64,000 nt of DNA from a virus, in IMG/VR virus record IMGVR_UViG_3300032323_000739, positions 1 through 64,000 of that record. One strand, 5' to 3'. This document shows, piece by piece, positions 1 to 64,000 of this stretch (positions within the stretch are counted from its first letter, which is position 1; the number at the start of each line of letters is the position of its first letter). The notes under the pieces are model-generated. The model saw nothing but the letters and a program-made list of their open reading frames with translations. It searched no databases and had not been told where the DNA came from. A program made the position numbers and the translations under genes.

Positions 1-340
1 CGTTAACAATCGTAACTCCGGGAAGATGTCGTCCCCAGTCTACACTGTGTACATCACGCTTGTCTTTGTAGTACAAATCGTGATTACCTGGGAAGAAATA
101 AAAGTTATCAAATGCTTTACCTAATTTTTCCAGTGCTCGAATAGAACTGTGTAAAGTTAACATATTCAAACTGTTACGATTATGATGCCAGTCACCTAGG
201 AAGATGCCAGTGTCGCACCCTTCACGTTTGGCCTCAGCAATAAACCAATCTACAAAATCCTCGCAGTCTTGGTTATGTATAGCACTATTTGATTTTAATC
301 CGAAATGTATATCGGTAAAACAAGCAATTTTTTTAAACAT
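1..340 (-). CDS. Recombination endonuclease subunit, T4 gp47/Mre11/SbcD-like metallophosphoesterase (5' part; runs off window start)
   Basis: Manual translation from ATG at 340: MFKKIACFTDIHFG...IFLGDWHH...FFPGNHDLYY, showing the DxH, GD and GNHD calcineurin-like phosphoesterase motifs. Adjacent to gp55 as in T4-like phages. Confidence 0.9.
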   Translation of the reverse strand, partial: MFKKIACFTDIHFGLKSNSAIHNQDCEDFVDWFIAEAKREGCDTGIFLGDWHHNRNSLNMLTLHSSIRALEKLGKAFDNFYFFPGNHDLYYKDKRDVHSVDWGRHLPGVTIVN

Positions 341-375
341 AAGTCCTGTAAATATAAGTGATTAAACGAGCAATG

Positions 376-1203
376 TTAATCCCCACTGCTATCTGCTTCT
401 CTTTTCATTGCATGTTCGTATTCGGCATTGATAATTCTAGTATTACTTGGGTTCATTCCGTTCATTTCTAATATATCATCTCGAATATTTTGCATTTTCT
501 TTTCAATATTGATCACACGTACAAAACTATTAGTCACAGCCGCAGTAAAATATGCAAATGGATTGTCTGATTTTGATTCATCAAACTGTAATCCTATCTG
601 TGTTAACTGCAAAATGGCCTGACCTTTCATTTCGTCGTTATAGGTATAACCTCGAACATTGCCTCTAGTAGCATAACGTTCACAAAGTTTAATATACATA
701 CGAGCTAATGTGTTGGTAATTTGTCCGTGATCTTTTGAAAACTTGCCGGTCTTGACTCCGCCTTTCCAATGGCTTTTGCCTACACATTCTAAATTATCAT
801 TCTCATCAAACTTCCAATGTTGGAAAGCAGGAAAGTTTACTTTTTCTTTGGCATCTGCGGCGCTTTTTACTGATTTTTTACGTCCAGGAGCATCTGGAAT
901 ATGATCGTATGTCATAATACGAAATACTAGATCAGTTTTTTCAATCTTTTTATAATCAACTTCAAATTCTGCTAGTTTGACTTTGTTGTTTAATGCTTTG
1001 GCTGCTTCAAACGCTTGTTGTGCTAGACGTTTAGCTCTGTTTCTTTTGGCTTCTGCTATAGTTCTTACATTAATTTTTTCTAAACTAGGCAAAATTAAAT
1101 CATATTGATGATGCTCTTGTTTAGCGAAACTGCTGTAGGAACACTTACTTTTATGTATTTCTGCTAACAGATCCTTGTTGTTAAGATAGTTTACTTTTTT
1201 CAT
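376..1203 (-). CDS. Late-transcription sigma factor, T4 gp55-like, with a long internal insertion
   Basis: N-terminal NYLNNKDLL and C-terminal GYTYNDEM...FDESKSDNPFAYFTAAVTNSFVRVINIEKK resemble the gp55 motifs (YVNNKELL...FDETK..NPHAYIT...NAFVQRI). Next to gp47; RBS GAGGAG upstream. Confidence 0.8.
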   Translation of the reverse strand: MKKVNYLNNKDLLAEIHKSKCSYSSFAKQEHHQYDLILPSLEKINVRTIAEAKRNRAKRLAQQAFEAAKALNNKVKLAEFEVDYKKIEKTDLVFRIMTYDHIPDAPGRKKSVKSAADAKEKVNFPAFQHWKFDENDNLECVGKSHWKGGVKTGKFSKDHGQITNTLARMYIKLCERYATRGNVRGYTYNDEMKGQAILQLTQIGLQFDESKSDNPFAYFTAAVTNSFVRVINIEKKMQNIRDDILEMNGMNPSNTRIINAEYEHAMKREADSSGD

Positions 1204-1228
1204 TGTTATTATAGTACTCCTCTATAAC

Positions 1229-1257
1229 ATTATAAAACCAGCGGTTTTAAAAGTCAA
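1229..1257 (-). promoter_or_regulatory. Host sigma70-type promoter for gp55/gp47: TTGACT-N17-TATAAT, with a 7-bp dyad overlapping the spacer
   Basis: Minus strand -35 TTGACT at 1257-1252, 17-nt spacer, -10 TATAAT at 1234-1229. Dyad TAAAACC-AGC-GGTTTTA at 1233-1249. Confidence 0.8.
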
Positions 1258-1263
1258 TAAATA
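1256..1263 (+). promoter_or_regulatory. Putative gp55-dependent late promoter (AATAAATA)
   Basis: Resembles the T4 late promoter TATAAATA. Lies upstream of the RBS CGGAGA and the first structural gene; the motif recurs before other structural genes. Confidence 0.7.
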
Positions 1264-1285
1264 TGTGTAACGGAGATAGCCAAAT

Positions 1286-2134
1286 ATGCCATTAGATAGA
1301 ATAAGTAGTTTCGCATCGGGTGCTAGAACTTTAGGTTCTACAGTTGGCGGAAATGTAGGCAATGCCATTGGTGCTGTAGGTGGCCTAGTAGGCGGAGCCA
1401 CTAGTTTAATTAGAAGTATACTGCCTAAAGGCGGTGTTCCTAGCGGAGCATCGGGCGCAACTAAAGCCACATTTTCTGGGCCCACTAGTGCTAAAGATTG
1501 GCGTGTGAAGTTAAGTTTACCTCCAGGTGTTTATCAAGAAAGTTTTATACTAGAACCACTAAAAGCCACTAACGGATTTGTGTTTCCTTACACACCTAGT
1601 ATCAGTCTTAGCCATCAGGCTAACTATCAAACTGTTGAACCAGTGCATAATAATTATGCATTTCTCAGTTATGAAAACAGTAAGATTGATAGAATATCTA
1701 TTACTGGAGACTTTTATTGTGAAGATGGCACAGAAGCCGCTTATTGGATAGCCGCAGTACACTACCTTCGCAGTGTGACAAAAATGTATTACGGTGAAAA
1801 AACAGAAAATGCAGGCAGTCCTCCTCCTATAGTAAAATTAAACGGCTATGGCGACTTTGTGTTTGCTAATGTTCCAGTGGTAATTACAAATTTCACAGTA
1901 GAACTACCAAAAGATGTAGACTACATACCTGCAAAATTTACAGGAGGTATTCCTGTGGTAACAGATGTTGACAGCGGTATTCAACGCAAAGACGGTATAG
2001 GATATGCACCAGTTAGAAGTACACTTACTGTGACTTGCCAACCAGTTTACAGTAGAACTAAAGTTCGAAATTTTAATCTCAATGATTTTGTTAACGGTGC
2101 CTACATTGGTAAAGAAGGCGGAGGTTACATTTAA
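1286..2134 (+). CDS. Baseplate tail-tube initiator-like protein (gp48/gp54 or CIS tube-initiator-like)
   Basis: FPYTP.I...PPP.V.L..YG...F.NVPVV.T.F pattern typical of tube initiators; first gene of the baseplate cluster. Confidence 0.55.
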   Translation: MPLDRISSFASGARTLGSTVGGNVGNAIGAVGGLVGGATSLIRSILPKGGVPSGASGATKATFSGPTSAKDWRVKLSLPPGVYQESFILEPLKATNGFVFPYTPSISLSHQANYQTVEPVHNNYAFLSYENSKIDRISITGDFYCEDGTEAAYWIAAVHYLRSVTKMYYGEKTENAGSPPPIVKLNGYGDFVFANVPVVITNFTVELPKDVDYIPAKFTGGIPVVTDVDSGIQRKDGIGYAPVRSTLTVTCQPVYSRTKVRNFNLNDFVNGAYIGKEGGGYI

Positions 2135-2436
2135 TGGCTGCAAAATACGCAAACTCTAGTCCTTGGTTTAACACTAAAGTTCGTGCAGGTTATCTCGATA
2201 CAATGGCTATACGACCAGTGTCTGCTGAGCCGGATGATATTTTATATGCAATAGAGCCACAGTTCAACTATCGCCCTGACTTATTGTCTACATATCTATA
2301 TGATACACCTAAACTATGGTGGGTTTTTGCACAACGCAATCTTGATGTTATTAGAGATCCAATATTTGATTTTAAATCTGGAACAGAAATTTACATACCT
2401 AAAAAACCAAGCCTGTTTAAAGTTCTAGGAATTTAA
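2134..2436 (+). CDS. Baseplate wedge subunit, gp53/LysM-like
   Basis: YRPDLLS..LYDTPKLWWVFAQRN...DP...F..G..IYIP LysM-like pattern; synteny. Confidence 0.75.
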   Translation: MAAKYANSSPWFNTKVRAGYLDTMAIRPVSAEPDDILYAIEPQFNYRPDLLSTYLYDTPKLWWVFAQRNLDVIRDPIFDFKSGTEIYIPKKPSLFKVLGI

Positions 2437-2442
2437 TAACCT

Positions 2443-5409
2443 ATGAGTAAAACACAACAGATTCTTGGAGCCGAGGGGTACGAAAATTATCGTCGATATA
2501 TCCTGCAAAAAGAAAGTTCTGGCGATTACGCAGTAGTAAACCGTCTAGGATTCATGGGTGGGTATCAGATGGGAGTGCCTGCTCTCAAAGATGCAGGACT
2601 GATAAGACGTGATGCTCCTAACAGTAACTCAGCCGCACTCAACGACAGCAATTGGACAATACCGGGCGGTCGACAAGCATTTCTAAATAATCCAGCACTG
2701 CAAGACAAAGCATTTGCTACTTACACTGATAAAAATTTAGGTTATCTAAATGCCAGTCGTGTAATAGGGCCTAATACATCCGCTGAACAAACAGCAGGTT
2801 ATCTAGGTGCTTCGCACCTAGTAGGTGCCGGAGCAGTCAACGCAGATAGATCTCTCAGCAAAAAAGACGCCAACGGTGTACAAGCAAAATCCTATTATGA
2901 TGGGGCAGCCGGTGCAGTATCAGGAAAAACGCCTGTGCCTCCTGCCGGAGCAGCCAAACCTGGGGCAAAACCTAAAACAGAACAAAGACCTCGAGAAGTT
3001 TACAGTGGTAAAAACGTTAATCTAGGAGACAGTGGAGTTGGAACTAATATTCCTGTAAGTTACACTCCTCCGGGTAATGTTGATATTGTACTACCACAGC
3101 CCAATCCTTTGAGATCCTTTGCTAGTTTTACTACTATTATCACATTAAGTTGTCTAACAGCAGACGAATACAACTATCCAGAACAAAGTTATAAAGCAGG
3201 AAGATTGGGAAAAATTATTGCTAAATCTGGCGGCAGCGGCGATCAAGTAGTAAGTCTTGCCGCAGAAACTAGCGACAACAGATCTGGAAAATATGAATTT
3301 TTTATTACAGATTTTGAATTTGAACTTGAAGCAACTTTTAATAGATTAACGTTAGGCAGTAACTTGACAGACATGAAAATGACTATCATAGAGCCTTATA
3401 GTATGGGAATGCTGTTTCAAGCTCTAGAAGTAGCCGCTAGAGAAAACGGTCACGAAACTGGGTATAACTTGGCTCCGTTTTTAATTACTATAGAATTTGT
3501 AGGGTGGGATGACAATGGAAATTCTCATAAAGTTCCTAACACTACAAGACATTTACCTGTGCATTTAGTAGACATGAGCATGGAAGTTACTGGGGCAGGA
3601 TCCACTTATAGTCTACAGGCTATTGCGTATAACGAAACAGCAGTATCAGATTTGAATAATGTTTTTAAAACAGATATTGGCATTGCAGGTAGTACTGTTC
3701 AAGAAATATTACAATCTGGCGAGTTTAGTTTACAGGCAGTAATTAATAAACGAATTCAAGAAATGAACTCTAAAGAAAAAGTCAAAGGCCTGCCAGATGA
3801 AATACTAATTGTGTTTCCTAAAGATTCGACAAATATTGCTAACAGTGAATCTAACTCGGACAACGAAGATGAAAACAATAATCAAGACAATGATCAGTTA
3901 ATAGATTTAAACGACCGAACAGCAACACAAGATCCTAATGAAAGTAAATCAGTAGATTTTACAACAAGAATTAATGCCACAAGGGGTGCGAATAATCTAG
4001 TAGTACAGGATAACAGTACTCTTAATGATATAGGTATATCATCAATGGATTTTTCTCAGTCAATGGCTGGCGAAAGTAAACAGGTACAAACTAATGTTGC
4101 TCAACCAGATGCATCTAAAGGCATAAGAAGAAAAAATGCCACATATGATCCTAAGAGTCGACTATTTGTTTTTGAACAAGGGTCTACAATAATAAACGCA
4201 ATCACTAATGTAATAGTAGTCAGTGAATATGGTAAATCGGCTGTAGAAAAAGCCAACAAGGATCCTAGCGGATTAATTCCTTGGTTTAGAATTGAAACCG
4301 CAGTATATATTAAACCTAGTGAAGAAGGTAATCTAGGAAAAAACAGACCGCCTGTGGCAATAGTGTTTAAGGTAGTACCTTATTTCGTACACAGTGCCAA
4401 ATATAAAAGAGCAAACTCTGAACCTAAAGGATTAGACTGGCTCACAGAAGAAACAGCCAAAGTTTATGATTATATCTATACTGGTAAAAACGAAGAAATT
4501 ATAGATTTTAAATTAAACTTTACAACATTATTTGGTACACCACAACTAGCAGACAACGGTCTATTAAATGCCGCAACATTTTATTCGACTAAAAATTCTG
4601 CAGGATTACCAGACACTAGTCCAATTATCTCCAGCAACGAGTCTGGAGAAATAGAAGGGAACAACGGCAAAACAGACGGACAAAACACAGAAGTAAATGC
4701 ACTTGTTGGAGGAACTCCGGCCGCAGATCATCGAACGTTAATAGCACAAATGTTTAACTATGCGATATTAAACGATATGAGCACAGATGTTGTACAAGTA
4801 GAATTACAAATACAAGGAGATCCGTATTTCATTGCTGACAGCGGCATTGGTAATTTTAGCAACACTGGATCTGGTAGATTTAATATTACAGAAGATGTTG
4901 CCATGGATTATCAAAGTGGTATAGTTACTGTGATTTTAAATTTTAGAACACCTATAGATTACGGCCCAACTGGAATTATGGAGTTTGGAGTTAACACCGA
5001 AGTACTAGAAGAGTTTAGTGGATTGTACGAATTAGTTTTAACAAAATCTGCAGTTAGCAAAGGTAAGTTTACACAATTATTGACCTTAAACAGAATAGAC
5101 AATCAGAAACCAAGACCCCAAGTATTAGCAGGAGCATCAACAACCGATGCCGTAGCAGAAAGAGCCAACGGTAGTGAAGAATTACGAGACGAAACGGGAC
5201 AGTTAAGTACAATAAGAAGAAATACTGAAACAGGTGATTTATATGACTCTACAGGACTATATGATGATAACGGTAGAGCCACATTTGATCCCAATAACCC
5301 AGCCGCAAGAACTAAAGTAAGAACATCACCGGCTGTGGCCAATGCTGAGATGTTAGTAGAATCTAGCACTCCCGAAAATACTTTTTCTTCTGATTACATA
5401 GCACCATAA
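2443..5409 (+). CDS. Baseplate hub (gp27-like) with N-terminal lysozyme/transglycosylase-like domain
   Basis: Residues about 1-155 have KESSG...G.YQMG...DANG lysozyme-like motifs, followed by a Pro/Ala/Lys linker. The C-terminal hub has V.L.I.GDP and FSG.Y.....S....GKFTQ.L.L.R. Lies between gp53 and gp5. Confidence 0.65.
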   Translation: MSKTQQILGAEGYENYRRYILQKESSGDYAVVNRLGFMGGYQMGVPALKDAGLIRRDAPNSNSAALNDSNWTIPGGRQAFLNNPALQDKAFATYTDKNLGYLNASRVIGPNTSAEQTAGYLGASHLVGAGAVNADRSLSKKDANGVQAKSYYDGAAGAVSGKTPVPPAGAAKPGAKPKTEQRPREVYSGKNVNLGDSGVGTNIPVSYTPPGNVDIVLPQPNPLRSFASFTTIITLSCLTADEYNYPEQSYKAGRLGKIIAKSGGSGDQVVSLAAETSDNRSGKYEFFITDFEFELEATFNRLTLGSNLTDMKMTIIEPYSMGMLFQALEVAARENGHETGYNLAPFLITIEFVGWDDNGNSHKVPNTTRHLPVHLVDMSMEVTGAGSTYSLQAIAYNETAVSDLNNVFKTDIGIAGSTVQEILQSGEFSLQAVINKRIQEMNSKEKVKGLPDEILIVFPKDSTNIANSESNSDNEDENNNQDNDQLIDLNDRTATQDPNESKSVDFTTRINATRGANNLVVQDNSTLNDIGISSMDFSQSMAGESKQVQTNVAQPDASKGIRRKNATYDPKSRLFVFEQGSTIINAITNVIVVSEYGKSAVEKANKDPSGLIPWFRIETAVYIKPSEEGNLGKNRPPVAIVFKVVPYFVHSAKYKRANSEPKGLDWLTEETAKVYDYIYTGKNEEIIDFKLNFTTLFGTPQLADNGLLNAATFYSTKNSAGLPDTSPIISSNESGEIEGNNGKTDGQNTEVNALVGGTPAADHRTLIAQMFNYAILNDMSTDVVQVELQIQGDPYFIADSGIGNFSNTGSGRFNITEDVAMDYQSGIVTVILNFRTPIDYGPTGIMEFGVNTEVLEEFSGLYELVLTKSAVSKGKFTQLLTLNRIDNQKPRPQVLAGASTTDAVAERANGSEELRDETGQLSTIRRNTETGDLYDSTGLYDDNGRATFDPNNPAARTKVRTSPAVANAEMLVESSTPENTFSSDYIAP

Positions 5410-5410
5410 T

Positions 5411-6802
5411 ATGCCAGAAATAAGACGAACGCCAGAAAATCAAAGCCCACTAGGACCCGGTCCCTACTTGGCTAAAATTGTTAGCCACCTTGATCCAAAA
5501 TACATGGGTACACTGCAAGTCCAACTATTGAGAGATGTTGGTAACTTACCTAATCGCGTGGGTAATACTATTCCGGTAAAATATCTCAGTCCGTTCTATG
5601 GAGTTACAGCATTAGAGCATACTGGTAATAACAATACATATAACGACACACAAAAAAGTTACGGTTTTTGGATGGTACCGCCAGATGTTGGTACAACAGT
5701 CATGGTAATTTTTGTTGATGGTGATATTAAACAAGGATATTGGATTGGTTGTGTTCAAGACGAGTTTATGAACTTTATGACTCCGGGATTAGCCGCAACA
5801 GAGCTACACAACGAGACAGGATCGGGCAAACGTGTAGTAGCAGAATTTAATAAACGATTAAATGATCAAACACAAACTGACACAACATTAATTAAAAAAC
5901 CTGTACACCCTTTTGATCAAGTATTATCGGCCCAAGGACTTGCCGGGGATGAAACTAGAGGAACAACTACTTCTAGTGCAAGACGAGATTTGCCTAGTAT
6001 GGTATTCGGTATTAGCACTCCGGGCCCAGTAGATAGAAGAAGTGGTGCTAAAAAAGGAACTACTGGTTTTCAAGAAAGCCGTGTAACAGGCACATTTGTT
6101 AGTCGATTGGGCGGCAGTACTTTTGTCATGGATGACGGTGACGAAAACTTTTTACGAGTTGGCCCGGCTAGCGAAGCACCTAGTCAATATGTCAGCGTTG
6201 AAAATGATGAAACGGGCGGAGATCCAACTATTCCACACAACGAACTAGTACGTATTAGAACACGCACAGGTCATCAAATACTTTTACACAACAGTGAAGA
6301 TTTAATTTACATTGGTAATGCTAGGGGAACTACTTGGATAGAACTTACTAGTAATGGTAAAATTGATATCTATGCCGCAGACAGTGTTAGCATACACACT
6401 AAAGCAGATCTTAATGTCACCGCAGACAGAGATATAAATCTTAAAGCAGGGCGTAATGTTAATATTAAAGCCGGTGAAAAGTTTCATGCTGAAAGTGGTG
6501 CAGATTGGGCGGCACTAAGTGGCGCTAATACCTTTATTACCACATCAGGGACAACAAACATCAACAGTGGTGGCAATCATTTAGAAACAGCGGCACAGAT
6601 TCACATGAACGGGCCAGCCGCAGGCACAGCCAGTGCAGGGCCTGATCCTAAACGTGTGCCACAAGCAGAACCGTGGGGAGGACATGAAAATTTAAACCCT
6701 TCGGGACATACTCCGGAAGTTACAGATGCATCTTCTAGTAGCCAAGTAAAAAATGGTACAGTGGGTAAAACACTAGATACCTTTAAGAAAACAGGCAAAT
6801 AA
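5411..6802 (+). CDS. Baseplate central spike, gp5/VgrG-like (OB fold plus beta-helix, no internal lysozyme)
   Basis: DPKYMG.LQV, PPDVGT.V.V.F..GD...YWIG OB-fold motif; RTRTGHQI; beta-helix repeats (ADRDINLKAGRNVNIKAG). Confidence 0.85.
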   Translation: MPEIRRTPENQSPLGPGPYLAKIVSHLDPKYMGTLQVQLLRDVGNLPNRVGNTIPVKYLSPFYGVTALEHTGNNNTYNDTQKSYGFWMVPPDVGTTVMVIFVDGDIKQGYWIGCVQDEFMNFMTPGLAATELHNETGSGKRVVAEFNKRLNDQTQTDTTLIKKPVHPFDQVLSAQGLAGDETRGTTTSSARRDLPSMVFGISTPGPVDRRSGAKKGTTGFQESRVTGTFVSRLGGSTFVMDDGDENFLRVGPASEAPSQYVSVENDETGGDPTIPHNELVRIRTRTGHQILLHNSEDLIYIGNARGTTWIELTSNGKIDIYAADSVSIHTKADLNVTADRDINLKAGRNVNIKAGEKFHAESGADWAALSGANTFITTSGTTNINSGGNHLETAAQIHMNGPAAGTASAGPDPKRVPQAEPWGGHENLNPSGHTPEVTDASSSSQVKNGTVGKTLDTFKKTGK

Positions 6803-6805
6803 ATA
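6798..6805 (+). promoter_or_regulatory. Putative late promoter AATAAATA, 5 nt before the gp25 ATG (probable leaderless mRNA)
   Basis: The motif overlaps the gp5 stop codon. No Shine-Dalgarno sequence between the motif and ATG 6811. Confidence 0.5.
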
Positions 6806-6810
6806 AAGTT

Positions 6811-7251
6811 ATGGCATTAGAAAAAAACCTTATTAGCAGAACAGTTGTACAAGGTAATCAAAAACAAACGGTTGCCGGAAGCCGTACCTACAGAGGTTTA
6901 AGTACTATAGCAGATCCTGCAGGCAGTTTTGCTCTTTATGATATTGCTTTAATTAAACAGGATATTATCAATCACTTTCATATTCGCAAAGGCGAACGCT
7001 TAGAAAGACCTGAATTTGGCACTATTATTTGGGACGCACTGTTTGAGCCTTTAACAGAAGAACTTAAAGAAATCATAGCACAGGACGTTACTACAATTAT
7101 AAATTTTGATCCACGTGTTAAAGTTGATAGGATTGTAGTCAGTGAATACGAAAGTGGACTACAAATAGAGTGCGAACTAACATACTTGCCCTACAACATA
7201 TCTGAACAACTGCGTTTTCAGTTTGATCAAGACAACAGTATCCTAGCATAA
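6811..7251 (+). CDS. Baseplate wedge subunit gp25-like
   Basis: IKQDI.NHF..RKGER...PEFG..IWD.LFEP...DPRV, the gp25/GPW signature. Confidence 0.9.
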   Translation: MALEKNLISRTVVQGNQKQTVAGSRTYRGLSTIADPAGSFALYDIALIKQDIINHFHIRKGERLERPEFGTIIWDALFEPLTEELKEIIAQDVTTIINFDPRVKVDRIVVSEYESGLQIECELTYLPYNISEQLRFQFDQDNSILA

Positions 7252-7275
7252 TAATCTACCCAGTTTTTTCGTTGC

Positions 7276-7283
7276 GATAAATA
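7276..7283 (+). promoter_or_regulatory. Putative late promoter GATAAATA
   Basis: Intergenic, followed by RBS GAGGGG. The 10-mer GCGATAAATA is identical at 29041-29050. Confidence 0.7.
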
Positions 7284-7301
7284 TCAGTATGAGGGGATAT
7301 T

Positions 7302-10300
7302 ATGGCCAGTGTAGATAGACAAAATAGACTAATTGTAGCGGAAGATTGGAAAAAGATATACCAAAGTTTCCGTAACGCAGATTTTCAAAGTTACGATTTC
7401 GACAATTTACGTCGTACAATGATCACGTACTTACGTGAAAATTATCCTGAAGATTTTAACGACTATATCGAAAGCAGTGAGTATCTAGCCCTCATAGATC
7501 TTATTGCGTACTTAGGTCAAAATCTTGCTTTCCGCTTTGATCTAAACAGTCGAGATAATTTTCTTGAACTAGCAGAACGTCGTGAAAGTGTGCTTCGATT
7601 GGCACGTTTATTAAGTTACAATCCTAAGCGTAATTTACCAGCCAACGGACTGTTAAAATTCACAGCAGTATCTACCACAGAAGCAGTTATTGACAGTAAT
7701 GGTCGTAACCTAGCAGGGCAGACTATAGTATGGAATGATCCAGCCAACGCTAACTGGTATGAGCAATTTATCAAGGTAATCAATGCTGCCATGACAGAAA
7801 CTATTCAGTTTGGCAAACCCCAGGATCGAGCTGTAATTTCTGGAATAAGAACAGAGCAATATCGTTTTAATGCTACTAATACTGAAGTTCCTGTTTATGC
7901 TTTTAACAAATCCATAGACGGAAGAAATACCAACTTTGAAGTTGTTAGTTGTTCATTTAAAGACAGCGATAAAATTTACGAAGAAGCACCTTTTCCTGGC
8001 AACAGTTTAGCATTCTTATATAGGGATGACGGCGGTGGTGCTCCTAGCAGTAACACAGGTTTCTTTGCACACTTCCGTCAAGGTAGTCTTCAAACAGGAA
8101 ACTTTGGCATATCAAGACCTAGTCCTAATGAAACTGTTGACATAGATAGTTCTGGAATTAATAACGACGACATTTGGTTGTATAAGTTAGACGGTATTGG
8201 TTTAGAAAATGAATTGTGGACCAAAGTTGATGCTACTGAAGGCAATAACATTATCTATAACAGCGTTAATAAAAAAATAAGAAATATCTACAGTGTGCTT
8301 TCACGTACCGGAGATCGTATACGTTTAAGTTTTGCTGACGGAGTGTTTGGAGACTTGCCACAAGGCAATTTTAAAATCTATTATCGTGTCAGCAACGGAT
8401 TACGCTATTCTGTTAATCCTAACAATATTAAAAACGTTACTATAGATATTCCTTATGTTAGTAAGAGAGGTAAACAAGAAACTATCACTGTAACACTTGG
8501 TTTAAAATATACAGTTAACAATGCGTCTGCCGCAGAAACTTCTGCCAGCATTAAACAGAAAGCCCCACAGACTTATTACACACAAGGTCGAATGATCACA
8601 GGCGAGGACTATAACGTTCTGCCGTTGAGTATCAGCCAAGAAATTATTAAAGCCAAAGCAGTTAATCGTGTTAGCAGTGGTATTAGTCGTTATTTTGATT
8701 TAAAAGACACTAGTGGAAAATACAGTAGCACTAATATATTTGGCACAGATGGTATCATTTATAAACAAGAGTTTGCTGAGACATTTAATTTTAGCGCCGC
8801 TACTAGATCAGAAATTGAAAGTGTTGTAGTTAATAAATTAAGTCCTGTGCTAAAGAAAAAGTCAGTGTATGATTTTTACCTAGATAATTTTCCACGTGTT
8901 GGATTATCGATTACTTTTGCAGATTGGAGACAAATTTCTAAGGCCACAAATGTGTCTACAGGTTATGTTAAAAATGTCGATACAGATGAACCTAAAACTG
9001 TAGGAAGTTTTACCAGCAGTAATCTTTTTTATCTAATACCGAACAGTTTAGTAAAGTTTACAGCATATGTCGAAGGTACTCCTATCAAACATTTTGATAA
9101 AAATAATCTTATCGTCGACGGTCCAGCATCTTTACCAGGTGACAAAGAATATATCTGGGCAAAAGTTATCAACGTAGTTGGTGACGGCACATACGGAGAA
9201 GATCAAATATTGCCTAACGGTGAAGGTCCAGTTAAATTTAACGAAATAATTCCTAATAATGCAGTATTAGATAGTATTGTACCAAGATTTACTAAAGCAT
9301 TAGATTCTGCTACGCAATCTCGAATTATAGATTTAATTTTTGCTAATAAAGAATTTGGACTAAGATACGACACAACAGTAACAGCATGGAAAATTGTAAC
9401 AGAAAGTAATCTTGATAAACTTTCTAATTTTAATTTAGGTAAAGCAGGAGATATTAGCAATCAACAATTAGATTCTAGTTGGTTAGTAATGTTTGAAACT
9501 GATGGAGAAACATATACAGTAACTAACAGAGGTCTTCGCTATGTTTTTGAAAGCGAAACTGAAGTTAGATTTTTCTTCGACAGCAGTGATAAAGTATATG
9601 ATACTAAGACAGGAAAAGTAATTAGAGATAGAATAACAATTCTTAGCATTAATAAACAACCAGATGTTACTTCTGCATTTATGAACGACTTTGAATGGAA
9701 TATTGTTGAAGAGTATAAAGGTGCCGACGGATACATCGATTCTAAGAAAATTTCTATTAGTTTTTCAGACACAGATGAAGACGGCGTAGTAGATGATCCA
9801 GATTTGTTTACACGTATAGTAGCCCCTACAACTAATCCTAGAGAAAAATATATTTTTCAACAGCGTAGAGTTGGATTAGATGGTGTAATAGATTATTATT
9901 ATCTAGACAATTCTAATAGTCTTATCAATGTCTACGAAACACAAGGACAAGCGGAACAAGATATTCCTACTTTTTCAAATGGAAAATTAGTCTATATAAT
10001 TAACGAGGATCTTGTAAAAACTTTTAATTCTGCCACAACTAGTTTTACTATTAATACAGAATATCGATCATACCAAGGAAGAAATTCTATTAAATTTCAG
10101 TATATACATGCCGCAGACGAAAGCAGTCGTTTAGACCCAGCGGCTACAAACATCGTTGATGTTTATATGCTAACACGCAGTTATGACACAGAGTATCGAC
10201 GTTGGCTCAAAGGAGAGATAGACAGTAAGCCCTTACCTTTAAGCAGTGATTCTTTGTTTGTTAATTTTGGTAGCAATCTTAACAAAATAAAATCGGTCAG

Positions 10301-10748
10301 CGATGAAATAATCTATCATCCTGTAAAATATAAAAATATTTTTGGTAGTACAGCAGATACTAGTCTTCAAGCCACATTTAAAGTAGTAAAAAGCCAAGGC
10401 GTTTCAGTTAGCGACAGTGATATAAAAACTGCGGTCATAAACGCCATTAATGAATTTTTTGCTATTGAAAATTGGGAGTTTGGAGATACATTTTATTTCG
10501 GCGAGTTAGCCACATATGTGATGAATAAACTTTCCCCAAATTTGGCTAATATTGTTTTAGTACCTAAACAAGATGGTTTAAGTTTTGGTAGTCTCTACGA
10601 AATAAAATCTAACTCAGATGAAATTTTTGTAAGTTCGGCAACAGTTGATGATGTTGAAATTATTTCTGAAATAACAGCGTCACGTATACGAGCATCAGGT
10701 ACTGTGTTAACCAGCACACAATCTACTAGTGGAATAACAAGCGCATAA
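7302..10748 (+). CDS. Baseplate wedge subunit gp6-like
   Basis: DFD.LR..MI.YL...DFND..ESS....LIDL.AY...A.RRESV.RLA....YNP; F.DGVFG..P; R.IT..DY. Follows gp25. Confidence 0.85.
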   Translation: MASVDRQNRLIVAEDWKKIYQSFRNADFQSYDFDNLRRTMITYLRENYPEDFNDYIESSEYLALIDLIAYLGQNLAFRFDLNSRDNFLELAERRESVLRLARLLSYNPKRNLPANGLLKFTAVSTTEAVIDSNGRNLAGQTIVWNDPANANWYEQFIKVINAAMTETIQFGKPQDRAVISGIRTEQYRFNATNTEVPVYAFNKSIDGRNTNFEVVSCSFKDSDKIYEEAPFPGNSLAFLYRDDGGGAPSSNTGFFAHFRQGSLQTGNFGISRPSPNETVDIDSSGINNDDIWLYKLDGIGLENELWTKVDATEGNNIIYNSVNKKIRNIYSVLSRTGDRIRLSFADGVFGDLPQGNFKIYYRVSNGLRYSVNPNNIKNVTIDIPYVSKRGKQETITVTLGLKYTVNNASAAETSASIKQKAPQTYYTQGRMITGEDYNVLPLSISQEIIKAKAVNRVSSGISRYFDLKDTSGKYSSTNIFGTDGIIYKQEFAETFNFSAATRSEIESVVVNKLSPVLKKKSVYDFYLDNFPRVGLSITFADWRQISKATNVSTGYVKNVDTDEPKTVGSFTSSNLFYLIPNSLVKFTAYVEGTPIKHFDKNNLIVDGPASLPGDKEYIWAKVINVVGDGTYGEDQILPNGEGPVKFNEIIPNNAVLDSIVPRFTKALDSATQSRIIDLIFANKEFGLRYDTTVTAWKIVTESNLDKLSNFNLGKAGDISNQQLDSSWLVMFETDGETYTVTNRGLRYVFESETEVRFFFDSSDKVYDTKTGKVIRDRITILSINKQPDVTSAFMNDFEWNIVEEYKGADGYIDSKKISISFSDTDEDGVVDDPDLFTRIVAPTTNPREKYIFQQRRVGLDGVIDYYYLDNSNSLINVYETQGQAEQDIPTFSNGKLVYIINEDLVKTFNSATTSFTINTEYRSYQGRNSIKFQYIHAADESSRLDPAATNIVDVYMLTRSYDTEYRRWLKGEIDSKPLPLSSDSLFVNFGSNLNKIKSVSDEIIYHPVKYKNIFGSTADTSLQATFKVVKSQGVSVSDSDIKTAVINAINEFFAIENWEFGDTFYFGELATYVMNKLSPNLANIVLVPKQDGLSFGSLYEIKSNSDEIFVSSATVDDVEIISEITASRIRASGTVLTSTQSTSGITSA

Positions 10749-10752
10749 GACT

Positions 10753-13700
10753 ATGGCATTTAATAACGATCAACAAGAATCAGCACTACCTATTGGAAAT
10801 TCTGCTAACAGAACTTCTGTGGATTTTTTACCAAGATATTTTAGAACAGCAACTAATCAAAAGTTCTTAAATGCTACTTTAGATCAGTTAATATCTGAAG
10901 GTGAAGTAGAAAAAATAAACGCCTTTGTAGGAAGAAAAACTACAGAAGCATACAGCATCAGAGATAGATATTTAGATGATGTTAGCGATCAGCGTACAGC
11001 ATATCAGTTAGAACCTGCTATTACTATTAGAGATAGTCTTAACAATTATGTATTTTTTAAAGACTATAATGATTACATTAATCAGTTAAGTTTTTTTAAT
11101 TCTAACAACAGCAATCATGATTTAATCAACAGTCAAGAATTTTATGCGTGGAATCCGCATATTGACTGGGATAAGTTTATCAATTATAGAGAATATTATT
11201 GGTTGCCTAACGGACCCCAAAGTATTCCAGTTGTTGGCCAAACACCTAACATAATCAGTACTTACAAGGTTGCACTTGTTGATGAAACAGATAATCAGGC
11301 TTATGTGTTTACTCCAGACGGACTAACTCGCAATCCTACACTAACATTGTATAGAGGTCAAACTTATCGTTTTGAAGTTGACTGTGCTGATCAGCCAATA
11401 GCATTTAAAACTGATAGAATTTCAGGCGATAGTTTTTTCTATACACAAGGTGTTAGTACAGGTAACGCATACGTAGGCACCGGTATAATCGAATTCCAAG
11501 TGCCAGAAGATGCTCCAAATATTCTTTATTACGTTAGTAAGAACGATATAAACTCCAGCGGTATTTTAAAAATTTATGACATTGACGAGTTTACAAAAAT
11601 AGATGTAGAAAACGAAATTATTGGTAAAAAGACTTATGTGTTAAATGACGGCACACCTCTAAGCAACGGTATGCGTGTTTTCTTTCAAGGGCGTGTAACA
11701 CCAGAAAAATACTCAACGGGTAATTGGTATGTAGAAGGTGTAGGCAACAGCATTTATCTTGTTGCAGAAAACGATCTATTAACACCTGCCAGTTATGCCT
11801 CTAATGCAGATATTGAATTTGACAATGAACAATTTGACACACAAGGCTACGATGTTAATGCAAACTACCCATCGACTAAAGATTATCTAATAGTTAATAG
11901 GGGTAGTAAAGATAGAAATCCTTGGAGTCGTTATAATCGTTGGTTCCACAAGGACGTTATAGAAGTATCAGCCGCTGTTAATAATCAGCCACTGACACTT
12001 GATCAAAATGCTCGTGCTAAACGACCAATTATTGAATTTGAAGCAGGACTTACACTTTGGAATTTTGGTAGTCAAGCCAAAGACAACGTTACTCTAGTAG
12101 ATACATTTACCACAGATGTATTTTCTAAAGTAGAAGGTAGTTTAGGTTATAATGTTGATGGTGTTAATTTATTAGAAGGGATGCGAGTGCTGTTTACAGC
12201 AGACACTGATATACGTGTAAGTGGTCGTATATTCCGTGTTTCGTTTGTTACGCATCTTGGTACAAGAAGAATTACCTTAATAGCAGAATCAGATACTGAT
12301 CCTATCGAAGGCGAAACAGTATTAGTTTTAGAAGGTGATGAAAACAGTGGAAAAATGTATTACTATTCTAATGGATTTTGGAAAGTATCTCAGCAAAAAA
12401 CAACAATAAATCAGGCTCCTCTGTTTGATGTGTTTAACAGTGACGGCATTAGTTACGGAGACAAATCTGTATATGTAGGTTCTACATTTGCTGGTACAAA
12501 ACTGTTTACTTACGCACCCGGTTCTGTGTTAGATTCGGAATTAAAATTTGGCATATCCTACAGAAATATTGGTAATATTGGTGATATAGTTTTTGATTTT
12601 AATTTACACACTGATTCGTTTTTATATCAAGATCTAGCCGAGGTTAAAACAGTAACATTGGATAGAGGTTACTTAAAGCAAACTAATGGTCTACTGTCAG
12701 AATCTTTTGTAAACGGGTGGAGCAAGGCTAGTGCAACTAGTCGACAATATGTTGTTAGACAATACGATGCAGTTGAACGTCAAAATTTCTTCCCCATTGA
12801 TGTGTACGACAATGTTGGGTCGCTAACTGACTTAGAAGTGCGTGTATGGGTCAACGGCAAATTAAAATCTAATATATCAGATTACAGCATTTTTGTAGAA
12901 GGTGTTAACGCCTATGTAGATTTTATTGCAGATTTAAACACTACGGATTCTGTAGTAGTTAAGACTCGCAGTTCAGCAGTTAAAAATCAAAATGGCTATT
13001 ATGAATTTCCGCATAATTTAGAAAATAATCCTCTTAACATTAGCATGGATGATTTCACTTTAGGCGAAATATCTAATCATTTAAAAACAATCGTTGAAAA
13101 CAACTCAGAAGTTATTGGCACAGTACCAGGTCCAACAAATTTAAGAGATATTTCAAATTTATCTGCATATGGTCGCAAAATAATACAGCACAGCGGTCCA
13201 TTGTCATTGGCTGCTTATCATATTACAGATAAAGAGCATAATATAGTAAAGTCATTAAGATTCGCTAAAAACGAGTACAGTAAATTCAAAAGAAATTTTC
13301 TGCGTATTGCGGAATCTTACGGCTTCGATGGTGACACAAGAGTACACTTAGATCTTTTATTAAGAGAAGCAGTTAAAGATAATGTAGATACTATGCCGTT
13401 TTACTTTAGCGACATGATCCCATTTTCTGCAAACTTTATCTACGAACAAACAGTTATAGACGACAGCATAACTCAATACCCTATAACTTTTAATTTTGAT
13501 TTAACACAACCTAGTCAACGTGCAGTTTTAGTTTACTTGAACGATCAACAACTACTGCACGGAAAAGAATACGAGTTTGTAAATGATAGTTTTGTCAGTA
13601 TTCTCGTACCAATTGTAGAAGGCGACAATGTTAAAATTATTCAGTATGAAAGTACCGATGGCTGCTACGTACCACCAACGCCAACAAAGTTAGGTTTATA

Positions 13701-16700
13701 TCCATTGTATGAGCCAAAGATATTTGTTGATGACACATATCAAACTCCTACAAGAGTAATACAAGGTCACGACGGTAGCATTACTGTAGCATTCAACGAC
13801 TACAGAGATGATTTAATTTTAGAATTAGAAAAACGAATTTTTAATAATATTAAAGTTCTGTATGATCCAACAGTATCAAACATTGACGAATATATTACCG
13901 GTTATTATAGAAAAACAGATGTTGCTATAAAGGATCTCAATGATACATTAAGGCAAGAGTTTTTATACTGGAGTCGTTTTATAGCCGACGATTACACTAA
14001 ACATACATTCTATGATAGTAATAATTCGTTCACATTTAATTATAAACAATTTGCCGCACCAGACGGAACACAAGTTCCGGGATTCTGGAGAGCAATCTAC
14101 AAGTATTTTTACGATACAGATCGCCCACACAGTCATCCTTGGGAAATTCTTGGCTTTAGAATAGAACCAACATGGTGGCAAGATGTCTACGGACCTGCAC
14201 CATACACCAGTGACAATTTAATTTTATGGAACGACATTGCCGAAGGGATCATTAGAGAGCCTGGAAAATTATTAGTAAGAACGCCAGAGTATGCTAGACC
14301 AACAATAAGTTCTCATTTACCTGTTAATCAAAACGGCGAATTACTGTCACCATTAGAAGCAAACGCAATTAATGATTATGTTGCATTGTTTACAGAAGGC
14401 GAATTTACATTTGGCGATCAAGCACCGATTGAAAGTGCTTGGAGAAAAAATTCAGAGTATCCGTTTGCTTTGATTACAGCATTAACATTGTTACGCCCAG
14501 CAAAACTGTTTGCCACTGCCTACGACAGAATAAGACAAGTTAGAGATAAAGATGGCCAACTAGTCTACAAAGTAGCCGATGGAAATCTAAGAATATCTCC
14601 AAAGATTATAGAGTTTCCTAATACTATTAAAGACACTAGTAGAATATTCACTTCTGGTCTAGTAAATTATGTCTGTGAATATGCTACAAGTCGCAGTGAA
14701 GAAATTTGCGAAAATTATAAATTTAATTTAAAAAATTTAGATCTTAAATTATCTGCTAAACTTGGCGGGTTTACTAGCAAAGAAAAATTTAAACTTATTC
14801 TTGACAGCCGTAGTCCTTTAAATCAAGGTAATGTTTTTGTACCAGAAGAAAATTATGAAATTGTTCTCAATACTAGCAGTCCTGTTTTAAGTATTGACTA
14901 TAGCGGTGTTATTGTTGAAAAACAACCTAGTGGATTTATAATCAAAGGCTACAATCAATCTGTACCGGAATTTAAATATTACAAACCACTGTCTACAGTT
15001 TCAGATCCACAAATTAATATTGGTGGTATATCAGAAAGTTATCTCGACTGGGACACTGATAAGTTTTATAATAAAACTCAAATAGTACGCTACGATAATA
15101 ATTTTTACAGAGTAACTACTAGTCACACTAGCAGTGGAACATTTGAGCTCAAATATTTTGCCAAGTTACCTCAGTTACCTGTAACCGGTGGCAGAGATGT
15201 TACTATTCGTAGAAGATTTGAAACAGAGTTGAGTACACTACATTACGGAGCAGAGTTAGAAACAGTGCAGGATGTAGTTGACTTTATGCTGGGATACAAT
15301 CAATATCTTTTACAACAGGGATTTAATTTTGAATACTTCAATCCTAGTTTAGAAACAGTCACTGATTGGGAAACTTCTGTTAAAGAGTTTATATTCTGGA
15401 CTACACAAAATTGGGCCGCAGGTTCGGTAATCGCTTTAAGCCCAGGTGCAGATGAAATAATTTTTGCTCAAGAATTTTCAGTTGTAGATAACATCTATGA
15501 TAGTTTTTACGAGTATAGCATTTATAAACAGGATGGATTAAGTTTAGAACCTTTATTTACAAACAGCATCCGTAAGGGAAATAACTTTACATTACGTCCA
15601 CGTAATACTGCTGATGGCATCTATCATGCTACGTTAAATCTTGTACAGAAAGAACATGTGTTAATTTTAGATAATAAAACAGTATTCAATGATATAATAT
15701 ACGATCAAACACAAGGTTATCGCCAAGAAAGAATTAAAGTTACAGGCTATAGAACTGGCGGATGGCAAGGCGACTTTAGTATACCAGGATTTATCTACGA
15801 CAGAGCAGTGGTAAAAGAGTGGTCATCGTGGAAAGATTATGCACTTGGTGAAACAATCAAATATAAAGAATTTTATTATAGTGCTAAGAAAAATACTCCA
15901 GGTAGCGAAACATTTAATGACGAATCTTGGTATAGATTACCTGCTCGCCCAGAAAGCAAGTTAATACCTAACTGGGACTATCGAGCAAATCAGTTCCCTG
16001 ACTTTTACGATTTAGATACCGATAGTTTTGATACCGATCAACAAAAATTTGCACAACATTTAATTGGTTATCAAAACAGACAATATCTTGAAAATATTAT
16101 TAATGATGACGTAGCACAATATAAATTTTATCAAGGTATGATTCGAGAAAAAGGAACTCAGAACGTTCTTTCGAAACTATTTGATACTCTTAGTGCTACA
16201 GATAAAGAAAGCATTGAATTTTTTGAAGAGTGGGCAATTCGTATTGGACAATACGGTGCTGTTGATGCCTTCAAAGAATTAGAATATAAGGTTGACGAAG
16301 AAAAAATATTAATTAATCCTCAACCATTTGAACTAGTCAATAGAATTGATAGAGAGTTAAATGATTTCGTTTATAGATTTACGCCAGATCAAGTCTATGT
16401 AAAACCTGAAGGTTATAATCATAATCCTTTTCCAACATTTAATCCTTCTAACTATTTTGTAGAAACAGCAGGATTTGTAAGAACAGAAGATGTTAATTAT
16501 GTAATTTCTACTAAAGCAGACCTAGCCAACTATAGTTTAGAAGATTTAGAAGAAGGCAGTCGTTTCTGGGTAGGATATGATAAAAATACTTGGAACGTTT
16601 TAAGATTTGGCCAATTTGCTAAAGAAATTTCTAGTGTTGAATTTTTAGATCCAGCATTAAAAATTAATTTAGTATCCAATCGAGACAGCGATATTCAAGT

Positions 16701-19700
16701 AGGCGACTACATTGGCGTTAATGTTGGTAATAATAGATTGGATGGTATCTTTCCAGTAATAGAAGTTGGATTTAATTATATTACAATTACTCCTGCTTCT
16801 TCGTTCACAGACGATGATGCAACGTTGATTAACTTTGATGGTGTTACTACACTTTATAAATTTAGCAGTGTTAGAACATCAACAATGGATCAAATCAATT
16901 CACTATATCTACCACGTAAGAAAGATGGTGATTTAGTTTGGGTTGACGGTATTAGCAATCAATGGAGTGTGTGGCAGTATAATAGCGTTTATTCTGTAGA
17001 TACAGTTGCAGACGATGCAGATAAATTTGGCTCAGTGTTGTCTATTGATGATGCAAACAGAATTATGGTAATCACGGCCGATGATAGAGTTTTATATCTT
17101 TCAAGACCAGTTAGCCAACAAAACTGGGTATTTAGAGATCAAATAACACCTAGTTCAGCGCAGGCGTTGACTGACACTAACGGCAGTTTCGGTGCGAGTC
17201 TTGCAATTAGCAAAGACGGAGCATATTTGTTAGTTGGTGCTCCGGACGCAGATAAAGTTAGTGGCGACAGTAGTAACACAGCAAAAGAAGGATATGTTGC
17301 TGTTTACAAGAAAAATGCCGCAGATATTTTTACGCTACACGAAGTTAAAGATGCAAATGAAAATATAATTTTTGATGGTGTGTTTAAATCACCAAACAGA
17401 AATCAGTTTGAGTACTTTGGTTTTAAAACAGCAATAGTCAATCAATTAGTAATTATAGCAGGCAAAGGAGGCCAACTCGGTCCAACAACACTTAACTTGT
17501 TTACACTAGATGGAGTGTTTATAGATCGGTATGAGTTTACAGGCGATGCCGAAATAACAGACATGAGTGTAGCAGATACTGGCCTAATTGCAGTAACTAG
17601 AAACGACGAAACTGTACACATGTTTACTTCTAATAATAGTGGTCTAACATTGTCTGAAACTATTTTGTTTAATGATGTAATTGACAGCGGAATTGAAATA
17701 TCTAGCGGTTCAAATTTTGCTAGTTCAGTGGCTTTAGCCAGAGATGGCAACACTATGGCAGTAGGTGCAGCCAGTTATTCAAACACCAACATTGAAGAAG
17801 GATGTGTGATATTATTTGCTAAGAACACAATCTTTGAACCTGTTGATATTATTACTAGTCCAACTCGCCAGGAAAGCGGTCGCTTTGGTGACAAAGTTAA
17901 ATTTAATCGAACAGGCGATCAATTAGTTGTTCGTTCTAGAACAGGTGATCAAACATTTGCTACAAGTTTTGACAACAGTGCAACAACGTTTGATTTAGGG
18001 TCAACAGCATTTAAAGAAATTGACAAGTTTACTGGTGCAGTATTTGTATTTGACAAGTACAATACTAAGTATGTTTTTGCTGAAGATTTAGAAAATAAAA
18101 ATTTAGGTTCAGAGTACGGTAAAGATATTGTTGTTACAGATAGAATTTATGTAGGCGATGCAACTGCCACGCAAGGTGCAGTGTATGAATTTAAGTCTAG
18201 CAAAAAATCTTGGAGTGTCTATAGACAACCCGAACCAGCAGTAGATGTAAAGAAAATTAGATCTGTATTTTTATACGACACAGAAAAAAATAATATCATA
18301 AGTTATCTAGATTTTATTGATCCTTTGCAAGGAAAAATTTTAGGACTGGCCGAACAAGAATTAAGTTACAAAACATATTATGATCCAGCCACTTATACTC
18401 TAGGTACTGCTGATGTAGTAGTTGATACTTTTGATAGTTGGACCAGAGCCGCAGTTGGTAGACTATGGTGGGATTTAGGCGCAGTAAAGTTCTTTAACAC
18501 TTATCAAGGCACAGCGGCATATAAAGCCAATACATGGAATGCTAGATTTGGTGATGCTGAAGTTGCAGTATACGAATGGGTTGAATCTATTTACAGACCA
18601 AGTGACTGGGATCAATTAGCAGATACAGAAGAAGGTCTAACAATGGGCATAAGCGGCCAAAGTAAATATGGCGATTTGGCTTATAGTGTAGAACAAAGTT
18701 ACGATTCTCTTACACAAAATTATTCTAACAAATATTATTTCTGGGTAAAGAATAAGGTCACTGTTCCTAATGTTGAATTCCGCAAATACAGTGCTAAAGA
18801 TGTTGCTGAATTTATACAAGACCCTAAGAGTAAGGGAGTTAGATATGCGGCATTATTAGGATCAAATCAATGGGCGTTAATAAACTGTAAAGAATTGATT
18901 GCTGACAGAAAAGTTGCTGTAAACTTCCGTTATTGGAATGTAGAAAATACTGAAATTAATATACATAGTCATTATCAATTACTAACAGACGGCGATATAA
19001 GCCGTAAGTTAAACACATATGTTGAGCAAAAATGGATCGACAGTTTAGTTGGGTCAGATGTGTTTAACAATCCTGTGCCTGATCCAGACTTGCCACCTAA
19101 ATTAAAATATGGTATCTTAAACAAGCCTCGTCAGAGTATGTTTGTAAACAGAGTTGAAGCAGTTAAACAATTCGTAGAACGTGTCAACTCTGTACTAGCA
19201 AAGAAAAATTTAATAGATGATTTTAATCTCAGCGGCCTTGATGTTAAAGAACAGCCACCTACTTTATACAGCCGTAGTTATGATATAGTTAAACCCACTT
19301 ATAGCGAAATAAGATTTGTAGGTACGGCGGCAGTAGAAGCACCAGTATTATTACCAATAATTTCTTTAGGTAAGATTGTTGGTGTAGATATTATTAACCC
19401 AGGTAAAGGTTATATAGATGTTGTCTACGATCCAGCACAAGAAATAGCTCGTCGAGGGCCTGCCATTGAAGTTGTGGGCACTGGAGAAGGTGCTCAACTT
19501 TCTTGCGAAATCGATTCTGCAGGTCAAATTGTCAGAGTTAAAGTTGAAAAACAAGGCAAGAATTATTCTAATTCTACCGCGTTAACTGTTCGTCCGTTTA
19601 CTGTATTAGTAGAAGCAGACGAAACAGCAAATTTTGGGTGGAGTTTATACACTTGGAATGTTGAATCTAAGTCATGGGAACGCTCAAGAACACAATCCTA

Positions 19701-22700
19701 TGATGTGACTAAGTATTGGCAATACGCCGACTGGTATGCCAGCGGATACAATAATTTTACTAACATAAATCATTTATTAGATTTTGCCTACGAAATTCCT
19801 GGAGCAAATATCGAAATAGGTGAAATAGTTAAAATTAAAAATCAAGGTTCTGCCGGCTGGTTACTATTAAAGAAAATAGATAATCAAGAAACTACAGATA
19901 ACACTGTAAACTTTCAAACTATTGGTCGTCAAAACGGTACAATACAATTGAACGATAATATCTATCGCTTCTCTAATAACAATGTAGGCTACGACGGCCC
20001 TACCTATGATGATGATATCTTTGATGATCAACCTACCGAAGAACTTCGTATAATGCTAAATGTTTTGAAAAATGATATTTTCATTGATGATTTAGAAATA
20101 GAATACAATCAGTTGTTCTTTGCAAGTTTACGTTATGTGTTCCAAGAACAAGTATTTGTTGATTGGGCATTTAAGACTAGTTTTGTAAGAGGTAAACACA
20201 ACCTAGGTGAATTAAAACAAAAAGTAACCTATCAAAGTGATAACCTCGATAGTTTTGAGGATTACATCAGCGAAGTTAAACCTTATAGAACTAAAATACG
20301 TGAATTTGTTAGTGCATATGATAGATTAGAGCAAACTAGGTCTGTAGTTACAGATTTTGACTTACCTCCTTTCTATAATTTTGAAAGTAACAAAATTACC
20401 ACTGTTTCCACTTTTGTTGAAGACGGTATTTTAAAATACAACAATGACATTGTATTATCAGAACCCTACGACAACTGGTATTATAACGTAGGTCACAATG
20501 TTGCTGAAATCACGGTTGTTGATGGGGGATCAGGTTATACAAGTCCTCCGATAGTAATTATTAACGGAATAAGTTCAATATCTGCTGAAGCCACAGCATA
20601 TATCAGTCAAGGACGTGTTAACAAGATAATAGTAGATAATCCAGGCGAAGGATACTTAGTTATTCCTGAAATTATTTTAGATGGCGGCCAACCGTTAGGA
20701 GGCACTCCTGCTAGAGTTGCAGTACAATTAGGCGCAGGTCCTGTGCGCAGTAATAAAATTGGAATTAAATTTGATAGATTAAACCCAAGATATACAATAA
20801 CTAATCAGGTTAAAACAGAAACTTTTGCAAATGTTTCCGGTAGTCAAACTAGATTCAATTTAATTTGGCCTATTGATTTGCGGTTAACAAAAATTACTGT
20901 GTCGGTTGGCGGAATAGAATTGTTAGACAGTGACTATACTGTGGCCAACATCAAAGATACAACTTCTACATATACACGCTATTATGGTCGCGTAACATTT
21001 GATGTAGCGCCATCTGTTGGTCAAACTGTGGCAATAACTTATTATAAAGACATTAATCTAATGGATGCCGCAGACCGCATTCAGTTCTACTATACCGATC
21101 CAACACCGGGTCAGTTAGGACAAGATTTAGGTCAATTGATGCAAGGTGTTGACTACGGCGGTGTTCAGATAACAGGTATTGATTTTAATATTGGTTCAGG
21201 TTGGGACAGCCTACCTTGGGGTATCACTGGTTGGGATAGTTTTGATTCTCAATATACTGATCAATTATTTAGAAGCGATGGCACTAGTCGAGAATTTACA
21301 CTAGGATTCGTGCCGGGTGTTGGAGAAGAAATTAACGTCTACGTTAATAATATTCGCGTAGATGATCCAAACTATGACACTGTAACTACAACACAGGCAG
21401 TATTAACTGCTGAACAACAAGTGTTAGAAACCCTGCAGACAGAACTATCTGCACTTCAGTTAATAGCCAACGGCACACAACTTGCGTTGAATAGTGCGTT
21501 AAGCACACAACTTCAAGCACAGCAGGACACACAAGCGGCAGCCGCGGCCTATAATCAGGCTATACTTGACTTTGGAGCAGGCAGTCCTGAAGCACAGGCA
21601 GCAGAAGCAGTTTACATTTCTGCTCAAAGTGACGAAGTTACAGCAAATAACAATGCCATTGCAGCCACGGCCGCTAATAACATAGCTCAGGACAACGTTT
21701 CAGATAAGCAGGACGAAGTAAATGCTCAAACTATAATAGTTACATCGGCGCAAACAGCATTAGACGATTTAGATCCTATAACTAATGAAAATGCAGAGAT
21801 GAATACTATCTACGGCGATGGCGTTACTAACGAATTTACACTACCTTCTACAGTGACATTATCCGGTGATCAAACTAATAATAATGTGTTTGATAATATT
21901 ATTTTCCGCAAAGCCACCAGTGATGGCAGTTTTGTGCCAGAAGAAAACACATACGACATTAATTTAAGTGGCGGAAATCTAGCCTATACTAGTGCTAGAG
22001 GATTGAACGCAGAAGAAATTAATGTCGACGGCGACGGGTTTGTTACGCCAACTTCTAGTCATGCTCCAGAGGAGATGGTAACTGGTCAAGTATTAGACAC
22101 TGTCGACATTCAAGTATTTCACAAAGTTAGCGACGGTGCGCCAACTATTGTTACCAAGCATTACATAGCAAACGGTCAAACCGCATTTGATATTGGTCAA
22201 CGTCCAGGCACAGACAATTCCGTTATTGTAAAAATAAATGGTCTAGTAAAGAGATTAAATGTTGATTATGTTGTTGATTTTATTAATCAGCAAATTTTAT
22301 TAACTACAGTTCCTACAACAACAGATGAAGTTACTGTAACAAGTCTAAGTCAAAATGGTTTAGGTATTTTAGATTTAGATTTCTTTGTTGGCGATGGTAG
22401 TACTACAGAGTTTATTACTGCGGCACGTTGGGACGGAGATTTTTCAGCCTTTGTTACTGTGAATGGATTAGTTACAGGTGTAACAGCATTTGTAGCAGAC
22501 GACACTTATATTCGTCCAGGTAACATTGGTATAAGATTTGGTCAAGCCCCAGCAGTAGACTCAATTATCAATTACACCATACTTAACAGTTTTGTAAACA
22601 CTGTGAGTAAAATTGACCAAGAATTAATTGTACACGACGGAACTACTACAACATATGAACTAACTAATGTTCCTGCATTTGTAGCACCATTAGAAAATCA

Positions 22701-24171
22701 TTTGATAGTAGAGGCAGACGGTCACGTCCTGCGTTCAGTAGATACATATTATTTTAATGTATCTGGTACAAGTAGAACTTACACAGTTGACTCTGCAGAT
22801 TATGCGTTTAATACAATCGATCCAACAGAACTTAAAGTTTATAAGAACGGTGTAGAATTACAGCAGGCTCGAGATTGGACATGGACTTCAAGCAGTAACC
22901 AACTAAAAATTAAACAAGGAGTTGCGGTTACCGGTGATATTATTGCGTTGGCTATTTTAGAAAATGCTGAATATTTTGTTGAAACAGTTAGTAACTCCAC
23001 AGTAATTCGATTTGTTAACGCTTATACCAGTGGTACAGTAATAGCAGTAACATCTTTTACTAATCACGATTTGTTAGAAGTTGAACGTAACAACGATGTT
23101 GTTGTTTCCACAGCAACTTTAACTCCTGGATCAGTTTCATATCAAAAGTTTAGTCAACTATCTTTAGGTAAAATTAAATTAGAAAACACTGTAGTAAGTC
23201 CAGCATATGTTTGGATTATGATTAATAGCGAACTGCTAACACCTAGTGTGGACTATATTTTAGATTCTGATTTACAAACTATTATAATTGGAAAAACTTT
23301 AGCATTAGGTGACCTTGTCGAAATCATGACATTTAACAGTAATACAACACGTACTGCATTTGGATACAGAATATTTAAAGACATGCTGAATTCTGTAGTT
23401 TACAAACGTTATGATGATAGTACAACTACAACTTTAGTTGAACCTTTACGCTATTATGATCCAAGAATTACTGTTGCCGATGCGTCCGGATTAACAGAAC
23501 CAAACGCTAGTTTAAATCAACCGGGTATTGTATTCATTGATAGTGAGCGTATTGAATATCTTAAGAAAACAGGTAACGTTCTTAGCCAACTAAGAAGAGG
23601 TACATTAGGAACAGGTATATTAGAAAGTTATCCTGTAGGAACTAAAGTTCGAGATCAAAGTCAGGGACACACTGTGCCTTACAATGATGTCACAGCGTCT
23701 AGTAAAGTAATTGCTGACGGTAGTAGTCAAATTATTCCTATAGATTTTGTACCAATGCAACATCACATACAAAACAACGGAACTTATAAGACTGCGGCTG
23801 ATTGGATAGCAGAAGGATTTACAACACAGTTTGCACCAACATCCGTTCAAGCAGACGATATTGAAGTATTTGTAGGCGGAAGAAGACTTCGCAAGCAACC
23901 AATTAAAATTTGGAACGAAGCAATTGGTCCAGATAGCCCAAGCGGAGATGTTAGTTTAGATGCAGAATTTGTAGTTGACGGAGTAACAGCCACAGTACAG
24001 TTAGCAGATGGTGTGATTCCTCTAGCAGACGACGGCTCACAACTACCTGTAACTATTGTAGTACAAAAACGTACAGGTAAACTTTGGACAGGTATAGGAC
24101 AGAGTCTGGCAGACAGTACTCAAAGTCCTGCAAAATTCATACGTGCAAAGAGCATAGATTTGTCAGAATAA
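10753..24171 (+). CDS. Giant (4472 aa) multidomain baseplate wedge/virion protein, gp7-like
   Basis: Follows gp6. N-terminal FLP.YF.T..N.KFL; YI.EVKPY.TKIR; G.GY..P repeats; DG.T..F repeat domains; FG-GAP-like propeller at about 17020-18200; two short carbohydrate-binding-like motifs. Confidence 0.7.
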   Translation: MAFNNDQQESALPIGNSANRTSVDFLPRYFRTATNQKFLNATLDQLISEGEVEKINAFVGRKTTEAYSIRDRYLDDVSDQRTAYQLEPAITIRDSLNNYVFFKDYNDYINQLSFFNSNNSNHDLINSQEFYAWNPHIDWDKFINYREYYWLPNGPQSIPVVGQTPNIISTYKVALVDETDNQAYVFTPDGLTRNPTLTLYRGQTYRFEVDCADQPIAFKTDRISGDSFFYTQGVSTGNAYVGTGIIEFQVPEDAPNILYYVSKNDINSSGILKIYDIDEFTKIDVENEIIGKKTYVLNDGTPLSNGMRVFFQGRVTPEKYSTGNWYVEGVGNSIYLVAENDLLTPASYASNADIEFDNEQFDTQGYDVNANYPSTKDYLIVNRGSKDRNPWSRYNRWFHKDVIEVSAAVNNQPLTLDQNARAKRPIIEFEAGLTLWNFGSQAKDNVTLVDTFTTDVFSKVEGSLGYNVDGVNLLEGMRVLFTADTDIRVSGRIFRVSFVTHLGTRRITLIAESDTDPIEGETVLVLEGDENSGKMYYYSNGFWKVSQQKTTINQAPLFDVFNSDGISYGDKSVYVGSTFAGTKLFTYAPGSVLDSELKFGISYRNIGNIGDIVFDFNLHTDSFLYQDLAEVKTVTLDRGYLKQTNGLLSESFVNGWSKASATSRQYVVRQYDAVERQNFFPIDVYDNVGSLTDLEVRVWVNGKLKSNISDYSIFVEGVNAYVDFIADLNTTDSVVVKTRSSAVKNQNGYYEFPHNLENNPLNISMDDFTLGEISNHLKTIVENNSEVIGTVPGPTNLRDISNLSAYGRKIIQHSGPLSLAAYHITDKEHNIVKSLRFAKNEYSKFKRNFLRIAESYGFDGDTRVHLDLLLREAVKDNVDTMPFYFSDMIPFSANFIYEQTVIDDSITQYPITFNFDLTQPSQRAVLVYLNDQQLLHGKEYEFVNDSFVSILVPIVEGDNVKIIQYESTDGCYVPPTPTKLGLYPLYEPKIFVDDTYQTPTRVIQGHDGSITVAFNDYRDDLILELEKRIFNNIKVLYDPTVSNIDEYITGYYRKTDVAIKDLNDTLRQEFLYWSRFIADDYTKHTFYDSNNSFTFNYKQFAAPDGTQVPGFWRAIYKYFYDTDRPHSHPWEILGFRIEPTWWQDVYGPAPYTSDNLILWNDIAEGIIREPGKLLVRTPEYARPTISSHLPVNQNGELLSPLEANAINDYVALFTEGEFTFGDQAPIESAWRKNSEYPFALITALTLLRPAKLFATAYDRIRQVRDKDGQLVYKVADGNLRISPKIIEFPNTIKDTSRIFTSGLVNYVCEYATSRSEEICENYKFNLKNLDLKLSAKLGGFTSKEKFKLILDSRSPLNQGNVFVPEENYEIVLNTSSPVLSIDYSGVIVEKQPSGFIIKGYNQSVPEFKYYKPLSTVSDPQINIGGISESYLDWDTDKFYNKTQIVRYDNNFYRVTTSHTSSGTFELKYFAKLPQLPVTGGRDVTIRRRFETELSTLHYGAELETVQDVVDFMLGYNQYLLQQGFNFEYFNPSLETVTDWETSVKEFIFWTTQNWAAGSVIALSPGADEIIFAQEFSVVDNIYDSFYEYSIYKQDGLSLEPLFTNSIRKGNNFTLRPRNTADGIYHATLNLVQKEHVLILDNKTVFNDIIYDQTQGYRQERIKVTGYRTGGWQGDFSIPGFIYDRAVVKEWSSWKDYALGETIKYKEFYYSAKKNTPGSETFNDESWYRLPARPESKLIPNWDYRANQFPDFYDLDTDSFDTDQQKFAQHLIGYQNRQYLENIINDDVAQYKFYQGMIREKGTQNVLSKLFDTLSATDKESIEFFEEWAIRIGQYGAVDAFKELEYKVDEEKILINPQPFELVNRIDRELNDFVYRFTPDQVYVKPEGYNHNPFPTFNPSNYFVETAGFVRTEDVNYVISTKADLANYSLEDLEEGSRFWVGYDKNTWNVLRFGQFAKEISSVEFLDPALKINLVSNRDSDIQVGDYIGVNVGNNRLDGIFPVIEVGFNYITITPASSFTDDDATLINFDGVTTLYKFSSVRTSTMDQINSLYLPRKKDGDLVWVDGISNQWSVWQYNSVYSVDTVADDADKFGSVLSIDDANRIMVITADDRVLYLSRPVSQQNWVFRDQITPSSAQALTDTNGSFGASLAISKDGAYLLVGAPDADKVSGDSSNTAKEGYVAVYKKNAADIFTLHEVKDANENIIFDGVFKSPNRNQFEYFGFKTAIVNQLVIIAGKGGQLGPTTLNLFTLDGVFIDRYEFTGDAEITDMSVADTGLIAVTRNDETVHMFTSNNSGLTLSETILFNDVIDSGIEISSGSNFASSVALARDGNTMAVGAASYSNTNIEEGCVILFAKNTIFEPVDIITSPTRQESGRFGDKVKFNRTGDQLVVRSRTGDQTFATSFDNSATTFDLGSTAFKEIDKFTGAVFVFDKYNTKYVFAEDLENKNLGSEYGKDIVVTDRIYVGDATATQGAVYEFKSSKKSWSVYRQPEPAVDVKKIRSVFLYDTEKNNIISYLDFIDPLQGKILGLAEQELSYKTYYDPATYTLGTADVVVDTFDSWTRAAVGRLWWDLGAVKFFNTYQGTAAYKANTWNARFGDAEVAVYEWVESIYRPSDWDQLADTEEGLTMGISGQSKYGDLAYSVEQSYDSLTQNYSNKYYFWVKNKVTVPNVEFRKYSAKDVAEFIQDPKSKGVRYAALLGSNQWALINCKELIADRKVAVNFRYWNVENTEINIHSHYQLLTDGDISRKLNTYVEQKWIDSLVGSDVFNNPVPDPDLPPKLKYGILNKPRQSMFVNRVEAVKQFVERVNSVLAKKNLIDDFNLSGLDVKEQPPTLYSRSYDIVKPTYSEIRFVGTAAVEAPVLLPIISLGKIVGVDIINPGKGYIDVVYDPAQEIARRGPAIEVVGTGEGAQLSCEIDSAGQIVRVKVEKQGKNYSNSTALTVRPFTVLVEADETANFGWSLYTWNVESKSWERSRTQSYDVTKYWQYADWYASGYNNFTNINHLLDFAYEIPGANIEIGEIVKIKNQGSAGWLLLKKIDNQETTDNTVNFQTIGRQNGTIQLNDNIYRFSNNNVGYDGPTYDDDIFDDQPTEELRIMLNVLKNDIFIDDLEIEYNQLFFASLRYVFQEQVFVDWAFKTSFVRGKHNLGELKQKVTYQSDNLDSFEDYISEVKPYRTKIREFVSAYDRLEQTRSVVTDFDLPPFYNFESNKITTVSTFVEDGILKYNNDIVLSEPYDNWYYNVGHNVAEITVVDGGSGYTSPPIVIINGISSISAEATAYISQGRVNKIIVDNPGEGYLVIPEIILDGGQPLGGTPARVAVQLGAGPVRSNKIGIKFDRLNPRYTITNQVKTETFANVSGSQTRFNLIWPIDLRLTKITVSVGGIELLDSDYTVANIKDTTSTYTRYYGRVTFDVAPSVGQTVAITYYKDINLMDAADRIQFYYTDPTPGQLGQDLGQLMQGVDYGGVQITGIDFNIGSGWDSLPWGITGWDSFDSQYTDQLFRSDGTSREFTLGFVPGVGEEINVYVNNIRVDDPNYDTVTTTQAVLTAEQQVLETLQTELSALQLIANGTQLALNSALSTQLQAQQDTQAAAAAYNQAILDFGAGSPEAQAAEAVYISAQSDEVTANNNAIAATAANNIAQDNVSDKQDEVNAQTIIVTSAQTALDDLDPITNENAEMNTIYGDGVTNEFTLPSTVTLSGDQTNNNVFDNIIFRKATSDGSFVPEENTYDINLSGGNLAYTSARGLNAEEINVDGDGFVTPTSSHAPEEMVTGQVLDTVDIQVFHKVSDGAPTIVTKHYIANGQTAFDIGQRPGTDNSVIVKINGLVKRLNVDYVVDFINQQILLTTVPTTTDEVTVTSLSQNGLGILDLDFFVGDGSTTEFITAARWDGDFSAFVTVNGLVTGVTAFVADDTYIRPGNIGIRFGQAPAVDSIINYTILNSFVNTVSKIDQELIVHDGTTTTYELTNVPAFVAPLENHLIVEADGHVLRSVDTYYFNVSGTSRTYTVDSADYAFNTIDPTELKVYKNGVELQQARDWTWTSSSNQLKIKQGVAVTGDIIALAILENAEYFVETVSNSTVIRFVNAYTSGTVIAVTSFTNHDLLEVERNNDVVVSTATLTPGSVSYQKFSQLSLGKIKLENTVVSPAYVWIMINSELLTPSVDYILDSDLQTIIIGKTLALGDLVEIMTFNSNTTRTAFGYRIFKDMLNSVVYKRYDDSTTTTLVEPLRYYDPRITVADASGLTEPNASLNQPGIVFIDSERIEYLKKTGNVLSQLRRGTLGTGILESYPVGTKVRDQSQGHTVPYNDVTASSKVIADGSSQIIPIDFVPMQHHIQNNGTYKTAADWIAEGFTTQFAPTSVQADDIEVFVGGRRLRKQPIKIWNEAIGPDSPSGDVSLDAEFVVDGVTATVQLADGVIPLADDGSQLPVTIVVQKRTGKLWTGIGQSLADSTQSPAKFIRAKSIDLSE

Positions 24172-24174
24172 ATA
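24167..24174 (+). promoter_or_regulatory. Putative late promoter AATAAATA
   Basis: Overlaps the stop codon of the giant gene, 20 nt before ATG 24195. Confidence 0.6.
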
Positions 24175-24194
24175 TAGAGAACAGGTAAAAAAAT

Positions 24195-24809
24195 ATGGAT
24201 AAAAAACCCAACGAAAATACAGGAATACTAGTTCAAGGTCATATCAAGATCTTTGATCCTAGCACTCAAGAAGTGTTCATAGATAAACGTAATGCTATCC
24301 ATTACGAAAATATGAGTATAGCATTAGCAGAAAGTCTTGCCAACGCAGGACAAGGATTTATATATGAAATGGTGTTCGGCAATGGAGGAACTAGTGTAGA
24401 TCCTACAGGAATCATAACATATTTGACACCTAATACTACCGGCACAAACAGTAGTTTATACAACGAAACCTATGCTAAAATAGTAGATGATCGCTCAGCC
24501 AACAATGTGGATCCTGTGCGTAATAAAATTGAAACTCGCCACGTAACTGGCGCAAATTATACAGACATTCTAGTTACCTGTTTATTAGACTATGGTGAGC
24601 CTGCAGATCAAGAAGCGTTTGATGTGGCCACTATTCCGGATAGTCAATACGTATTTGACGAATTAGGTTTGCGTAGTTATAGCCCCAATGGTACAGGAAG
24701 ATTATTAACTCACGTTATTTTCCATCCTGTACAAAAGTCACTTAACAGATTAATTCAAATTGATTATACTGTGCGTGTTCAGAGTTTAACTGGTTTTAAC
24801 GAGGCTTAA
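24195..24809 (+). CDS. Virion structural protein (baseplate/fibre-attachment component)
   Basis: G.IKI.D...N.I..E...FG.GG...FDELGL....LLTHV.F.PVQKS.NR.I.I.YT pattern of baseplate-associated proteins; position between wedge and fibres. Confidence 0.55.
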   Translation: MDKKPNENTGILVQGHIKIFDPSTQEVFIDKRNAIHYENMSIALAESLANAGQGFIYEMVFGNGGTSVDPTGIITYLTPNTTGTNSSLYNETYAKIVDDRSANNVDPVRNKIETRHVTGANYTDILVTCLLDYGEPADQEAFDVATIPDSQYVFDELGLRSYSPNGTGRLLTHVIFHPVQKSLNRLIQIDYTVRVQSLTGFNEA

Positions 24810-24811
24810 TC

Positions 24812-27169
24812 ATGGCATATCAAATCAATTATTCAGACCCATTAAACAATGAACCGTTAATTGTAGAAGACGGCGCAGAAAATAATTCTACAAGCCTTGT
24901 TTTTGTAGGTAGAAACAAAACAGGATATGCTCAAGCCATATCAGAAAATTTTCTTCATTTGTTAGAAAATTTTGCCAGCGGTACCGCACCAGTTAATCCT
25001 ACACAAGGACAGTTATGGTATGATACTAGTATAGGTGTTAATCAACTTAAAATTTGGGACGGCAGTAACTGGGGTGCCGCAGGTGGTCTTAAAAAAGGAT
25101 CAAATGAACCTGATGTAAGTTCTAGTGTTGTCGGTGACTTATGGGTTAATACTGATACACAACAATTATATTTGTTCACTGGCTCAGGCTGGATTCTAGT
25201 TGGACCAAGATTTAGTTCTGGGTCTAGAACAGGAGCAGAACCAGAAGTTATCATAGACACGTTAAATACTCCGCAAAACGTTGTAAGCCAATATGTAGAA
25301 GGCGAACGTGTGATGATTATTAGCAAAACTGATTTTATACCTAAATCAGTTATACCTGGGTTTACAGAAATTAAAGCAGGTACTAATCTTAATAATCTAT
25401 ACAGCACTTATTACGGAACAGCAGATAAAACTACTAAGTTAGTGGTTTCGGGATACCCAAATGGATTAGATGCTAATAGTTTTGTAAGAAAAGACATAGA
25501 ACAAAACACACAAGGTGCATTAAATGTTCGTAATGCAGGTGGTGTTAGCGTAGGCACTGATGCACAATTTACAATGAATCTGGACGGAGCAACTGGTGTA
25601 ATTCGCCATAAGACTTCCGGAGCCAGTATTGATATTCGTGTTAACAATAACAACAGTGTATCTACAGTTATTCGAGTTGATGCTAACGAACGTGTTGGTA
25701 TTAGAAAATTAAATCCTCAAGAAGCATTAGATGTTACTGGTAATATTTTAGCCAGCGGTACAATTAAAACAACTGATACAACAGAATCTACAACTAGCGG
25801 CACTGGTAGTGCTGTGTTTGCCGGCGGAGTAGGCATTGCAAAAAATTTAAATGTTGGCGGTAATTTAATTGTAAGCAGTAACTTGCTTCCTGATGAACAA
25901 AATGGTGCAGATATAGGCACTGTAGATTTGCGATTTGAAAACATTTATGCTTCGACAATAGATGTAGCAAATGAATTTGTTGGTGATTTACGAGGAAACG
26001 TTATTGGTAATATTACCGGTAATGCACAAGGATCCGCTAGTAAATTGGCAAGTTCTACAATCTTTGAATTAACCGGTGACGTTACTAGTAGTGCTGTTGA
26101 GTTTGACGGACAAGTTGGTACACCTACAGTAGCCACATTAACAGCATCTGGCGACGGTACAACAGCCACACTTACTTTTGCAACACAGACTATTCCTCCT
26201 TATCCGGTTGGATCTACTATTGTTGTTTCTAGTATTGTGCCAACAGGATATCGCGGAACATTTATTGTTACAGGTGCTACAGCAAATAGCGTTAGTTACG
26301 CAAACACTACTACAGGTGCGCAAACTACAGCAGGACAAGTGGCACCATTGGCTCCTGTAGGAAATAGAAAAACATTCTTTACTAGACTTAGTGAAACTTT
26401 TATTTCAAGTAAACCCGCTGTAACTGAAATAGCAGAAAACGATCAATTATTGCTAAGTCGCGGCGCAGAAGGTTTAAAAAGAATTTCAAAATCAGATTTC
26501 TTTAATGCTATTCCAGGTATGCCAGTTGGCGCAGTTATGCCTTACGCTGGACCAGTTGCTCCGGGTGGTTGGTTAGTGTGTGACGGTAGCGAAGTTAAAA
26601 CTGCTGACTATGAAACATTGTTTAGTGTTATAGGCTATACCTACGGTGATCCAGCAACATTATTAGGTCTAGGAACATTTAAATTACCTGACTTACGTGG
26701 TCGATTTGCTCTAGGTCTTGATAACATGACTAGTGGAATCACAGTACCGCAAGGTCCGGGAAGCGGACCGGGCTGGGATCCAAATAACCAAATTACTACG
26801 GGCGGTGGACCTGCTAATCGAGTAACAGATGTACAAGCCGACATTGATTATGCTAATCCGTTCTCAGCAAGAATTGGTGGCGGAGATGAGGACAGAACAT
26901 TGGCTGTTAATAATCTTCCAGATCACGAACACGATTTAAGAGGCAATGCAGGCAATCCTTATTATGCTTATAGAAATAATTCCGGAACGCCTCCAGATAC
27001 AGATGCTATTTCGGGTACGGGTAATCCACCAGAAGATTCGGGTCTAGGACAATATCTAGGAACCAGTGGCGGCATTTTAACAAGCCCACCGGGCACATTC
27101 AGTCAAGCAGCCTTGAATGTTATGAACCCGTATTTGGCTATGAATTATATTATCTATACCGGAGCATAA
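24812..27169 (+). CDS. Tail fibre with tail-collar domain (short-tail-fibre-like tip)
   Basis: Shared N-terminal adaptor (ENF.HLLENFA...P.NP..GQ.W.D); collar motif MPVGAVMPYAG...GWLVCDG...LF.VIG.TYG...F.LPDLRGRF; LP.H.H motif; C-terminal PYLAMNYII. Confidence 0.85.
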   Translation: MAYQINYSDPLNNEPLIVEDGAENNSTSLVFVGRNKTGYAQAISENFLHLLENFASGTAPVNPTQGQLWYDTSIGVNQLKIWDGSNWGAAGGLKKGSNEPDVSSSVVGDLWVNTDTQQLYLFTGSGWILVGPRFSSGSRTGAEPEVIIDTLNTPQNVVSQYVEGERVMIISKTDFIPKSVIPGFTEIKAGTNLNNLYSTYYGTADKTTKLVVSGYPNGLDANSFVRKDIEQNTQGALNVRNAGGVSVGTDAQFTMNLDGATGVIRHKTSGASIDIRVNNNNSVSTVIRVDANERVGIRKLNPQEALDVTGNILASGTIKTTDTTESTTSGTGSAVFAGGVGIAKNLNVGGNLIVSSNLLPDEQNGADIGTVDLRFENIYASTIDVANEFVGDLRGNVIGNITGNAQGSASKLASSTIFELTGDVTSSAVEFDGQVGTPTVATLTASGDGTTATLTFATQTIPPYPVGSTIVVSSIVPTGYRGTFIVTGATANSVSYANTTTGAQTTAGQVAPLAPVGNRKTFFTRLSETFISSKPAVTEIAENDQLLLSRGAEGLKRISKSDFFNAIPGMPVGAVMPYAGPVAPGGWLVCDGSEVKTADYETLFSVIGYTYGDPATLLGLGTFKLPDLRGRFALGLDNMTSGITVPQGPGSGPGWDPNNQITTGGGPANRVTDVQADIDYANPFSARIGGGDEDRTLAVNNLPDHEHDLRGNAGNPYYAYRNNSGTPPDTDAISGTGNPPEDSGLGQYLGTSGGILTSPPGTFSQAALNVMNPYLAMNYIIYTGA

Positions 27170-27175
27170 ACAGTC

Positions 27176-29029
27176 ATGACGTACACTATTAATAAAACAG
27201 ATGGTAATGAATTAACTAAAATACCTGACGGTACGTTTGACACTAACAGCACTAGTATTACGCTGATAGGTAAAAACGTAACCAGTTTTGGTGAAGCACT
27301 TAACGAAAATTTTGTTAAGTTACTGGAAAATTTTTCCAGTGCTACGGCGCCAGAAAATCCAATTAGGGGTCAAATTTGGTTTGACACTACTAACAATAGA
27401 CTAAACGTATATGACGGCACATCATTTCGAGCCAGTGGTGGACCACAAGTTGGTCCACGTGCTCCGACAAATTTAGTTACTGGTGACTTGTGGATTAACA
27501 ACGATACAAATCAACTTTATTTTTATGACGGTACTGATTTAGTATTAGCCGGACCGATATGGGCCAACGCTCAAGGCGAAACTGGGTTTAAAGTAGTTAC
27601 CGTAATAGATACCTTTGGTGTTAGTCATACTATTGCACAACTACGTGTTAAGAGTGTAATAATTGGTATCTTTAGTAAAGATGCGTTTGTACCTCGATCA
27701 GATTTTTTAAATGATGTAGCAGGTATAAATCCTGTAGGCATAGGATTTTCTGCAGCCAATATTGCAGGAATTAAATTTGATGTTACTGTTACACGCAGTG
27801 AAAATATTTTATTAGACGACGGAACACCAAAGTCGGGTAGTGAGTTAGTGTTTACTAACGAAGAAGCAGTATTCACAGAAAAAGTAACAATACAAAATGA
27901 CATTGGTTTAGTAATTGGCGGTGCAGAACAAGTACAACAAAAAGTCGTCGATGATGAATTTATAATTGAAAATCAAATTACTAACAAACCAATTAAACTT
28001 AAAGTAAAGTCGTTGGCTACTACATTTACCGGACTTAGTGTTTTACCTATTGCACCAAATCAAGCATATATAGGTATTTCTAAAGATGTACCTACAGCCG
28101 CGTTAGATGTCAACGGTGATGTTAAAGTTTCCGGTAATTTAATTATTGAGGGATCCACTACAACAATAAATTCGACAACATTAACAGTTGATGATAAAAA
28201 TATTGTTTTAGGTGATACCGCAAGTCCTACAGATGTTGGTGCAGACGGTGGCGGCATTACCTTAAGAGGTACAGTAAATAAGACTATAACCTATAGCAAT
28301 GCTAGTCAAAGTTGGGACTTGTCTGAAAATCTTAAATTAGCATCTACAAAAACAATTAGTATTGGTTCTAGCGAAGTGCTATCGGATAATGCATTAGGTA
28401 CTTCTATAACATCATCAAGCCTTGAAATTGTTGGTGTACTTGAAAGTTTACAAATAAAAGGTACAGCAACTTCAGGATTAAATTTTTTAGACGGAACTAT
28501 TAGTTTAGCATCCGGCGACATAGGTATTAATCCAGCAGGAAGTTTAAATCTAAATAGCAAGAAAATTATTAATCTTTCTAACCCACGCTCAGGTGTTGCA
28601 GGCCTACAAGATGCCGCAACTAGAACGTATGTGGATGATGCTGTGTTTGCCCGCCCACTATCTATGAGTATGGATATTACAGGATTGGCTAATAATGCTG
28701 CCATTGCCGCAATATTAGATCAAGTGGCTCCGTTTTACGATCCGACTTCGTCACCGGATGGTTCAGCAATCGACGGAACAATCCTATATTTGCACACTAC
28801 TACTGTTTCTGTATCAAACGGTACTACAACAATTACTGGTGCAAATATAACTAAAACTTACGATAACGCACTAAGTATAGACGGATCTAGCACTGTTCCT
28901 GTTTTAACAGATGTCAATTTTAGCCCAATAGCGGGCCCTACAGCAACAGTTACAGTAGCACGTCAAAATAAAAGATTTATCATGGGCAGAAACGTGCCCG
29001 GACAGTGGGGTTTTGACGGTGATATCTAA
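27176..29029 (+). CDS. Tail fibre paralog
   Basis: Same N-terminal adaptor; G.L...G.TTTINST...VDDKNI.LG and N..P....DAAT..YVD fibre motifs. Confidence 0.75.
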   Translation: MTYTINKTDGNELTKIPDGTFDTNSTSITLIGKNVTSFGEALNENFVKLLENFSSATAPENPIRGQIWFDTTNNRLNVYDGTSFRASGGPQVGPRAPTNLVTGDLWINNDTNQLYFYDGTDLVLAGPIWANAQGETGFKVVTVIDTFGVSHTIAQLRVKSVIIGIFSKDAFVPRSDFLNDVAGINPVGIGFSAANIAGIKFDVTVTRSENILLDDGTPKSGSELVFTNEEAVFTEKVTIQNDIGLVIGGAEQVQQKVVDDEFIIENQITNKPIKLKVKSLATTFTGLSVLPIAPNQAYIGISKDVPTAALDVNGDVKVSGNLIIEGSTTTINSTTLTVDDKNIVLGDTASPTDVGADGGGITLRGTVNKTITYSNASQSWDLSENLKLASTKTISIGSSEVLSDNALGTSITSSSLEIVGVLESLQIKGTATSGLNFLDGTISLASGDIGINPAGSLNLNSKKIINLSNPRSGVAGLQDAATRTYVDDAVFARPLSMSMDITGLANNAAIAAILDQVAPFYDPTSSPDGSAIDGTILYLHTTTVSVSNGTTTITGANITKTYDNALSIDGSSTVPVLTDVNFSPIAGPTATVTVARQNKRFIMGRNVPGQWGFDGDI

Positions 29030-29042
29030 AATACAGCAGAGC

Positions 29043-29050
29043 GATAAATA
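29043..29050 (+). promoter_or_regulatory. Putative late promoter GATAAATA
   Basis: Intergenic, followed by the RBS AGGGGTG and ATG 29072. Confidence 0.7.
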
Positions 29051-29071
29051 CAGCATACTAGGGGTGAACTT

Positions 29072-30583
29072 ATGTCATACGTAATTAATAAATTTAATGG
29101 AACAGCGATTACAACCATAGAAGATGGTACAGTAGATCAAACGCTAGACATTAAACTTATCGGTAAAAACTATGCTGGATACGGTGAAATCCAGAACGAA
29201 AATTTCTTGCATATGTTGGAAAATTTTGCCAACAATGCTCCTCCCCCTAATGCTATTGCAGGGCAGATTTGGTTTGATTCAACCACTAAAAAATTAAAGT
29301 TTTTTACAGGTGATACCCCAGGTGGTGTTAAATTATTTAAAACAGCAGGCGGTGTTGAATATAGCGCCAACGAACCCTCTAGTGCTACAGAAGGCGATTT
29401 ATGGTTAGATACTTCTGTAAACCAACTTAAAGTTAGAATTGCCGGAAGTCAGTGGTTATCAGTTGGTCCACAAAGTGCAGGAACAGGTACAACACAGTTA
29501 GTATCTCGTCAAGTTAAAGCCACTGACGATAGTTTAAAATCTATTATTGCTGCCACAGTTAACAATGAAGTTGTTTATGTAATCTCTAAAGATTTTGACT
29601 TTACTTTAAAAACAGGTGACTTAGCCAACAATGGCTTAGATGGTTCGGGATTTACTTTAATTAAGAAAGGTATTACATTAGCCTACAGCGACTCTAATGG
29701 TAAATCTACACAGAGTCACAGATTCTGGGGTACAGCATCTGCGGCTACAGGACTTGTTGATAGTTTAGGAAACTTTGTACCGGCCAGTGCCTTTGTGCAA
29801 AGCGGTAGTTCAACATTTACAGCCATAGTTCGTTTTGCAGATGTAGGTTATACAGTAGGCGACAGCAACGACCTAGCAGTGTTTATTGAATCAGGTGTTG
29901 AACCAATAATTCAAAATACATCAGGACCTAAAATTATATTCCGAGTACAAGACGGCGCTACTACTCAAAACGTAGTTTCTATTAATGCTAATCGACTTGA
30001 GCCAGGATCAGATAACACGTATAGTCTGGGTACTTCTAGTAAAAAATGGAGTAACGTCTACGCTACAACTTTTACAGGTACTGCTACTCAAGCAGATACA
30101 TTGTTAGTAGGAAGCTCATACAGAGTAGCATCAACAGCAGCCACAGCAGACACTATTGCGTGTCGTGATGCCGCAGGTAATATGACAGCCGCGGTATTTA
30201 ACGGTACTGCAACATCAGCACGTTACGCTGACCTAGCAGAAAAATATTTGGCAGATGCTGAATATGAGCCAGGTACAGTTGTTGCTGTTGGCGGCGAAGC
30301 AGAAGTTACAGCAGTAAAATTTGGTGACCGCGCTATCGGTGTTGTTTCTACTGCACCTGCTTATATGATGAACAGCGAATTAGAAGGTGGCACTTATGTA
30401 GCTCTAAAAGGTCGTGTACCATGTAAAGTAGTTGGTACAGTTCGTAAAGGTGATCGGTTAGTAGCATCAAACAACGGATGTGCAATAGCAGCCAGTTTCC
30501 ATCAGCATCCTGATGTTTTTGGAATTGCTTTAGAAAATAACAGCGAAACTGGTGTCAAAACAGTAGAAGTTTTAGTGTTATAA
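29072..30583 (+). CDS. Tail fibre with C-terminal intramolecular chaperone/autocleavage (peptidase G2 IMC-like) domain
   Basis: Same N-terminal adaptor; C-terminal A.YADLAEKY.AD..YEPGTVV...GVVST.PAY.MN...VAL.GRVPCKV.G...KGD.LV. Confidence 0.8.
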   Translation: MSYVINKFNGTAITTIEDGTVDQTLDIKLIGKNYAGYGEIQNENFLHMLENFANNAPPPNAIAGQIWFDSTTKKLKFFTGDTPGGVKLFKTAGGVEYSANEPSSATEGDLWLDTSVNQLKVRIAGSQWLSVGPQSAGTGTTQLVSRQVKATDDSLKSIIAATVNNEVVYVISKDFDFTLKTGDLANNGLDGSGFTLIKKGITLAYSDSNGKSTQSHRFWGTASAATGLVDSLGNFVPASAFVQSGSSTFTAIVRFADVGYTVGDSNDLAVFIESGVEPIIQNTSGPKIIFRVQDGATTQNVVSINANRLEPGSDNTYSLGTSSKKWSNVYATTFTGTATQADTLLVGSSYRVASTAATADTIACRDAAGNMTAAVFNGTATSARYADLAEKYLADAEYEPGTVVAVGGEAEVTAVKFGDRAIGVVSTAPAYMMNSELEGGTYVALKGRVPCKVVGTVRKGDRLVASNNGCAIAASFHQHPDVFGIALENNSETGVKTVEVLVL

Positions 30584-30584
30584 A

Positions 30585-30592
30585 GATAAGTA
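30585..30592 (+). promoter_or_regulatory. Putative late promoter variant GATAAGTA
   Basis: Intergenic, upstream of RBS AAAGGA. The TAAGTA variant is also seen on the minus strand at about 60563-60570 and 62361-62367. Confidence 0.5.
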
Positions 30593-30616
30593 ACATACAC
30601 GGATAAAGGAAAGATT

Positions 30617-31525
30617 ATGGCAGTCGGTGATTTAATTACAGCAACGAGATATAATAATTTACAAAGTCGTATTAACGTTATTATGGGCGTGGGCTCGGGT
30701 AATAGCGGATACGGACAAACTTTAGTTAGCGGACAAGTTATTGCAGGTAGTAACGTAGACTTAACTCGCGTATTGAACTTGCGTACAGACATGCTGAAAG
30801 CACGCCAACATCAAACCGGCGGTAACGAAGGACCTAGCCCAGGCACTGGAGCATTTCCGTTGGTTACAACTGCTGATCAAATTACAGATGCTTTTGCCGC
30901 AAACCTTGAAAGCCAAATGACTACTATTGAAAACAATAAATTAGCATTAGGACTAGTAGCAGGTAACTTTACCGATGTAACAGATGCATTAACTAGCCAA
31001 CGTACTGCTAGTTGGAATGGTCTATTAACACACAATCTTACAGTGGCATTTGGCAGCGATAATAATGCTCGTTATTTCTTTAACAGCGGCGGTGATATTC
31101 GTTTCCGTGTTACACTAACAGGCGGTACTAGCGACACAGGTGCTAACCAAATTTATACAGATTGGTTAAACATGTTTAACACCATGGGTACTATCATTAT
31201 GAATCATAATACTACTAGTAGAACTGGTACAGCAGGAACAACACAAAATATTGGTTTTTATGGTTTGACTGGTACTAACCAAGAAATTTTCCGTCGTGTA
31301 GGTTCGGGCAACTACGCTTCAAACACATACATTATTAATGCACGTAAGGATACTTCAGGTAACGTATTTTTTAACATCCAATTCAACGATAACAAAGGCG
31401 GTAATCCAAACTTTGACGAAGCCGTAACAGGTACGTTGACAAGCCGTGTGGATCATCGTCGTGCTACGGGCTCAAACGTATCAGTAGCCGCACCAACTTT
31501 GACAACAACTACAGCAATTACCTAA
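30617..31525 (+). CDS. Virion structural protein (fibre-associated)
   Basis: Thr/Gly/Asn-rich; G..I.A..YN, GYGQ and ARYFFN.GG.I motifs; last gene of the structural operon. Confidence 0.55.
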   Translation: MAVGDLITATRYNNLQSRINVIMGVGSGNSGYGQTLVSGQVIAGSNVDLTRVLNLRTDMLKARQHQTGGNEGPSPGTGAFPLVTTADQITDAFAANLESQMTTIENNKLALGLVAGNFTDVTDALTSQRTASWNGLLTHNLTVAFGSDNNARYFFNSGGDIRFRVTLTGGTSDTGANQIYTDWLNMFNTMGTIIMNHNTTSRTGTAGTTQNIGFYGLTGTNQEIFRRVGSGNYASNTYIINARKDTSGNVFFNIQFNDNKGGNPNFDEAVTGTLTSRVDHRRATGSNVSVAAPTLTTTTAIT

Positions 31526-31533
31526 TAAATTTC

Positions 31534-31562
31534 TTGACACTAGTCTCCTAGTACTATATAAT
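31534..31562 (+). promoter_or_regulatory. Perfect sigma70 consensus promoter TTGACA-N17-TATAAT for the biosynthetic cluster
   Basis: TTGACA at 31534-31539, TATAAT at 31557-31562. Confidence 0.85.
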
Positions 31563-31590
31563 ATACTAATATAGTCCTAGGAGATTTTTT
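31544..31590 (+). terminator. Intrinsic-terminator-like hairpin ending the structural operon; it also covers the downstream RBS
   Basis: TCTCCTAG-T-ACTATAT (31544-31559) pairs with ATATAGT-C-CTAGGAGA (31569-31584), one mismatch, 9-nt loop, followed by TTTTTT (31585-31590). Confidence 0.7.
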
Positions 31591-31938
31591 ATGGATGAAC
31601 GATTATCCAAAGCATTAGAATTTGCCAATTATTCGGTGACGCTGGCCAATCAACGTCGAGCTCTAAAAGAAAAATATCTAGCAGATGTTATCCACTATCA
31701 TAACGGAGGATGCTTTGCTATTACAAAAGAATTAATTAATTTTGTCAAATTACAAATCGATACAGGTAATGACACTGGTGTTGTTCTCATTGACGACAAC
31801 GATATTCCAGTAGAAATTGCCAATATGGACGAATTTTTTGATACGATTCTTAACAAATATTTTACAGCCAGTAATGAATATTATACTGAGTATCAAAAAC
31901 TGCGTAAAAATCGCACAGTGGAAGGTTTAACACAATGA
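31591..31938 (+). CDS. Hypothetical protein (possible fibre assembly/chaperone-like)
   Basis: 115 aa, strong RBS AGGAGA, no recognisable catalytic motif. Confidence 0.5.
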   Translation: MDERLSKALEFANYSVTLANQRRALKEKYLADVIHYHNGGCFAITKELINFVKLQIDTGNDTGVVLIDDNDIPVEIANMDEFFDTILNKYFTASNEYYTEYQKLRKNRTVEGLTQ

Positions 31939-32816
31939 CCCGTGGCTGTTTAATCTATGCCTTTAACAACGAAGAAATAGATTATATCACTATTGCTCGA
32001 GAAGCCGCACGTCGAGTTAAACTTTACTTAGAGGTGCCCGTTTGCTTGATTACAGATTCTGTGGAACAAGCACAAAAGGTAGATCCCGACAACAAATATT
32101 TTGATACAATTATTGATGTTTGGAAAGACACCCAACTAAAACCTACAGCAGAATTATTAAACACTAGAAATGTTCGTCAATATTCAGACGGCAGTGTTAC
32201 ACAAAAGAAAGCCAATTTTAAAAATAGTCTCCGAACAAAAACTTATGAATTAACACCTTATGATGAAACATTAGTAATAGACAGTGATTACTTTTTAGCC
32301 AATGGTTTGTTAAAAAATTGTTGGGATCAAGAGAAAGATTTTTTAATTTATAAAGAAGGGTATGACATATCTGGATATAGAATCCACCCGGAGTTTGATC
32401 GTGTTAGCGACTATACAGTAGATTTTTATTGGGCTACAGCGTTCTGGTTTAGAAAATCATCAATGACTAAAACTTTTTTTAATCTAGTAGATCACATCCG
32501 TGACAACTGGGATTACTATAAGTTAGTTTATCAATTTGCCAGTCATATGTACCGTAATGATCACGCCTTTAGTATTGCAATTCATATTATGAACGGTTAT
32601 ACAGGCTTGCCTTGGGAAGGAAAAATGCCAGGTCGTATGCTTTATACACTAGACAAAGATGTACTAGTAGATATGGATGATCGAGGATTTAGAGTATTAT
32701 TAGAAAAACAAAACAGACATGGTGAGTATACTTTAACAAAAACTCAGGATGTTAGTATACATCTTATGAATAAGTTTAGCATACACAGAGTTCTCAAGGA
32801 GATTGCTGATGTCTAA
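31935..32816 (+). CDS. GT-A fold glycosyltransferase (GT8-like)
   Basis: RGCLIYA...Y...A; TPYDETLVIDSDY (DxD); RNDHAFSIA. Confidence 0.7.
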   Translation: MTRGCLIYAFNNEEIDYITIAREAARRVKLYLEVPVCLITDSVEQAQKVDPDNKYFDTIIDVWKDTQLKPTAELLNTRNVRQYSDGSVTQKKANFKNSLRTKTYELTPYDETLVIDSDYFLANGLLKNCWDQEKDFLIYKEGYDISGYRIHPEFDRVSDYTVDFYWATAFWFRKSSMTKTFFNLVDHIRDNWDYYKLVYQFASHMYRNDHAFSIAIHIMNGYTGLPWEGKMPGRMLYTLDKDVLVDMDDRGFRVLLEKQNRHGEYTLTKTQDVSIHLMNKFSIHRVLKEIADV

Positions 32817-33657
32817 AGGTTTTATTGTATTAGCACAAAATACAGACACAATAGACTATGTTCGACAGGCTTATGCTCTTGCGTTAAGCATTAAACATAG
32901 TCAGCAGACAATAAACAATATATCTATCATTACTAATGATATTATACCCGAACAATATAAATTTGTGTTTGATCAAATTATTAAAATCCCATGGGGTGAT
33001 TCTAGCGCCAACAGTAGATTTAAAGTAGAAAATCGTTGGAAAATATATCATGCTAGTCCATATGATCAGACCATTGTGCTTGATACTGATATGTTAGTGT
33101 TGGATGATATTTCTAGTTACTGGTCTACCTTTGAAAATTATGAAGTTTATTATACAAGTAAAGTCTTAGATTATCGAAACAAAATTATTTCCAGTAATTA
33201 TTATAGAAAAGCGTTTACTGCTAATAACCTACCAAATTTTTACTCTGGGTTACACTATTTTAAAAAATCTGAGTTTGCCAAAGAATTCTATAGTTGGGTA
33301 GAGTTAATTACAAACAACTGGGAATTATTTTATGGCAAATATGTCAGCGAACATTATCCAGAAAGGCCCAGTATGGATATTAGTGCGGCCTTAGCAGGAA
33401 AAATTATGCAAGTGACAGAAAAGATTACTAATTCTAAATACGACCCTGTAACCTTTACACACATGAAAAGTCGAATACAAGGTTGGGCTGACCCAGGGGA
33501 TAGTTGGATGAATAGTGTTGCTGTATATTTTGATCACGAGTGCCAGTTAAAAATTGGTAATTTTCAACAGCAGGGAGTGTTCCATTACACTGAAAAAGAG
33601 TTTCTTACTGATGTAATAATTAACAAATTGGAGTCAGCATGCCTGGCAATGAATTAA
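32809..33657 (+). CDS. GT-A fold glycosyltransferase (GT8-like), paralog of the previous gene
   Basis: SPYDQTIVLDTDML (DxD). Start moved to ATG 32809 behind the RBS AAGGAGA. Confidence 0.7.
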   Translation: MSKGFIVLAQNTDTIDYVRQAYALALSIKHSQQTINNISIITNDIIPEQYKFVFDQIIKIPWGDSSANSRFKVENRWKIYHASPYDQTIVLDTDMLVLDDISSYWSTFENYEVYYTSKVLDYRNKIISSNYYRKAFTANNLPNFYSGLHYFKKSEFAKEFYSWVELITNNWELFYGKYVSEHYPERPSMDISAALAGKIMQVTEKITNSKYDPVTFTHMKSRIQGWADPGDSWMNSVAVYFDHECQLKIGNFQQQGVFHYTEKEFLTDVIINKLESACLAMN

Positions 33658-34250
33658 CTCAAGAAGAATTAGATGCTATACTAGCACAGTCGGCATGGAA
33701 ACCAGCAGACCCGCTAGTGTATTTTAATCCGGATACCGGAGAACTTCGTATGATTACTGGAGAGCAACAGGGCGATGATCCGTATTTTATACGTGTTAAT
33801 CCTGCTGAGATTGACGATCTTGTAAAAAACAAAACATCCCCTGCAGACTATCGTGTAGTTATGGATTTTAAAACTAATGAATATATTCTACAAAATATTT
33901 TAGATGGAGACATTCGTAGTTTTAATTGGAATGAAGAAGTATATCAACTACCTAAACACGGAGAGGGTAGTATTACATTAGTTCAAAATATTAAAGATAA
34001 AACTTGGACTCTTAAAATAACAGACAACGTTAGAGACTCGCTGTCTAAACAGGCAGTACACGCTAAAAGCAGTCTTGCTTTTTACGCTACTAAGCGGGAT
34101 GATGTTAACGTGTTATATGGGATATTAAAGTTTAGGATGATAGATATTACTACTACAGGTGAATTTACTATAAAAGATAGTTCTGCAGAACAGGAATGCA
34201 GTGTATTTTGCCGTAGAGTATTTGATAGTTATAGGCATGTAGAACAATGA
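33639..34250 (+). CDS. Hypothetical protein
   Basis: 203-aa ORF overlapping both neighbours; RBS GGAG. Confidence 0.55.
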   Translation: MPGNELTQEELDAILAQSAWKPADPLVYFNPDTGELRMITGEQQGDDPYFIRVNPAEIDDLVKNKTSPADYRVVMDFKTNEYILQNILDGDIRSFNWNEEVYQLPKHGEGSITLVQNIKDKTWTLKITDNVRDSLSKQAVHAKSSLAFYATKRDDVNVLYGILKFRMIDITTTGEFTIKDSSAEQECSVFCRRVFDSYRHVEQ

Positions 34251-35143
34251 AAATAAGAATAGCAGAACAAGATATCATTTATCTCAGTTACGATGAACCC
34301 AATGCTGAGAAGAATTATGCAGATTTATTACACAAAGTACCTTGGGCTAAACGTGTACATGGAGTTAAAGGCAGCGATGCCGCACACAAAGCCTGTGCCG
34401 CATTAAGCGACACAGAATATTTTGTCACAGTTGACGGTGACAATGTTATTGATTCTGAATTTATTAACGTAGAAATCGATTTAGATGAATTAGGGCTTGA
34501 TGAAAGTTATGTATTCAGTTGGTGCGGTAAAGTTAACGTTAACGGATTAATGTATGGCAACGGCGGCCTTAAGTTATGGACTCGTAAATTTGTTAACAAC
34601 ATGCGTACACATGAAAATTCTGACCCTGCTGATACTAAAGGTCTAGTAGAATTTTGTTTTGATGACAAATATTATCAATTCAATACTAATTATTCTACTA
34701 GCGTTATTAATGGCAGTGCTTTCCAAGCCTTCCGTGCAGGATTTCGAGAAGGCGTAAAGATGAGTTTAAATCAAGGAGCCAAAGTTAGTAACATTAAAGA
34801 CGTGTGGTGGCAAAATTATCAACGTCTTTTAATCTGGTCTACGGTTGGCAGTGATGTGGAATATGGAGATTGGGCTATATATGGTGCTCGAGAAGGTTGC
34901 TACTTGACTAATTGTACAGACTGGGACTATGCCAATGTTCGTGATTTTGAATACCTTACAGAACAGTGGAAAGAAAAATACAGTAAAATTACTGAGGAAA
35001 TGTTACCATATGAAATTACAGGACTTGGTGTAACACTAAAAGAAGAATTAGGTTTAGAAATAGCAGACCTAGATAAACATGGCAGTAAATTTTTTAGAAC
35101 AGTATATCAAAATACTCCAAGAATAATTGGAAGAAAACTATGA
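34247..35143 (+). CDS. GT-A glycosyltransferase-like protein (DGD motif)
   Basis: DII.LSYDEPNA...GVKG...AH..A......F.TVDGDN; paralog of 45718-46413. Confidence 0.65.
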   Translation: MKIRIAEQDIIYLSYDEPNAEKNYADLLHKVPWAKRVHGVKGSDAAHKACAALSDTEYFVTVDGDNVIDSEFINVEIDLDELGLDESYVFSWCGKVNVNGLMYGNGGLKLWTRKFVNNMRTHENSDPADTKGLVEFCFDDKYYQFNTNYSTSVINGSAFQAFRAGFREGVKMSLNQGAKVSNIKDVWWQNYQRLLIWSTVGSDVEYGDWAIYGAREGCYLTNCTDWDYANVRDFEYLTEQWKEKYSKITEEMLPYEITGLGVTLKEELGLEIADLDKHGSKFFRTVYQNTPRIIGRKL

Positions 35144-36555
35144 TCACTAGCAAGTTAGAATATTGGCCTAAGATTAAAGATCAACTAGATCAAGTAGGAC
35201 CTGGATTTTGTTTGGCAAAATGGAATCAAGTAACAATTCATCTAGCCACAGGTCATACACATAGTTGTCATCATCCTAACACACATAAGATTCCTCTGCA
35301 AGAAATTGCCGCGGACCCTAGTGCATTACATAATACTCTATTCAAGAAACAACAACGCCAACGTATGTTAGACGGTGAACGTCCAGAAGAATGTAGTTAT
35401 TGCTGGAATGTTGAGGATAATGTTAAAGAAGCACATATATTCAGTGACCGTGTACAAAAAAGTGCAGAATCTTGGAGTCAGAATTTTGAAGAAGTGCTGG
35501 CTGCTGGCGCAGAAAATTTTAATCCTACCTATGTTGAAGTTAGTTTTAGTAATGTTTGCAATTTTAAATGTTCGTATTGTTCACCAGAAGTATCTAGCAA
35601 ATGGATGGAGGAGATAGAACAATATGGGGCTTATCCAACTAGCAACAAATTTAATAATATCGAATGGTTAAAAAGCATTGACAAAATGCCTATACCTAAC
35701 AAAGACTATAATCCTTATGTTAATGCGTTTTGGCACTGGTGGCCCGAGTTATATAAGACTCTAAAAGTGTTCCGTATTACTGGCGGCGAACCTTTATTAA
35801 GCAAAGATACGTTTAAAGTTTTAGATCATATCATAGAAAACCCTCGTCCTGAACTTGAACTAATGATTAACAGTAATCTCTGCATACCGGATGAATTGTT
35901 TAATAAGTTTGTAGAAAAGATGAAACGTATTCAAGGCGAAGGCATGATCAAAGACTTTACCTTGTTTACTAGTTGCGAAGCACACGGCGAGCGAGCAGAA
36001 TATATTCGCAACGGTTTAAATTATAACAAATGGTTAGATAATTGTTATACGTACTTGGACAAAGTACCAAATGGTCGTTTAGGTATAATGAGCACCTATA
36101 ATATTTTAAGTGTTACAAGTTACATGCCATTTATGAAAGACTTGTTAACACTAAACAAAACCTTTAATCATTATAAGGATAGAGTACATCCATTAATTTT
36201 TGATATTCCATACTTACGTTATCCAGAACATCTTAGTATGACTATCCTTACACCTGATTATCTTAAACAAGTCGAAGAACAAGTAACGTTTATGTATCAG
36301 AACCGTCAAACAGCAGATTGGCAACCTCTTGCTGGCAACGGTTTTTATGATTGGGAATGTAAAAAGTTAGAACGTGTTTATCATTTGCTAGAAAGCACTT
36401 TCAAAGTTGGCGAGCATCTACAACCAAGCACTGTAAATAAACGCAAAGATTTTGTACGTTTTGTTGACGAGCATGACCGTCGTCGTGGTACAAATTTCTT
36501 ACAAACCTTTCCAGAAATGGAAGAGTTCTACAACCTATGCAAGTCTTTAACATGA
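35140..36555 (+). CDS. Radical SAM protein with N-terminal twitch/SPASM-like Cys cluster
   Basis: CNFKCSYC (CxxxCxxC), TGGEP; N-terminal CLAKW...HSCHH...ECSYCW. Confidence 0.85.
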   Translation: MITSKLEYWPKIKDQLDQVGPGFCLAKWNQVTIHLATGHTHSCHHPNTHKIPLQEIAADPSALHNTLFKKQQRQRMLDGERPEECSYCWNVEDNVKEAHIFSDRVQKSAESWSQNFEEVLAAGAENFNPTYVEVSFSNVCNFKCSYCSPEVSSKWMEEIEQYGAYPTSNKFNNIEWLKSIDKMPIPNKDYNPYVNAFWHWWPELYKTLKVFRITGGEPLLSKDTFKVLDHIIENPRPELELMINSNLCIPDELFNKFVEKMKRIQGEGMIKDFTLFTSCEAHGERAEYIRNGLNYNKWLDNCYTYLDKVPNGRLGIMSTYNILSVTSYMPFMKDLLTLNKTFNHYKDRVHPLIFDIPYLRYPEHLSMTILTPDYLKQVEEQVTFMYQNRQTADWQPLAGNGFYDWECKKLERVYHLLESTFKVGEHLQPSTVNKRKDFVRFVDEHDRRRGTNFLQTFPEMEEFYNLCKSLT

Positions 36556-36983
36556 AATATATTAGTCATAGAGGAAATTTAAAAGGTCCTGAACCTGAAT
36601 TAGAAAATGAGCCAGGGTACATTCAGGACGCTTTAGATGCTGGATTTGATGTAGAAGTTGATGTTTGGTATGTAGATGAAAAATTTATGCTAGGGCATGA
36701 CGCACCTATATATGATGTAACCAAAAACTTTTTATTAGATAGTAGACTTTGGTGTCATGCTAAAACTCCCGAAGCATTAACAGCCATGTTAACAGCCGGA
36801 ATTCATTGCTTTTGGCATGAAAATGATGAAAGAACTTTAACTAGTCAGGGATTTATATGGACATATCCACACAAAAAATTAGTTGATCGTTCAGTAGTTG
36901 TAATTTTAGACAAGGAATTAAATCATGAGTATGTCTCACGAGCAGTTGCAGTCTGCGGTGACTACGTTCAATCCTGGCGCTAA
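36552..36983 (+). CDS. Small glycerophosphodiester phosphodiesterase (GDPD/PLC)-like protein
   Basis: ISHRGN...EN.....A...GFDVEVDVW...LGHD...WCHAK. Start at ATG 36552 (ATGA overlap). Confidence 0.7.
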   Translation: MKYISHRGNLKGPEPELENEPGYIQDALDAGFDVEVDVWYVDEKFMLGHDAPIYDVTKNFLLDSRLWCHAKTPEALTAMLTAGIHCFWHENDERTLTSQGFIWTYPHKKLVDRSVVVILDKELNHEYVSRAVAVCGDYVQSWR

Positions 36984-37734
36984 TAAAATTGCTATCTGTT
37001 TTAGTGGACAAATTCGCACATGGCGTCGATGCATAGACACATGGATTCATCTTTTAGAACATAATGGTTCTAGAGATAACATAGATGTTTTTTGTCATTT
37101 TTGGGATTTTAATACGGTACCAAACTCTGTGCCAGATCATCCTAAAGTATCTGCCAAGGTGGATACTGAAGAAATAAAAGAACTAATAGACATTTTAAAA
37201 CCTAAAAAATATATAATTGATTTTGCGCGAGAGTTCCCACTGTTTGATAAAAATCAAGCAATTACACACGGACCGTTTGTTAGTCAATTTTACGGAATCA
37301 TGAAAGCGGCAAATTTAAAACGTCAGTATGAGATTGAAAATCGCATGATGTATAAAGGTGTAGTACGTGCAAGGTATGACGCATACTATACTCACAATGT
37401 AACTGAGTTTTATAAAAATATTGCTCCTAATACTATGCACGGGTTTCATATGGGATGGAATCCTGATAACTTTAGAGGGCGTATGGGAGATATTTTTTGG
37501 ATTGCAGACAGTGACACTTATGATCTTATAGCAGACTACTATATCAATCTAGGCTACATGAATAAGAAATGGTTCACTGCTGATCAAACAGATGCCACTC
37601 CGGAATGGGTATTTTTTCATTACATTAAAAAGAATAATATCGATATACAAAATAATCATTGGGATATTAAACTAATGAGAGAAAACGCAGAACTTAGTTT
37701 TGCCAAGAAGGAGGGCGGCTTTGAAGTCTGGTAA
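36925..37734 (+). CDS. Putative glycosyltransferase-like protein (IAIC.SG..R family)
   Basis: KIAICFSGQIRT...DVFCHFW...SQFY....AN.K..YE...Y..VVR.R.D; RBS AAGGA; paralog of the next gene. Confidence 0.5.
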   Translation: MSMSHEQLQSAVTTFNPGANKIAICFSGQIRTWRRCIDTWIHLLEHNGSRDNIDVFCHFWDFNTVPNSVPDHPKVSAKVDTEEIKELIDILKPKKYIIDFAREFPLFDKNQAITHGPFVSQFYGIMKAANLKRQYEIENRMMYKGVVRARYDAYYTHNVTEFYKNIAPNTMHGFHMGWNPDNFRGRMGDIFWIADSDTYDLIADYYINLGYMNKKWFTADQTDATPEWVFFHYIKKNNIDIQNNHWDIKLMRENAELSFAKKEGGFEVW

Positions 37735-38455
37735 GATTGCTATCTGTATTAGCGGAATGCTACGAACAGGAATTCAAGCGTATCCTGTGTTTCGTAATTT
37801 TTTTGATTCTCTTGGCGAGTATGATATTTTTTATCATACCTGGAAGTTAGACTCATCAATATCTAATTTGTTAAAAACAACTTACAAACCTACAAGATTT
37901 TTAGAAGAAGATCCGCTTAATAATACTAAAGAAAGTTCGTTTGGTAGTATGTTATACAGTATAATGATGGCCAATGAACTTAAAAAACAATATGAGATTG
38001 AAAATAATTTCAGATATGATCTTGTAATTAAAACAAGGTTTGATCTTGTTTTTCCTAAGACTATTAAATTTCCTGTTGATGAAAATATATGGCCTAGAAC
38101 AATTTATAGTGTAAACGGAAATTGTGGTATAAATCATACTGATTATGAAAATCACGGTATTAGTGATGTAATATTTTGGGGAGATAGCCAAAGTATGGAC
38201 CTGGCAACTAATATTTACAGGCATTATAAGTACACTACCTTAGTTAAAGACATGTATTTGAGGGACGGCTGGAAAATGGATGTAAAAGATTACTATCTAA
38301 GTCCAGGTACTATGATTTATCAACGCACAGTTAAACAAAATATAGCACATGTTAGATTGCCGTCTATTGGAGAAGTTCCGTGGAGGGACGATGTTGCTGA
38401 GTTAGATCCAGTTAAAGATTACGATAAAATAAGAGAGAGATATGCAAAAGGTTAA
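37721..38455 (+). CDS. Putative glycosyltransferase-like protein, paralog of 36925-37734
   Basis: KIAICISGMLRT...DIFYHTW...SMLYS...ANELK..YE....YDLVIKTRFD. Likely TTG start at 37721 after GAAGGAGG. Confidence 0.5.
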   Translation: MKSGKIAICISGMLRTGIQAYPVFRNFFDSLGEYDIFYHTWKLDSSISNLLKTTYKPTRFLEEDPLNNTKESSFGSMLYSIMMANELKKQYEIENNFRYDLVIKTRFDLVFPKTIKFPVDENIWPRTIYSVNGNCGINHTDYENHGISDVIFWGDSQSMDLATNIYRHYKYTTLVKDMYLRDGWKMDVKDYYLSPGTMIYQRTVKQNIAHVRLPSIGEVPWRDDVAELDPVKDYDKIRERYAKG

Positions 38456-39260
38456 GACATTATTAGTAGATGGCGATAGTTGGACATACGGCAGTGAAAT
38501 ACGCGATCCCAAGTTGCCAGAAGAAGTAAAAGATTGGGACCCACCGAATGATGAATATCGATTACCGCGTATTTGGCCAACAAAGTTGGGAGAAATGTTA
38601 GGTGCTGACGAAGTGTTTAACATCAGTTATCCTGCATCTAGCAATGATGGAATAGTGCGAAGAACAGTAGGATGGATTACTCAAGAATATCTAAGCAAAG
38701 GTCGCGATACTAGCGATCTATTTGTAGTCATAGGATTTACTAGTCCAGAACGAAAAGATTTTTATTATCGTGACATTGACGACAAATATAAACACTTTTG
38801 GTACACACTTTGGCCAATGTGGAAACATCGTTATCCACAAGAGGAATTAAACAGATTTGCCGACATTTATGCTTCTTATATGTGGAACCCTGAAGAGTAT
38901 ACACATAGATATCTAAATCAAGTATTCTATTTGCAAACATTGTTTAATCATTACGGCATAAAACATTTATTTTTCCAAGCCTTTTATCAGCGTAATGATA
39001 TGCATATACGTCAGTGGACAGATGATCCATATAACAAACACTACAACGGACAACCAGATCAAATGGTTTGGGACATGATTGATCCTACACGATTTATGCA
39101 TAAGGATGACAAGATTCATAGTTTTCATAACTATATTTTAGATAAAGATACCAGCGAAGGAAAACGAAATAGTATTCTTAACATGCATCCTAGTGAATTA
39201 GGACATACATGGTGGGCCGAACACATTTATGAATACGGCAAAGGAAAAAAATTATGGTAA
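38442..39260 (+). CDS. SGNH/GDSL-fold esterase or acyltransferase-like protein
   Basis: DGDSWTYG block I, SN..I.R, G.T..ER, C-terminal HP...GH..WA. Confidence 0.65.
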   Translation: MQKVKTLLVDGDSWTYGSEIRDPKLPEEVKDWDPPNDEYRLPRIWPTKLGEMLGADEVFNISYPASSNDGIVRRTVGWITQEYLSKGRDTSDLFVVIGFTSPERKDFYYRDIDDKYKHFWYTLWPMWKHRYPQEELNRFADIYASYMWNPEEYTHRYLNQVFYLQTLFNHYGIKHLFFQAFYQRNDMHIRQWTDDPYNKHYNGQPDQMVWDMIDPTRFMHKDDKIHSFHNYILDKDTSEGKRNSILNMHPSELGHTWWAEHIYEYGKGKKLW

Positions 39261-40027
39261 AAGAAATTGTAGTTTGCGGGGATAGTTTTGGCTGCGGTTC
39301 GGGCATCCCCTTAGAATCTTGTTTTGAAGCATCTTTTGGTGGACAAGTCGCAGATCATTTTAATGTTCCTTTGAATGTGTATGCTAGATCGGGGTGTTGT
39401 AATTATGTGATATATCTGCAAGTTAAACAAGTAATTGAGGATTATCGTGCTAAAGAAAAACCATTTGTGTTAATATCAACAACTAATCACAGTCGATTTA
39501 CATTTCCTGTTGATACAACTTTAGGATATGTTAACTATACATTGGCTGATGTTGACTACGATAGTTATACTCCTTATTCTGAACATACAGGCCCAGGTCG
39601 TAGACCCAAGCCTATAGAAAATTTTAATAAACCTAAATTAATTAGTGAAACTGTTAGTAACATTTTATATTTTTTAGAACAAAATCCTGGAAATTTAGCA
39701 CCGTTGTTTTACAGTATTAAAAGAAAAATAAAAACTGTTGAGCTTTATTTTAGAGATTTGTACGATGACGAAATTAAACAAGTTAATGATACTGGTTTAA
39801 TATTATTAATGCACAACGAATTAAAAGAGGCCGGAATTCCGCATTTAATAATGACACCTAGTGAACACAGAGATCGTTTTATAGATAAAGAAAATTTCTT
39901 TTATAATAATTGGGGATACTATAGTCAAAAATATCCAGACTTGTACGGTAGCGGACATTGCACTGAAGTCGGTCACATGGAAGTAGCCAAAAAAATAATT
40001 AAACGAATAGAAGGAACGAGTTTGTGA
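39254..40027 (+). CDS. SGNH/GDSL-fold protein
   Basis: CGDSFG.G, ARSG.CN, C-terminal GH...GH..VA. Confidence 0.6.
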   Translation: MVKEIVVCGDSFGCGSGIPLESCFEASFGGQVADHFNVPLNVYARSGCCNYVIYLQVKQVIEDYRAKEKPFVLISTTNHSRFTFPVDTTLGYVNYTLADVDYDSYTPYSEHTGPGRRPKPIENFNKPKLISETVSNILYFLEQNPGNLAPLFYSIKRKIKTVELYFRDLYDDEIKQVNDTGLILLMHNELKEAGIPHLIMTPSEHRDRFIDKENFFYNNWGYYSQKYPDLYGSGHCTEVGHMEVAKKIIKRIEGTSL

Positions 40028-40710
40028 AATTAGTGTATGCTAACGGTGATAGTTGGACGCATGGTGACGAATTATCTGCGTTCGATGACATAGATCAAAC
40101 TTCTGTTCGATATTATAATTCTTGGCCGTGGAAATTATCTCAAATTTTAGACATTCCGGTATGTGTTAATGATGCACAAGGTGGCACAGGTAATTTACGT
40201 ATTTTTCGTAGAACTAACGAATTTATATATAGATGGATTGGTTCAGGAAAATCTGTCAGTGATTTATTAGTAGTAGTAGGATGGTCTACGCCCGAGCGTA
40301 CAGAAATTGGTGAAGGAAAAGGAATATATCCAATACAGATTCAGGGTCCTTTGTATTTTACAGATTTACCACGTGATGATGTTTCTTTAGAAAACTATCA
40401 TAAAGCATATTACGAAATATATTCAGACAGTTACGGAGAAAACTTAACAGCACTATATATGATGAATTTAAGAATGTTGTGCCAGGGATTAGGAATAAAA
40501 TATTTTGATTTTGTTGCTATAGGTAATCAACCTCAGCATTGGCAAGACTATATGAAATCAAAGTGGAATATAGAATTAACAAATATGTATATGAAAAGTA
40601 CCTGGAGTGCTGAAGTTTATAATAATAAATGGAGTAAACATAAGCACGGACATCCTACTAAAGAAACTCATGAACTATGGGCTAACATTTTAGCCAAGGA
40701 AATACAATGA
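40024..40710 (+). CDS. SGNH/GDSL-fold protein
   Basis: NGDSWTHG, GGTGN.RI.R, GWS..ER, HP....H..WA; GTG start. Confidence 0.65.
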   Translation: MKLVYANGDSWTHGDELSAFDDIDQTSVRYYNSWPWKLSQILDIPVCVNDAQGGTGNLRIFRRTNEFIYRWIGSGKSVSDLLVVVGWSTPERTEIGEGKGIYPIQIQGPLYFTDLPRDDVSLENYHKAYYEIYSDSYGENLTALYMMNLRMLCQGLGIKYFDFVAIGNQPQHWQDYMKSKWNIELTNMYMKSTWSAEVYNNKWSKHKHGHPTKETHELWANILAKEIQ

Positions 40711-41429
40711 ACATAATAATTGGACTATGCGGCCAAGGAAACCGATTTAAACAAGTAGGTTACGAATTGCCTAAATATCTTATTACGTATCATGGAGCAC
40801 CAATGATTTATCATAGTGTAGAAACTATAGGTATTAGAGGTAGAATACATTTTGTAGTAAGGAAAGAACATTTAGAACAATTTAATTTTTTAGAAAAAAT
40901 GTTGTTAGGGTTAGGAGACGAAATCATAACCATAAATGGTAACACACAAGGTGCCGCAGAAAGTTTATTATATACTAAGCCTTATATCAAAGATTTAAAT
41001 GCTCCTATGCTTAGTGTAAATGGTGACCAATTTATGGATTGGAAATCTTATCAATTTCAAGATGAAATACAACGGAATCCTGAAACAAGTTATATTGTAA
41101 CTTACAACGAAACTAGCCCTAAATGCAGTTATGTTCGAGAGGATCAAGATCGTGTTGTTGAAGTAAGAGAGAAACAAGTTATTAGTAACGACGCAACTAC
41201 GGGGTATTATCATTGGGCTCACACACATGATTTTTTTCAAGATGCTGAACAAATGATTAAAGAAGGACACAAAGAAAACGGAGAGTTTTATGTTGCTCCA
41301 GTTTATAATTATACTATTGCTAGAGGAAAAACAGTAAAAAAGTTTTCTATAAGTAATAAAGAGTTTTATCCAGTAGGCACTCCCGACGATTTAACAAAAT
41401 TTCAAAGACTAAGCACAAGGTTTGATTAA
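40707..41429 (+). CDS. Sugar-phosphate nucleotidyltransferase (NTP_transferase family)
   Basis: IIIGLCGQGNRF...GY.LPK.LI; T.GAA; NGDQ; V.EK..IS..AT.G.Y; GEFYVAPVYN; GTP.DL. Confidence 0.85.
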   Translation: MNIIIGLCGQGNRFKQVGYELPKYLITYHGAPMIYHSVETIGIRGRIHFVVRKEHLEQFNFLEKMLLGLGDEIITINGNTQGAAESLLYTKPYIKDLNAPMLSVNGDQFMDWKSYQFQDEIQRNPETSYIVTYNETSPKCSYVREDQDRVVEVREKQVISNDATTGYYHWAHTHDFFQDAEQMIKEGHKENGEFYVAPVYNYTIARGKTVKKFSISNKEFYPVGTPDDLTKFQRLSTRFD

Positions 41430-41764
41430 TGAAAAAAGCACACATTGATAACTTTATTAAAGGATGGTTCGTTGGAAATTTTGAACCTAGCCTACTTAAA
41501 GAAAATTTTGAAGTTGGTTTCCATCAGCACAAAGCAGGCGATTTTCATCAAGATCATTTTCATAAACACAGTACTGAAATTAACTTAGTAGTAGAGGGCA
41601 AAGTCAAAATAAACGGAGAAGTATTTAGGGCAGGTGACATCTTTGTTTTGGAGCCTTACGAAATTAGCCAATGCGAATATCTTACAGATGTTAAATTAGT
41701 TGTAGTACGGAATCTAAGCGACCCTAATGATAAGTTTGAAGTCCAAATAGTTGACAAAAAATAA
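41429..41764 (+). CDS. Cupin-domain protein (possible sugar epimerase/isomerase)
   Basis: GWFVGNF.P; H.H....E...V..G...ING.....GDI....P cupin motifs. Confidence 0.75.
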   Translation: MKKAHIDNFIKGWFVGNFEPSLLKENFEVGFHQHKAGDFHQDHFHKHSTEINLVVEGKVKINGEVFRAGDIFVLEPYEISQCEYLTDVKLVVVRNLSDPNDKFEVQIVDKK

Positions 41765-41779
41765 AAAATACTTTACAAT
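41751..41779 (+). promoter_or_regulatory. sigma70-type promoter TTGACA-N17-TACAAT for RLP-kinase-cyclase-SDR
   Basis: TTGACA at 41751-41756 (inside the cupin 3' end), TACAAT at 41774-41779, RBS AAAGGA at 41785-41790, ATG at 41796. Confidence 0.75.
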
Positions 41780-41795
41780 AACAGAAAGGAAAAGT

Positions 41796-43028
41796 ATGAA
41801 ATTTTTTCGAGAACTAACTCAAACAGAAAAAGATCGTTGTGTTATTGCAACATATTATATTGAAACGTATTCTGACATAGGAGATTTACGCGATGCCGCT
41901 TGGAATCTTGCTATAGGTCAAAGTGTTGGAAATCCAAAAATACGAAATCAGTGGGAAACTGATGAATTGTTTGAAAGGTCATCCTGTGTGATTTATCACA
42001 ATGAATCAGAATTAACAGGCAAGCATAGTGGCACAATTAAGATTGGATTTCCTAAAATAAACTCCGATTGGCAAGGGGATGGCATCAGTCATCTTATGTG
42101 TCAATTAATGGGCGGCCAGATGGATATTAATGTGTTTAAAGCCTGCAGATTAAAACACATTGAGTTTCCTAAAGATGTCGAACAGCAATTTTTAGGACCT
42201 CGACAAGGTATTACGGGTATTAGAAAATTTGTTAATCGCTATGACAAACCTCTGTCAGGAGCCATTGTAAAACCTAAAACTGGCATTAGTCCTGCTACTC
42301 TAGCAGACATGGTTAAAGAATTAATAGACGGCGGTGTAGATTTTATCAAGGAAGACGAGATATTGTCTAACCCTAGTTTTTGTCGTTTAGAGGATCGTGT
42401 TGAATTAATTTCTAACATTGTTAATAATTGCGGTCGTGGAGTTATCTATTGCTTCTGTATTAATGGCGATCATCATACTATTCTTGACCGTGCTAAGTTT
42501 GTAGCCAACAATGGCGGTAACGGTATTCACATTAATTTCTGGAGCGGTCTAGGAGTTTATAATTCAATACGCAGATTAGATTTTCCATTGTTTATTCATT
42601 ACCAGAAGAGTGGTGATAAGATTCTTACAGACAAACGCAACCCGTTTGGTATTGATTGGTCAGTACTGTGTGACCTTGCTGGACTATGCGGTGTAGATAC
42701 TATTCATGCGGGCATGTGGGGAGGCTATTTAAGTGACAACGAAGATGAACTTAAATACACCATGGAAACTCTGCATAAACGAAATGTTCTTCCTGCACTA
42801 AGTTGTGGCATGCATCCTGGGATTGTTAATCCAACAGCAGAAAAATTTGGTACTGATTTTCTTGCTAACTGCGGCGGCGCTATACACGGGCACCCAGACG
42901 GTACTCTAGCCGGAGCATTAGCCATGCGTCAGGCCATTGACAAAACTCCTGGAAAAGAGTTTTTGACAGCAATAGAAAAATGGGGCTATGTAGGCGGTTC
43001 CTTACCCGAGTGGGTATTAGATTTTTAA
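41796..43028 (+). CDS. RuBisCO-like protein (form IV RLP), probably non-carboxylating
   Basis: GP..GI.G.R...PL.GAIVKPKTG, GGVDFIKEDE (carbamylated Lys and metal motif), DTIHAG, SCGMHPG, GGAIHGHPDG..AGA.AMRQA. The true start is 41796; the TTG at 41751 in the ORF track is the -35 box. Confidence 0.92.
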   Translation: MKFFRELTQTEKDRCVIATYYIETYSDIGDLRDAAWNLAIGQSVGNPKIRNQWETDELFERSSCVIYHNESELTGKHSGTIKIGFPKINSDWQGDGISHLMCQLMGGQMDINVFKACRLKHIEFPKDVEQQFLGPRQGITGIRKFVNRYDKPLSGAIVKPKTGISPATLADMVKELIDGGVDFIKEDEILSNPSFCRLEDRVELISNIVNNCGRGVIYCFCINGDHHTILDRAKFVANNGGNGIHINFWSGLGVYNSIRRLDFPLFIHYQKSGDKILTDKRNPFGIDWSVLCDLAGLCGVDTIHAGMWGGYLSDNEDELKYTMETLHKRNVLPALSCGMHPGIVNPTAEKFGTDFLANCGGAIHGHPDGTLAGALAMRQAIDKTPGKEFLTAIEKWGYVGGSLPEWVLDF

Positions 43029-43029
43029 T

Positions 43030-43989
43030 ATGGATATAATTGAACTAAAAGGCGGTAGTTTAAATTCAACTTGTTTATATGTTGACGGTGATCGCAAATT
43101 TGTAAGAAAAACTATTTCGACTACTGCCGATAGAGAATACGGCTATGTACGTTGGTACAGTCAATTAAAAAAATTACAAAGATTTAATCAGATAATTCCC
43201 CAGCACGTTCCTCGAGTTCTGGATGCTGGTGTGTGTGATAAAGGTGCATATTTTGACATTGAATATATTGATGCTAAAGATATTAAAACACTGTTTAAAG
43301 AAAATTTACTAGATGCCCACCAGACTGAAAAAATGCATCAACAGTTGTGGCAAGCGTTTGATACTTTACATCAACACACTTATCAACCAAACATTAGTAG
43401 TTTAAAACTTTATTTTCAGGAAGAAGTTTTACAAAAAATTAATGATGCTAGACAGTTTTCAGAGTTTGAAAACTTTTATCAAATGGATGTCTATGTACAT
43501 TGGGGAGAAACATTTAGTGGTATTAAACATAAATTAGAACAATTATCTAAGTTGTTTGATCAAGTTATAACTACAGAAAGTTACGTACACGGAAATCCAA
43601 CGCTAGAAAATATTCTTTACAGCGAAGAAACAGGTATAGTGTTTATTGACTTATATGAAGAAGGTATTGTAGACAGCAAGTTTATGGACTATAGTCAGAT
43701 ACTACAATGTAGTAGCAGTTACTACGGTATTCTTAATGACAGTGTGATACGTGTAAAAGGAAACGTTACAGGATTCGACACTAAGTTTCCAAAAAATTTA
43801 TTGTACTTCGATAAACTGTTTAATGAAGAATTAGAGCGTAGATTTACAAATCAGGAATATTTGTTGATAAGATTATTTGAAGCCACACAGTTTTTTCGTA
43901 TGTTGCCGTTTAAATGTCACGCTGGAAACATAGAAGCGGCAAAGTTTTTTTATGCTCATGCTTGCGCTCTCGTAAATAAACTATTATGA
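43030..43989 (+). CDS. Aminoglycoside-phosphotransferase/choline-kinase-like kinase
   Basis: LKGGS glycine loop, VRK, P.V, IEYI, Brenner-like HGNPTLENIL, FIDL. Confidence 0.7.
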   Translation: MDIIELKGGSLNSTCLYVDGDRKFVRKTISTTADREYGYVRWYSQLKKLQRFNQIIPQHVPRVLDAGVCDKGAYFDIEYIDAKDIKTLFKENLLDAHQTEKMHQQLWQAFDTLHQHTYQPNISSLKLYFQEEVLQKINDARQFSEFENFYQMDVYVHWGETFSGIKHKLEQLSKLFDQVITTESYVHGNPTLENILYSEETGIVFIDLYEEGIVDSKFMDYSQILQCSSSYYGILNDSVIRVKGNVTGFDTKFPKNLLYFDKLFNEELERRFTNQEYLLIRLFEATQFFRMLPFKCHAGNIEAAKFFYAHACALVNKLL

Positions 43990-45047
43990 CATGGCGTGTA
44001 AAGACTACCCTTCCTGTAGAGTTTGATATAGTCAAAGTACCTAATGCATTGGATTGGGACATAATTCCCGGTCAGCGTAGAATAGCCGTGGTTGATGAAA
44101 CAGTCTATGCTTTGTACAAAGACAAAATTCCCGCTGGCACAGAGATTTTTACAGTACGCAGTACAGAATCTGAAAAAGATTGGAAAAACGCCGAACGTGT
44201 TTTACAGTTTTTTCAAGATATAAAATTACTACGGAGAGAAACGGTTATTGCTGTAGGCGGTGGAGTTCTTTTAGACTTAGTAGGATTTTGTTGCAGTATA
44301 TATCGTAGAGGTGTTCCTTATGTTAGAATACCAACTACACTATTGGCTATTGTTGATGCTAGTGTAGGTGCAAAAACAAGCATTAATCATTTTGGGTTTA
44401 GAAATAGAATTGGTAGTTTTTATCCACCGACATTGACATTAATTGATAAGTCTTTTATTAAAACACAAGATCACAGAGAAATATCAAACGGCATGGCAGA
44501 AATTTTAAAGTTAGCCATAGTTCTTGATTATCAATTATTTGAATTAATTGAACTTAATCCGCAGGAATTACTAAGACTTAAATTTCAAAATTATGTGTTA
44601 GCAGATAAAATAATTGATCGTGCAATTTCGGGTATGACTGAAGAACTGAATGATAATCTTTGGGAACGAGACTTACAGCGTCCTGTAGATTTTGGACATA
44701 CATTTAGTCCTATGGTTGAAATGAAAAATGTTCCTAATTTGTTACATGGTGAAGCAGTAATGTTAGATTGTCTTTTAAGTGCTTGTATTAGTAATTTAAG
44801 AGGATATATCAGCAACGATCATTTACACCGTATTTTTAAAACTGTTCGCAGTTGTGACTTGCCTACAGAACACAAAGATTTTTATAATGTTGACCTGCTG
44901 TGGGCAGGTTTACAAGATGTAATGAACCATCGCAATGGTAATCAATATATACCTGTTCCTATAAGTATTGGCCGTTGCGAAATTATCAATGACGTAACAC
45001 GCAGTGAAATAGAACAGGCCTGCGACCGAATGAGAAGTATGCAATGA
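43986..45047 (+). CDS. Sedoheptulose 7-phosphate cyclase, 2-epi-5-epi-valiolone synthase (EEVS)-type (DHQS superfamily)
   Basis: GGGVLLDLVGF..SIYRRG.PY..IPTTL...DAS.G.K; metal ligands in AEILK, FGHTF and LHGEAV; EEVS-type MTEEL..NLWE...R.VDFGH. Confidence 0.82.
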   Translation: MTWRVKTTLPVEFDIVKVPNALDWDIIPGQRRIAVVDETVYALYKDKIPAGTEIFTVRSTESEKDWKNAERVLQFFQDIKLLRRETVIAVGGGVLLDLVGFCCSIYRRGVPYVRIPTTLLAIVDASVGAKTSINHFGFRNRIGSFYPPTLTLIDKSFIKTQDHREISNGMAEILKLAIVLDYQLFELIELNPQELLRLKFQNYVLADKIIDRAISGMTEELNDNLWERDLQRPVDFGHTFSPMVEMKNVPNLLHGEAVMLDCLLSACISNLRGYISNDHLHRIFKTVRSCDLPTEHKDFYNVDLLWAGLQDVMNHRNGNQYIPVPISIGRCEIINDVTRSEIEQACDRMRSMQ

Positions 45048-45718
45048 AAACAGTATTAATTACAGGTTCTAGTCGAGGGCTAGGTAAAGCACTGACAGAA
45101 ACATTTTTACAAAATGGATGGAAAGTTGTTGGAGTTAGTAGAACAGATTTAAAGAGTTATGACAACTATACACACATAGTTGCTGATGTGGCTAATATTG
45201 GCCAAGTCCATACTGCATTTGATCTACTTAAAAAAACTAAAACTAAAATTGATGTGTTAATAAACAATACGGCTGCTTTTCATATGGGCGACTTTGCAGA
45301 TTCAAAATATTTTGATATTGCGAATGTTATTGATACTAATGTAAAAGGCACAATGTATGTGACTAATCAAGCGTTAACAATAATGGAGCCAGGTTCAAAA
45401 GTTGTTTTTGTTAACAGTGTAGCAGGACTAAGAGAAATTCAACATCAGAGCATTTACTGTGCCAGCAAGGCTGCTTTAAAAAGTTTTGCCGGAGTGTTAG
45501 GCCAAGAACTTAGACAGAGGGGTATAAAAGTATCTAGTATACATCCAGGCGGCATTAACACAACCTTATGGAATGAAAATAATCCATATCCTTGCGGTGA
45601 TGTTACTAACGCTTTAGATCCACACCATCTTTCAGAAATGATCTATCGCATCTCGTCTGATACTAGTAATACTGAATACAAAACTATAACAATGTTTCCT
45701 GAAGTGGAGTGGCACTAA
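45044..45718 (+). CDS. Classical short-chain dehydrogenase/reductase
   Basis: TGSSRGLG, DVLINN, NSVAG, YCASK, HPGG..T. Confidence 0.9.
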   Translation: MKTVLITGSSRGLGKALTETFLQNGWKVVGVSRTDLKSYDNYTHIVADVANIGQVHTAFDLLKKTKTKIDVLINNTAAFHMGDFADSKYFDIANVIDTNVKGTMYVTNQALTIMEPGSKVVFVNSVAGLREIQHQSIYCASKAALKSFAGVLGQELRQRGIKVSSIHPGGINTTLWNENNPYPCGDVTNALDPHHLSEMIYRISSDTSNTEYKTITMFPEVEWH

Positions 45719-46413
45719 TGTACGACATAGTGTTTATCAGTTACGGTGAGCCTAATGCAGAAGCCAATTGGGAACGATTAAAAAATAGATATCCCTTGGC
45801 TAAACGTGTTACCAATGTGGCAGGAATTCATCAAGCACATATTGCCGCGGCTAAAAAAGCCTTTACTAAAATGGTTTGGGTAGTGGATGGCGATGCAGAG
45901 GTATTACCTACATTTAATTTTGACTACGAAGTTAGCGAATGGGATTTAGATGTAGTACATGTATGGCGCAGTCGTAATCCTATAAATGATTTAGAATACG
46001 GGTACGGCGGAGTAAAACTATTGCCACGTAAGTTAACGCTGGATATGGATATTTCTAAACCAGACATGACTACCAGTATTAGTACAAAATTTAAAGCAAT
46101 GGCTGAAGTTAGTAATATTACTGCTTTTAACACTGATCCGTTTAATACTTGGAAGAGTGCGTTTCGCGAGTGCGTTAAGTTAGCCAGTAAAGTTATAGAT
46201 GGACAAGTTGACACTGAAACTGAGCATAGGTTATTAGAGTGGTGTACCCCACACGTAGATAGATTGCACGGTAACTGGGCGTTTCTTGGCGCAGAGGATG
46301 GCAAAATGTACGGCATGCAAAAGGCCGGAGATTTAAAAGCACTAGGTAAAATAAATGATTTTGAATGGCTACGACAATTCTTTTCAAGATATCCCGTTCC
46401 ACCAAATAGTTAA
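45718..46413 (+). CDS. GT-A glycosyltransferase-like protein, paralog of 34247-35143
   Basis: DIVFISY.EPNA...GIH.AH..AA....WVVDGDA; TAATG coupling to the SDR. Confidence 0.65.
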   Translation: MYDIVFISYGEPNAEANWERLKNRYPLAKRVTNVAGIHQAHIAAAKKAFTKMVWVVDGDAEVLPTFNFDYEVSEWDLDVVHVWRSRNPINDLEYGYGGVKLLPRKLTLDMDISKPDMTTSISTKFKAMAEVSNITAFNTDPFNTWKSAFRECVKLASKVIDGQVDTETEHRLLEWCTPHVDRLHGNWAFLGAEDGKMYGMQKAGDLKALGKINDFEWLRQFFSRYPVPPNS

Positions 46414-47353
46414 ATTTGGTCAACGCACTATGCTTGAACGACCTTTGTTCAACGTAAGTTGGATACTAGGTCGTTTTTGTAATTATAATTGTAGTTACTG
46501 CTGGCCCTATGCTAGAAGTGATAAATTGGATCATCTAGATTATGAAACTTATACAAACACCGTTGACGAAATAAAACGTCAGGCACGTGAACAAGGCTTC
46601 ACTGATTTTCATTGGAGTTTTAGTGGCGGCGAACCTACAGCATATAAACGATTATTAGATTTAGTTAAACATTTAGACGATGGAGTAAAATCTCCTTATC
46701 AAAGTATCCACATGACTACTAATCTTAGTCCAGGAAGTAAGTGGTGGGGCACCTGGTGTAAAAATACTGAGATGCTACAACGCAGAAGTTTAACAGCCAG
46801 TTTCCATACAGAATTTGCACGTGAACAAGAATTTGGAGACAAATGTCTACAATTAAATTACGAAGGTGTTCATGTAACAGTAAATCAGGTAATGGTTCCA
46901 GAATTGTTCTGGGACACCTATGCACGATGCGAACGTCTATACAAACGAGGTATAAATGTAACACTAAAACCTCAAAGCGATCCTACGGCTAGTTTTGTAG
47001 TCAGTGGTTACGATGACAAAATGTTAGAGGTTATGCAAACAGGATTTCCGCAATTATCGAGTGGCGAGCAGTTGTATCAGGTAGCATTATTTGACGAGTT
47101 AGGGCACGAATATTTGTTTGATCAAGCCGAAAGATTTAACGCATTTGGTTTTAACAAATTTCAAAATTGGACTTGCAATGCTGGCTATCAAAGTGTTATA
47201 ATAAGAAGCAACGAAGTTAAACGTAGTTATAGTTGTCACGATGAATCATTAGGAACTTTGATAAGCGGATTTAAATTATTTGACAGTCCTAAAAAATGTA
47301 TAACTCCAACTTGTGTTAGTTCGGCAGATAGTAAAATACCAAAAATAAAATGA
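46355..47353 (+). CDS. Radical SAM protein
   Basis: CNYNCSYC, SGGEPT; C-terminal CNAG...SC...C....C Cys cluster. Confidence 0.85.
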   Translation: MILNGYDNSFQDIPFHQIVKFGQRTMLERPLFNVSWILGRFCNYNCSYCWPYARSDKLDHLDYETYTNTVDEIKRQAREQGFTDFHWSFSGGEPTAYKRLLDLVKHLDDGVKSPYQSIHMTTNLSPGSKWWGTWCKNTEMLQRRSLTASFHTEFAREQEFGDKCLQLNYEGVHVTVNQVMVPELFWDTYARCERLYKRGINVTLKPQSDPTASFVVSGYDDKMLEVMQTGFPQLSSGEQLYQVALFDELGHEYLFDQAERFNAFGFNKFQNWTCNAGYQSVIIRSNEVKRSYSCHDESLGTLISGFKLFDSPKKCITPTCVSSADSKIPKIK

Positions 47354-48021
47354 AAAGATTAATAGCGTTCGGAGATTCCATGACCTATGGTGTAGGATTA
47401 GAAGATTGCTGGCCGGATACCGAGAAACCTAGTAAGCACTGTTGGCCCGAAATAATTGCGTCGACACTTGGAAGAAAATGCATTAACAAATCAGTGCCAG
47501 GGTCTAGTAACAAACGAATATGGTATTCTATATCTAAGTTTAAATTCCGTTCAGACGATTTGGTATTAATTTTATGGACATATCCTGATAGAACTGCGGT
47601 TATTCGAACTCCCTTTAATATAACAAATTTATTGCCTAGTCAAGTAGGCAATAGTTATGGAGAAGTAGAAATAATGGCACGTAGTTATTATGAAAATCTT
47701 CATGCTTTCTATGATTCTGATGTCGCAAGCAAACTTTATATAAGAGATGCTACTAGAAAAATAAAAGATCTGGGACTAGAGTTTTATCAGATGATTGCTG
47801 AGCCTCGAGATAAGTTTTTATTTGAAAATATAGAACATATTTCGCTATTCATGAGTAACTATGAAAGAAATTATAATAAAGCCCTAGACGACAATCATGC
47901 CGGACCCGACGGTCACAAAGCATTTGCTCGAGATTTTTTAAAATATATAAATGTTGATACAGATTTAGTTGCTCCTAAACCTTTAAGTTTTTTTGAAAAG
48001 ATTAAAAAAAGATGCAGATAG
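47350..48021 (+). CDS. SGNH/GDSL-fold protein
   Basis: FGDSMTYG, PGSSN.RI, WT..DR, D.NH.G..GH..FA. Confidence 0.65.
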   Translation: MKRLIAFGDSMTYGVGLEDCWPDTEKPSKHCWPEIIASTLGRKCINKSVPGSSNKRIWYSISKFKFRSDDLVLILWTYPDRTAVIRTPFNITNLLPSQVGNSYGEVEIMARSYYENLHAFYDSDVASKLYIRDATRKIKDLGLEFYQMIAEPRDKFLFENIEHISLFMSNYERNYNKALDDNHAGPDGHKAFARDFLKYINVDTDLVAPKPLSFFEKIKKRCR

Positions 48022-48602
48022 ATACAGAACATTTACACCACTGGATGAGAGCAATTCGATCTAGCAAAGATCCTATACGTACCATGGATGCTTTTTGGAG
48101 AGGCCAAATTCTTAGTAAAGAATGGTTAATAGACAATATTAAACCGTTTGTCAATCAAGAAGTGTCTATAGACATACATGGCGGGTGGGTAGGAGTGTTA
48201 TCTAGTATGTTGTTTCAATCTGGCTTATCTATTAAACATATTCGTAGTATCGACATAGATCCAGACTGCAAGGATATAGCATCTAATATGAATCAGATAG
48301 AACTAGAACAAGGAAGATTTAGAGCTGTCACAGCAGATATGTGTACTATTCGCAGTGATGCAGATATTATAATTAATACTAGTTGTGAACACATTACACA
48401 AGATCAATACGACACTTGGTCAATAGGACATCCTAACAACAGTCTATTGGTATTACAGAGCAACAACTACAGCATTCCTGAACACGTTAGGCCTGCTCAA
48501 GATTTAGAAGAATTTAAATCTCAATGTGATGTAAATGTATTATGGGCAGGAGAATTAGAACTACCCCTGTACAAGCGATTTATGATTATAGGAACTAGAT
48601 GA
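48012..48602 (+). CDS. Class I SAM-dependent methyltransferase-like protein
   Basis: IHGGWVG motif I, SIDIDP, ADM, IINTSCEH. Confidence 0.65.
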   Translation: MQIDTEHLHHWMRAIRSSKDPIRTMDAFWRGQILSKEWLIDNIKPFVNQEVSIDIHGGWVGVLSSMLFQSGLSIKHIRSIDIDPDCKDIASNMNQIELEQGRFRAVTADMCTIRSDADIIINTSCEHITQDQYDTWSIGHPNNSLLVLQSNNYSIPEHVRPAQDLEEFKSQCDVNVLWAGELELPLYKRFMIIGTR

Positions 48603-49468
48603 TGAACAAACATTTTATTGAAATAGCACAATTTTACATGACTAATGTTTGTAATCTTACCTGTAATAATTGCTGTACTTTCAATAATAGAAGATTTTCG
48701 GGACACTATAAATTTAACGATTATCGAGATCATTATATTGAGTGGTCAAAAAAAGTTGATTTAGATTTTATGAGTATCCTAGGTGGAGAACCGTATGCTA
48801 ATCCAGATTTACCAAATTGGATAGATGGTCTCAGATCCTGCTGGCCAGATAACAAAAATTTTAGTATTTGTACAAACGGATCTTATCTCTCTACCTTCAA
48901 AGAATTGTCAAGAGATGCAATAAAAAAGGGATTATGGTTAGAAATAAATGTTCACGATCCTAATCAATATGATGATATTAAAAACAATTTGTTAGAAATT
49001 ATCAGTGTCTTTAATTATGAAGAAAAAGTTATACCTGATAAATTTCATGTAGATCATCTTGAATACTATGCTGACGGTATAAAAATAGCTCAAATAGTCA
49101 AATATTATAATTTTTTTAATTCAGCAACTACAGAGATTAAAAATAGAGTAACGTATTTTCATAATAGTAATCCAGAAATTGCTCACAGTGCTTGTTCAGC
49201 ATTTGATTGTCATTATTTTGTAAGAGGCGAACTTTATAAATGTTTTTTAACAGCAGTGGGAAGAGATTTAAATCAGCAATTTTTGATAGAGGATCGTGCT
49301 AAAACTCTTCTAGAAAACTATCAGGCCTGCTCACCGTGGTCTTCGGACGAACAAATTAAACAATTTATGAACAATATTAAAACCCCAATATCTCAATGTA
49401 GTCTTTGTCCAGAAAAATTAAATTTACAGCCTATATGGCCTTTAGAAAAGACCAAAATTAAATTGTAG
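48599..49468 (+). CDS. Radical SAM protein
   Basis: CNLTCNNC, LGGEP, TNG; C-terminal C...C....G.LYKC and C..CP. Confidence 0.85.
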   Translation: MMNKHFIEIAQFYMTNVCNLTCNNCCTFNNRRFSGHYKFNDYRDHYIEWSKKVDLDFMSILGGEPYANPDLPNWIDGLRSCWPDNKNFSICTNGSYLSTFKELSRDAIKKGLWLEINVHDPNQYDDIKNNLLEIISVFNYEEKVIPDKFHVDHLEYYADGIKIAQIVKYYNFFNSATTEIKNRVTYFHNSNPEIAHSACSAFDCHYFVRGELYKCFLTAVGRDLNQQFLIEDRAKTLLENYQACSPWSSDEQIKQFMNNIKTPISQCSLCPEKLNLQPIWPLEKTKIKL

Positions 49469-49471
49469 TCA

Positions 49472-49507
49472 AAACAACCTATGTAGAATGATAGGTTTGT
49501 TTAAATA
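49472..49507 (+). promoter_or_regulatory. Weak hairpin followed by a TAAATA late-promoter-like motif before the epimerase gene
   Basis: AAACAACCTAT-GTAGAATG-ATAGGTT(T)GTTT; TAAATA at 49502-49507; RBS AAGGA at about 49517. Confidence 0.35.
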
Positions 49508-49528
49508 TCATGAACCAAGGAATATTCT

Positions 49529-50452
49529 ATGAAAATTTTAATGACCGGAACCAGTGGATTTATCGGATCACATCTTAAACCACTGATTGAAAAAAATCAT
49601 ACTTTTTACTCTCTTAAAAGCGATTTGTTAGATTTTGAAGCAGTAACCAAAGAAGTATTAGATTTTAAACCAGATGTCATAGTACACCTTGGTGCTCGTA
49701 CAGAAGTTGAAAAAAGTTTTTATGAGCAAATAACATTTAGTCAAATTAATTATGTTGGTAGCGTCAACTTAATCGAAGCGGCTAGCAAAGTAGAGAATTT
49801 TAAAAATTTTGTTTTTGCCAGTACCATGGAAGTGTATGGCTGGCAACCTATTAGCGACGAAATTAAAGATAACGGTCAACCTTTAAATCATGTTGCGTTT
49901 GATGAAAATACCGAACCTCACCCTAATGCTCCCTATGCTGTAGCCAAATACGGTGTAGAAAAATATCTTGAATATATGCATCGTAGTTGCGGCTTTCCTT
50001 TTAGTGCCATTCGTCAGACTAATAGTTATGGTCGTAAAGATAATGATTTCTTTGTTGTAGAACAAATTATTACACAGATGTTAAAAAATCCTAATGAGGT
50101 AAATTTTGGTTATGCCGAGCCTTTTCGCAATTTTATTTTTATTGATGATTTACTTGCCGCTTGGATGACATTAATAGAAGATCCTAACATCGGTAAAACA
50201 GGAAAAATTTTTACAGTAGGACCAGACAATCCTATCAAGATAAAAGATCTAGCCAGCATTATTGCTAAGAAACTAAACTGGAACGGTGCAATTAACTGGA
50301 ATAAAAAACCTAAGCGTCAGGGAGAAATTTACTGGTTAAACAGCAACCATAATCTTTTAACTAAACACACTGGGTGGACTCCTAAGGTTAGTTTAAATGA
50401 CGGCATTGATCGAACTATAGAAATTTGGAGAAACATTTTACATGTTAAATGA
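49529..50452 (+). CDS. NAD-dependent nucleotide-sugar epimerase/dehydratase (extended SDR)
   Basis: TGTSGFIG, D.IVHL.A, STMEVYG, YAVAK, RNFIFIDD. Confidence 0.9.
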   Translation: MKILMTGTSGFIGSHLKPLIEKNHTFYSLKSDLLDFEAVTKEVLDFKPDVIVHLGARTEVEKSFYEQITFSQINYVGSVNLIEAASKVENFKNFVFASTMEVYGWQPISDEIKDNGQPLNHVAFDENTEPHPNAPYAVAKYGVEKYLEYMHRSCGFPFSAIRQTNSYGRKDNDFFVVEQIITQMLKNPNEVNFGYAEPFRNFIFIDDLLAAWMTLIEDPNIGKTGKIFTVGPDNPIKIKDLASIIAKKLNWNGAINWNKKPKRQGEIYWLNSNHNLLTKHTGWTPKVSLNDGIDRTIEIWRNILHVK

Positions 50453-51566
50453 ACTGCAAACTCATTGGGACAACAAAGTTGTTAATTACAATTTAGAAAA
50501 GTATAACTGGCCTGCGTGGGCGTTAAGTGTCATACAAGAAGTTGCACCACAAGTAAAAGAACTTGAAACAATGCATGAAGTTCTTACTCCCGTTGAGATT
50601 GTGCGGGTAAGTCAGCATGTGCAAAATTCATGCAGTCGTAAAGATTTTATGGAACGATTTGATGAATTTGCCGCAGGCATAGTTCCACAACGAATTGCTG
50701 GTAAACGTTACATGATTCAACGTCAAGGCACTCTTCGTGTGGTAATTCCCAATCAAGAAAGCGTAGGACGTAGACTGGCGTTTCATCAAGGTATTTTTGT
50801 AGGAAATGGTCGCGGTTGTCGTACTATCTGGACCCCATTTACAGAAGCCAAAGGTACTAATACTATGTGGATGTTAGACTTAGATATTAGTCGAGAAATT
50901 ACAAAACGTGTGCTTGCTGAAAAGTGGAGTCTTGAAAAGTTTGAAGAAGAAAGTCTAAAACATGCCTGGCCTGTTACACTGGAACCCGGCCAAAGCCACT
51001 TGTTCTTTCAAGAACATATACATGGCAATAAAAATAACACAGAGGGATATACTCGTGTTAGTATGGACATGCGTATTCTTATTGAAGGCGAAGAGTGGGG
51101 TCGTAGACTTCCTGGCGGATTTATGCGACTGCCAGGCGACTATGAAGTTGCAGACACAATGGACTATACTGGTAAAAGTTTTATTACCTATGCTGGTTGG
51201 AATAGTAAGTTTAGTAAAGATATTCCATTACCGATGCAACGTGCAATTATAGAGCCATACTGTCAAAAGAATAAGATTGCTTATACAAGTTACGAGTTTG
51301 AAAATGAACACATGGACTGGCAACCTGGACTAGAATACTACATTAAAGAACGTCCAGACGGTATTGTACTGTGCAGTATGTACTGTCTAACAGACGACGT
51401 GCAACGACGTAGCGAATTACTGCAACTGGCATTAGATCTAGGTGTAGAACTACACTTTGCCAACGAACTAGTAAGTTTAAAGTCAAAGAAAGATTTAGAA
51501 AAAATCGAAACCTATCTAAACTTTGCTGTACCTAAAAAAGGTCCGCATGTGTGGGAAGAACAATAA
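50442..51566 (+). CDS. Fe(II)/2OG oxygenase with HxG (halogenase-like) motif, fused to a sporadic-carbohydrate-cluster-like domain
   Basis: LRV..P, FHQG (H115-x-G117), IW.PFT, H194GN, R205VS. The C-terminal Q...I..YC...DGIV..S...L....R.....HFANE resembles the TIGR04323-type partner (recalled from memory). Confidence 0.65.
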   Translation: MLNELQTHWDNKVVNYNLEKYNWPAWALSVIQEVAPQVKELETMHEVLTPVEIVRVSQHVQNSCSRKDFMERFDEFAAGIVPQRIAGKRYMIQRQGTLRVVIPNQESVGRRLAFHQGIFVGNGRGCRTIWTPFTEAKGTNTMWMLDLDISREITKRVLAEKWSLEKFEEESLKHAWPVTLEPGQSHLFFQEHIHGNKNNTEGYTRVSMDMRILIEGEEWGRRLPGGFMRLPGDYEVADTMDYTGKSFITYAGWNSKFSKDIPLPMQRAIIEPYCQKNKIAYTSYEFENEHMDWQPGLEYYIKERPDGIVLCSMYCLTDDVQRRSELLQLALDLGVELHFANELVSLKSKKDLEKIETYLNFAVPKKGPHVWEEQ

Positions 51567-52072
51567 TGAATAGAGGGCATATTACGCCATTTTGGAGTAT
51601 GAGTGATATTAAAGCAGTGTTATTCACTCCACCTGCAAACGTTTACAACGGTTTTAAATTGATGGATTATCAAGAGGATGTTTATAAAAATATTGATATT
51701 TCTATCAACATACACAAAACTCTTCCAGATTTTATTAGCAAGGAAATTCTTGAACAAGAGTTTAGTTGGCTAAAAGAAAAAATGTATGCTGTACATCGAA
51801 TGACTCCGGGTACCGGACTGCCCGAACACTCTGATAGGTATGAATATTATTCTAAAACTAATAACATTGATGACATTAATCAAATAGAGCGGATAATTGT
51901 ATTTTTAGAAGATAAAAAAATAGGTCACGAGTTTGTTTTAGAAAATTACAAATTTGAGGATTGGAAAGCCGGGGACTGGGTAAGTTGGGTCGGTGGAGCG
52001 AATCATGCCGCATACAACGAAGGTGCGGAAGATCGATATACTATGCAGATTACCGGTATTAAAAAAAGTTAG
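51566..52072 (+). CDS. Fe(II)/2OG oxygenase-like cupin
   Basis: PG..LPEHSD (HxD), W.AGD, HAAYN....RYT.QIT; TAATG coupling. Confidence 0.7.
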   Translation: MNRGHITPFWSMSDIKAVLFTPPANVYNGFKLMDYQEDVYKNIDISINIHKTLPDFISKEILEQEFSWLKEKMYAVHRMTPGTGLPEHSDRYEYYSKTNNIDDINQIERIIVFLEDKKIGHEFVLENYKFEDWKAGDWVSWVGGANHAAYNEGAEDRYTMQITGIKKS

Positions 52073-53369
52073 AGTTTTTCTTAAGAGATTCTAAATTTTT
52101 AAAATTGTGTTCTATAATTGGTGTCATTTCACTATAGAGTACTTTTAAATCTTCTATTGATTTTGAACTTAGATAGTCAATAACTTTAAATATTTTTATT
52201 AATCGCTGTTCGTGATTTTCTTCTTGGTCATAACTTTCGTCCCAAAAATCACTAAAAGTTTTAAATCCTAGTTTTTTAGCATATTCTAAAGAATAAGGCG
52301 GAGCCATTAGTATAAAAGGTCTAAATGATTTAACTGCATTTAGAGTTTTTTCACTTAACATTCCTGTGGGCTGTGCAAATTTAGTTTCACTGACAACTGC
52401 ACAAAAACAACTTTGATATACTGATATAGGTAATTCGTTTATGCTAGGACACTCTTGTCTATGAAATACATAATCCATTACTATTGGTCCTTGATTTTGT
52501 AACTCCTCGACGCCATTTTTTATTTTTTTATAAAGTTCTGGGTAGATATTTTGCCAGCGATCGATATCAAACCACAGATTGCTGTTTATTTCTTCAAATG
52601 AAACATTGTGTTGCCAAGAATATTTTGTTTCTAAATTTTTTATATAACTGATTAATAAATGGCGGTATCCTGTGTATCTCCAGGCACCTGACCAAAATTT
52701 GTATTTTATTTTTGAGCAATCTGGTATATTAGAATCGGGATTATATGTATAAGTGGTAGTAGAATCAGTACTGTGTTTTAATAATGAGGTTTTAAAAATA
52801 TCTCGATTTTTAATTTCAAACGAATATTTTTCTTTAAAATATTTCTCAACGTTATAGTCAAAGGTATTGACTCTTACCTTTGTTAATCCATTTTTTAACA
52901 CAAATTTTTTAACACTATCTAGCTCAAAACAATGTAAATTTTCAATATTTTTTATAGTAGATTCGAAACCATTTATGATATAAACTGAATTTATTATTGG
53001 GTTATTATAAGCATCGGTGTCTTTTAAACTAAACGTATTTTTTTCGCCGATATCAAAAAACAAATTTTCGTAGAAGAAGATGTCCAATCCGTGTTCATTT
53101 ATATAAGTTACAACATCGTTAGGTAAAATTAAATTTTCTATTTGAGAAATTTGACCAATGCCTGTATAAACCATAAAAGGCGTTGGATAGTTGTATAGGT
53201 AAGTATCTTTGTAGTAGTCATCAAAATAATCAAAAAACGAATAATCATTACAAATTTCTTCTTGATTTACAATCTCTCCCGTTTTTAAAATAATAGAAGG
53301 CGACTGTATTTTTAAGTCTTGATATACAACACAAAAATAATAAGGACTTTCAACATCAAAATTTTTCAT
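52059..53369 (-). CDS. Putative GT-B glycosyltransferase (GT10/GT47-like C-terminal domain)
   Basis: Y..CFCAVVSET......SEKT......RPFI.....SL......GFKTF...WDESYD; tandem paralog of the next gene. Confidence 0.5.
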   Translation of the reverse strand: MKNFDVESPYYFCVVYQDLKIQSPSIILKTGEIVNQEEICNDYSFFDYFDDYYKDTYLYNYPTPFMVYTGIGQISQIENLILPNDVVTYINEHGLDIFFYENLFFDIGEKNTFSLKDTDAYNNPIINSVYIINGFESTIKNIENLHCFELDSVKKFVLKNGLTKVRVNTFDYNVEKYFKEKYSFEIKNRDIFKTSLLKHSTDSTTTYTYNPDSNIPDCSKIKYKFWSGAWRYTGYRHLLISYIKNLETKYSWQHNVSFEEINSNLWFDIDRWQNIYPELYKKIKNGVEELQNQGPIVMDYVFHRQECPSINELPISVYQSCFCAVVSETKFAQPTGMLSEKTLNAVKSFRPFILMAPPYSLEYAKKLGFKTFSDFWDESYDQEENHEQRLIKIFKVIDYLSSKSIEDLKVLYSEMTPIIEHNFKNLESLKKNSNFF

Positions 53370-54670
53370 AATATAACTGCATTGTTTTTAAACGTAGAAA
53401 GATTTTTTAAATTATGTTCTAAAACTGGTTTAATTTTATCATATAATTCTTTGAGATCCTCGATGCTATAACTATCGATATGGTCAATGAGTTTTAAAAT
53501 TTTTTCCATGCGGCGTGAGTGATTAATCTCTGTATCATAACTTTCGTCCCAGACCTCGCCAAAAGTTTTAAAACCCATTAGTTTTAAATATTCTAAAGTG
53601 CGTGGAGGAGCAACTAACACAAAAGGTCGCATAGCTCTAATTGCGTTTATTGTTTTTTCACTGAACAATCCAGTATCCTGAGTAAACCGAGATTCTGTAA
53701 CTACTGCACAAAAACATTGAGCATAAAATTCAATAGGTAATGGATGGGTCCAGTCGGGACTTTTAACACTCGGTTTACTGATTTGTTCAGATGATAAATT
53801 TACAATCTCGCCGGGTATATCAATGCTAAACGGACCTTTTTGATTTAAATATTTGTTGCCGTTTACTAGTTCATTTTTTTTAAAATCTAACTCAAACCAC
53901 AATGCTGATAAAAACTCCTCGGTAGACACGTTATAATTCCAACTAATTAAAGAAGATCGCTGACAAAGATATGCGGCAATTATATTTCTAAATGACGTGT
54001 ACCTCCAATTTGCAGACCAAAATTTATACTTGATTTCATCACTGCTAAAATTGGTTCGTATAGGATCAGTATTTTCATTAAACAACGATTGGATAAAAAT
54101 ATCTTTACAAAAAATTTTAAATTCTTTATATTGATTTGAAAATTTTTCTCTACAATAATAATCGCATGTAAAGACAGAAACATTTGTTAATTTATTTTTA
54201 ATAACAAACTCTTTAATCGATTCAAATTCATAACAGAATAATATTTCACTGTTATCTTTTTCTGAAAAAACTTCTTTAGCAGATTTATTACCTCGATGAT
54301 AATTGACCGGATCAATGTAAAATCGGTCATCGGAGTTATTAGTAAATGATAATATTTCGTACAGATATATTTCTAAACCTGTTTGATTAAGTTTTTCAAT
54401 AACTTTGCTATCTAGTTCTAACGATTCTAACTGCGGTATATTGCCTATACCTGTGTATATCATGTGTGGCTTTGATATTTTTTCTATAAAGGTACCAGTA
54501 TATAAATCTTGATAATAATCAAAAAAAGTATATTTTTCTGATTGTTGATCGGATCTAAATATCTCTCCGTTTTGAAGAATTAAAATAGGGTCAGAGAACA
54601 ACTTTTGATACAAAACACAAAAGTAATGATCGTTTCGAGTATCAAAAGTTTTTCCCGACAATGGTCTCAT
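53366..54670 (-). CDS. Putative GT-B glycosyltransferase, paralog of 52059-53369
   Basis: Shares YFCV.YQ, YTGIG.I.Q.E.L, IKYKFWS..WRYT..R, SEKT and WDESYD motifs. Confidence 0.5.
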   Translation of the reverse strand: MRPLSGKTFDTRNDHYFCVLYQKLFSDPILILQNGEIFRSDQQSEKYTFFDYYQDLYTGTFIEKISKPHMIYTGIGNIPQLESLELDSKVIEKLNQTGLEIYLYEILSFTNNSDDRFYIDPVNYHRGNKSAKEVFSEKDNSEILFCYEFESIKEFVIKNKLTNVSVFTCDYYCREKFSNQYKEFKIFCKDIFIQSLFNENTDPIRTNFSSDEIKYKFWSANWRYTSFRNIIAAYLCQRSSLISWNYNVSTEEFLSALWFELDFKKNELVNGNKYLNQKGPFSIDIPGEIVNLSSEQISKPSVKSPDWTHPLPIEFYAQCFCAVVTESRFTQDTGLFSEKTINAIRAMRPFVLVAPPRTLEYLKLMGFKTFGEVWDESYDTEINHSRRMEKILKLIDHIDSYSIEDLKELYDKIKPVLEHNLKNLSTFKNNAVIL

Positions 54671-55659
54671 TTATGATCCCTAGCAATGTCGAGGGTTACG
54701 CAATGAAATCCGCCACCTAAGGTCCTTTGTTGTCGTCCAGGTAGCATAGCACACTCTATTTTATATTTGGCCAATTCTTTTCTTAGAGGTTCTTGTACAT
54801 TGGGCAGTGCTACTAGATTAGGATTAATACTAAACAAATTTACATTCATCCACTTACTAGCATTACAATAACCGGGATAATGACCTACATCGACAGCATC
54901 ATCGACAAAAATGGCATCCCAACTTTGTAAAGGTTTAGGCAATTGATCTTTGCTCTTAATTCGACTCCCGTTTAACAGCATTAGTCCTTCTCTTAACAAT
55001 GCTATAGTACTGTCTATGTGCATATAACTGTAAACACCTTCAACTAGCCATACTTTTTTTGACGGTCCTACTAATTCTTGTAGATACTCTGCACCTTTCT
55101 TATTAGCACTGTTACTGACTAGATAATATAAGTTATCGTTATCTTTTAAAACATTTGCCGCATCAAAGCAAGGTTCTATTTCTGTTAGTGCTAAAATGTC
55201 TTTGTCTCCTAGACACTTTTCATTATATAACGCATCGGATTTTTCCGCCGCTGCCTGTATGTAACGTACTCCGTTTTTAGCAAATCTTTGAAAATGTGCG
55301 TCCATACTACGCCACTCTCCTTCTCTCGCTCTTAGGGGTTGTGGAGTTGCTAATATTAAATCGTCGTAGACTATGACATTATCGCGAGGACAATAGTTAT
55401 AATAGTTTGGTTCAAAATTAGAATCGGGTCTAAGAACCTCAACACCTTCCCCTTTTAAAAATTTACAAAATTCTTCTAAATCTTCGTTGGCTTCGTCTAT
55501 AACTTGTTGCGGATATCTACCCTGAGGAATTTTACTTTCGTCTGTGTAGTCAGCATAGTTTACGCATCTTAGACTTTTATCTAGAGATGGTATTTTAGCA
55601 TCGTCGGCAATGCCAACGATTACAGTTTTTAAAGGATCCCATTCGTTTTTACTTAACAT
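54667..55659 (-). CDS. Amidinotransferase (StrB1/glycine amidinotransferase family)
   Basis: NEWDPLK.VIVG, CPRD, FDAAN, HIDST, C-terminal GGGFHCVTLD (Asp-His-Cys triad). Confidence 0.9.
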   Translation of the reverse strand: MLSKNEWDPLKTVIVGIADDAKIPSLDKSLRCVNYADYTDESKIPQGRYPQQVIDEANEDLEEFCKFLKGEGVEVLRPDSNFEPNYYNYCPRDNVIVYDDLILATPQPLRAREGEWRSMDAHFQRFAKNGVRYIQAAAEKSDALYNEKCLGDKDILALTEIEPCFDAANVLKDNDNLYYLVSNSANKKGAEYLQELVGPSKKVWLVEGVYSYMHIDSTIALLREGLMLLNGSRIKSKDQLPKPLQSWDAIFVDDAVDVGHYPGYCNASKWMNVNLFSINPNLVALPNVQEPLRKELAKYKIECAMLPGRQQRTLGGGFHCVTLDIARDHK

Positions 55660-55662
55660 AAT

Positions 55663-56376
55663 TTACTCACTGTGTTTATAAAGTTCAAAATCTTTTTCGT
55701 ATAATTTAAAAAATTCTTTTGAATTTTTTACATAATTATCAAATAAAGTTTTACAGAATACACTATAATTTGGTAATTTTTTTTCACTACTATTATAGTG
55801 TGGAAGTCTTACATCTATTCCTAAAAAATTTTGTATTTTTTGTTCAAGGGTATTATCCATTTTAAAAGTTTGAATATTTTTATCTTTACAAGGAATTAAA
55901 AAAAGATACTGCGGGGCAGTGTGTTCTTCAAAAATAAACTTTTTTTGTTTTACTTCTTCTGCTATCTGCTCCAGCGATAATACCATATCTCTAGGTACAG
56001 GAATTCCGAACATAGGATTTTCTTCTGTACATTCAGGACCAATGAATCTATACATATACTCGTTTAAGCCCGCTGACCAGCGAGATAGTGGATCTCTGAC
56101 TACTGCAAAAATTTTATAATCATCCTGTAATTCAAAATTTAAATCGTCTGATATTAATGTAAATCCAGCAGATTTTAAAGCGGCAGTGAGACTTCGACTT
56201 GCACACTTATCTATGTGCATGAATATAGTCTTTATCTGATGATTTACCATACATCCAGTAAACCCTGGTGCATGAATAAGATCTCGATATTTTTGAAATG
56301 TCATGGCAGATGATGCACAATAGTTATTGTACAAATCTATAGAATAATCAATGACTGCAGGGGATTGTGTTAACAT
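55663..56376 (-). CDS. Sulfotransferase family 2 protein
   Basis: FMHIDKCASRS (5'-PSB loop), VVRDPLSRW.A (3'-PB), H..PQ. Confidence 0.75.
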   Translation of the reverse strand: MLTQSPAVIDYSIDLYNNYCASSAMTFQKYRDLIHAPGFTGCMVNHQIKTIFMHIDKCASRSLTAALKSAGFTLISDDLNFELQDDYKIFAVVRDPLSRWSAGLNEYMYRFIGPECTEENPMFGIPVPRDMVLSLEQIAEEVKQKKFIFEEHTAPQYLFLIPCKDKNIQTFKMDNTLEQKIQNFLGIDVRLPHYNSSEKKLPNYSVFCKTLFDNYVKNSKEFFKLYEKDFELYKHSE

Positions 56377-56604
56377 TTAATCTTTTTCGGTTACTATAAT
56401 TGCTACTCGATCGGCGGCCCATACTAGCCGACCGTAGCAGGCGATGTTCCATTTAGTTTCACCGTGTTCTTGCGTACATTCTGTAAACGTTTCTCCAAAG
56501 ATTCTAACATCCGACGCAAAATGCTCTTGGCCGTTTTCAAACACTCGCCACACTAATTTAGAACCGTTGTGTTTGGTATTGAATCGGACGTGATACTTGT
56601 TCAT
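56377..56604 (-). CDS. Small hypothetical protein
   Basis: 75 aa, translationally coupled to both neighbours. Confidence 0.55.
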   Translation of the reverse strand: MNKYHVRFNTKHNGSKLVWRVFENGQEHFASDVRIFGETFTECTQEHGETKWNIACYGRLVWAADRVAIIVTEKD

Positions 56605-57437
56605 TTAAGTCCCATCTCTTTTCTTATCTTAGTGGCACTTATTGAATGTATAGCATCATCAAAAGTTTCTTGTTCAATTCGATAGCCTACATCTCTACCA
56701 TAGGTAATGTTTACAATGTTAGGCACAACTTGTATTTCGTATTGTCCCTGATACAGAGGATCTAGATCTCTGCGTATGTAACTTTTGACTTGTTCTATAG
56801 CAAACGGGTTTGACCCTTGCCAACCTTGACAATCACGTATTTGTATCACAACTTGCCCTGTTTTGGCAATGGCACGTTCAAATAACGCACGATGTCCAGC
56901 ATGCCACGGCTGCCATCGTCCTAACATTTGTACTGTTTCTTTTTGCCAGTCGAACGTAGGTCTACGACGATTGCTAAGGATATGTTCTCCGATAAATTCA
57001 GACCACTTCTCTGCATTCTGTTCTGTAATGCGGAAGTCGTAGACATCTGGTGCTACAAACATTTTATTTGTATCTTCATATCGACCAGCATCTATAGTGT
57101 CTACCCAGATAGTCCAGTCTGCTTTAAAATTATGTCGCATTTCGGGCAAAGGTGCTACAAAATCAACAATGACAAAATCTGCAGAACTTCGATCTGCTAA
57201 TTCCCTCATTCTATGACTTTGACGTATACGTCCTTCTTGACTAAAGTCCCAGTCATTATACTTCTTGCGGACATCATCGGCATTAAACCATTCTACAGTA
57301 GCGTAACTCTGGTGAGCCATTTCTCGATCACTGTGAAACATACCGCTATGGTTTTCTAACCATTTTTTTAATTCTTGAGCAAGCATGGTTTTGCCTGCGC
57401 CGGGTAACCCCATTATTAATATACGCTTTGCTGTCAT
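56601..57437 (-). CDS. Adenylylsulfate-kinase-like domain fused to an HxGH nucleotidyltransferase domain
   Basis: GLPGAGKT P-loop, NAD.VR....DFS.EGR..Q..R; C-terminal LGRWQPWHAGH...ISATKIR. Confidence 0.8.
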   Translation of the reverse strand: MTAKRILIMGLPGAGKTMLAQELKKWLENHSGMFHSDREMAHQSYATVEWFNADDVRKKYNDWDFSQEGRIRQSHRMRELADRSSADFVIVDFVAPLPEMRHNFKADWTIWVDTIDAGRYEDTNKMFVAPDVYDFRITEQNAEKWSEFIGEHILSNRRRPTFDWQKETVQMLGRWQPWHAGHRALFERAIAKTGQVVIQIRDCQGWQGSNPFAIEQVKSYIRRDLDPLYQGQYEIQVVPNIVNITYGRDVGYRIEQETFDDAIHSISATKIRKEMGLK

Positions 57438-58027
57438 TGAAACACCTTTTGTAAACTTATGTCTGGATAATCTTTATAACTCCATTTCTGCGGAGGCATA
57501 TCCTTTACTTCTTTAAACTTTTTAAGACCTAGTTCTGCAGTTTCAGGAGTCATATAATAATGATAACCTAACTGTTCTATAATTTGTTCTGGCCACGGTC
57601 TTTCTCCAAATCTTCCATCGTAACTCATTTCTTTTAATTTTTTAAAGTCAGATAAATTGTCTAACAGAATCATTCCGCCTCTGCCAAGTTTAAGATGTTT
57701 TTTAAATTGAAAACTTAAACACATTAAAGTACCTGGAATGTAACTGCCTTGCTTCCATAGCACTGCGGCGTCAATTATATTACTGTTGCCGATGTAATAA
57801 TAATCTTGCCAGTCTTCGTTTCTAAATTTCCACTCTAAACCTAATTTCATAAAAGTCATTGGTATAGAAAGATACGTTTGCCTTGGGCAACTAACCTGAT
57901 TTGTTTCAGTTAATCTTAAACTTAGTTCTACTGCATGTGTACAGCAGTCAACACTGACAGCATATTTGCTGCCAAAAAAGTCAGCAATAGTATTTTCAAA
58001 TTCTGATATAGTATTCCAGTCAGCCAT
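57434..58027 (-). CDS. DegT/DnrJ/EryC1/StrS PLP aminotransferase (short, about 197 aa)
   Basis: FE..IA...G.KYAV.VD.CT.A, IDAA, SFQFKKHL..GRGG, GY.Y.M....A.LG. Start at ATG 58027 (TAATG). Confidence 0.8.
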   Translation of the reverse strand: MADWNTISEFENTIADFFGSKYAVSVDCCTHAVELSLRLTETNQVSCPRQTYLSIPMTFMKLGLEWKFRNEDWQDYYYIGNSNIIDAAVLWKQGSYIPGTLMCLSFQFKKHLKLGRGGMILLDNLSDFKKLKEMSYDGRFGERPWPEQIIEQLGYHYYMTPETAELGLKKFKEVKDMPPQKWSYKDYPDISLQKVFQ

Positions 58028-58617
58028 TATAATCTCGGATCCCAAGTAGGAAATTCGCACTCCCATTTAGGGAATTTTTTCAGTTGTTCAAAGTATATAT
58101 CTAAATTTAGGCCCCACACTGACTGATTCCATCCCCTGTAAAATACATCTTTGGCTTTGTAAAATGTGCCTTGCTCTACATGTTTAGGAAACCAGATATT
58201 ATGACTAATTCTACTAGTACCTACACTGTTAGCATTACTAGTGCCGTAGAATTTTTTATCTGTTCCGGCCCAGGCAATAGCCGCAGGCATAAAGAATTGA
58301 CTGGCTACACACTGATGTTTAAACACAAATCCTCGAACATTGTGCATAGGCTTATGACTGCGATCAGTAAAGCACACAGTCCTTGCTAGTAATCGATAAC
58401 TGCCGGGACCCATAACATCATCAAAACTATGGCAACAAACTCCTCCGATAATTTCTCCGTTGTATTCTAATAACCAGCCGGCCCACTCTCGTTCGTTTTT
58501 AAAACAATCAAACATAGTTTTTTGACTGATATTATTTTCAAAACCTCTGCGAGCACACTCGGCATAAAATTCTGTTAAATCTAAATCTTCAGTAAATGGT
58601 ATTAATCGATATGTCAT
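58027..58617 (-). CDS. Hypothetical protein, possible GNAT-fold acyltransferase
   Basis: W.L...GEIIG....H.......YRL..R pattern; start at ATG 58617 (ATGA overlap). Confidence 0.4.
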   Translation of the reverse strand: MTYRLIPFTEDLDLTEFYAECARRGFENNISQKTMFDCFKNEREWAGWLLEYNGEIIGGVCCHSFDDVMGPGSYRLLARTVCFTDRSHKPMHNVRGFVFKHQCVASQFFMPAAIAWAGTDKKFYGTSNANSVGTSRISHNIWFPKHVEQGTFYKAKDVFYRGWNQSVWGLNLDIYFEQLKKFPKWECEFPTWDPRL

Positions 58618-59918
58618 GTGCTTTCCTGCCAGTGTGAATTGCGTGACAAACAACGATTTGTAATTTTATTTCTAGCATCTGATATTTCAGTTTTACTATG
58701 TAAAAAATTGCTAATCATAAAATAATTTAAAATAGTGCTAGTGTGTATAAATGCATTATCTAACTTTGAAACTATTAAATCAATTTTTGATAAAAGATCA
58801 ATATTATGAAACTCTACTTCTAAATTTTTAAAATGGTCCCAGTTGTTTAATATTTTTTCATTTAATCCTTGATACTTTTGAGACTCGCACTGAGCACTAT
58901 CTAAGTGCGGTTCAATACCGATATTTCTTTCTTTTGCCCAGGAGTTAGCGAACTCTTGATAATTTTTTCCGTCCCATGTTTGATATAAAGATTTTTTAAA
59001 TTCTATATTATTAGGATTTAAATCATAAAAAATTATTTTCTTAGCATTACTGGTAAGTGCCATGCTTTCACCTAAAAGTCCGTTAGCCGGACTGATTACT
59101 ACATCTGCTTGTATGTGCGGAGCATGACAGTCCCAGTGCCACACATTTAAATAATTAAATTCTAAAGCCTTTTTAATAATAGCAATAATCATTATTTGAC
59201 TTTCATCAAGATCATCTGTAATTGTTAAAGATTTAAGTGCTGGTTCAAATAATTCTGGACGTATTTTAGGATAAAAATGGCCACGTGCCGGCAAGCGATA
59301 TCTATCTTTATCAAACCCTAAGTCGTCAACTAAATCTTCTATAGAAATAAATTTTAAATTATTTTCTGGATATCTCCAGTCTTCGTCAAAGTTAACAACT
59401 GTATAGCCTTGGTTTAGTGCCTCCTCCATAACGGCTGCTCCAAAGTCCATGACTCTTTCTGTTTTTTCTTCTGCCAAATACACACTAAGTGGAGCATGTC
59501 CGCAGTTCATGTCGCCGTGCCCTCGAACAAATCTGGATCCATAATCTTCGTAAGAAGAAAAATTTAATCCTTTAGGAAATGCGCGAGTATTAATAATAAA
59601 ACATTGATCGTGTAAGTGGGGAGTGGTGTCCTCGGGGTACCAAATAATATGCCCCATAACTCCGATATTATCAGTTAAACTATGTATTTTATTCCACAAG
59701 TGATCTCTGTTAATAATCACATCGCCTGCAGTTTCCACAAACAGCCAGTCGGCCTGATCTAAATAATCATTAATTTGTTCATAACTATTCACTGTAACTA
59801 CTGGATAGTTGCCTTCGCTAAGTTGATACTGTCCTGCCTCTGTAATCTGTAACATCTTAGCATCTAGCCAAGGATGATTAGTAGAGATCTGTACTGTAAT
59901 AAAAATAACCCGATTCAT
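58614..59918 (-). CDS. Hypothetical protein (possible GT-A-like N-terminal and methyltransferase-like C-terminal domains)
   Basis: 434-aa ORF coupled to neighbours. LH.QCF.IN and IIFYD.N....F are suggestive only. Confidence 0.4.
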   Translation of the reverse strand: MNRVIFITVQISTNHPWLDAKMLQITEAGQYQLSEGNYPVVTVNSYEQINDYLDQADWLFVETAGDVIINRDHLWNKIHSLTDNIGVMGHIIWYPEDTTPHLHDQCFIINTRAFPKGLNFSSYEDYGSRFVRGHGDMNCGHAPLSVYLAEEKTERVMDFGAAVMEEALNQGYTVVNFDEDWRYPENNLKFISIEDLVDDLGFDKDRYRLPARGHFYPKIRPELFEPALKSLTITDDLDESQIMIIAIIKKALEFNYLNVWHWDCHAPHIQADVVISPANGLLGESMALTSNAKKIIFYDLNPNNIEFKKSLYQTWDGKNYQEFANSWAKERNIGIEPHLDSAQCESQKYQGLNEKILNNWDHFKNLEVEFHNIDLLSKIDLIVSKLDNAFIHTSTILNYFMISNFLHSKTEISDARNKITNRCLSRNSHWQEST

Positions 59919-60558
59919 CTTGTTTTTCCAATGCTTGTTTCATCATGTCTTTCCATTCTGGCGTACTGTCATGATGATGTACTATTAAATGATAACGATC
60001 TTCCGTGCTACGATTTTCTATACTATGTTCATAACTGAGATTCATAGCATAGGCATCTCCAGGTTTAAAATCAACCTTAGATCCGTCTGTCCACTGCCAA
60101 ACACAATTAGGATGATTAGTGAGGGCAATATTTACAGCATCCGGTATAGAGTAAGGACTGTCCCGATGTTGACTAATAAACCCACCTGCTTTTAACAACA
60201 TAAATCTTACTCTGCCTAATTGTTGACTAGGAAAGACATTTTTTAACCAATTTACTGTTACTGGGCATTGCTCTGCAATTTCAGTCCATGTAAAATCTTT
60301 AGCAGCCTCGCGTGGACTAGCGTATCCGTAGGCATCCCAACTCATAGGACGATCTAACCCTAATCCGTATATAGGTAAACTAAACCAATCGTGGTGGTCG
60401 TATCCGTCATCTTTTCTATATCTAATAAATTGATCTTTTAACGACTGTGCTTCGGCAGCCATGGCTTCGTGTGGGATTTCCAAATCTAATTTTAAACATT
60501 TGGCAGAAGTGTATAGATATTCTCTTGCACCTTCTGTATATTCTTTACTAAAATTCAT
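59878..60558 (-). CDS. Aspartyl/asparaginyl beta-hydroxylase-like Fe/2OG oxygenase
   Basis: CP.T..WL, RVRFM.L..GG.I..HRD, NIAL, G.......EHS..N.S..DRYHLI. Confidence 0.8.
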   Translation of the reverse strand: MNFSKEYTEGAREYLYTSAKCLKLDLEIPHEAMAAEAQSLKDQFIRYRKDDGYDHHDWFSLPIYGLGLDRPMSWDAYGYASPREAAKDFTWTEIAEQCPVTVNWLKNVFPSQQLGRVRFMLLKAGGFISQHRDSPYSIPDAVNIALTNHPNCVWQWTDGSKVDFKPGDAYAMNLSYEHSIENRSTEDRYHLIVHHHDSTPEWKDMMKQALEKQDESGYFYYSTDLY

Positions 60559-60562
60559 AATG

Positions 60563-60603
60563 TACTTATTTTATTTTAGCACCATGGAAATAAAAAGTAA
60601 ATA
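60563..60603. promoter_or_regulatory. Divergent late-promoter-like motifs: AATAAGTA (minus, 60570-60563) and TAAATA (plus, 60598-60603)
   Basis: They lie 4 nt and 6 nt before their start codons respectively, with no SD sequence. Confidence 0.55.
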
Positions 60604-60609
60604 CCCAGT

Positions 60610-61695
60610 ATGTTTAAATTTGACGAACTTCAAACCATTCATTTAGAAATAACCAATAACTGTCAAGCCAGTTGCCCTATGTGTGCTAGAAACTATCACG
60701 GCGGTCAGCCCAATCCATTGTTAAAAATTAATAATTGGACACTAAAAGATTTCCAAGATATTTTTACAGACGAAGTGATCGCACAAGTTAAAGGCATCTA
60801 CTTTTGTGGAAACTTTGGAGATCCGTTATTAAACAACGATTTTTTAGACATGATAAAATGGATAGTACCAAAAAGTCCTAATCTTGTTATTAATGTACAT
60901 ACCAACGGTGGTGCTCGTAAAACTGAATGGTGGGAAGAATTAGCTCGTAGCCTACCACAGAATCACATGATAAATTTTGGCATCGATGGATTGGAGGATA
61001 CACATCATTTATATCGAGTCGGAACAACCTATGAAAATGTTATACGTAATGCTAAAGCATTTATAGATGCAGGCGGTCGTGCTGAGTGGGTTTTCTTAAA
61101 ATTTAAACATAACGAACATCAGGAAGAAGAAGCGCGTCGACGTGCTAAAGATTTAGGCTTTGAAATTTTTACATTAAAAAATTCCAGTAGATTTTTAGGA
61201 GAACCTAGATATAGAGTTATTGACAAGGAAGGTAATATTACACATTATATTGAACCTCCTAATGATAACAAGATGCATTTTATTAGCAAAGAAATGATAG
61301 ATAACTATCGAGAAACTATCATGCCTCTTGAAATTAGTTGTAAGGTACAACGTGATAGAGAAATTTATATAGATGCTTTTAAGATGGTCATGCCCTGCTG
61401 TTGGTTAGCCAGCGCACCTTATACACAATATGATTATGATAATGTTAATGCGCATATACGATCTGAAATTAAACGACAGTATCACGACTTAGTTGATGCA
61501 TTAGGCGGACCACAAGCATTAGATGCTGTTAACGTTGGTATAAAAGCAGTTATAGATTCTAAACCATGGCAGACAGTGTGGGAAGAATATTGGACAAATA
61601 AGAAAATGATCATGTGTGCTCGTATATGTGGTCAAACACCTACGATTTCAAAACCAACAGATCAATTTTTAGAAAGAAAGAAATTAAACTCTTAA
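60610..61695 (+). CDS. Radical SAM protein with SPASM/twitch-like C-terminus
   Basis: CQASCPMC, GNFGDP, TNG; C-terminal C...PCCW...C..IC. Confidence 0.85.
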   Translation: MFKFDELQTIHLEITNNCQASCPMCARNYHGGQPNPLLKINNWTLKDFQDIFTDEVIAQVKGIYFCGNFGDPLLNNDFLDMIKWIVPKSPNLVINVHTNGGARKTEWWEELARSLPQNHMINFGIDGLEDTHHLYRVGTTYENVIRNAKAFIDAGGRAEWVFLKFKHNEHQEEEARRRAKDLGFEIFTLKNSSRFLGEPRYRVIDKEGNITHYIEPPNDNKMHFISKEMIDNYRETIMPLEISCKVQRDREIYIDAFKMVMPCCWLASAPYTQYDYDNVNAHIRSEIKRQYHDLVDALGGPQALDAVNVGIKAVIDSKPWQTVWEEYWTNKKMIMCARICGQTPTISKPTDQFLERKKLNS

Positions 61696-62355
61696 AATTT
61701 CGTAGTGCATTCCTGTTTGAGAAATTAAATTTTTAAAATTTTCTAAAACAGTTTCGTCTTTGTAAGAAATCATTATTTCTCTGTCGTTGATCCAACGAAA
61801 GCCAGTAATATCGCCTTGCTTTATAGCATAATTTATAAATGTACTCATGTTCACATTTATAATGTGTTTAAAATCAAAATCTCCACCTAACATTTTTATA
61901 TGAACTGGGTTTTCTTTAATGTCTGGTAAAGGAACACGAATATTTAAATGAATTCTATCTCGACTACCAAAGTTAACTGCTACATGCCTAGGCCCGGTAT
62001 CCATTAGCCAAACTTCACCGTTGACAGGAAGATGATACATTTTATTTTCATCTAAGTCGATGAGATAGCAATACGGATTAGTAGTAATCGCTAAGTGTAA
62101 CCGATCATCCGGGTCGCTGTGCGCCATGTAACATTCTTCCGGACGAAGTCTCATTAATCTGGCTTCTCCTACGTTATCCAAATTGGCTAATAGATCTCCT
62201 AACGGAGTTCCAACGAACTCGGGCTTTGTGACATACGGACCGTTAAACACAGTTCCTCTGGTTTCGTTAAGGGCTAATCTTTTATCAAATTCCAAAGACA
62301 GAACTTGATCAATAATAGATTGGATAGGAAATTTTTTGTTAGTCTGGTGTAGCAT
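61684..62355 (-). CDS. Aspartyl/asparaginyl beta-hydroxylase-like Fe/2OG oxygenase with C-terminal extension
   Basis: ARLM.L.....Y.AHSD...RLH.AI.TN, DT...H.AVNFG...RIHL. Confidence 0.7.
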   Translation of the reverse strand: MLHQTNKKFPIQSIIDQVLSLEFDKRLALNETRGTVFNGPYVTKPEFVGTPLGDLLANLDNVGEARLMRLRPEECYMAHSDPDDRLHLAITTNPYCYLIDLDENKMYHLPVNGEVWLMDTGPRHVAVNFGSRDRIHLNIRVPLPDIKENPVHIKMLGGDFDFKHIINVNMSTFINYAIKQGDITGFRWINDREIMISYKDETVLENFKNLISQTGMHYEILRV

Positions 62356-62367
62356 TTAAATACTTAT
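62356..62367. promoter_or_regulatory. 12-bp intergenic gap carrying back-to-back late-promoter motifs
   Basis: Plus strand TAAATA (62357-62362) then 5 nt then ATG 62368. Minus strand ATAAGTA (62367-62361) then 5 nt then ATG 62355. Confidence 0.6.
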
Positions 62368-63168
62368 ATGATTAGAGACACTCTAAAGGCACTTTATGAA
62401 GCAACGCCTTACACTAGCATATTACACGATATTAACGGAGTGGCCGTTCCTTTGGCACCCGATTGGCGTAATATTGGTATTAGCGTAAGTGGTGGTGCCG
62501 ACAGTGCTCTATTAGCATTTTTAATTTCTAAATTAATTAGTGAAAATAACTTTGAATCTAAAGTACACATAATTAGTAATGTGCGTATGTGGAAGTTACG
62601 CCCGTGGCAAAAATACAATAGTTTAGATGTTTTTAGATGGCTACAACAACGCTTTCCAAGCATTGAATATATTAGACATGAAAACTTTATTCCACCAGAC
62701 TTTGAGTGGGGATCTAAAGGTCCAACAATTATAGATGAATACGGTGAACTAAAAAGTGGCGACACTATCGAAATTCGAGCTCATGCAGAATATATAGCAC
62801 ACACAGAAAACCTTGATGCTTATTTTAATGCAGTAACTCACAATCCTCATGAGCCGTTAAATGGCGCAATGCCGACTAGAGACATTGCACCAGTACTAGA
62901 AAATTTAACTAAAATGATAACAGTACACATGGGTCGAGTTAGTTGTCATCCTTTTCGATTTGTAGAAAAAGATTGGATATATCAACAATACAAACATTTT
63001 AATATATTAGATTTGTATTATATAACACGCAGTTGTGAAGGTGATACTAATGTGTATCCGGAAGTGTTTAATGGATTAAACTATGAAACTTATACACCAG
63101 GGCAATATGTTCCTACTTGTGAACAATGTTTTTGGTGTCTAGAACGTAGTTGGGCGGAAAAGCAATAA
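62368..63168 (+). CDS. PP-loop ATP pyrophosphatase (QueC/adenine-nucleotide alpha-hydrolase-like)
   Basis: ISVSGGADSALL PP-loop; PF....K; TRSCE...C..CFWC.ER Zn-site-like C-terminus. Confidence 0.7.
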   Translation: MIRDTLKALYEATPYTSILHDINGVAVPLAPDWRNIGISVSGGADSALLAFLISKLISENNFESKVHIISNVRMWKLRPWQKYNSLDVFRWLQQRFPSIEYIRHENFIPPDFEWGSKGPTIIDEYGELKSGDTIEIRAHAEYIAHTENLDAYFNAVTHNPHEPLNGAMPTRDIAPVLENLTKMITVHMGRVSCHPFRFVEKDWIYQQYKHFNILDLYYITRSCEGDTNVYPEVFNGLNYETYTPGQYVPTCEQCFWCLERSWAEKQ

Positions 63169-63500
63169 TGGACATATACCACGTTTGGGCTGACAAAGCA
63201 GGGGACATTAGTGACCTCGATTGGGTTAATAATATGCGTTCTTTTTTAGATCATCTTGTTAGCGAAGGCAAGATGGTAAGTTATAGAATTACTAGATGTA
63301 AGATGGGTTTCCGTAGCATGGATATTCCTGAGTGGCATATTATGATGGAATTTAATAATATGGCACAGTTAGAAACAGCATTTCAACGTGTGGCTCCCTT
63401 AGAAGGGGAGTTAGAAGATAAACATAAAAGTTTTAATCAATTTGTGGCAGGAAACATACAGCATGCCTATTACAGAGATTGGCCAGATGGACAAAATTAA
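63168..63500 (+). CDS. Small conserved protein (dimeric alpha/beta barrel-like, DUF6614-like)
   Basis: Y..W.....SD..W......FL..L..EG....YRITRCK.GF...EWHIMMEF..MAQL..AF; TAATG coupling. Confidence 0.5.
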   Translation: MDIYHVWADKAGDISDLDWVNNMRSFLDHLVSEGKMVSYRITRCKMGFRSMDIPEWHIMMEFNNMAQLETAFQRVAPLEGELEDKHKSFNQFVAGNIQHAYYRDWPDGQN

Positions 63501-64000
63501 ATTAAATAGTTGGGACGAATTGCAACCACTTGAAGTAGTGGCTGTGGGCAGTGTGTATGATCCTAGTTTTTTTGACGGTGTAAAAAATTCACGCATATCT
63601 TCGGTGCTAAAGAAAATTATGCACGAAACTATAGAAGATATCGAATACTTCAAAACACAGATGAAAAGTCATGGTATACAAGTACTGCAAGCCACTCCTA
63701 AAGAGTTGGGTTACAAAGACAGCATACTTGATTATGTTGATGTTAACGGTAAGATGGGATTTGCCAGTGCTCGTCCTAACCTAGTTAAGAAAAACATGAT
63801 TCCAACTAGTCCTCTGCAGATTCGAGATGACAGTATAGTGATGGGCAATAAACTGTTGATTACTGATAGAACATTTGAAGTAGAAGGATATGTTAATAAG
63901 TTTATTGAATGGTTTGGCGAAGATCAAATAGATCTTAGCATATACAATGGTCGTATGGAGTTTCAACGCAGTGAATATAATTTACGTGCCGCCGCCAAGG
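63487..64000 (+). CDS. Second amidinotransferase-family protein (5' part; runs off window end)
   Basis: Manual translation from ATG 63487: MDKIKLNSWDELQPLEVVAVG...ETIED......GIQVLQ...PLQIRDDSIVMGNKL, homologous to the N-terminus of 54667-55659. Confidence 0.7.
   Translation, partial: MDKIKLNSWDELQPLEVVAVGSVYDPSFFDGVKNSRISSVLKKIMHETIEDIEYFKTQMKSHGIQVLQATPKELGYKDSILDYVDVNGKMGFASARPNLVKKNMIPTSPLQIRDDSIVMGNKLLITDRTFEVEGYVNKFIEWFGEDQIDLSIYNGRMEFQRSEYNLRAAAK

What the first reader, a model, noticed from the sequence alone, without database searches (positions are those of the whole stretch)
50442..51566. Fe/2OG enzyme with HxG instead of HxD/E: candidate phage radical halogenase, fused to a carbohydrate-cluster domain
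Seen: CAT CAA GGT at 50784-50792 gives H115-Q-G117, with distal H194 and a 2OG-binding R205-x-S207. The other three oxygenases in the window keep HxD (HSD, HRD, HSD). Established: replacing the facial-triad carboxylate with Gly or Ala opens a halide site in SyrB2, WelO5 and BesD-type halogenases. The C-terminal about 130 aa resemble a small protein normally encoded separately beside such oxygenases in polysaccharide loci (recalled from memory). The gene overlaps an NDP-sugar epimerase/dehydratase. Inference: chlorination of an NDP-sugar, cyclitol or nucleotide by a phage enzyme.
Basis: partly seen in the sequence, partly recalled or inferred. Interest (0 to 1): 0.8.

Follow-up and report, generated by a model that had tools for sequence, protein, structure and literature searches.

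The report
Phage iron oxygenase with Gly–Gln site
An uncultured giant marine phage carries a very conserved two-domain iron/2-oxoglutarate enzyme in which the usual iron-binding aspartate is glycine, always paired with one particular glutamine, so it is either an oxygenase with a rebuilt iron site or (less likely) the first viral radical halogenase, and only an assay can tell.

Summary
Observation confirmed. ORF 50442-51566 (+, 374 aa) has H115-Q-G117, distal H194 and R205-x-S207. A profile alignment to PtlH puts G117 at the facial-triad Asp position. The gene fuses a PhyH/PtlH-type oxygenase (TIGR04324-like) to a TIGR04323-like domain with a resolvase-type fold.

Gly117 is selected, not an error. 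It is invariant in 81 viral loci and uses three synonymous codons. Distant relatives, including bacterial O-antigen-locus homologs, have HxD.

New points:
- Gly117 is strictly coupled to Gln190, four residues before H194 (27/27 HxG rows against 1/55 HxD rows).
- An AU test rejects a single origin of HxG, so the pair switched together several times.
- Residue 190 is where HygX, a solved sugar-acting HxG enzyme, keeps its relocated Glu iron ligand.
- AspH is a natural 2-His hydroxylase that does not halogenate.

HxG alone therefore does not make this a halogenase. My odds:
- about 0.5 for an oxygenase with a rebuilt Gly/Gln iron site;
- about 0.3 for a halogenase.

The substrate is unknown. The commonest neighbours are a StrB1-type amidinotransferase and an NDP-sugar dehydratase-like SDR, but a fifth of loci have neither.

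The scan met this enzyme before on other phage DNA, and follow-ups there reached the same Gly-Gln coupling.

The parts
50442..51566 (+). Whole gene, 374 aa: two-domain Fe(II)/2OG enzyme
   Evidence: ORF. AF2 model has pLDDT 97.3 and pTM 0.92. More than 585 homolog clusters in metagenomes.
50442..51158 (+). N-terminal PhyH/PtlH-type double-stranded beta-helix oxygenase domain (residues 1-239)
   Evidence: TIGR04324 E 8.6e-20. PtlH profile hit E 2.4e-8. Foldseek top hits CurA Hal, ThoJ and PtlH, E 1e-9 to 1e-7. VIA-align PtlH Z 14.7.
50784..50792 (+). H115-Q116-G117: proximal iron His, and Gly at the facial-triad carboxylate position
   Evidence: H115 is invariant in the 82-sequence alignment. 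Gly is encoded by three synonymous codons across 81 loci.
51009..51011 (+). Q190 (CAA), four residues before the distal His. It is strictly coupled to G117 and sits at the position of HygX's relocated Glu ligand.
   Evidence: 27/27 HxG rows against 1/55 HxD rows have Gln. Codons CAA 60 and CAG 21, never a Glu codon. HygX motif from PMC13374393.
51021..51023 (+). H194, distal iron-binding His (motif HGN)
   Evidence: Invariant. Aligns to the distal His of PtlH. H192 varies.
51054..51062 (+). R205-V-S207, RxS motif for the 2OG C5 carboxylate
   Evidence: R205 is invariant and S207 is conserved in at least 90% of rows. Aligns to 'MRMSMD' of PtlH.
51159..51563 (+). C-terminal TIGR04323 (LIC12192-like) alpha/beta domain with a serine-recombinase (resolvase) catalytic-domain fold and no DNA-binding part
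   Evidence: TIGR04323 E 1.6e-13. Separate AF2 model has pLDDT 94. Foldseek hits TP901-1, phiC31-type and gamma-delta resolvase catalytic domains, TM 0.6-0.67, E about 2e-4.
49529..50452 (+). Upstream, overlapping NDP-sugar 4,6-dehydratase/epimerase-like SDR
   Evidence: Pfam Epimerase 1.9e-37 and GDP_Man_Dehyd 5.4e-35. NCBIfam dTDP-glucose 4,6-dehydratase 1.9e-31 and LegB 3.6e-30, both below cutoff. Adjacent in 18 of 41 well-flanked viral loci.
51551..52072 (+). Downstream small cupin-like protein with HSD. Its probable start is the ATG at 51566, overlapping the TAA of the target.
   Evidence: No family hit. Homolog next to the target in 21 of 41 loci.
54667..55659 (-). StrB1-type amidinotransferase, the commonest neighbour of the target in related phages
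   Evidence: PDB 1bwd (inosamine-phosphate amidinotransferase) E 8.1e-58, full length. Homolog within 1.5 kb of the target in 23 of 41 loci.

Best explanation
The gene encodes an active Fe(II)/2-oxoglutarate oxygenase of the PhyH/PtlH fold, fused to a resolvase-fold TIGR04323 domain. It serves a sugar- or aminocyclitol-type tailoring pathway of a giant marine myovirus.

Shown: iron is held by H115 and H194, and 2OG by R205/S207. The canonical Asp is replaced by G117.

Inferred: the vacated place is served by Q190, at His-4, the position from which HygX supplies its relocated Glu. Q190 would act either as a weak amide-oxygen ligand or as a hydrogen-bond donor to an iron-bound water or to a substrate group.

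Inferred: the outcome is oxygen chemistry (hydroxylation, or a HygX-like non-hydroxylating oxidation), not halide transfer. The Asp117/non-Gln190 and Gly117/Gln190 states would then be two alternative ways of building the same metal site, and the family has swapped between them several times. The substrate is not identified. The best guess is an amino- or guanidino-sugar or cyclitol (phosphate or NDP form).
For: - Fold and ligand positions.
- Strict G117-Q190 coupling, 27/27 against 1/55.
- The AU test rejects a single HxG clade (p-AU 0.003), so the two residues switched together repeatedly. This is what a volume- or ligand-compensating pair is expected to do (Asp to Gly loses a side chain; Ser/Ala/Asn to Gln gains one).
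- The HygX motif H-X-G...E-X3-H puts a real iron ligand at exactly this offset in a solved sugar-acting enzyme (PMC13374393). HygX's relatives AviO1 and EvdO2 are among the top structural neighbours, Z 12.7-12.9 against a best of 14.7.
- AspH shows that a 2-His site can hydroxylate and does not halogenate in chloride (PMC6817910).
- Possible intermediate states exist in nature: HND or HCD with Gln190 (P0136, L093/L094) and HSD with Glu190 (P0138).
- HxD-type relatives also occur on viral contigs. HxD homologs in bacteria sit in ordinary O-antigen/NDP-sugar loci.
Against: - Gln190 is never Glu in 27 diverse HxG rows and 81 viral loci, although CAA to GAA is a single step. If the role were merely a third ligand, Glu as in HygX should be acceptable. 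The insistence on a neutral amide fits an anion (halide) site at least as well.
- No Fe/2OG enzyme with a 2-His-1-Gln site is known to me (own knowledge).
- In the BesD/HalA family the hydroxylase-to-halogenase switch is also Asp-to-Gly plus gain of a second-sphere amide, V224N (bioRxiv 10.1101/2024.09.19.613983).
Confidence: 0.5

Rival explanations
1. It is a radical Fe(II)/2OG halogenase. Chloride or bromide binds iron at the site opened by G117 and is held by the amide N-H of Q190. After hydrogen abstraction the halogen rebounds onto an unactivated carbon of a sugar, cyclitol or nucleotide substrate, possibly as a cryptic leaving group.
For: - HxG sits at the triad position and is under purifying selection.
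- HXG/A is the criterion the field uses to find such enzymes, and it has worked (PMC11186838; PMC13519999).
- No HxG-specific invariant carboxylate exists.
- Gln is strict and Glu is never seen at 190.
- The Asp-to-Gly change comes with gain of an amide and loss of Asn128, loosely like D144G/V224N/N151I in HalA.
- The fold class is that of SyrB2 and CurA Hal, and the top Foldseek hit is CurA Hal, E 1.8e-9.
- The habitat is marine (Tara Oceans surface-sample members).
Against: - Q190 lies where HygX's Glu reaches the iron, so it may occupy the halide's place.
- AspH is a counter-example to 'HxG means halogenase'.
- There is no match to the SyrB2/CmaB model or any halogenase family at E <= 1.
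- VIA-align ranks hydroxylases (PtlH Z 14.7) above halogenases, which are not in its top 50.
- Several back-and-forth switches of product chemistry in one gene family are less parsimonious than two equivalent site designs.
- No halogenated sugar nucleotide or surface glycan is known to me (own knowledge).
Confidence: 0.3
2. It has a substrate-completed 2-His site of the AspH type. Neither Gln190 nor a halide binds iron. An anionic group of the substrate (phosphate, carboxylate or sulfate) or water fills the site, and Q190 positions that group. The chemistry is hydroxylation.
For: - The AspH precedent, with two waters on the metal and the substrate side chain nearby.
- The window and related loci encode kinases, a PAPS-type module and phosphorylated-cyclitol enzymes (StrB1 homolog, kinase, EEVS), so anionic substrates are plausible.
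- A neutral hydrogen-bond donor (Gln, never Glu) suits binding an anion.
Against: There is no specific homology to AspH. It cannot be told from the best explanation without a structure. The substrate is unknown.
Confidence: 0.12
3. It is a catalytically dead binding protein or scaffold that has lost its iron site.
For: Loss of one of the three canonical ligands.
Against: H115, H194 and R205 are invariant and S207 nearly so. The protein is 72-93% identical across phages whose neighbouring genes are far more diverged. Selection acts at G117 and Q190.
Confidence: 0.03

Closest known systems
TIGR04324 'sporadic carbohydrate cluster 2OG-Fe(II) oxygenase' plus TIGR04323 'LIC12192 family' partner (uncharacterised; bacterial surface-polysaccharide loci)
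   Same: Both domains are homologous (E 8.6e-20 and 1.6e-13). Fused bacterial homologs lie in O-antigen/NDP-sugar loci: SAR86 with FnlA/B/C-like genes, a GT, a GNAT and DegT; Bacteriovoracaceae with GT2, GT9 and an RmlD-like gene. The distal HG, the RVSxD motif and W130 are shared.
   Different: Scores are below both curated cutoffs (71 against 150; 50.7 against 55). Bacterial and distant members have HxD with Ser/Ala/Asn at His-4, while this clade has HxG with Gln190. No member of either family has a tested function, and I found no paper on them.
HygX (hygromycin B orthoester synthase; PDB 4XCA/4XCB) and the orthosomycin oxygenases AviO1 and EvdO2
   Same: All are PhyH-like Fe/2OG enzymes acting on sugar or aminocyclitol substrates. 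HygX has H-X-G with the third ligand moved to His-4 (E-X3-H) (PMC13374393). Here the motif is H-Q-G...Q190-X3-H194. AviO1 and EvdO2 are structural neighbours at Z 12.9 and 12.7.
   Different: Position His-4 is Gln, never Glu. HygX itself is not in the top 50 rows listed. No residue-level alignment to HygX could be made, because there was no sequence hit. HygX has no TIGR04323 domain.
Fe(II)/2OG radical halogenases (SyrB2, CurA Hal, CytC3; WelO5; BesD/HalA; AdaV/AdeV; DAH)
   Same: It shares the 2-His site with Gly or Ala at the carboxylate position, and the PhyH fold class of SyrB2 and CurA Hal: Foldseek E 1.8e-9 to 4e-7 and a weak CytC3 profile hit, E 2. Close relatives with HxD exist, as in the BesD family.
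   Different: There is no sequence-family membership. The coupled Gln sits at a position that can reach the metal. No halide chemistry has been shown. Known substrates of these enzymes are carrier-bound or free amino acids, indole alkaloids, dAMP/dGMP and a plant alkaloid, not sugar-pathway intermediates.
AspH (human aspartate/asparagine beta-hydroxylase)
   Same: Natural 2-His iron site with an RxS 2OG motif. It hydroxylates and shows no halogenation in chloride (PMC6817910).
   Different: It belongs to a different branch of the superfamily and acts on a protein substrate. No specific homology was tested beyond the shared fold class.
PtlH (1-deoxypentalenic acid 11-beta-hydroxylase, PDB 2RDN)
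   Same: Best solved relative by sequence profile (E 2.4e-8) and by VIA-align (Z 14.7, rmsd 3.5 A over 214 residues). Ligand positions align.
   Different: PtlH has a canonical HxD, Ala at His-4, no second domain and a terpenoid substrate.

Membership tests
Fe(II)/2OG oxygenase superfamily, PhyH/PtlH-like branch | Double-stranded beta-helix fold with proximal His, distal His and Arg (RxS) for the 2OG C5 carboxylate | tested here: met
   AF2 pLDDT 97.3. PtlH profile E 2.4e-8 with the motifs aligned. VIA-align Z 14.7. H115, H194 and R205 invariant.
Fe(II)/2OG oxygenase superfamily, PhyH/PtlH-like branch | Carboxylate (Asp/Glu) two residues after the proximal His | tested here: not met
   G117, invariant in 81 viral loci.
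Fe(II)/2OG radical halogenases | Gly or Ala replaces the facial-triad carboxylate and is conserved in the clade | tested here: met
Fe(II)/2OG radical halogenases | The vacated coordination site is free for a halide (no protein side chain takes it) | tested here: inconclusive
   No HxG-specific invariant Asp or Glu. However, the invariant coupled Gln190 sits at the HygX ligand position.
Fe(II)/2OG radical halogenases | Sequence membership in a known halogenase family (e.g. the SyrB2/CmaB NCBIfam model) | tested here: not met
   The NCBIfam scan at E <= 1 returned only TIGR04324 and TIGR04323.
Fe(II)/2OG radical halogenases | Halide-dependent C-X bond formation | not testable with these tools
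   Needs an enzyme assay.
TIGR04324 sporadic carbohydrate cluster 2OG-Fe(II) oxygenase | Score at or above the curated cutoff (150 bits) | tested here: not met
   71.3 bits, E 8.6e-20. It is homologous but outside the curated family.
TIGR04323 LIC12192 family | Score at or above the curated cutoff (55 bits) | tested here: not met
   50.7 bits, E 1.6e-13, residues 260-359, just below the cutoff.
HygX-type relocated-ligand oxygenases | H-X-G together with an acidic ligand at His-4 (E-X3-H) | tested here: not met
   H-Q-G is present, but His-4 is Gln190, never Glu. Motif definition from PMC13374393.
Serine recombinase (resolvase) catalytic domain | Resolvase fold plus the catalytic Ser/Arg motif and a DNA-binding domain | tested here: inconclusive
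   The fold is similar (TM 0.6-0.67, E about 2e-4). There is no DNA-binding domain. The conserved residues are Q266, S312, F339 and E342, which do not look like the YxRVS(T)xxQ motif (motif from own knowledge; by eye, no alignment made).

The most novel reading that the evidence does not exclude
This is the first virus-encoded Fe(II)/2OG radical halogenase, and the first tied to a sugar or aminocyclitol pathway. It would be a Gly117/Gln190 halide site that evolved several times from hydroxylase relatives, carried by abundant giant marine phages (hundreds of 90%-identity clusters in ocean metagenomes). That would make chlorinated or brominated glycan-type molecules a widespread product of phage infection.
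Probability: 0.3. Interest if true: 0.85.

Novelty: new variant of a known kind. Interest (0 to 1): 0.6.

Why it matters
Either outcome would be new.

If it is a halogenase, it adds a viral, sugar-pathway class to a small and biotechnologically prized enzyme group. It would also point to halogenated glycans in the sea.

If it is not, it is a natural Fe/2OG enzyme whose third ligand position has been rebuilt as Gly plus a distant Gln. That design has been swapped with the canonical Asp several times within one family. It would be a ready-made natural experiment on how first- and second-sphere residues decide between hydroxylation and halogenation, a question now studied mainly with engineered BesD/HalA and SadA variants.

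The gene is also the best-conserved member of fast-changing glycan-type islands in uncultured giant phages. Its substrate is therefore probably central to what those islands make.

Tried and rejected
- Pfam and PHROGs gave no hit for the target.
- The search for related loci with the wide alignment failed because no stretch was conserved enough. Single distant queries P0125, P0155 and P0132 found nothing in viral contigs.
- A 'shorter proteins' search for stand-alone C-domains returned only truncated fragments of the same phage clade.
- phmmer of the N-domain against PDB gave nothing useful. HygX itself never appeared as a sequence hit, so the Q190-to-Glu equivalence rests on the published motif offset, not on an alignment.
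- McCulloch et al. 2015 (PMC4577193) is not held. My recollection that SyrB2 Ser231 (also at His-4) lines the chloride pocket could not be verified and is not used as evidence.
- I first assumed a cyanomyovirus and rejected that: the nearest cultured baseplate-wedge homologs are jumbo phages (Atu_ph07, Phosso, SCTP-2, fHe-Yen9-04) at 35-39% identity, and CheckV puts the 89-kb record at 24% complete.
- E191, D10 and D74 were considered as substitute carboxylates and rejected, because none is invariant in the HxG group.
- Literature searches for 'sporadic carbohydrate cluster', TIGR04324, and 'radical halogenase' with 'phage' gave nothing. Cyanophage 'halogenase' mentions refer to flavin-dependent PrnA-type enzymes.
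Full report
**Observation.** The ORF at 50442-51566 (+) is open and encodes 374 aa. CAT CAA GGT at 50784-50792 gives H115-Q-G117. H194 (51021-51023) and R205-V-S207 (51054-51062) are present. The three other oxygenase-like genes of the window keep HxD: HSD at 51551-52072, HRD at 59878-60558 (-) and HSD at 61684-62355 (-). The gene overlaps the stop of an upstream SDR gene by 11 nt. That SDR is of the NDP-sugar 4,6-dehydratase/epimerase type.

**What the protein is.**
- NCBIfam finds two homologies, both below the curated cutoffs: TIGR04324 'sporadic carbohydrate cluster 2OG-Fe(II) oxygenase' (residues 31-212, E 8.6e-20) and TIGR04323 'LIC12192 family' (residues 260-359, E 1.6e-13). Pfam and PHROGs are silent.
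- An AlphaFold model built on 82 homologs is very confident (pLDDT 97.3, pTM 0.92).
- The N-domain is a PhyH-type double-stranded beta-helix. The best solved relative is the hydroxylase PtlH, by profile (E 2.4e-8) and by VIA-align (Z 14.7, rmsd 3.5 A over 214 residues).
- Foldseek puts the CurA halogenase domain first (E 1.8e-9), with ThoJ, PtlH, GriE, EctD, SnoK/N and SyrB2 close behind. The sugar-acting orthosomycin oxygenases AviO1 and EvdO2 are also in the top 50 (Z 12.7-12.9). All of these lie within about 2 Z units, so the fold does not discriminate between chemistries.
- The profile alignment to PtlH places H115/G117 on PtlH's His/Asp ligands and H194 on its distal His. H192 varies (H/Q/M) in relatives, so it is not the ligand.
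- The C-domain, folded alone (pLDDT 94), has the fold of serine-recombinase catalytic domains (TM 0.6-0.67, E about 2e-4). It has no DNA-binding part, and its conserved residues (Q266, S312, F339, E342) differ. Its role is unknown. The high pTM of the whole model suggests that it packs firmly on the oxygenase.

**The virus.**
- The window is part of an 89-kb IMG/VR record that CheckV rates 24% complete.
- It has T4-type late sigma and baseplate genes.
- The nearest cultured baseplate-wedge homologs are jumbo phages (Atu_ph07, Phosso, SCTP-2, fHe-Yen9-04) at only 35-39% identity.
- It is therefore an uncultured giant myovirus, not a classical cyanomyovirus. The host is unknown.

**Is the Gly real and selected?** Yes.
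- The protein has more than 585 90%-identity clusters in metagenomes and at least 130 relatives in viral contigs.
- In 81 viral copies HQG is invariant. Gly uses GGT (52), GGC (22) and GGA (7); His and Gln190 also use both of their codons.
- A library-wide HMMER search with the N-domain found 269 representatives. In their alignment the nearer half of the family carries H-(Q/T/N)-G down to about 25% identity, interleaved with some HxD members. The farther half is uniformly HxD ('FHTDEWYGH').

**The new element: Gln190.**
- Comparing HxG with HxD rows, one other position is absolutely discriminating. This is residue 190, four residues before the distal His. It is Gln in 27/27 HxG rows and in 1/55 HxD rows, where it is otherwise Ser, Ala, Asn, Pro and others.
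- Weaker partners are T128 (Asn in most HxD rows), N196 and V101.
- A tree built without the motif columns interleaves the two states. An AU test rejects a tree that holds the 27 HxG rows together (lnL difference 111, p-AU 0.003). Asp/Gly at 117 and non-Gln/Gln at 190 have therefore switched together several times. The caveats are a quick tree, long branches and no root.
- States that could be intermediates exist: HND or HCD with Gln190 (P0136; viral loci L093/L094) and HSD with Glu190 (P0138).
- No Asp or Glu is invariant in the HxG group and absent from the HxD group. E191 is Glu in 13 of 19 non-redundant HxG rows, and D10 and D74 are also incomplete.

**How to read the Gly-Gln pair.** Two published facts cut against 'HxG means halogenase'.
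- Human AspH binds iron with two His only, hydroxylates, and showed no halogenase activity with chloride (PMC6817910).
- HygX, a PhyH-like oxygenase acting on an aminocyclitol glycoside, has H-X-G...E-X3-H. Its carboxylate ligand has moved to His-4, with Gly left at the old place (PMC13374393).

Residue 190 here is at exactly that offset (Q190-E-H-I-H194). A side chain at this position can therefore reach the metal site. The simplest reading of a repeatedly co-switching pair, small-for-large at 117 and large-for-small at 190, is that Gln190 serves the place Asp117 vacated, as a weak ligand or as a donor to an iron-bound water or substrate group.

Against that reading, Gln is never Glu, although one nucleotide change would make it so. 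A site that insists on a neutral amide suits an anion such as a halide. In the BesD/HalA family the hydroxylase-to-halogenase switch is likewise Asp-to-Gly plus gain of a second-sphere Asn (bioRxiv 10.1101/2024.09.19.613983). HXG/A filtering has also been a productive way to find halogenases (PMC11186838).

I could not measure distances in the model, because coordinates are not exposed. My odds are:
- about 0.5 for an oxygenase with a rebuilt Gly/Gln site;
- about 0.12 for an AspH-like substrate-completed site;
- about 0.3 for a halogenase;
- about 0.03 for a dead enzyme.

**Substrate and context.**
- In the window the gene lies in an island of more than 30 kb. The island holds a kinase, an EEVS/DHQS-like cyclase, SDRs, several radical SAM proteins, a GDSL protein, a DegT fragment, an APS-kinase-like protein and a full-length StrB1-type amidinotransferase (PDB 1bwd, E 8.1e-58).
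- Across related phages the island is shuffled, and the target is its best-conserved gene: 72-93% identity, against 56-75% for the SDR and 30-52% for the small oxygenase.
- Of 41 viral loci with at least 3 kb on both sides, 23 have an amidinotransferase homolog within 1.5 kb and 18 have the SDR. Eight have none of the window's island genes within 6 kb.
- One of those eight, L066, has the gene among a Bax1-I-like protein, NAD synthase and a cell-wall hydrolase.
- Viral HxD relatives also sit outside sugar clusters: L093 lies between an AAA ATPase and a DUF2201/VWA protein, and L095 beside a redoxin and methyltransferases.
- Bacterial fused HxD homologs (Alphaproteobacteria, Gammaproteobacteria, SAR86, Pelagibacteraceae, Bdellovibrionota, Planctomycetes) lie in surface-polysaccharide loci.
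- A sugar or aminocyclitol-type substrate is thus the best guess. It may be a common host metabolite rather than a product of the adjacent genes. 'NDP-sugar chlorination' is an inference, not a finding.

**Comparison and novelty.**
- I found no paper on TIGR04324/TIGR04323 or on viral Fe/2OG halogenases. Cyanophage 'halogenases' in the literature are flavin-dependent.
- The enzyme is a new variant of a known kind. It belongs to the PhyH branch of the Fe/2OG superfamily and fails the canonical-triad feature. It meets the HxG feature of halogenases but belongs to none of their families. It resembles HygX in site layout but has Gln where HygX has Glu.
- The scan met the same enzyme on other phage DNA. 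Earlier follow-ups (e1-5411591, e1-5335683, e1-5659935) reported the same Gly-Gln coupling, and one gave the HygX lead. I checked that lead against the review text and the structural-neighbour list. I re-derived the coupling independently here and added the AU test, the codon evidence and the context counts.

**Verdict.** This is a well-founded candidate that only an assay or a metal-bound structure can resolve.

Noticed in passing
window 10753-24171 (+): A single 4472-aa ORF between the baseplate-wedge gene and the tail-fibre-like genes, presumably a giant virion protein.
   Followed up: no
window 52059-54670 (-): Two adjacent paralogous proteins of about 435 aa with no Pfam or NCBIfam hit. 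Distant homologs (27-40% identity) occur in only about 6 of the 80 related viral loci (L041-L044, L056, L069).
   Followed up: partly
window 38442-39260 and 40024-40710 (+): Two DUF6071 paralogs inside the biosynthetic island. Most genes between 31.9 and 40.7 kb have no family at all.
   Followed up: no
window 35140-36555, 46355-47353, 48599-49468, 60610-61695: Four radical SAM proteins in one phage island. Two give weak viperin/MoaA-like NCBIfam hits far below cutoff.
   Followed up: no
L081:8001-9101 (+) and L081:15749-16858 (-): One viral contig carries two paralogs of the target (72% and 49% identical to the window's). Both have HQG and Gln at His-4.
   Followed up: partly
L093/L094:8028-9125; proteins P0136 and P0138: Mixed states of the coupled pair occur: HCD or HND with Gln at His-4, and HSD with Glu at His-4. 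They may be evolutionary intermediates between the two site designs.
   Followed up: partly
window 7302-10748 (+) and the whole record: The phage's nearest cultured relatives by baseplate wedge are 290-490 kb jumbo phages at 35-39% identity, and CheckV rates the 89-kb record 24% complete. This is a lineage of uncultured giant marine myoviruses.
   Followed up: partly
window 51564-51568: The stop of the target and the likely start of the downstream small oxygenase overlap as TAATG. The upstream SDR overlaps the target by 11 nt. This suggests translational coupling of the three genes.
   Followed up: no
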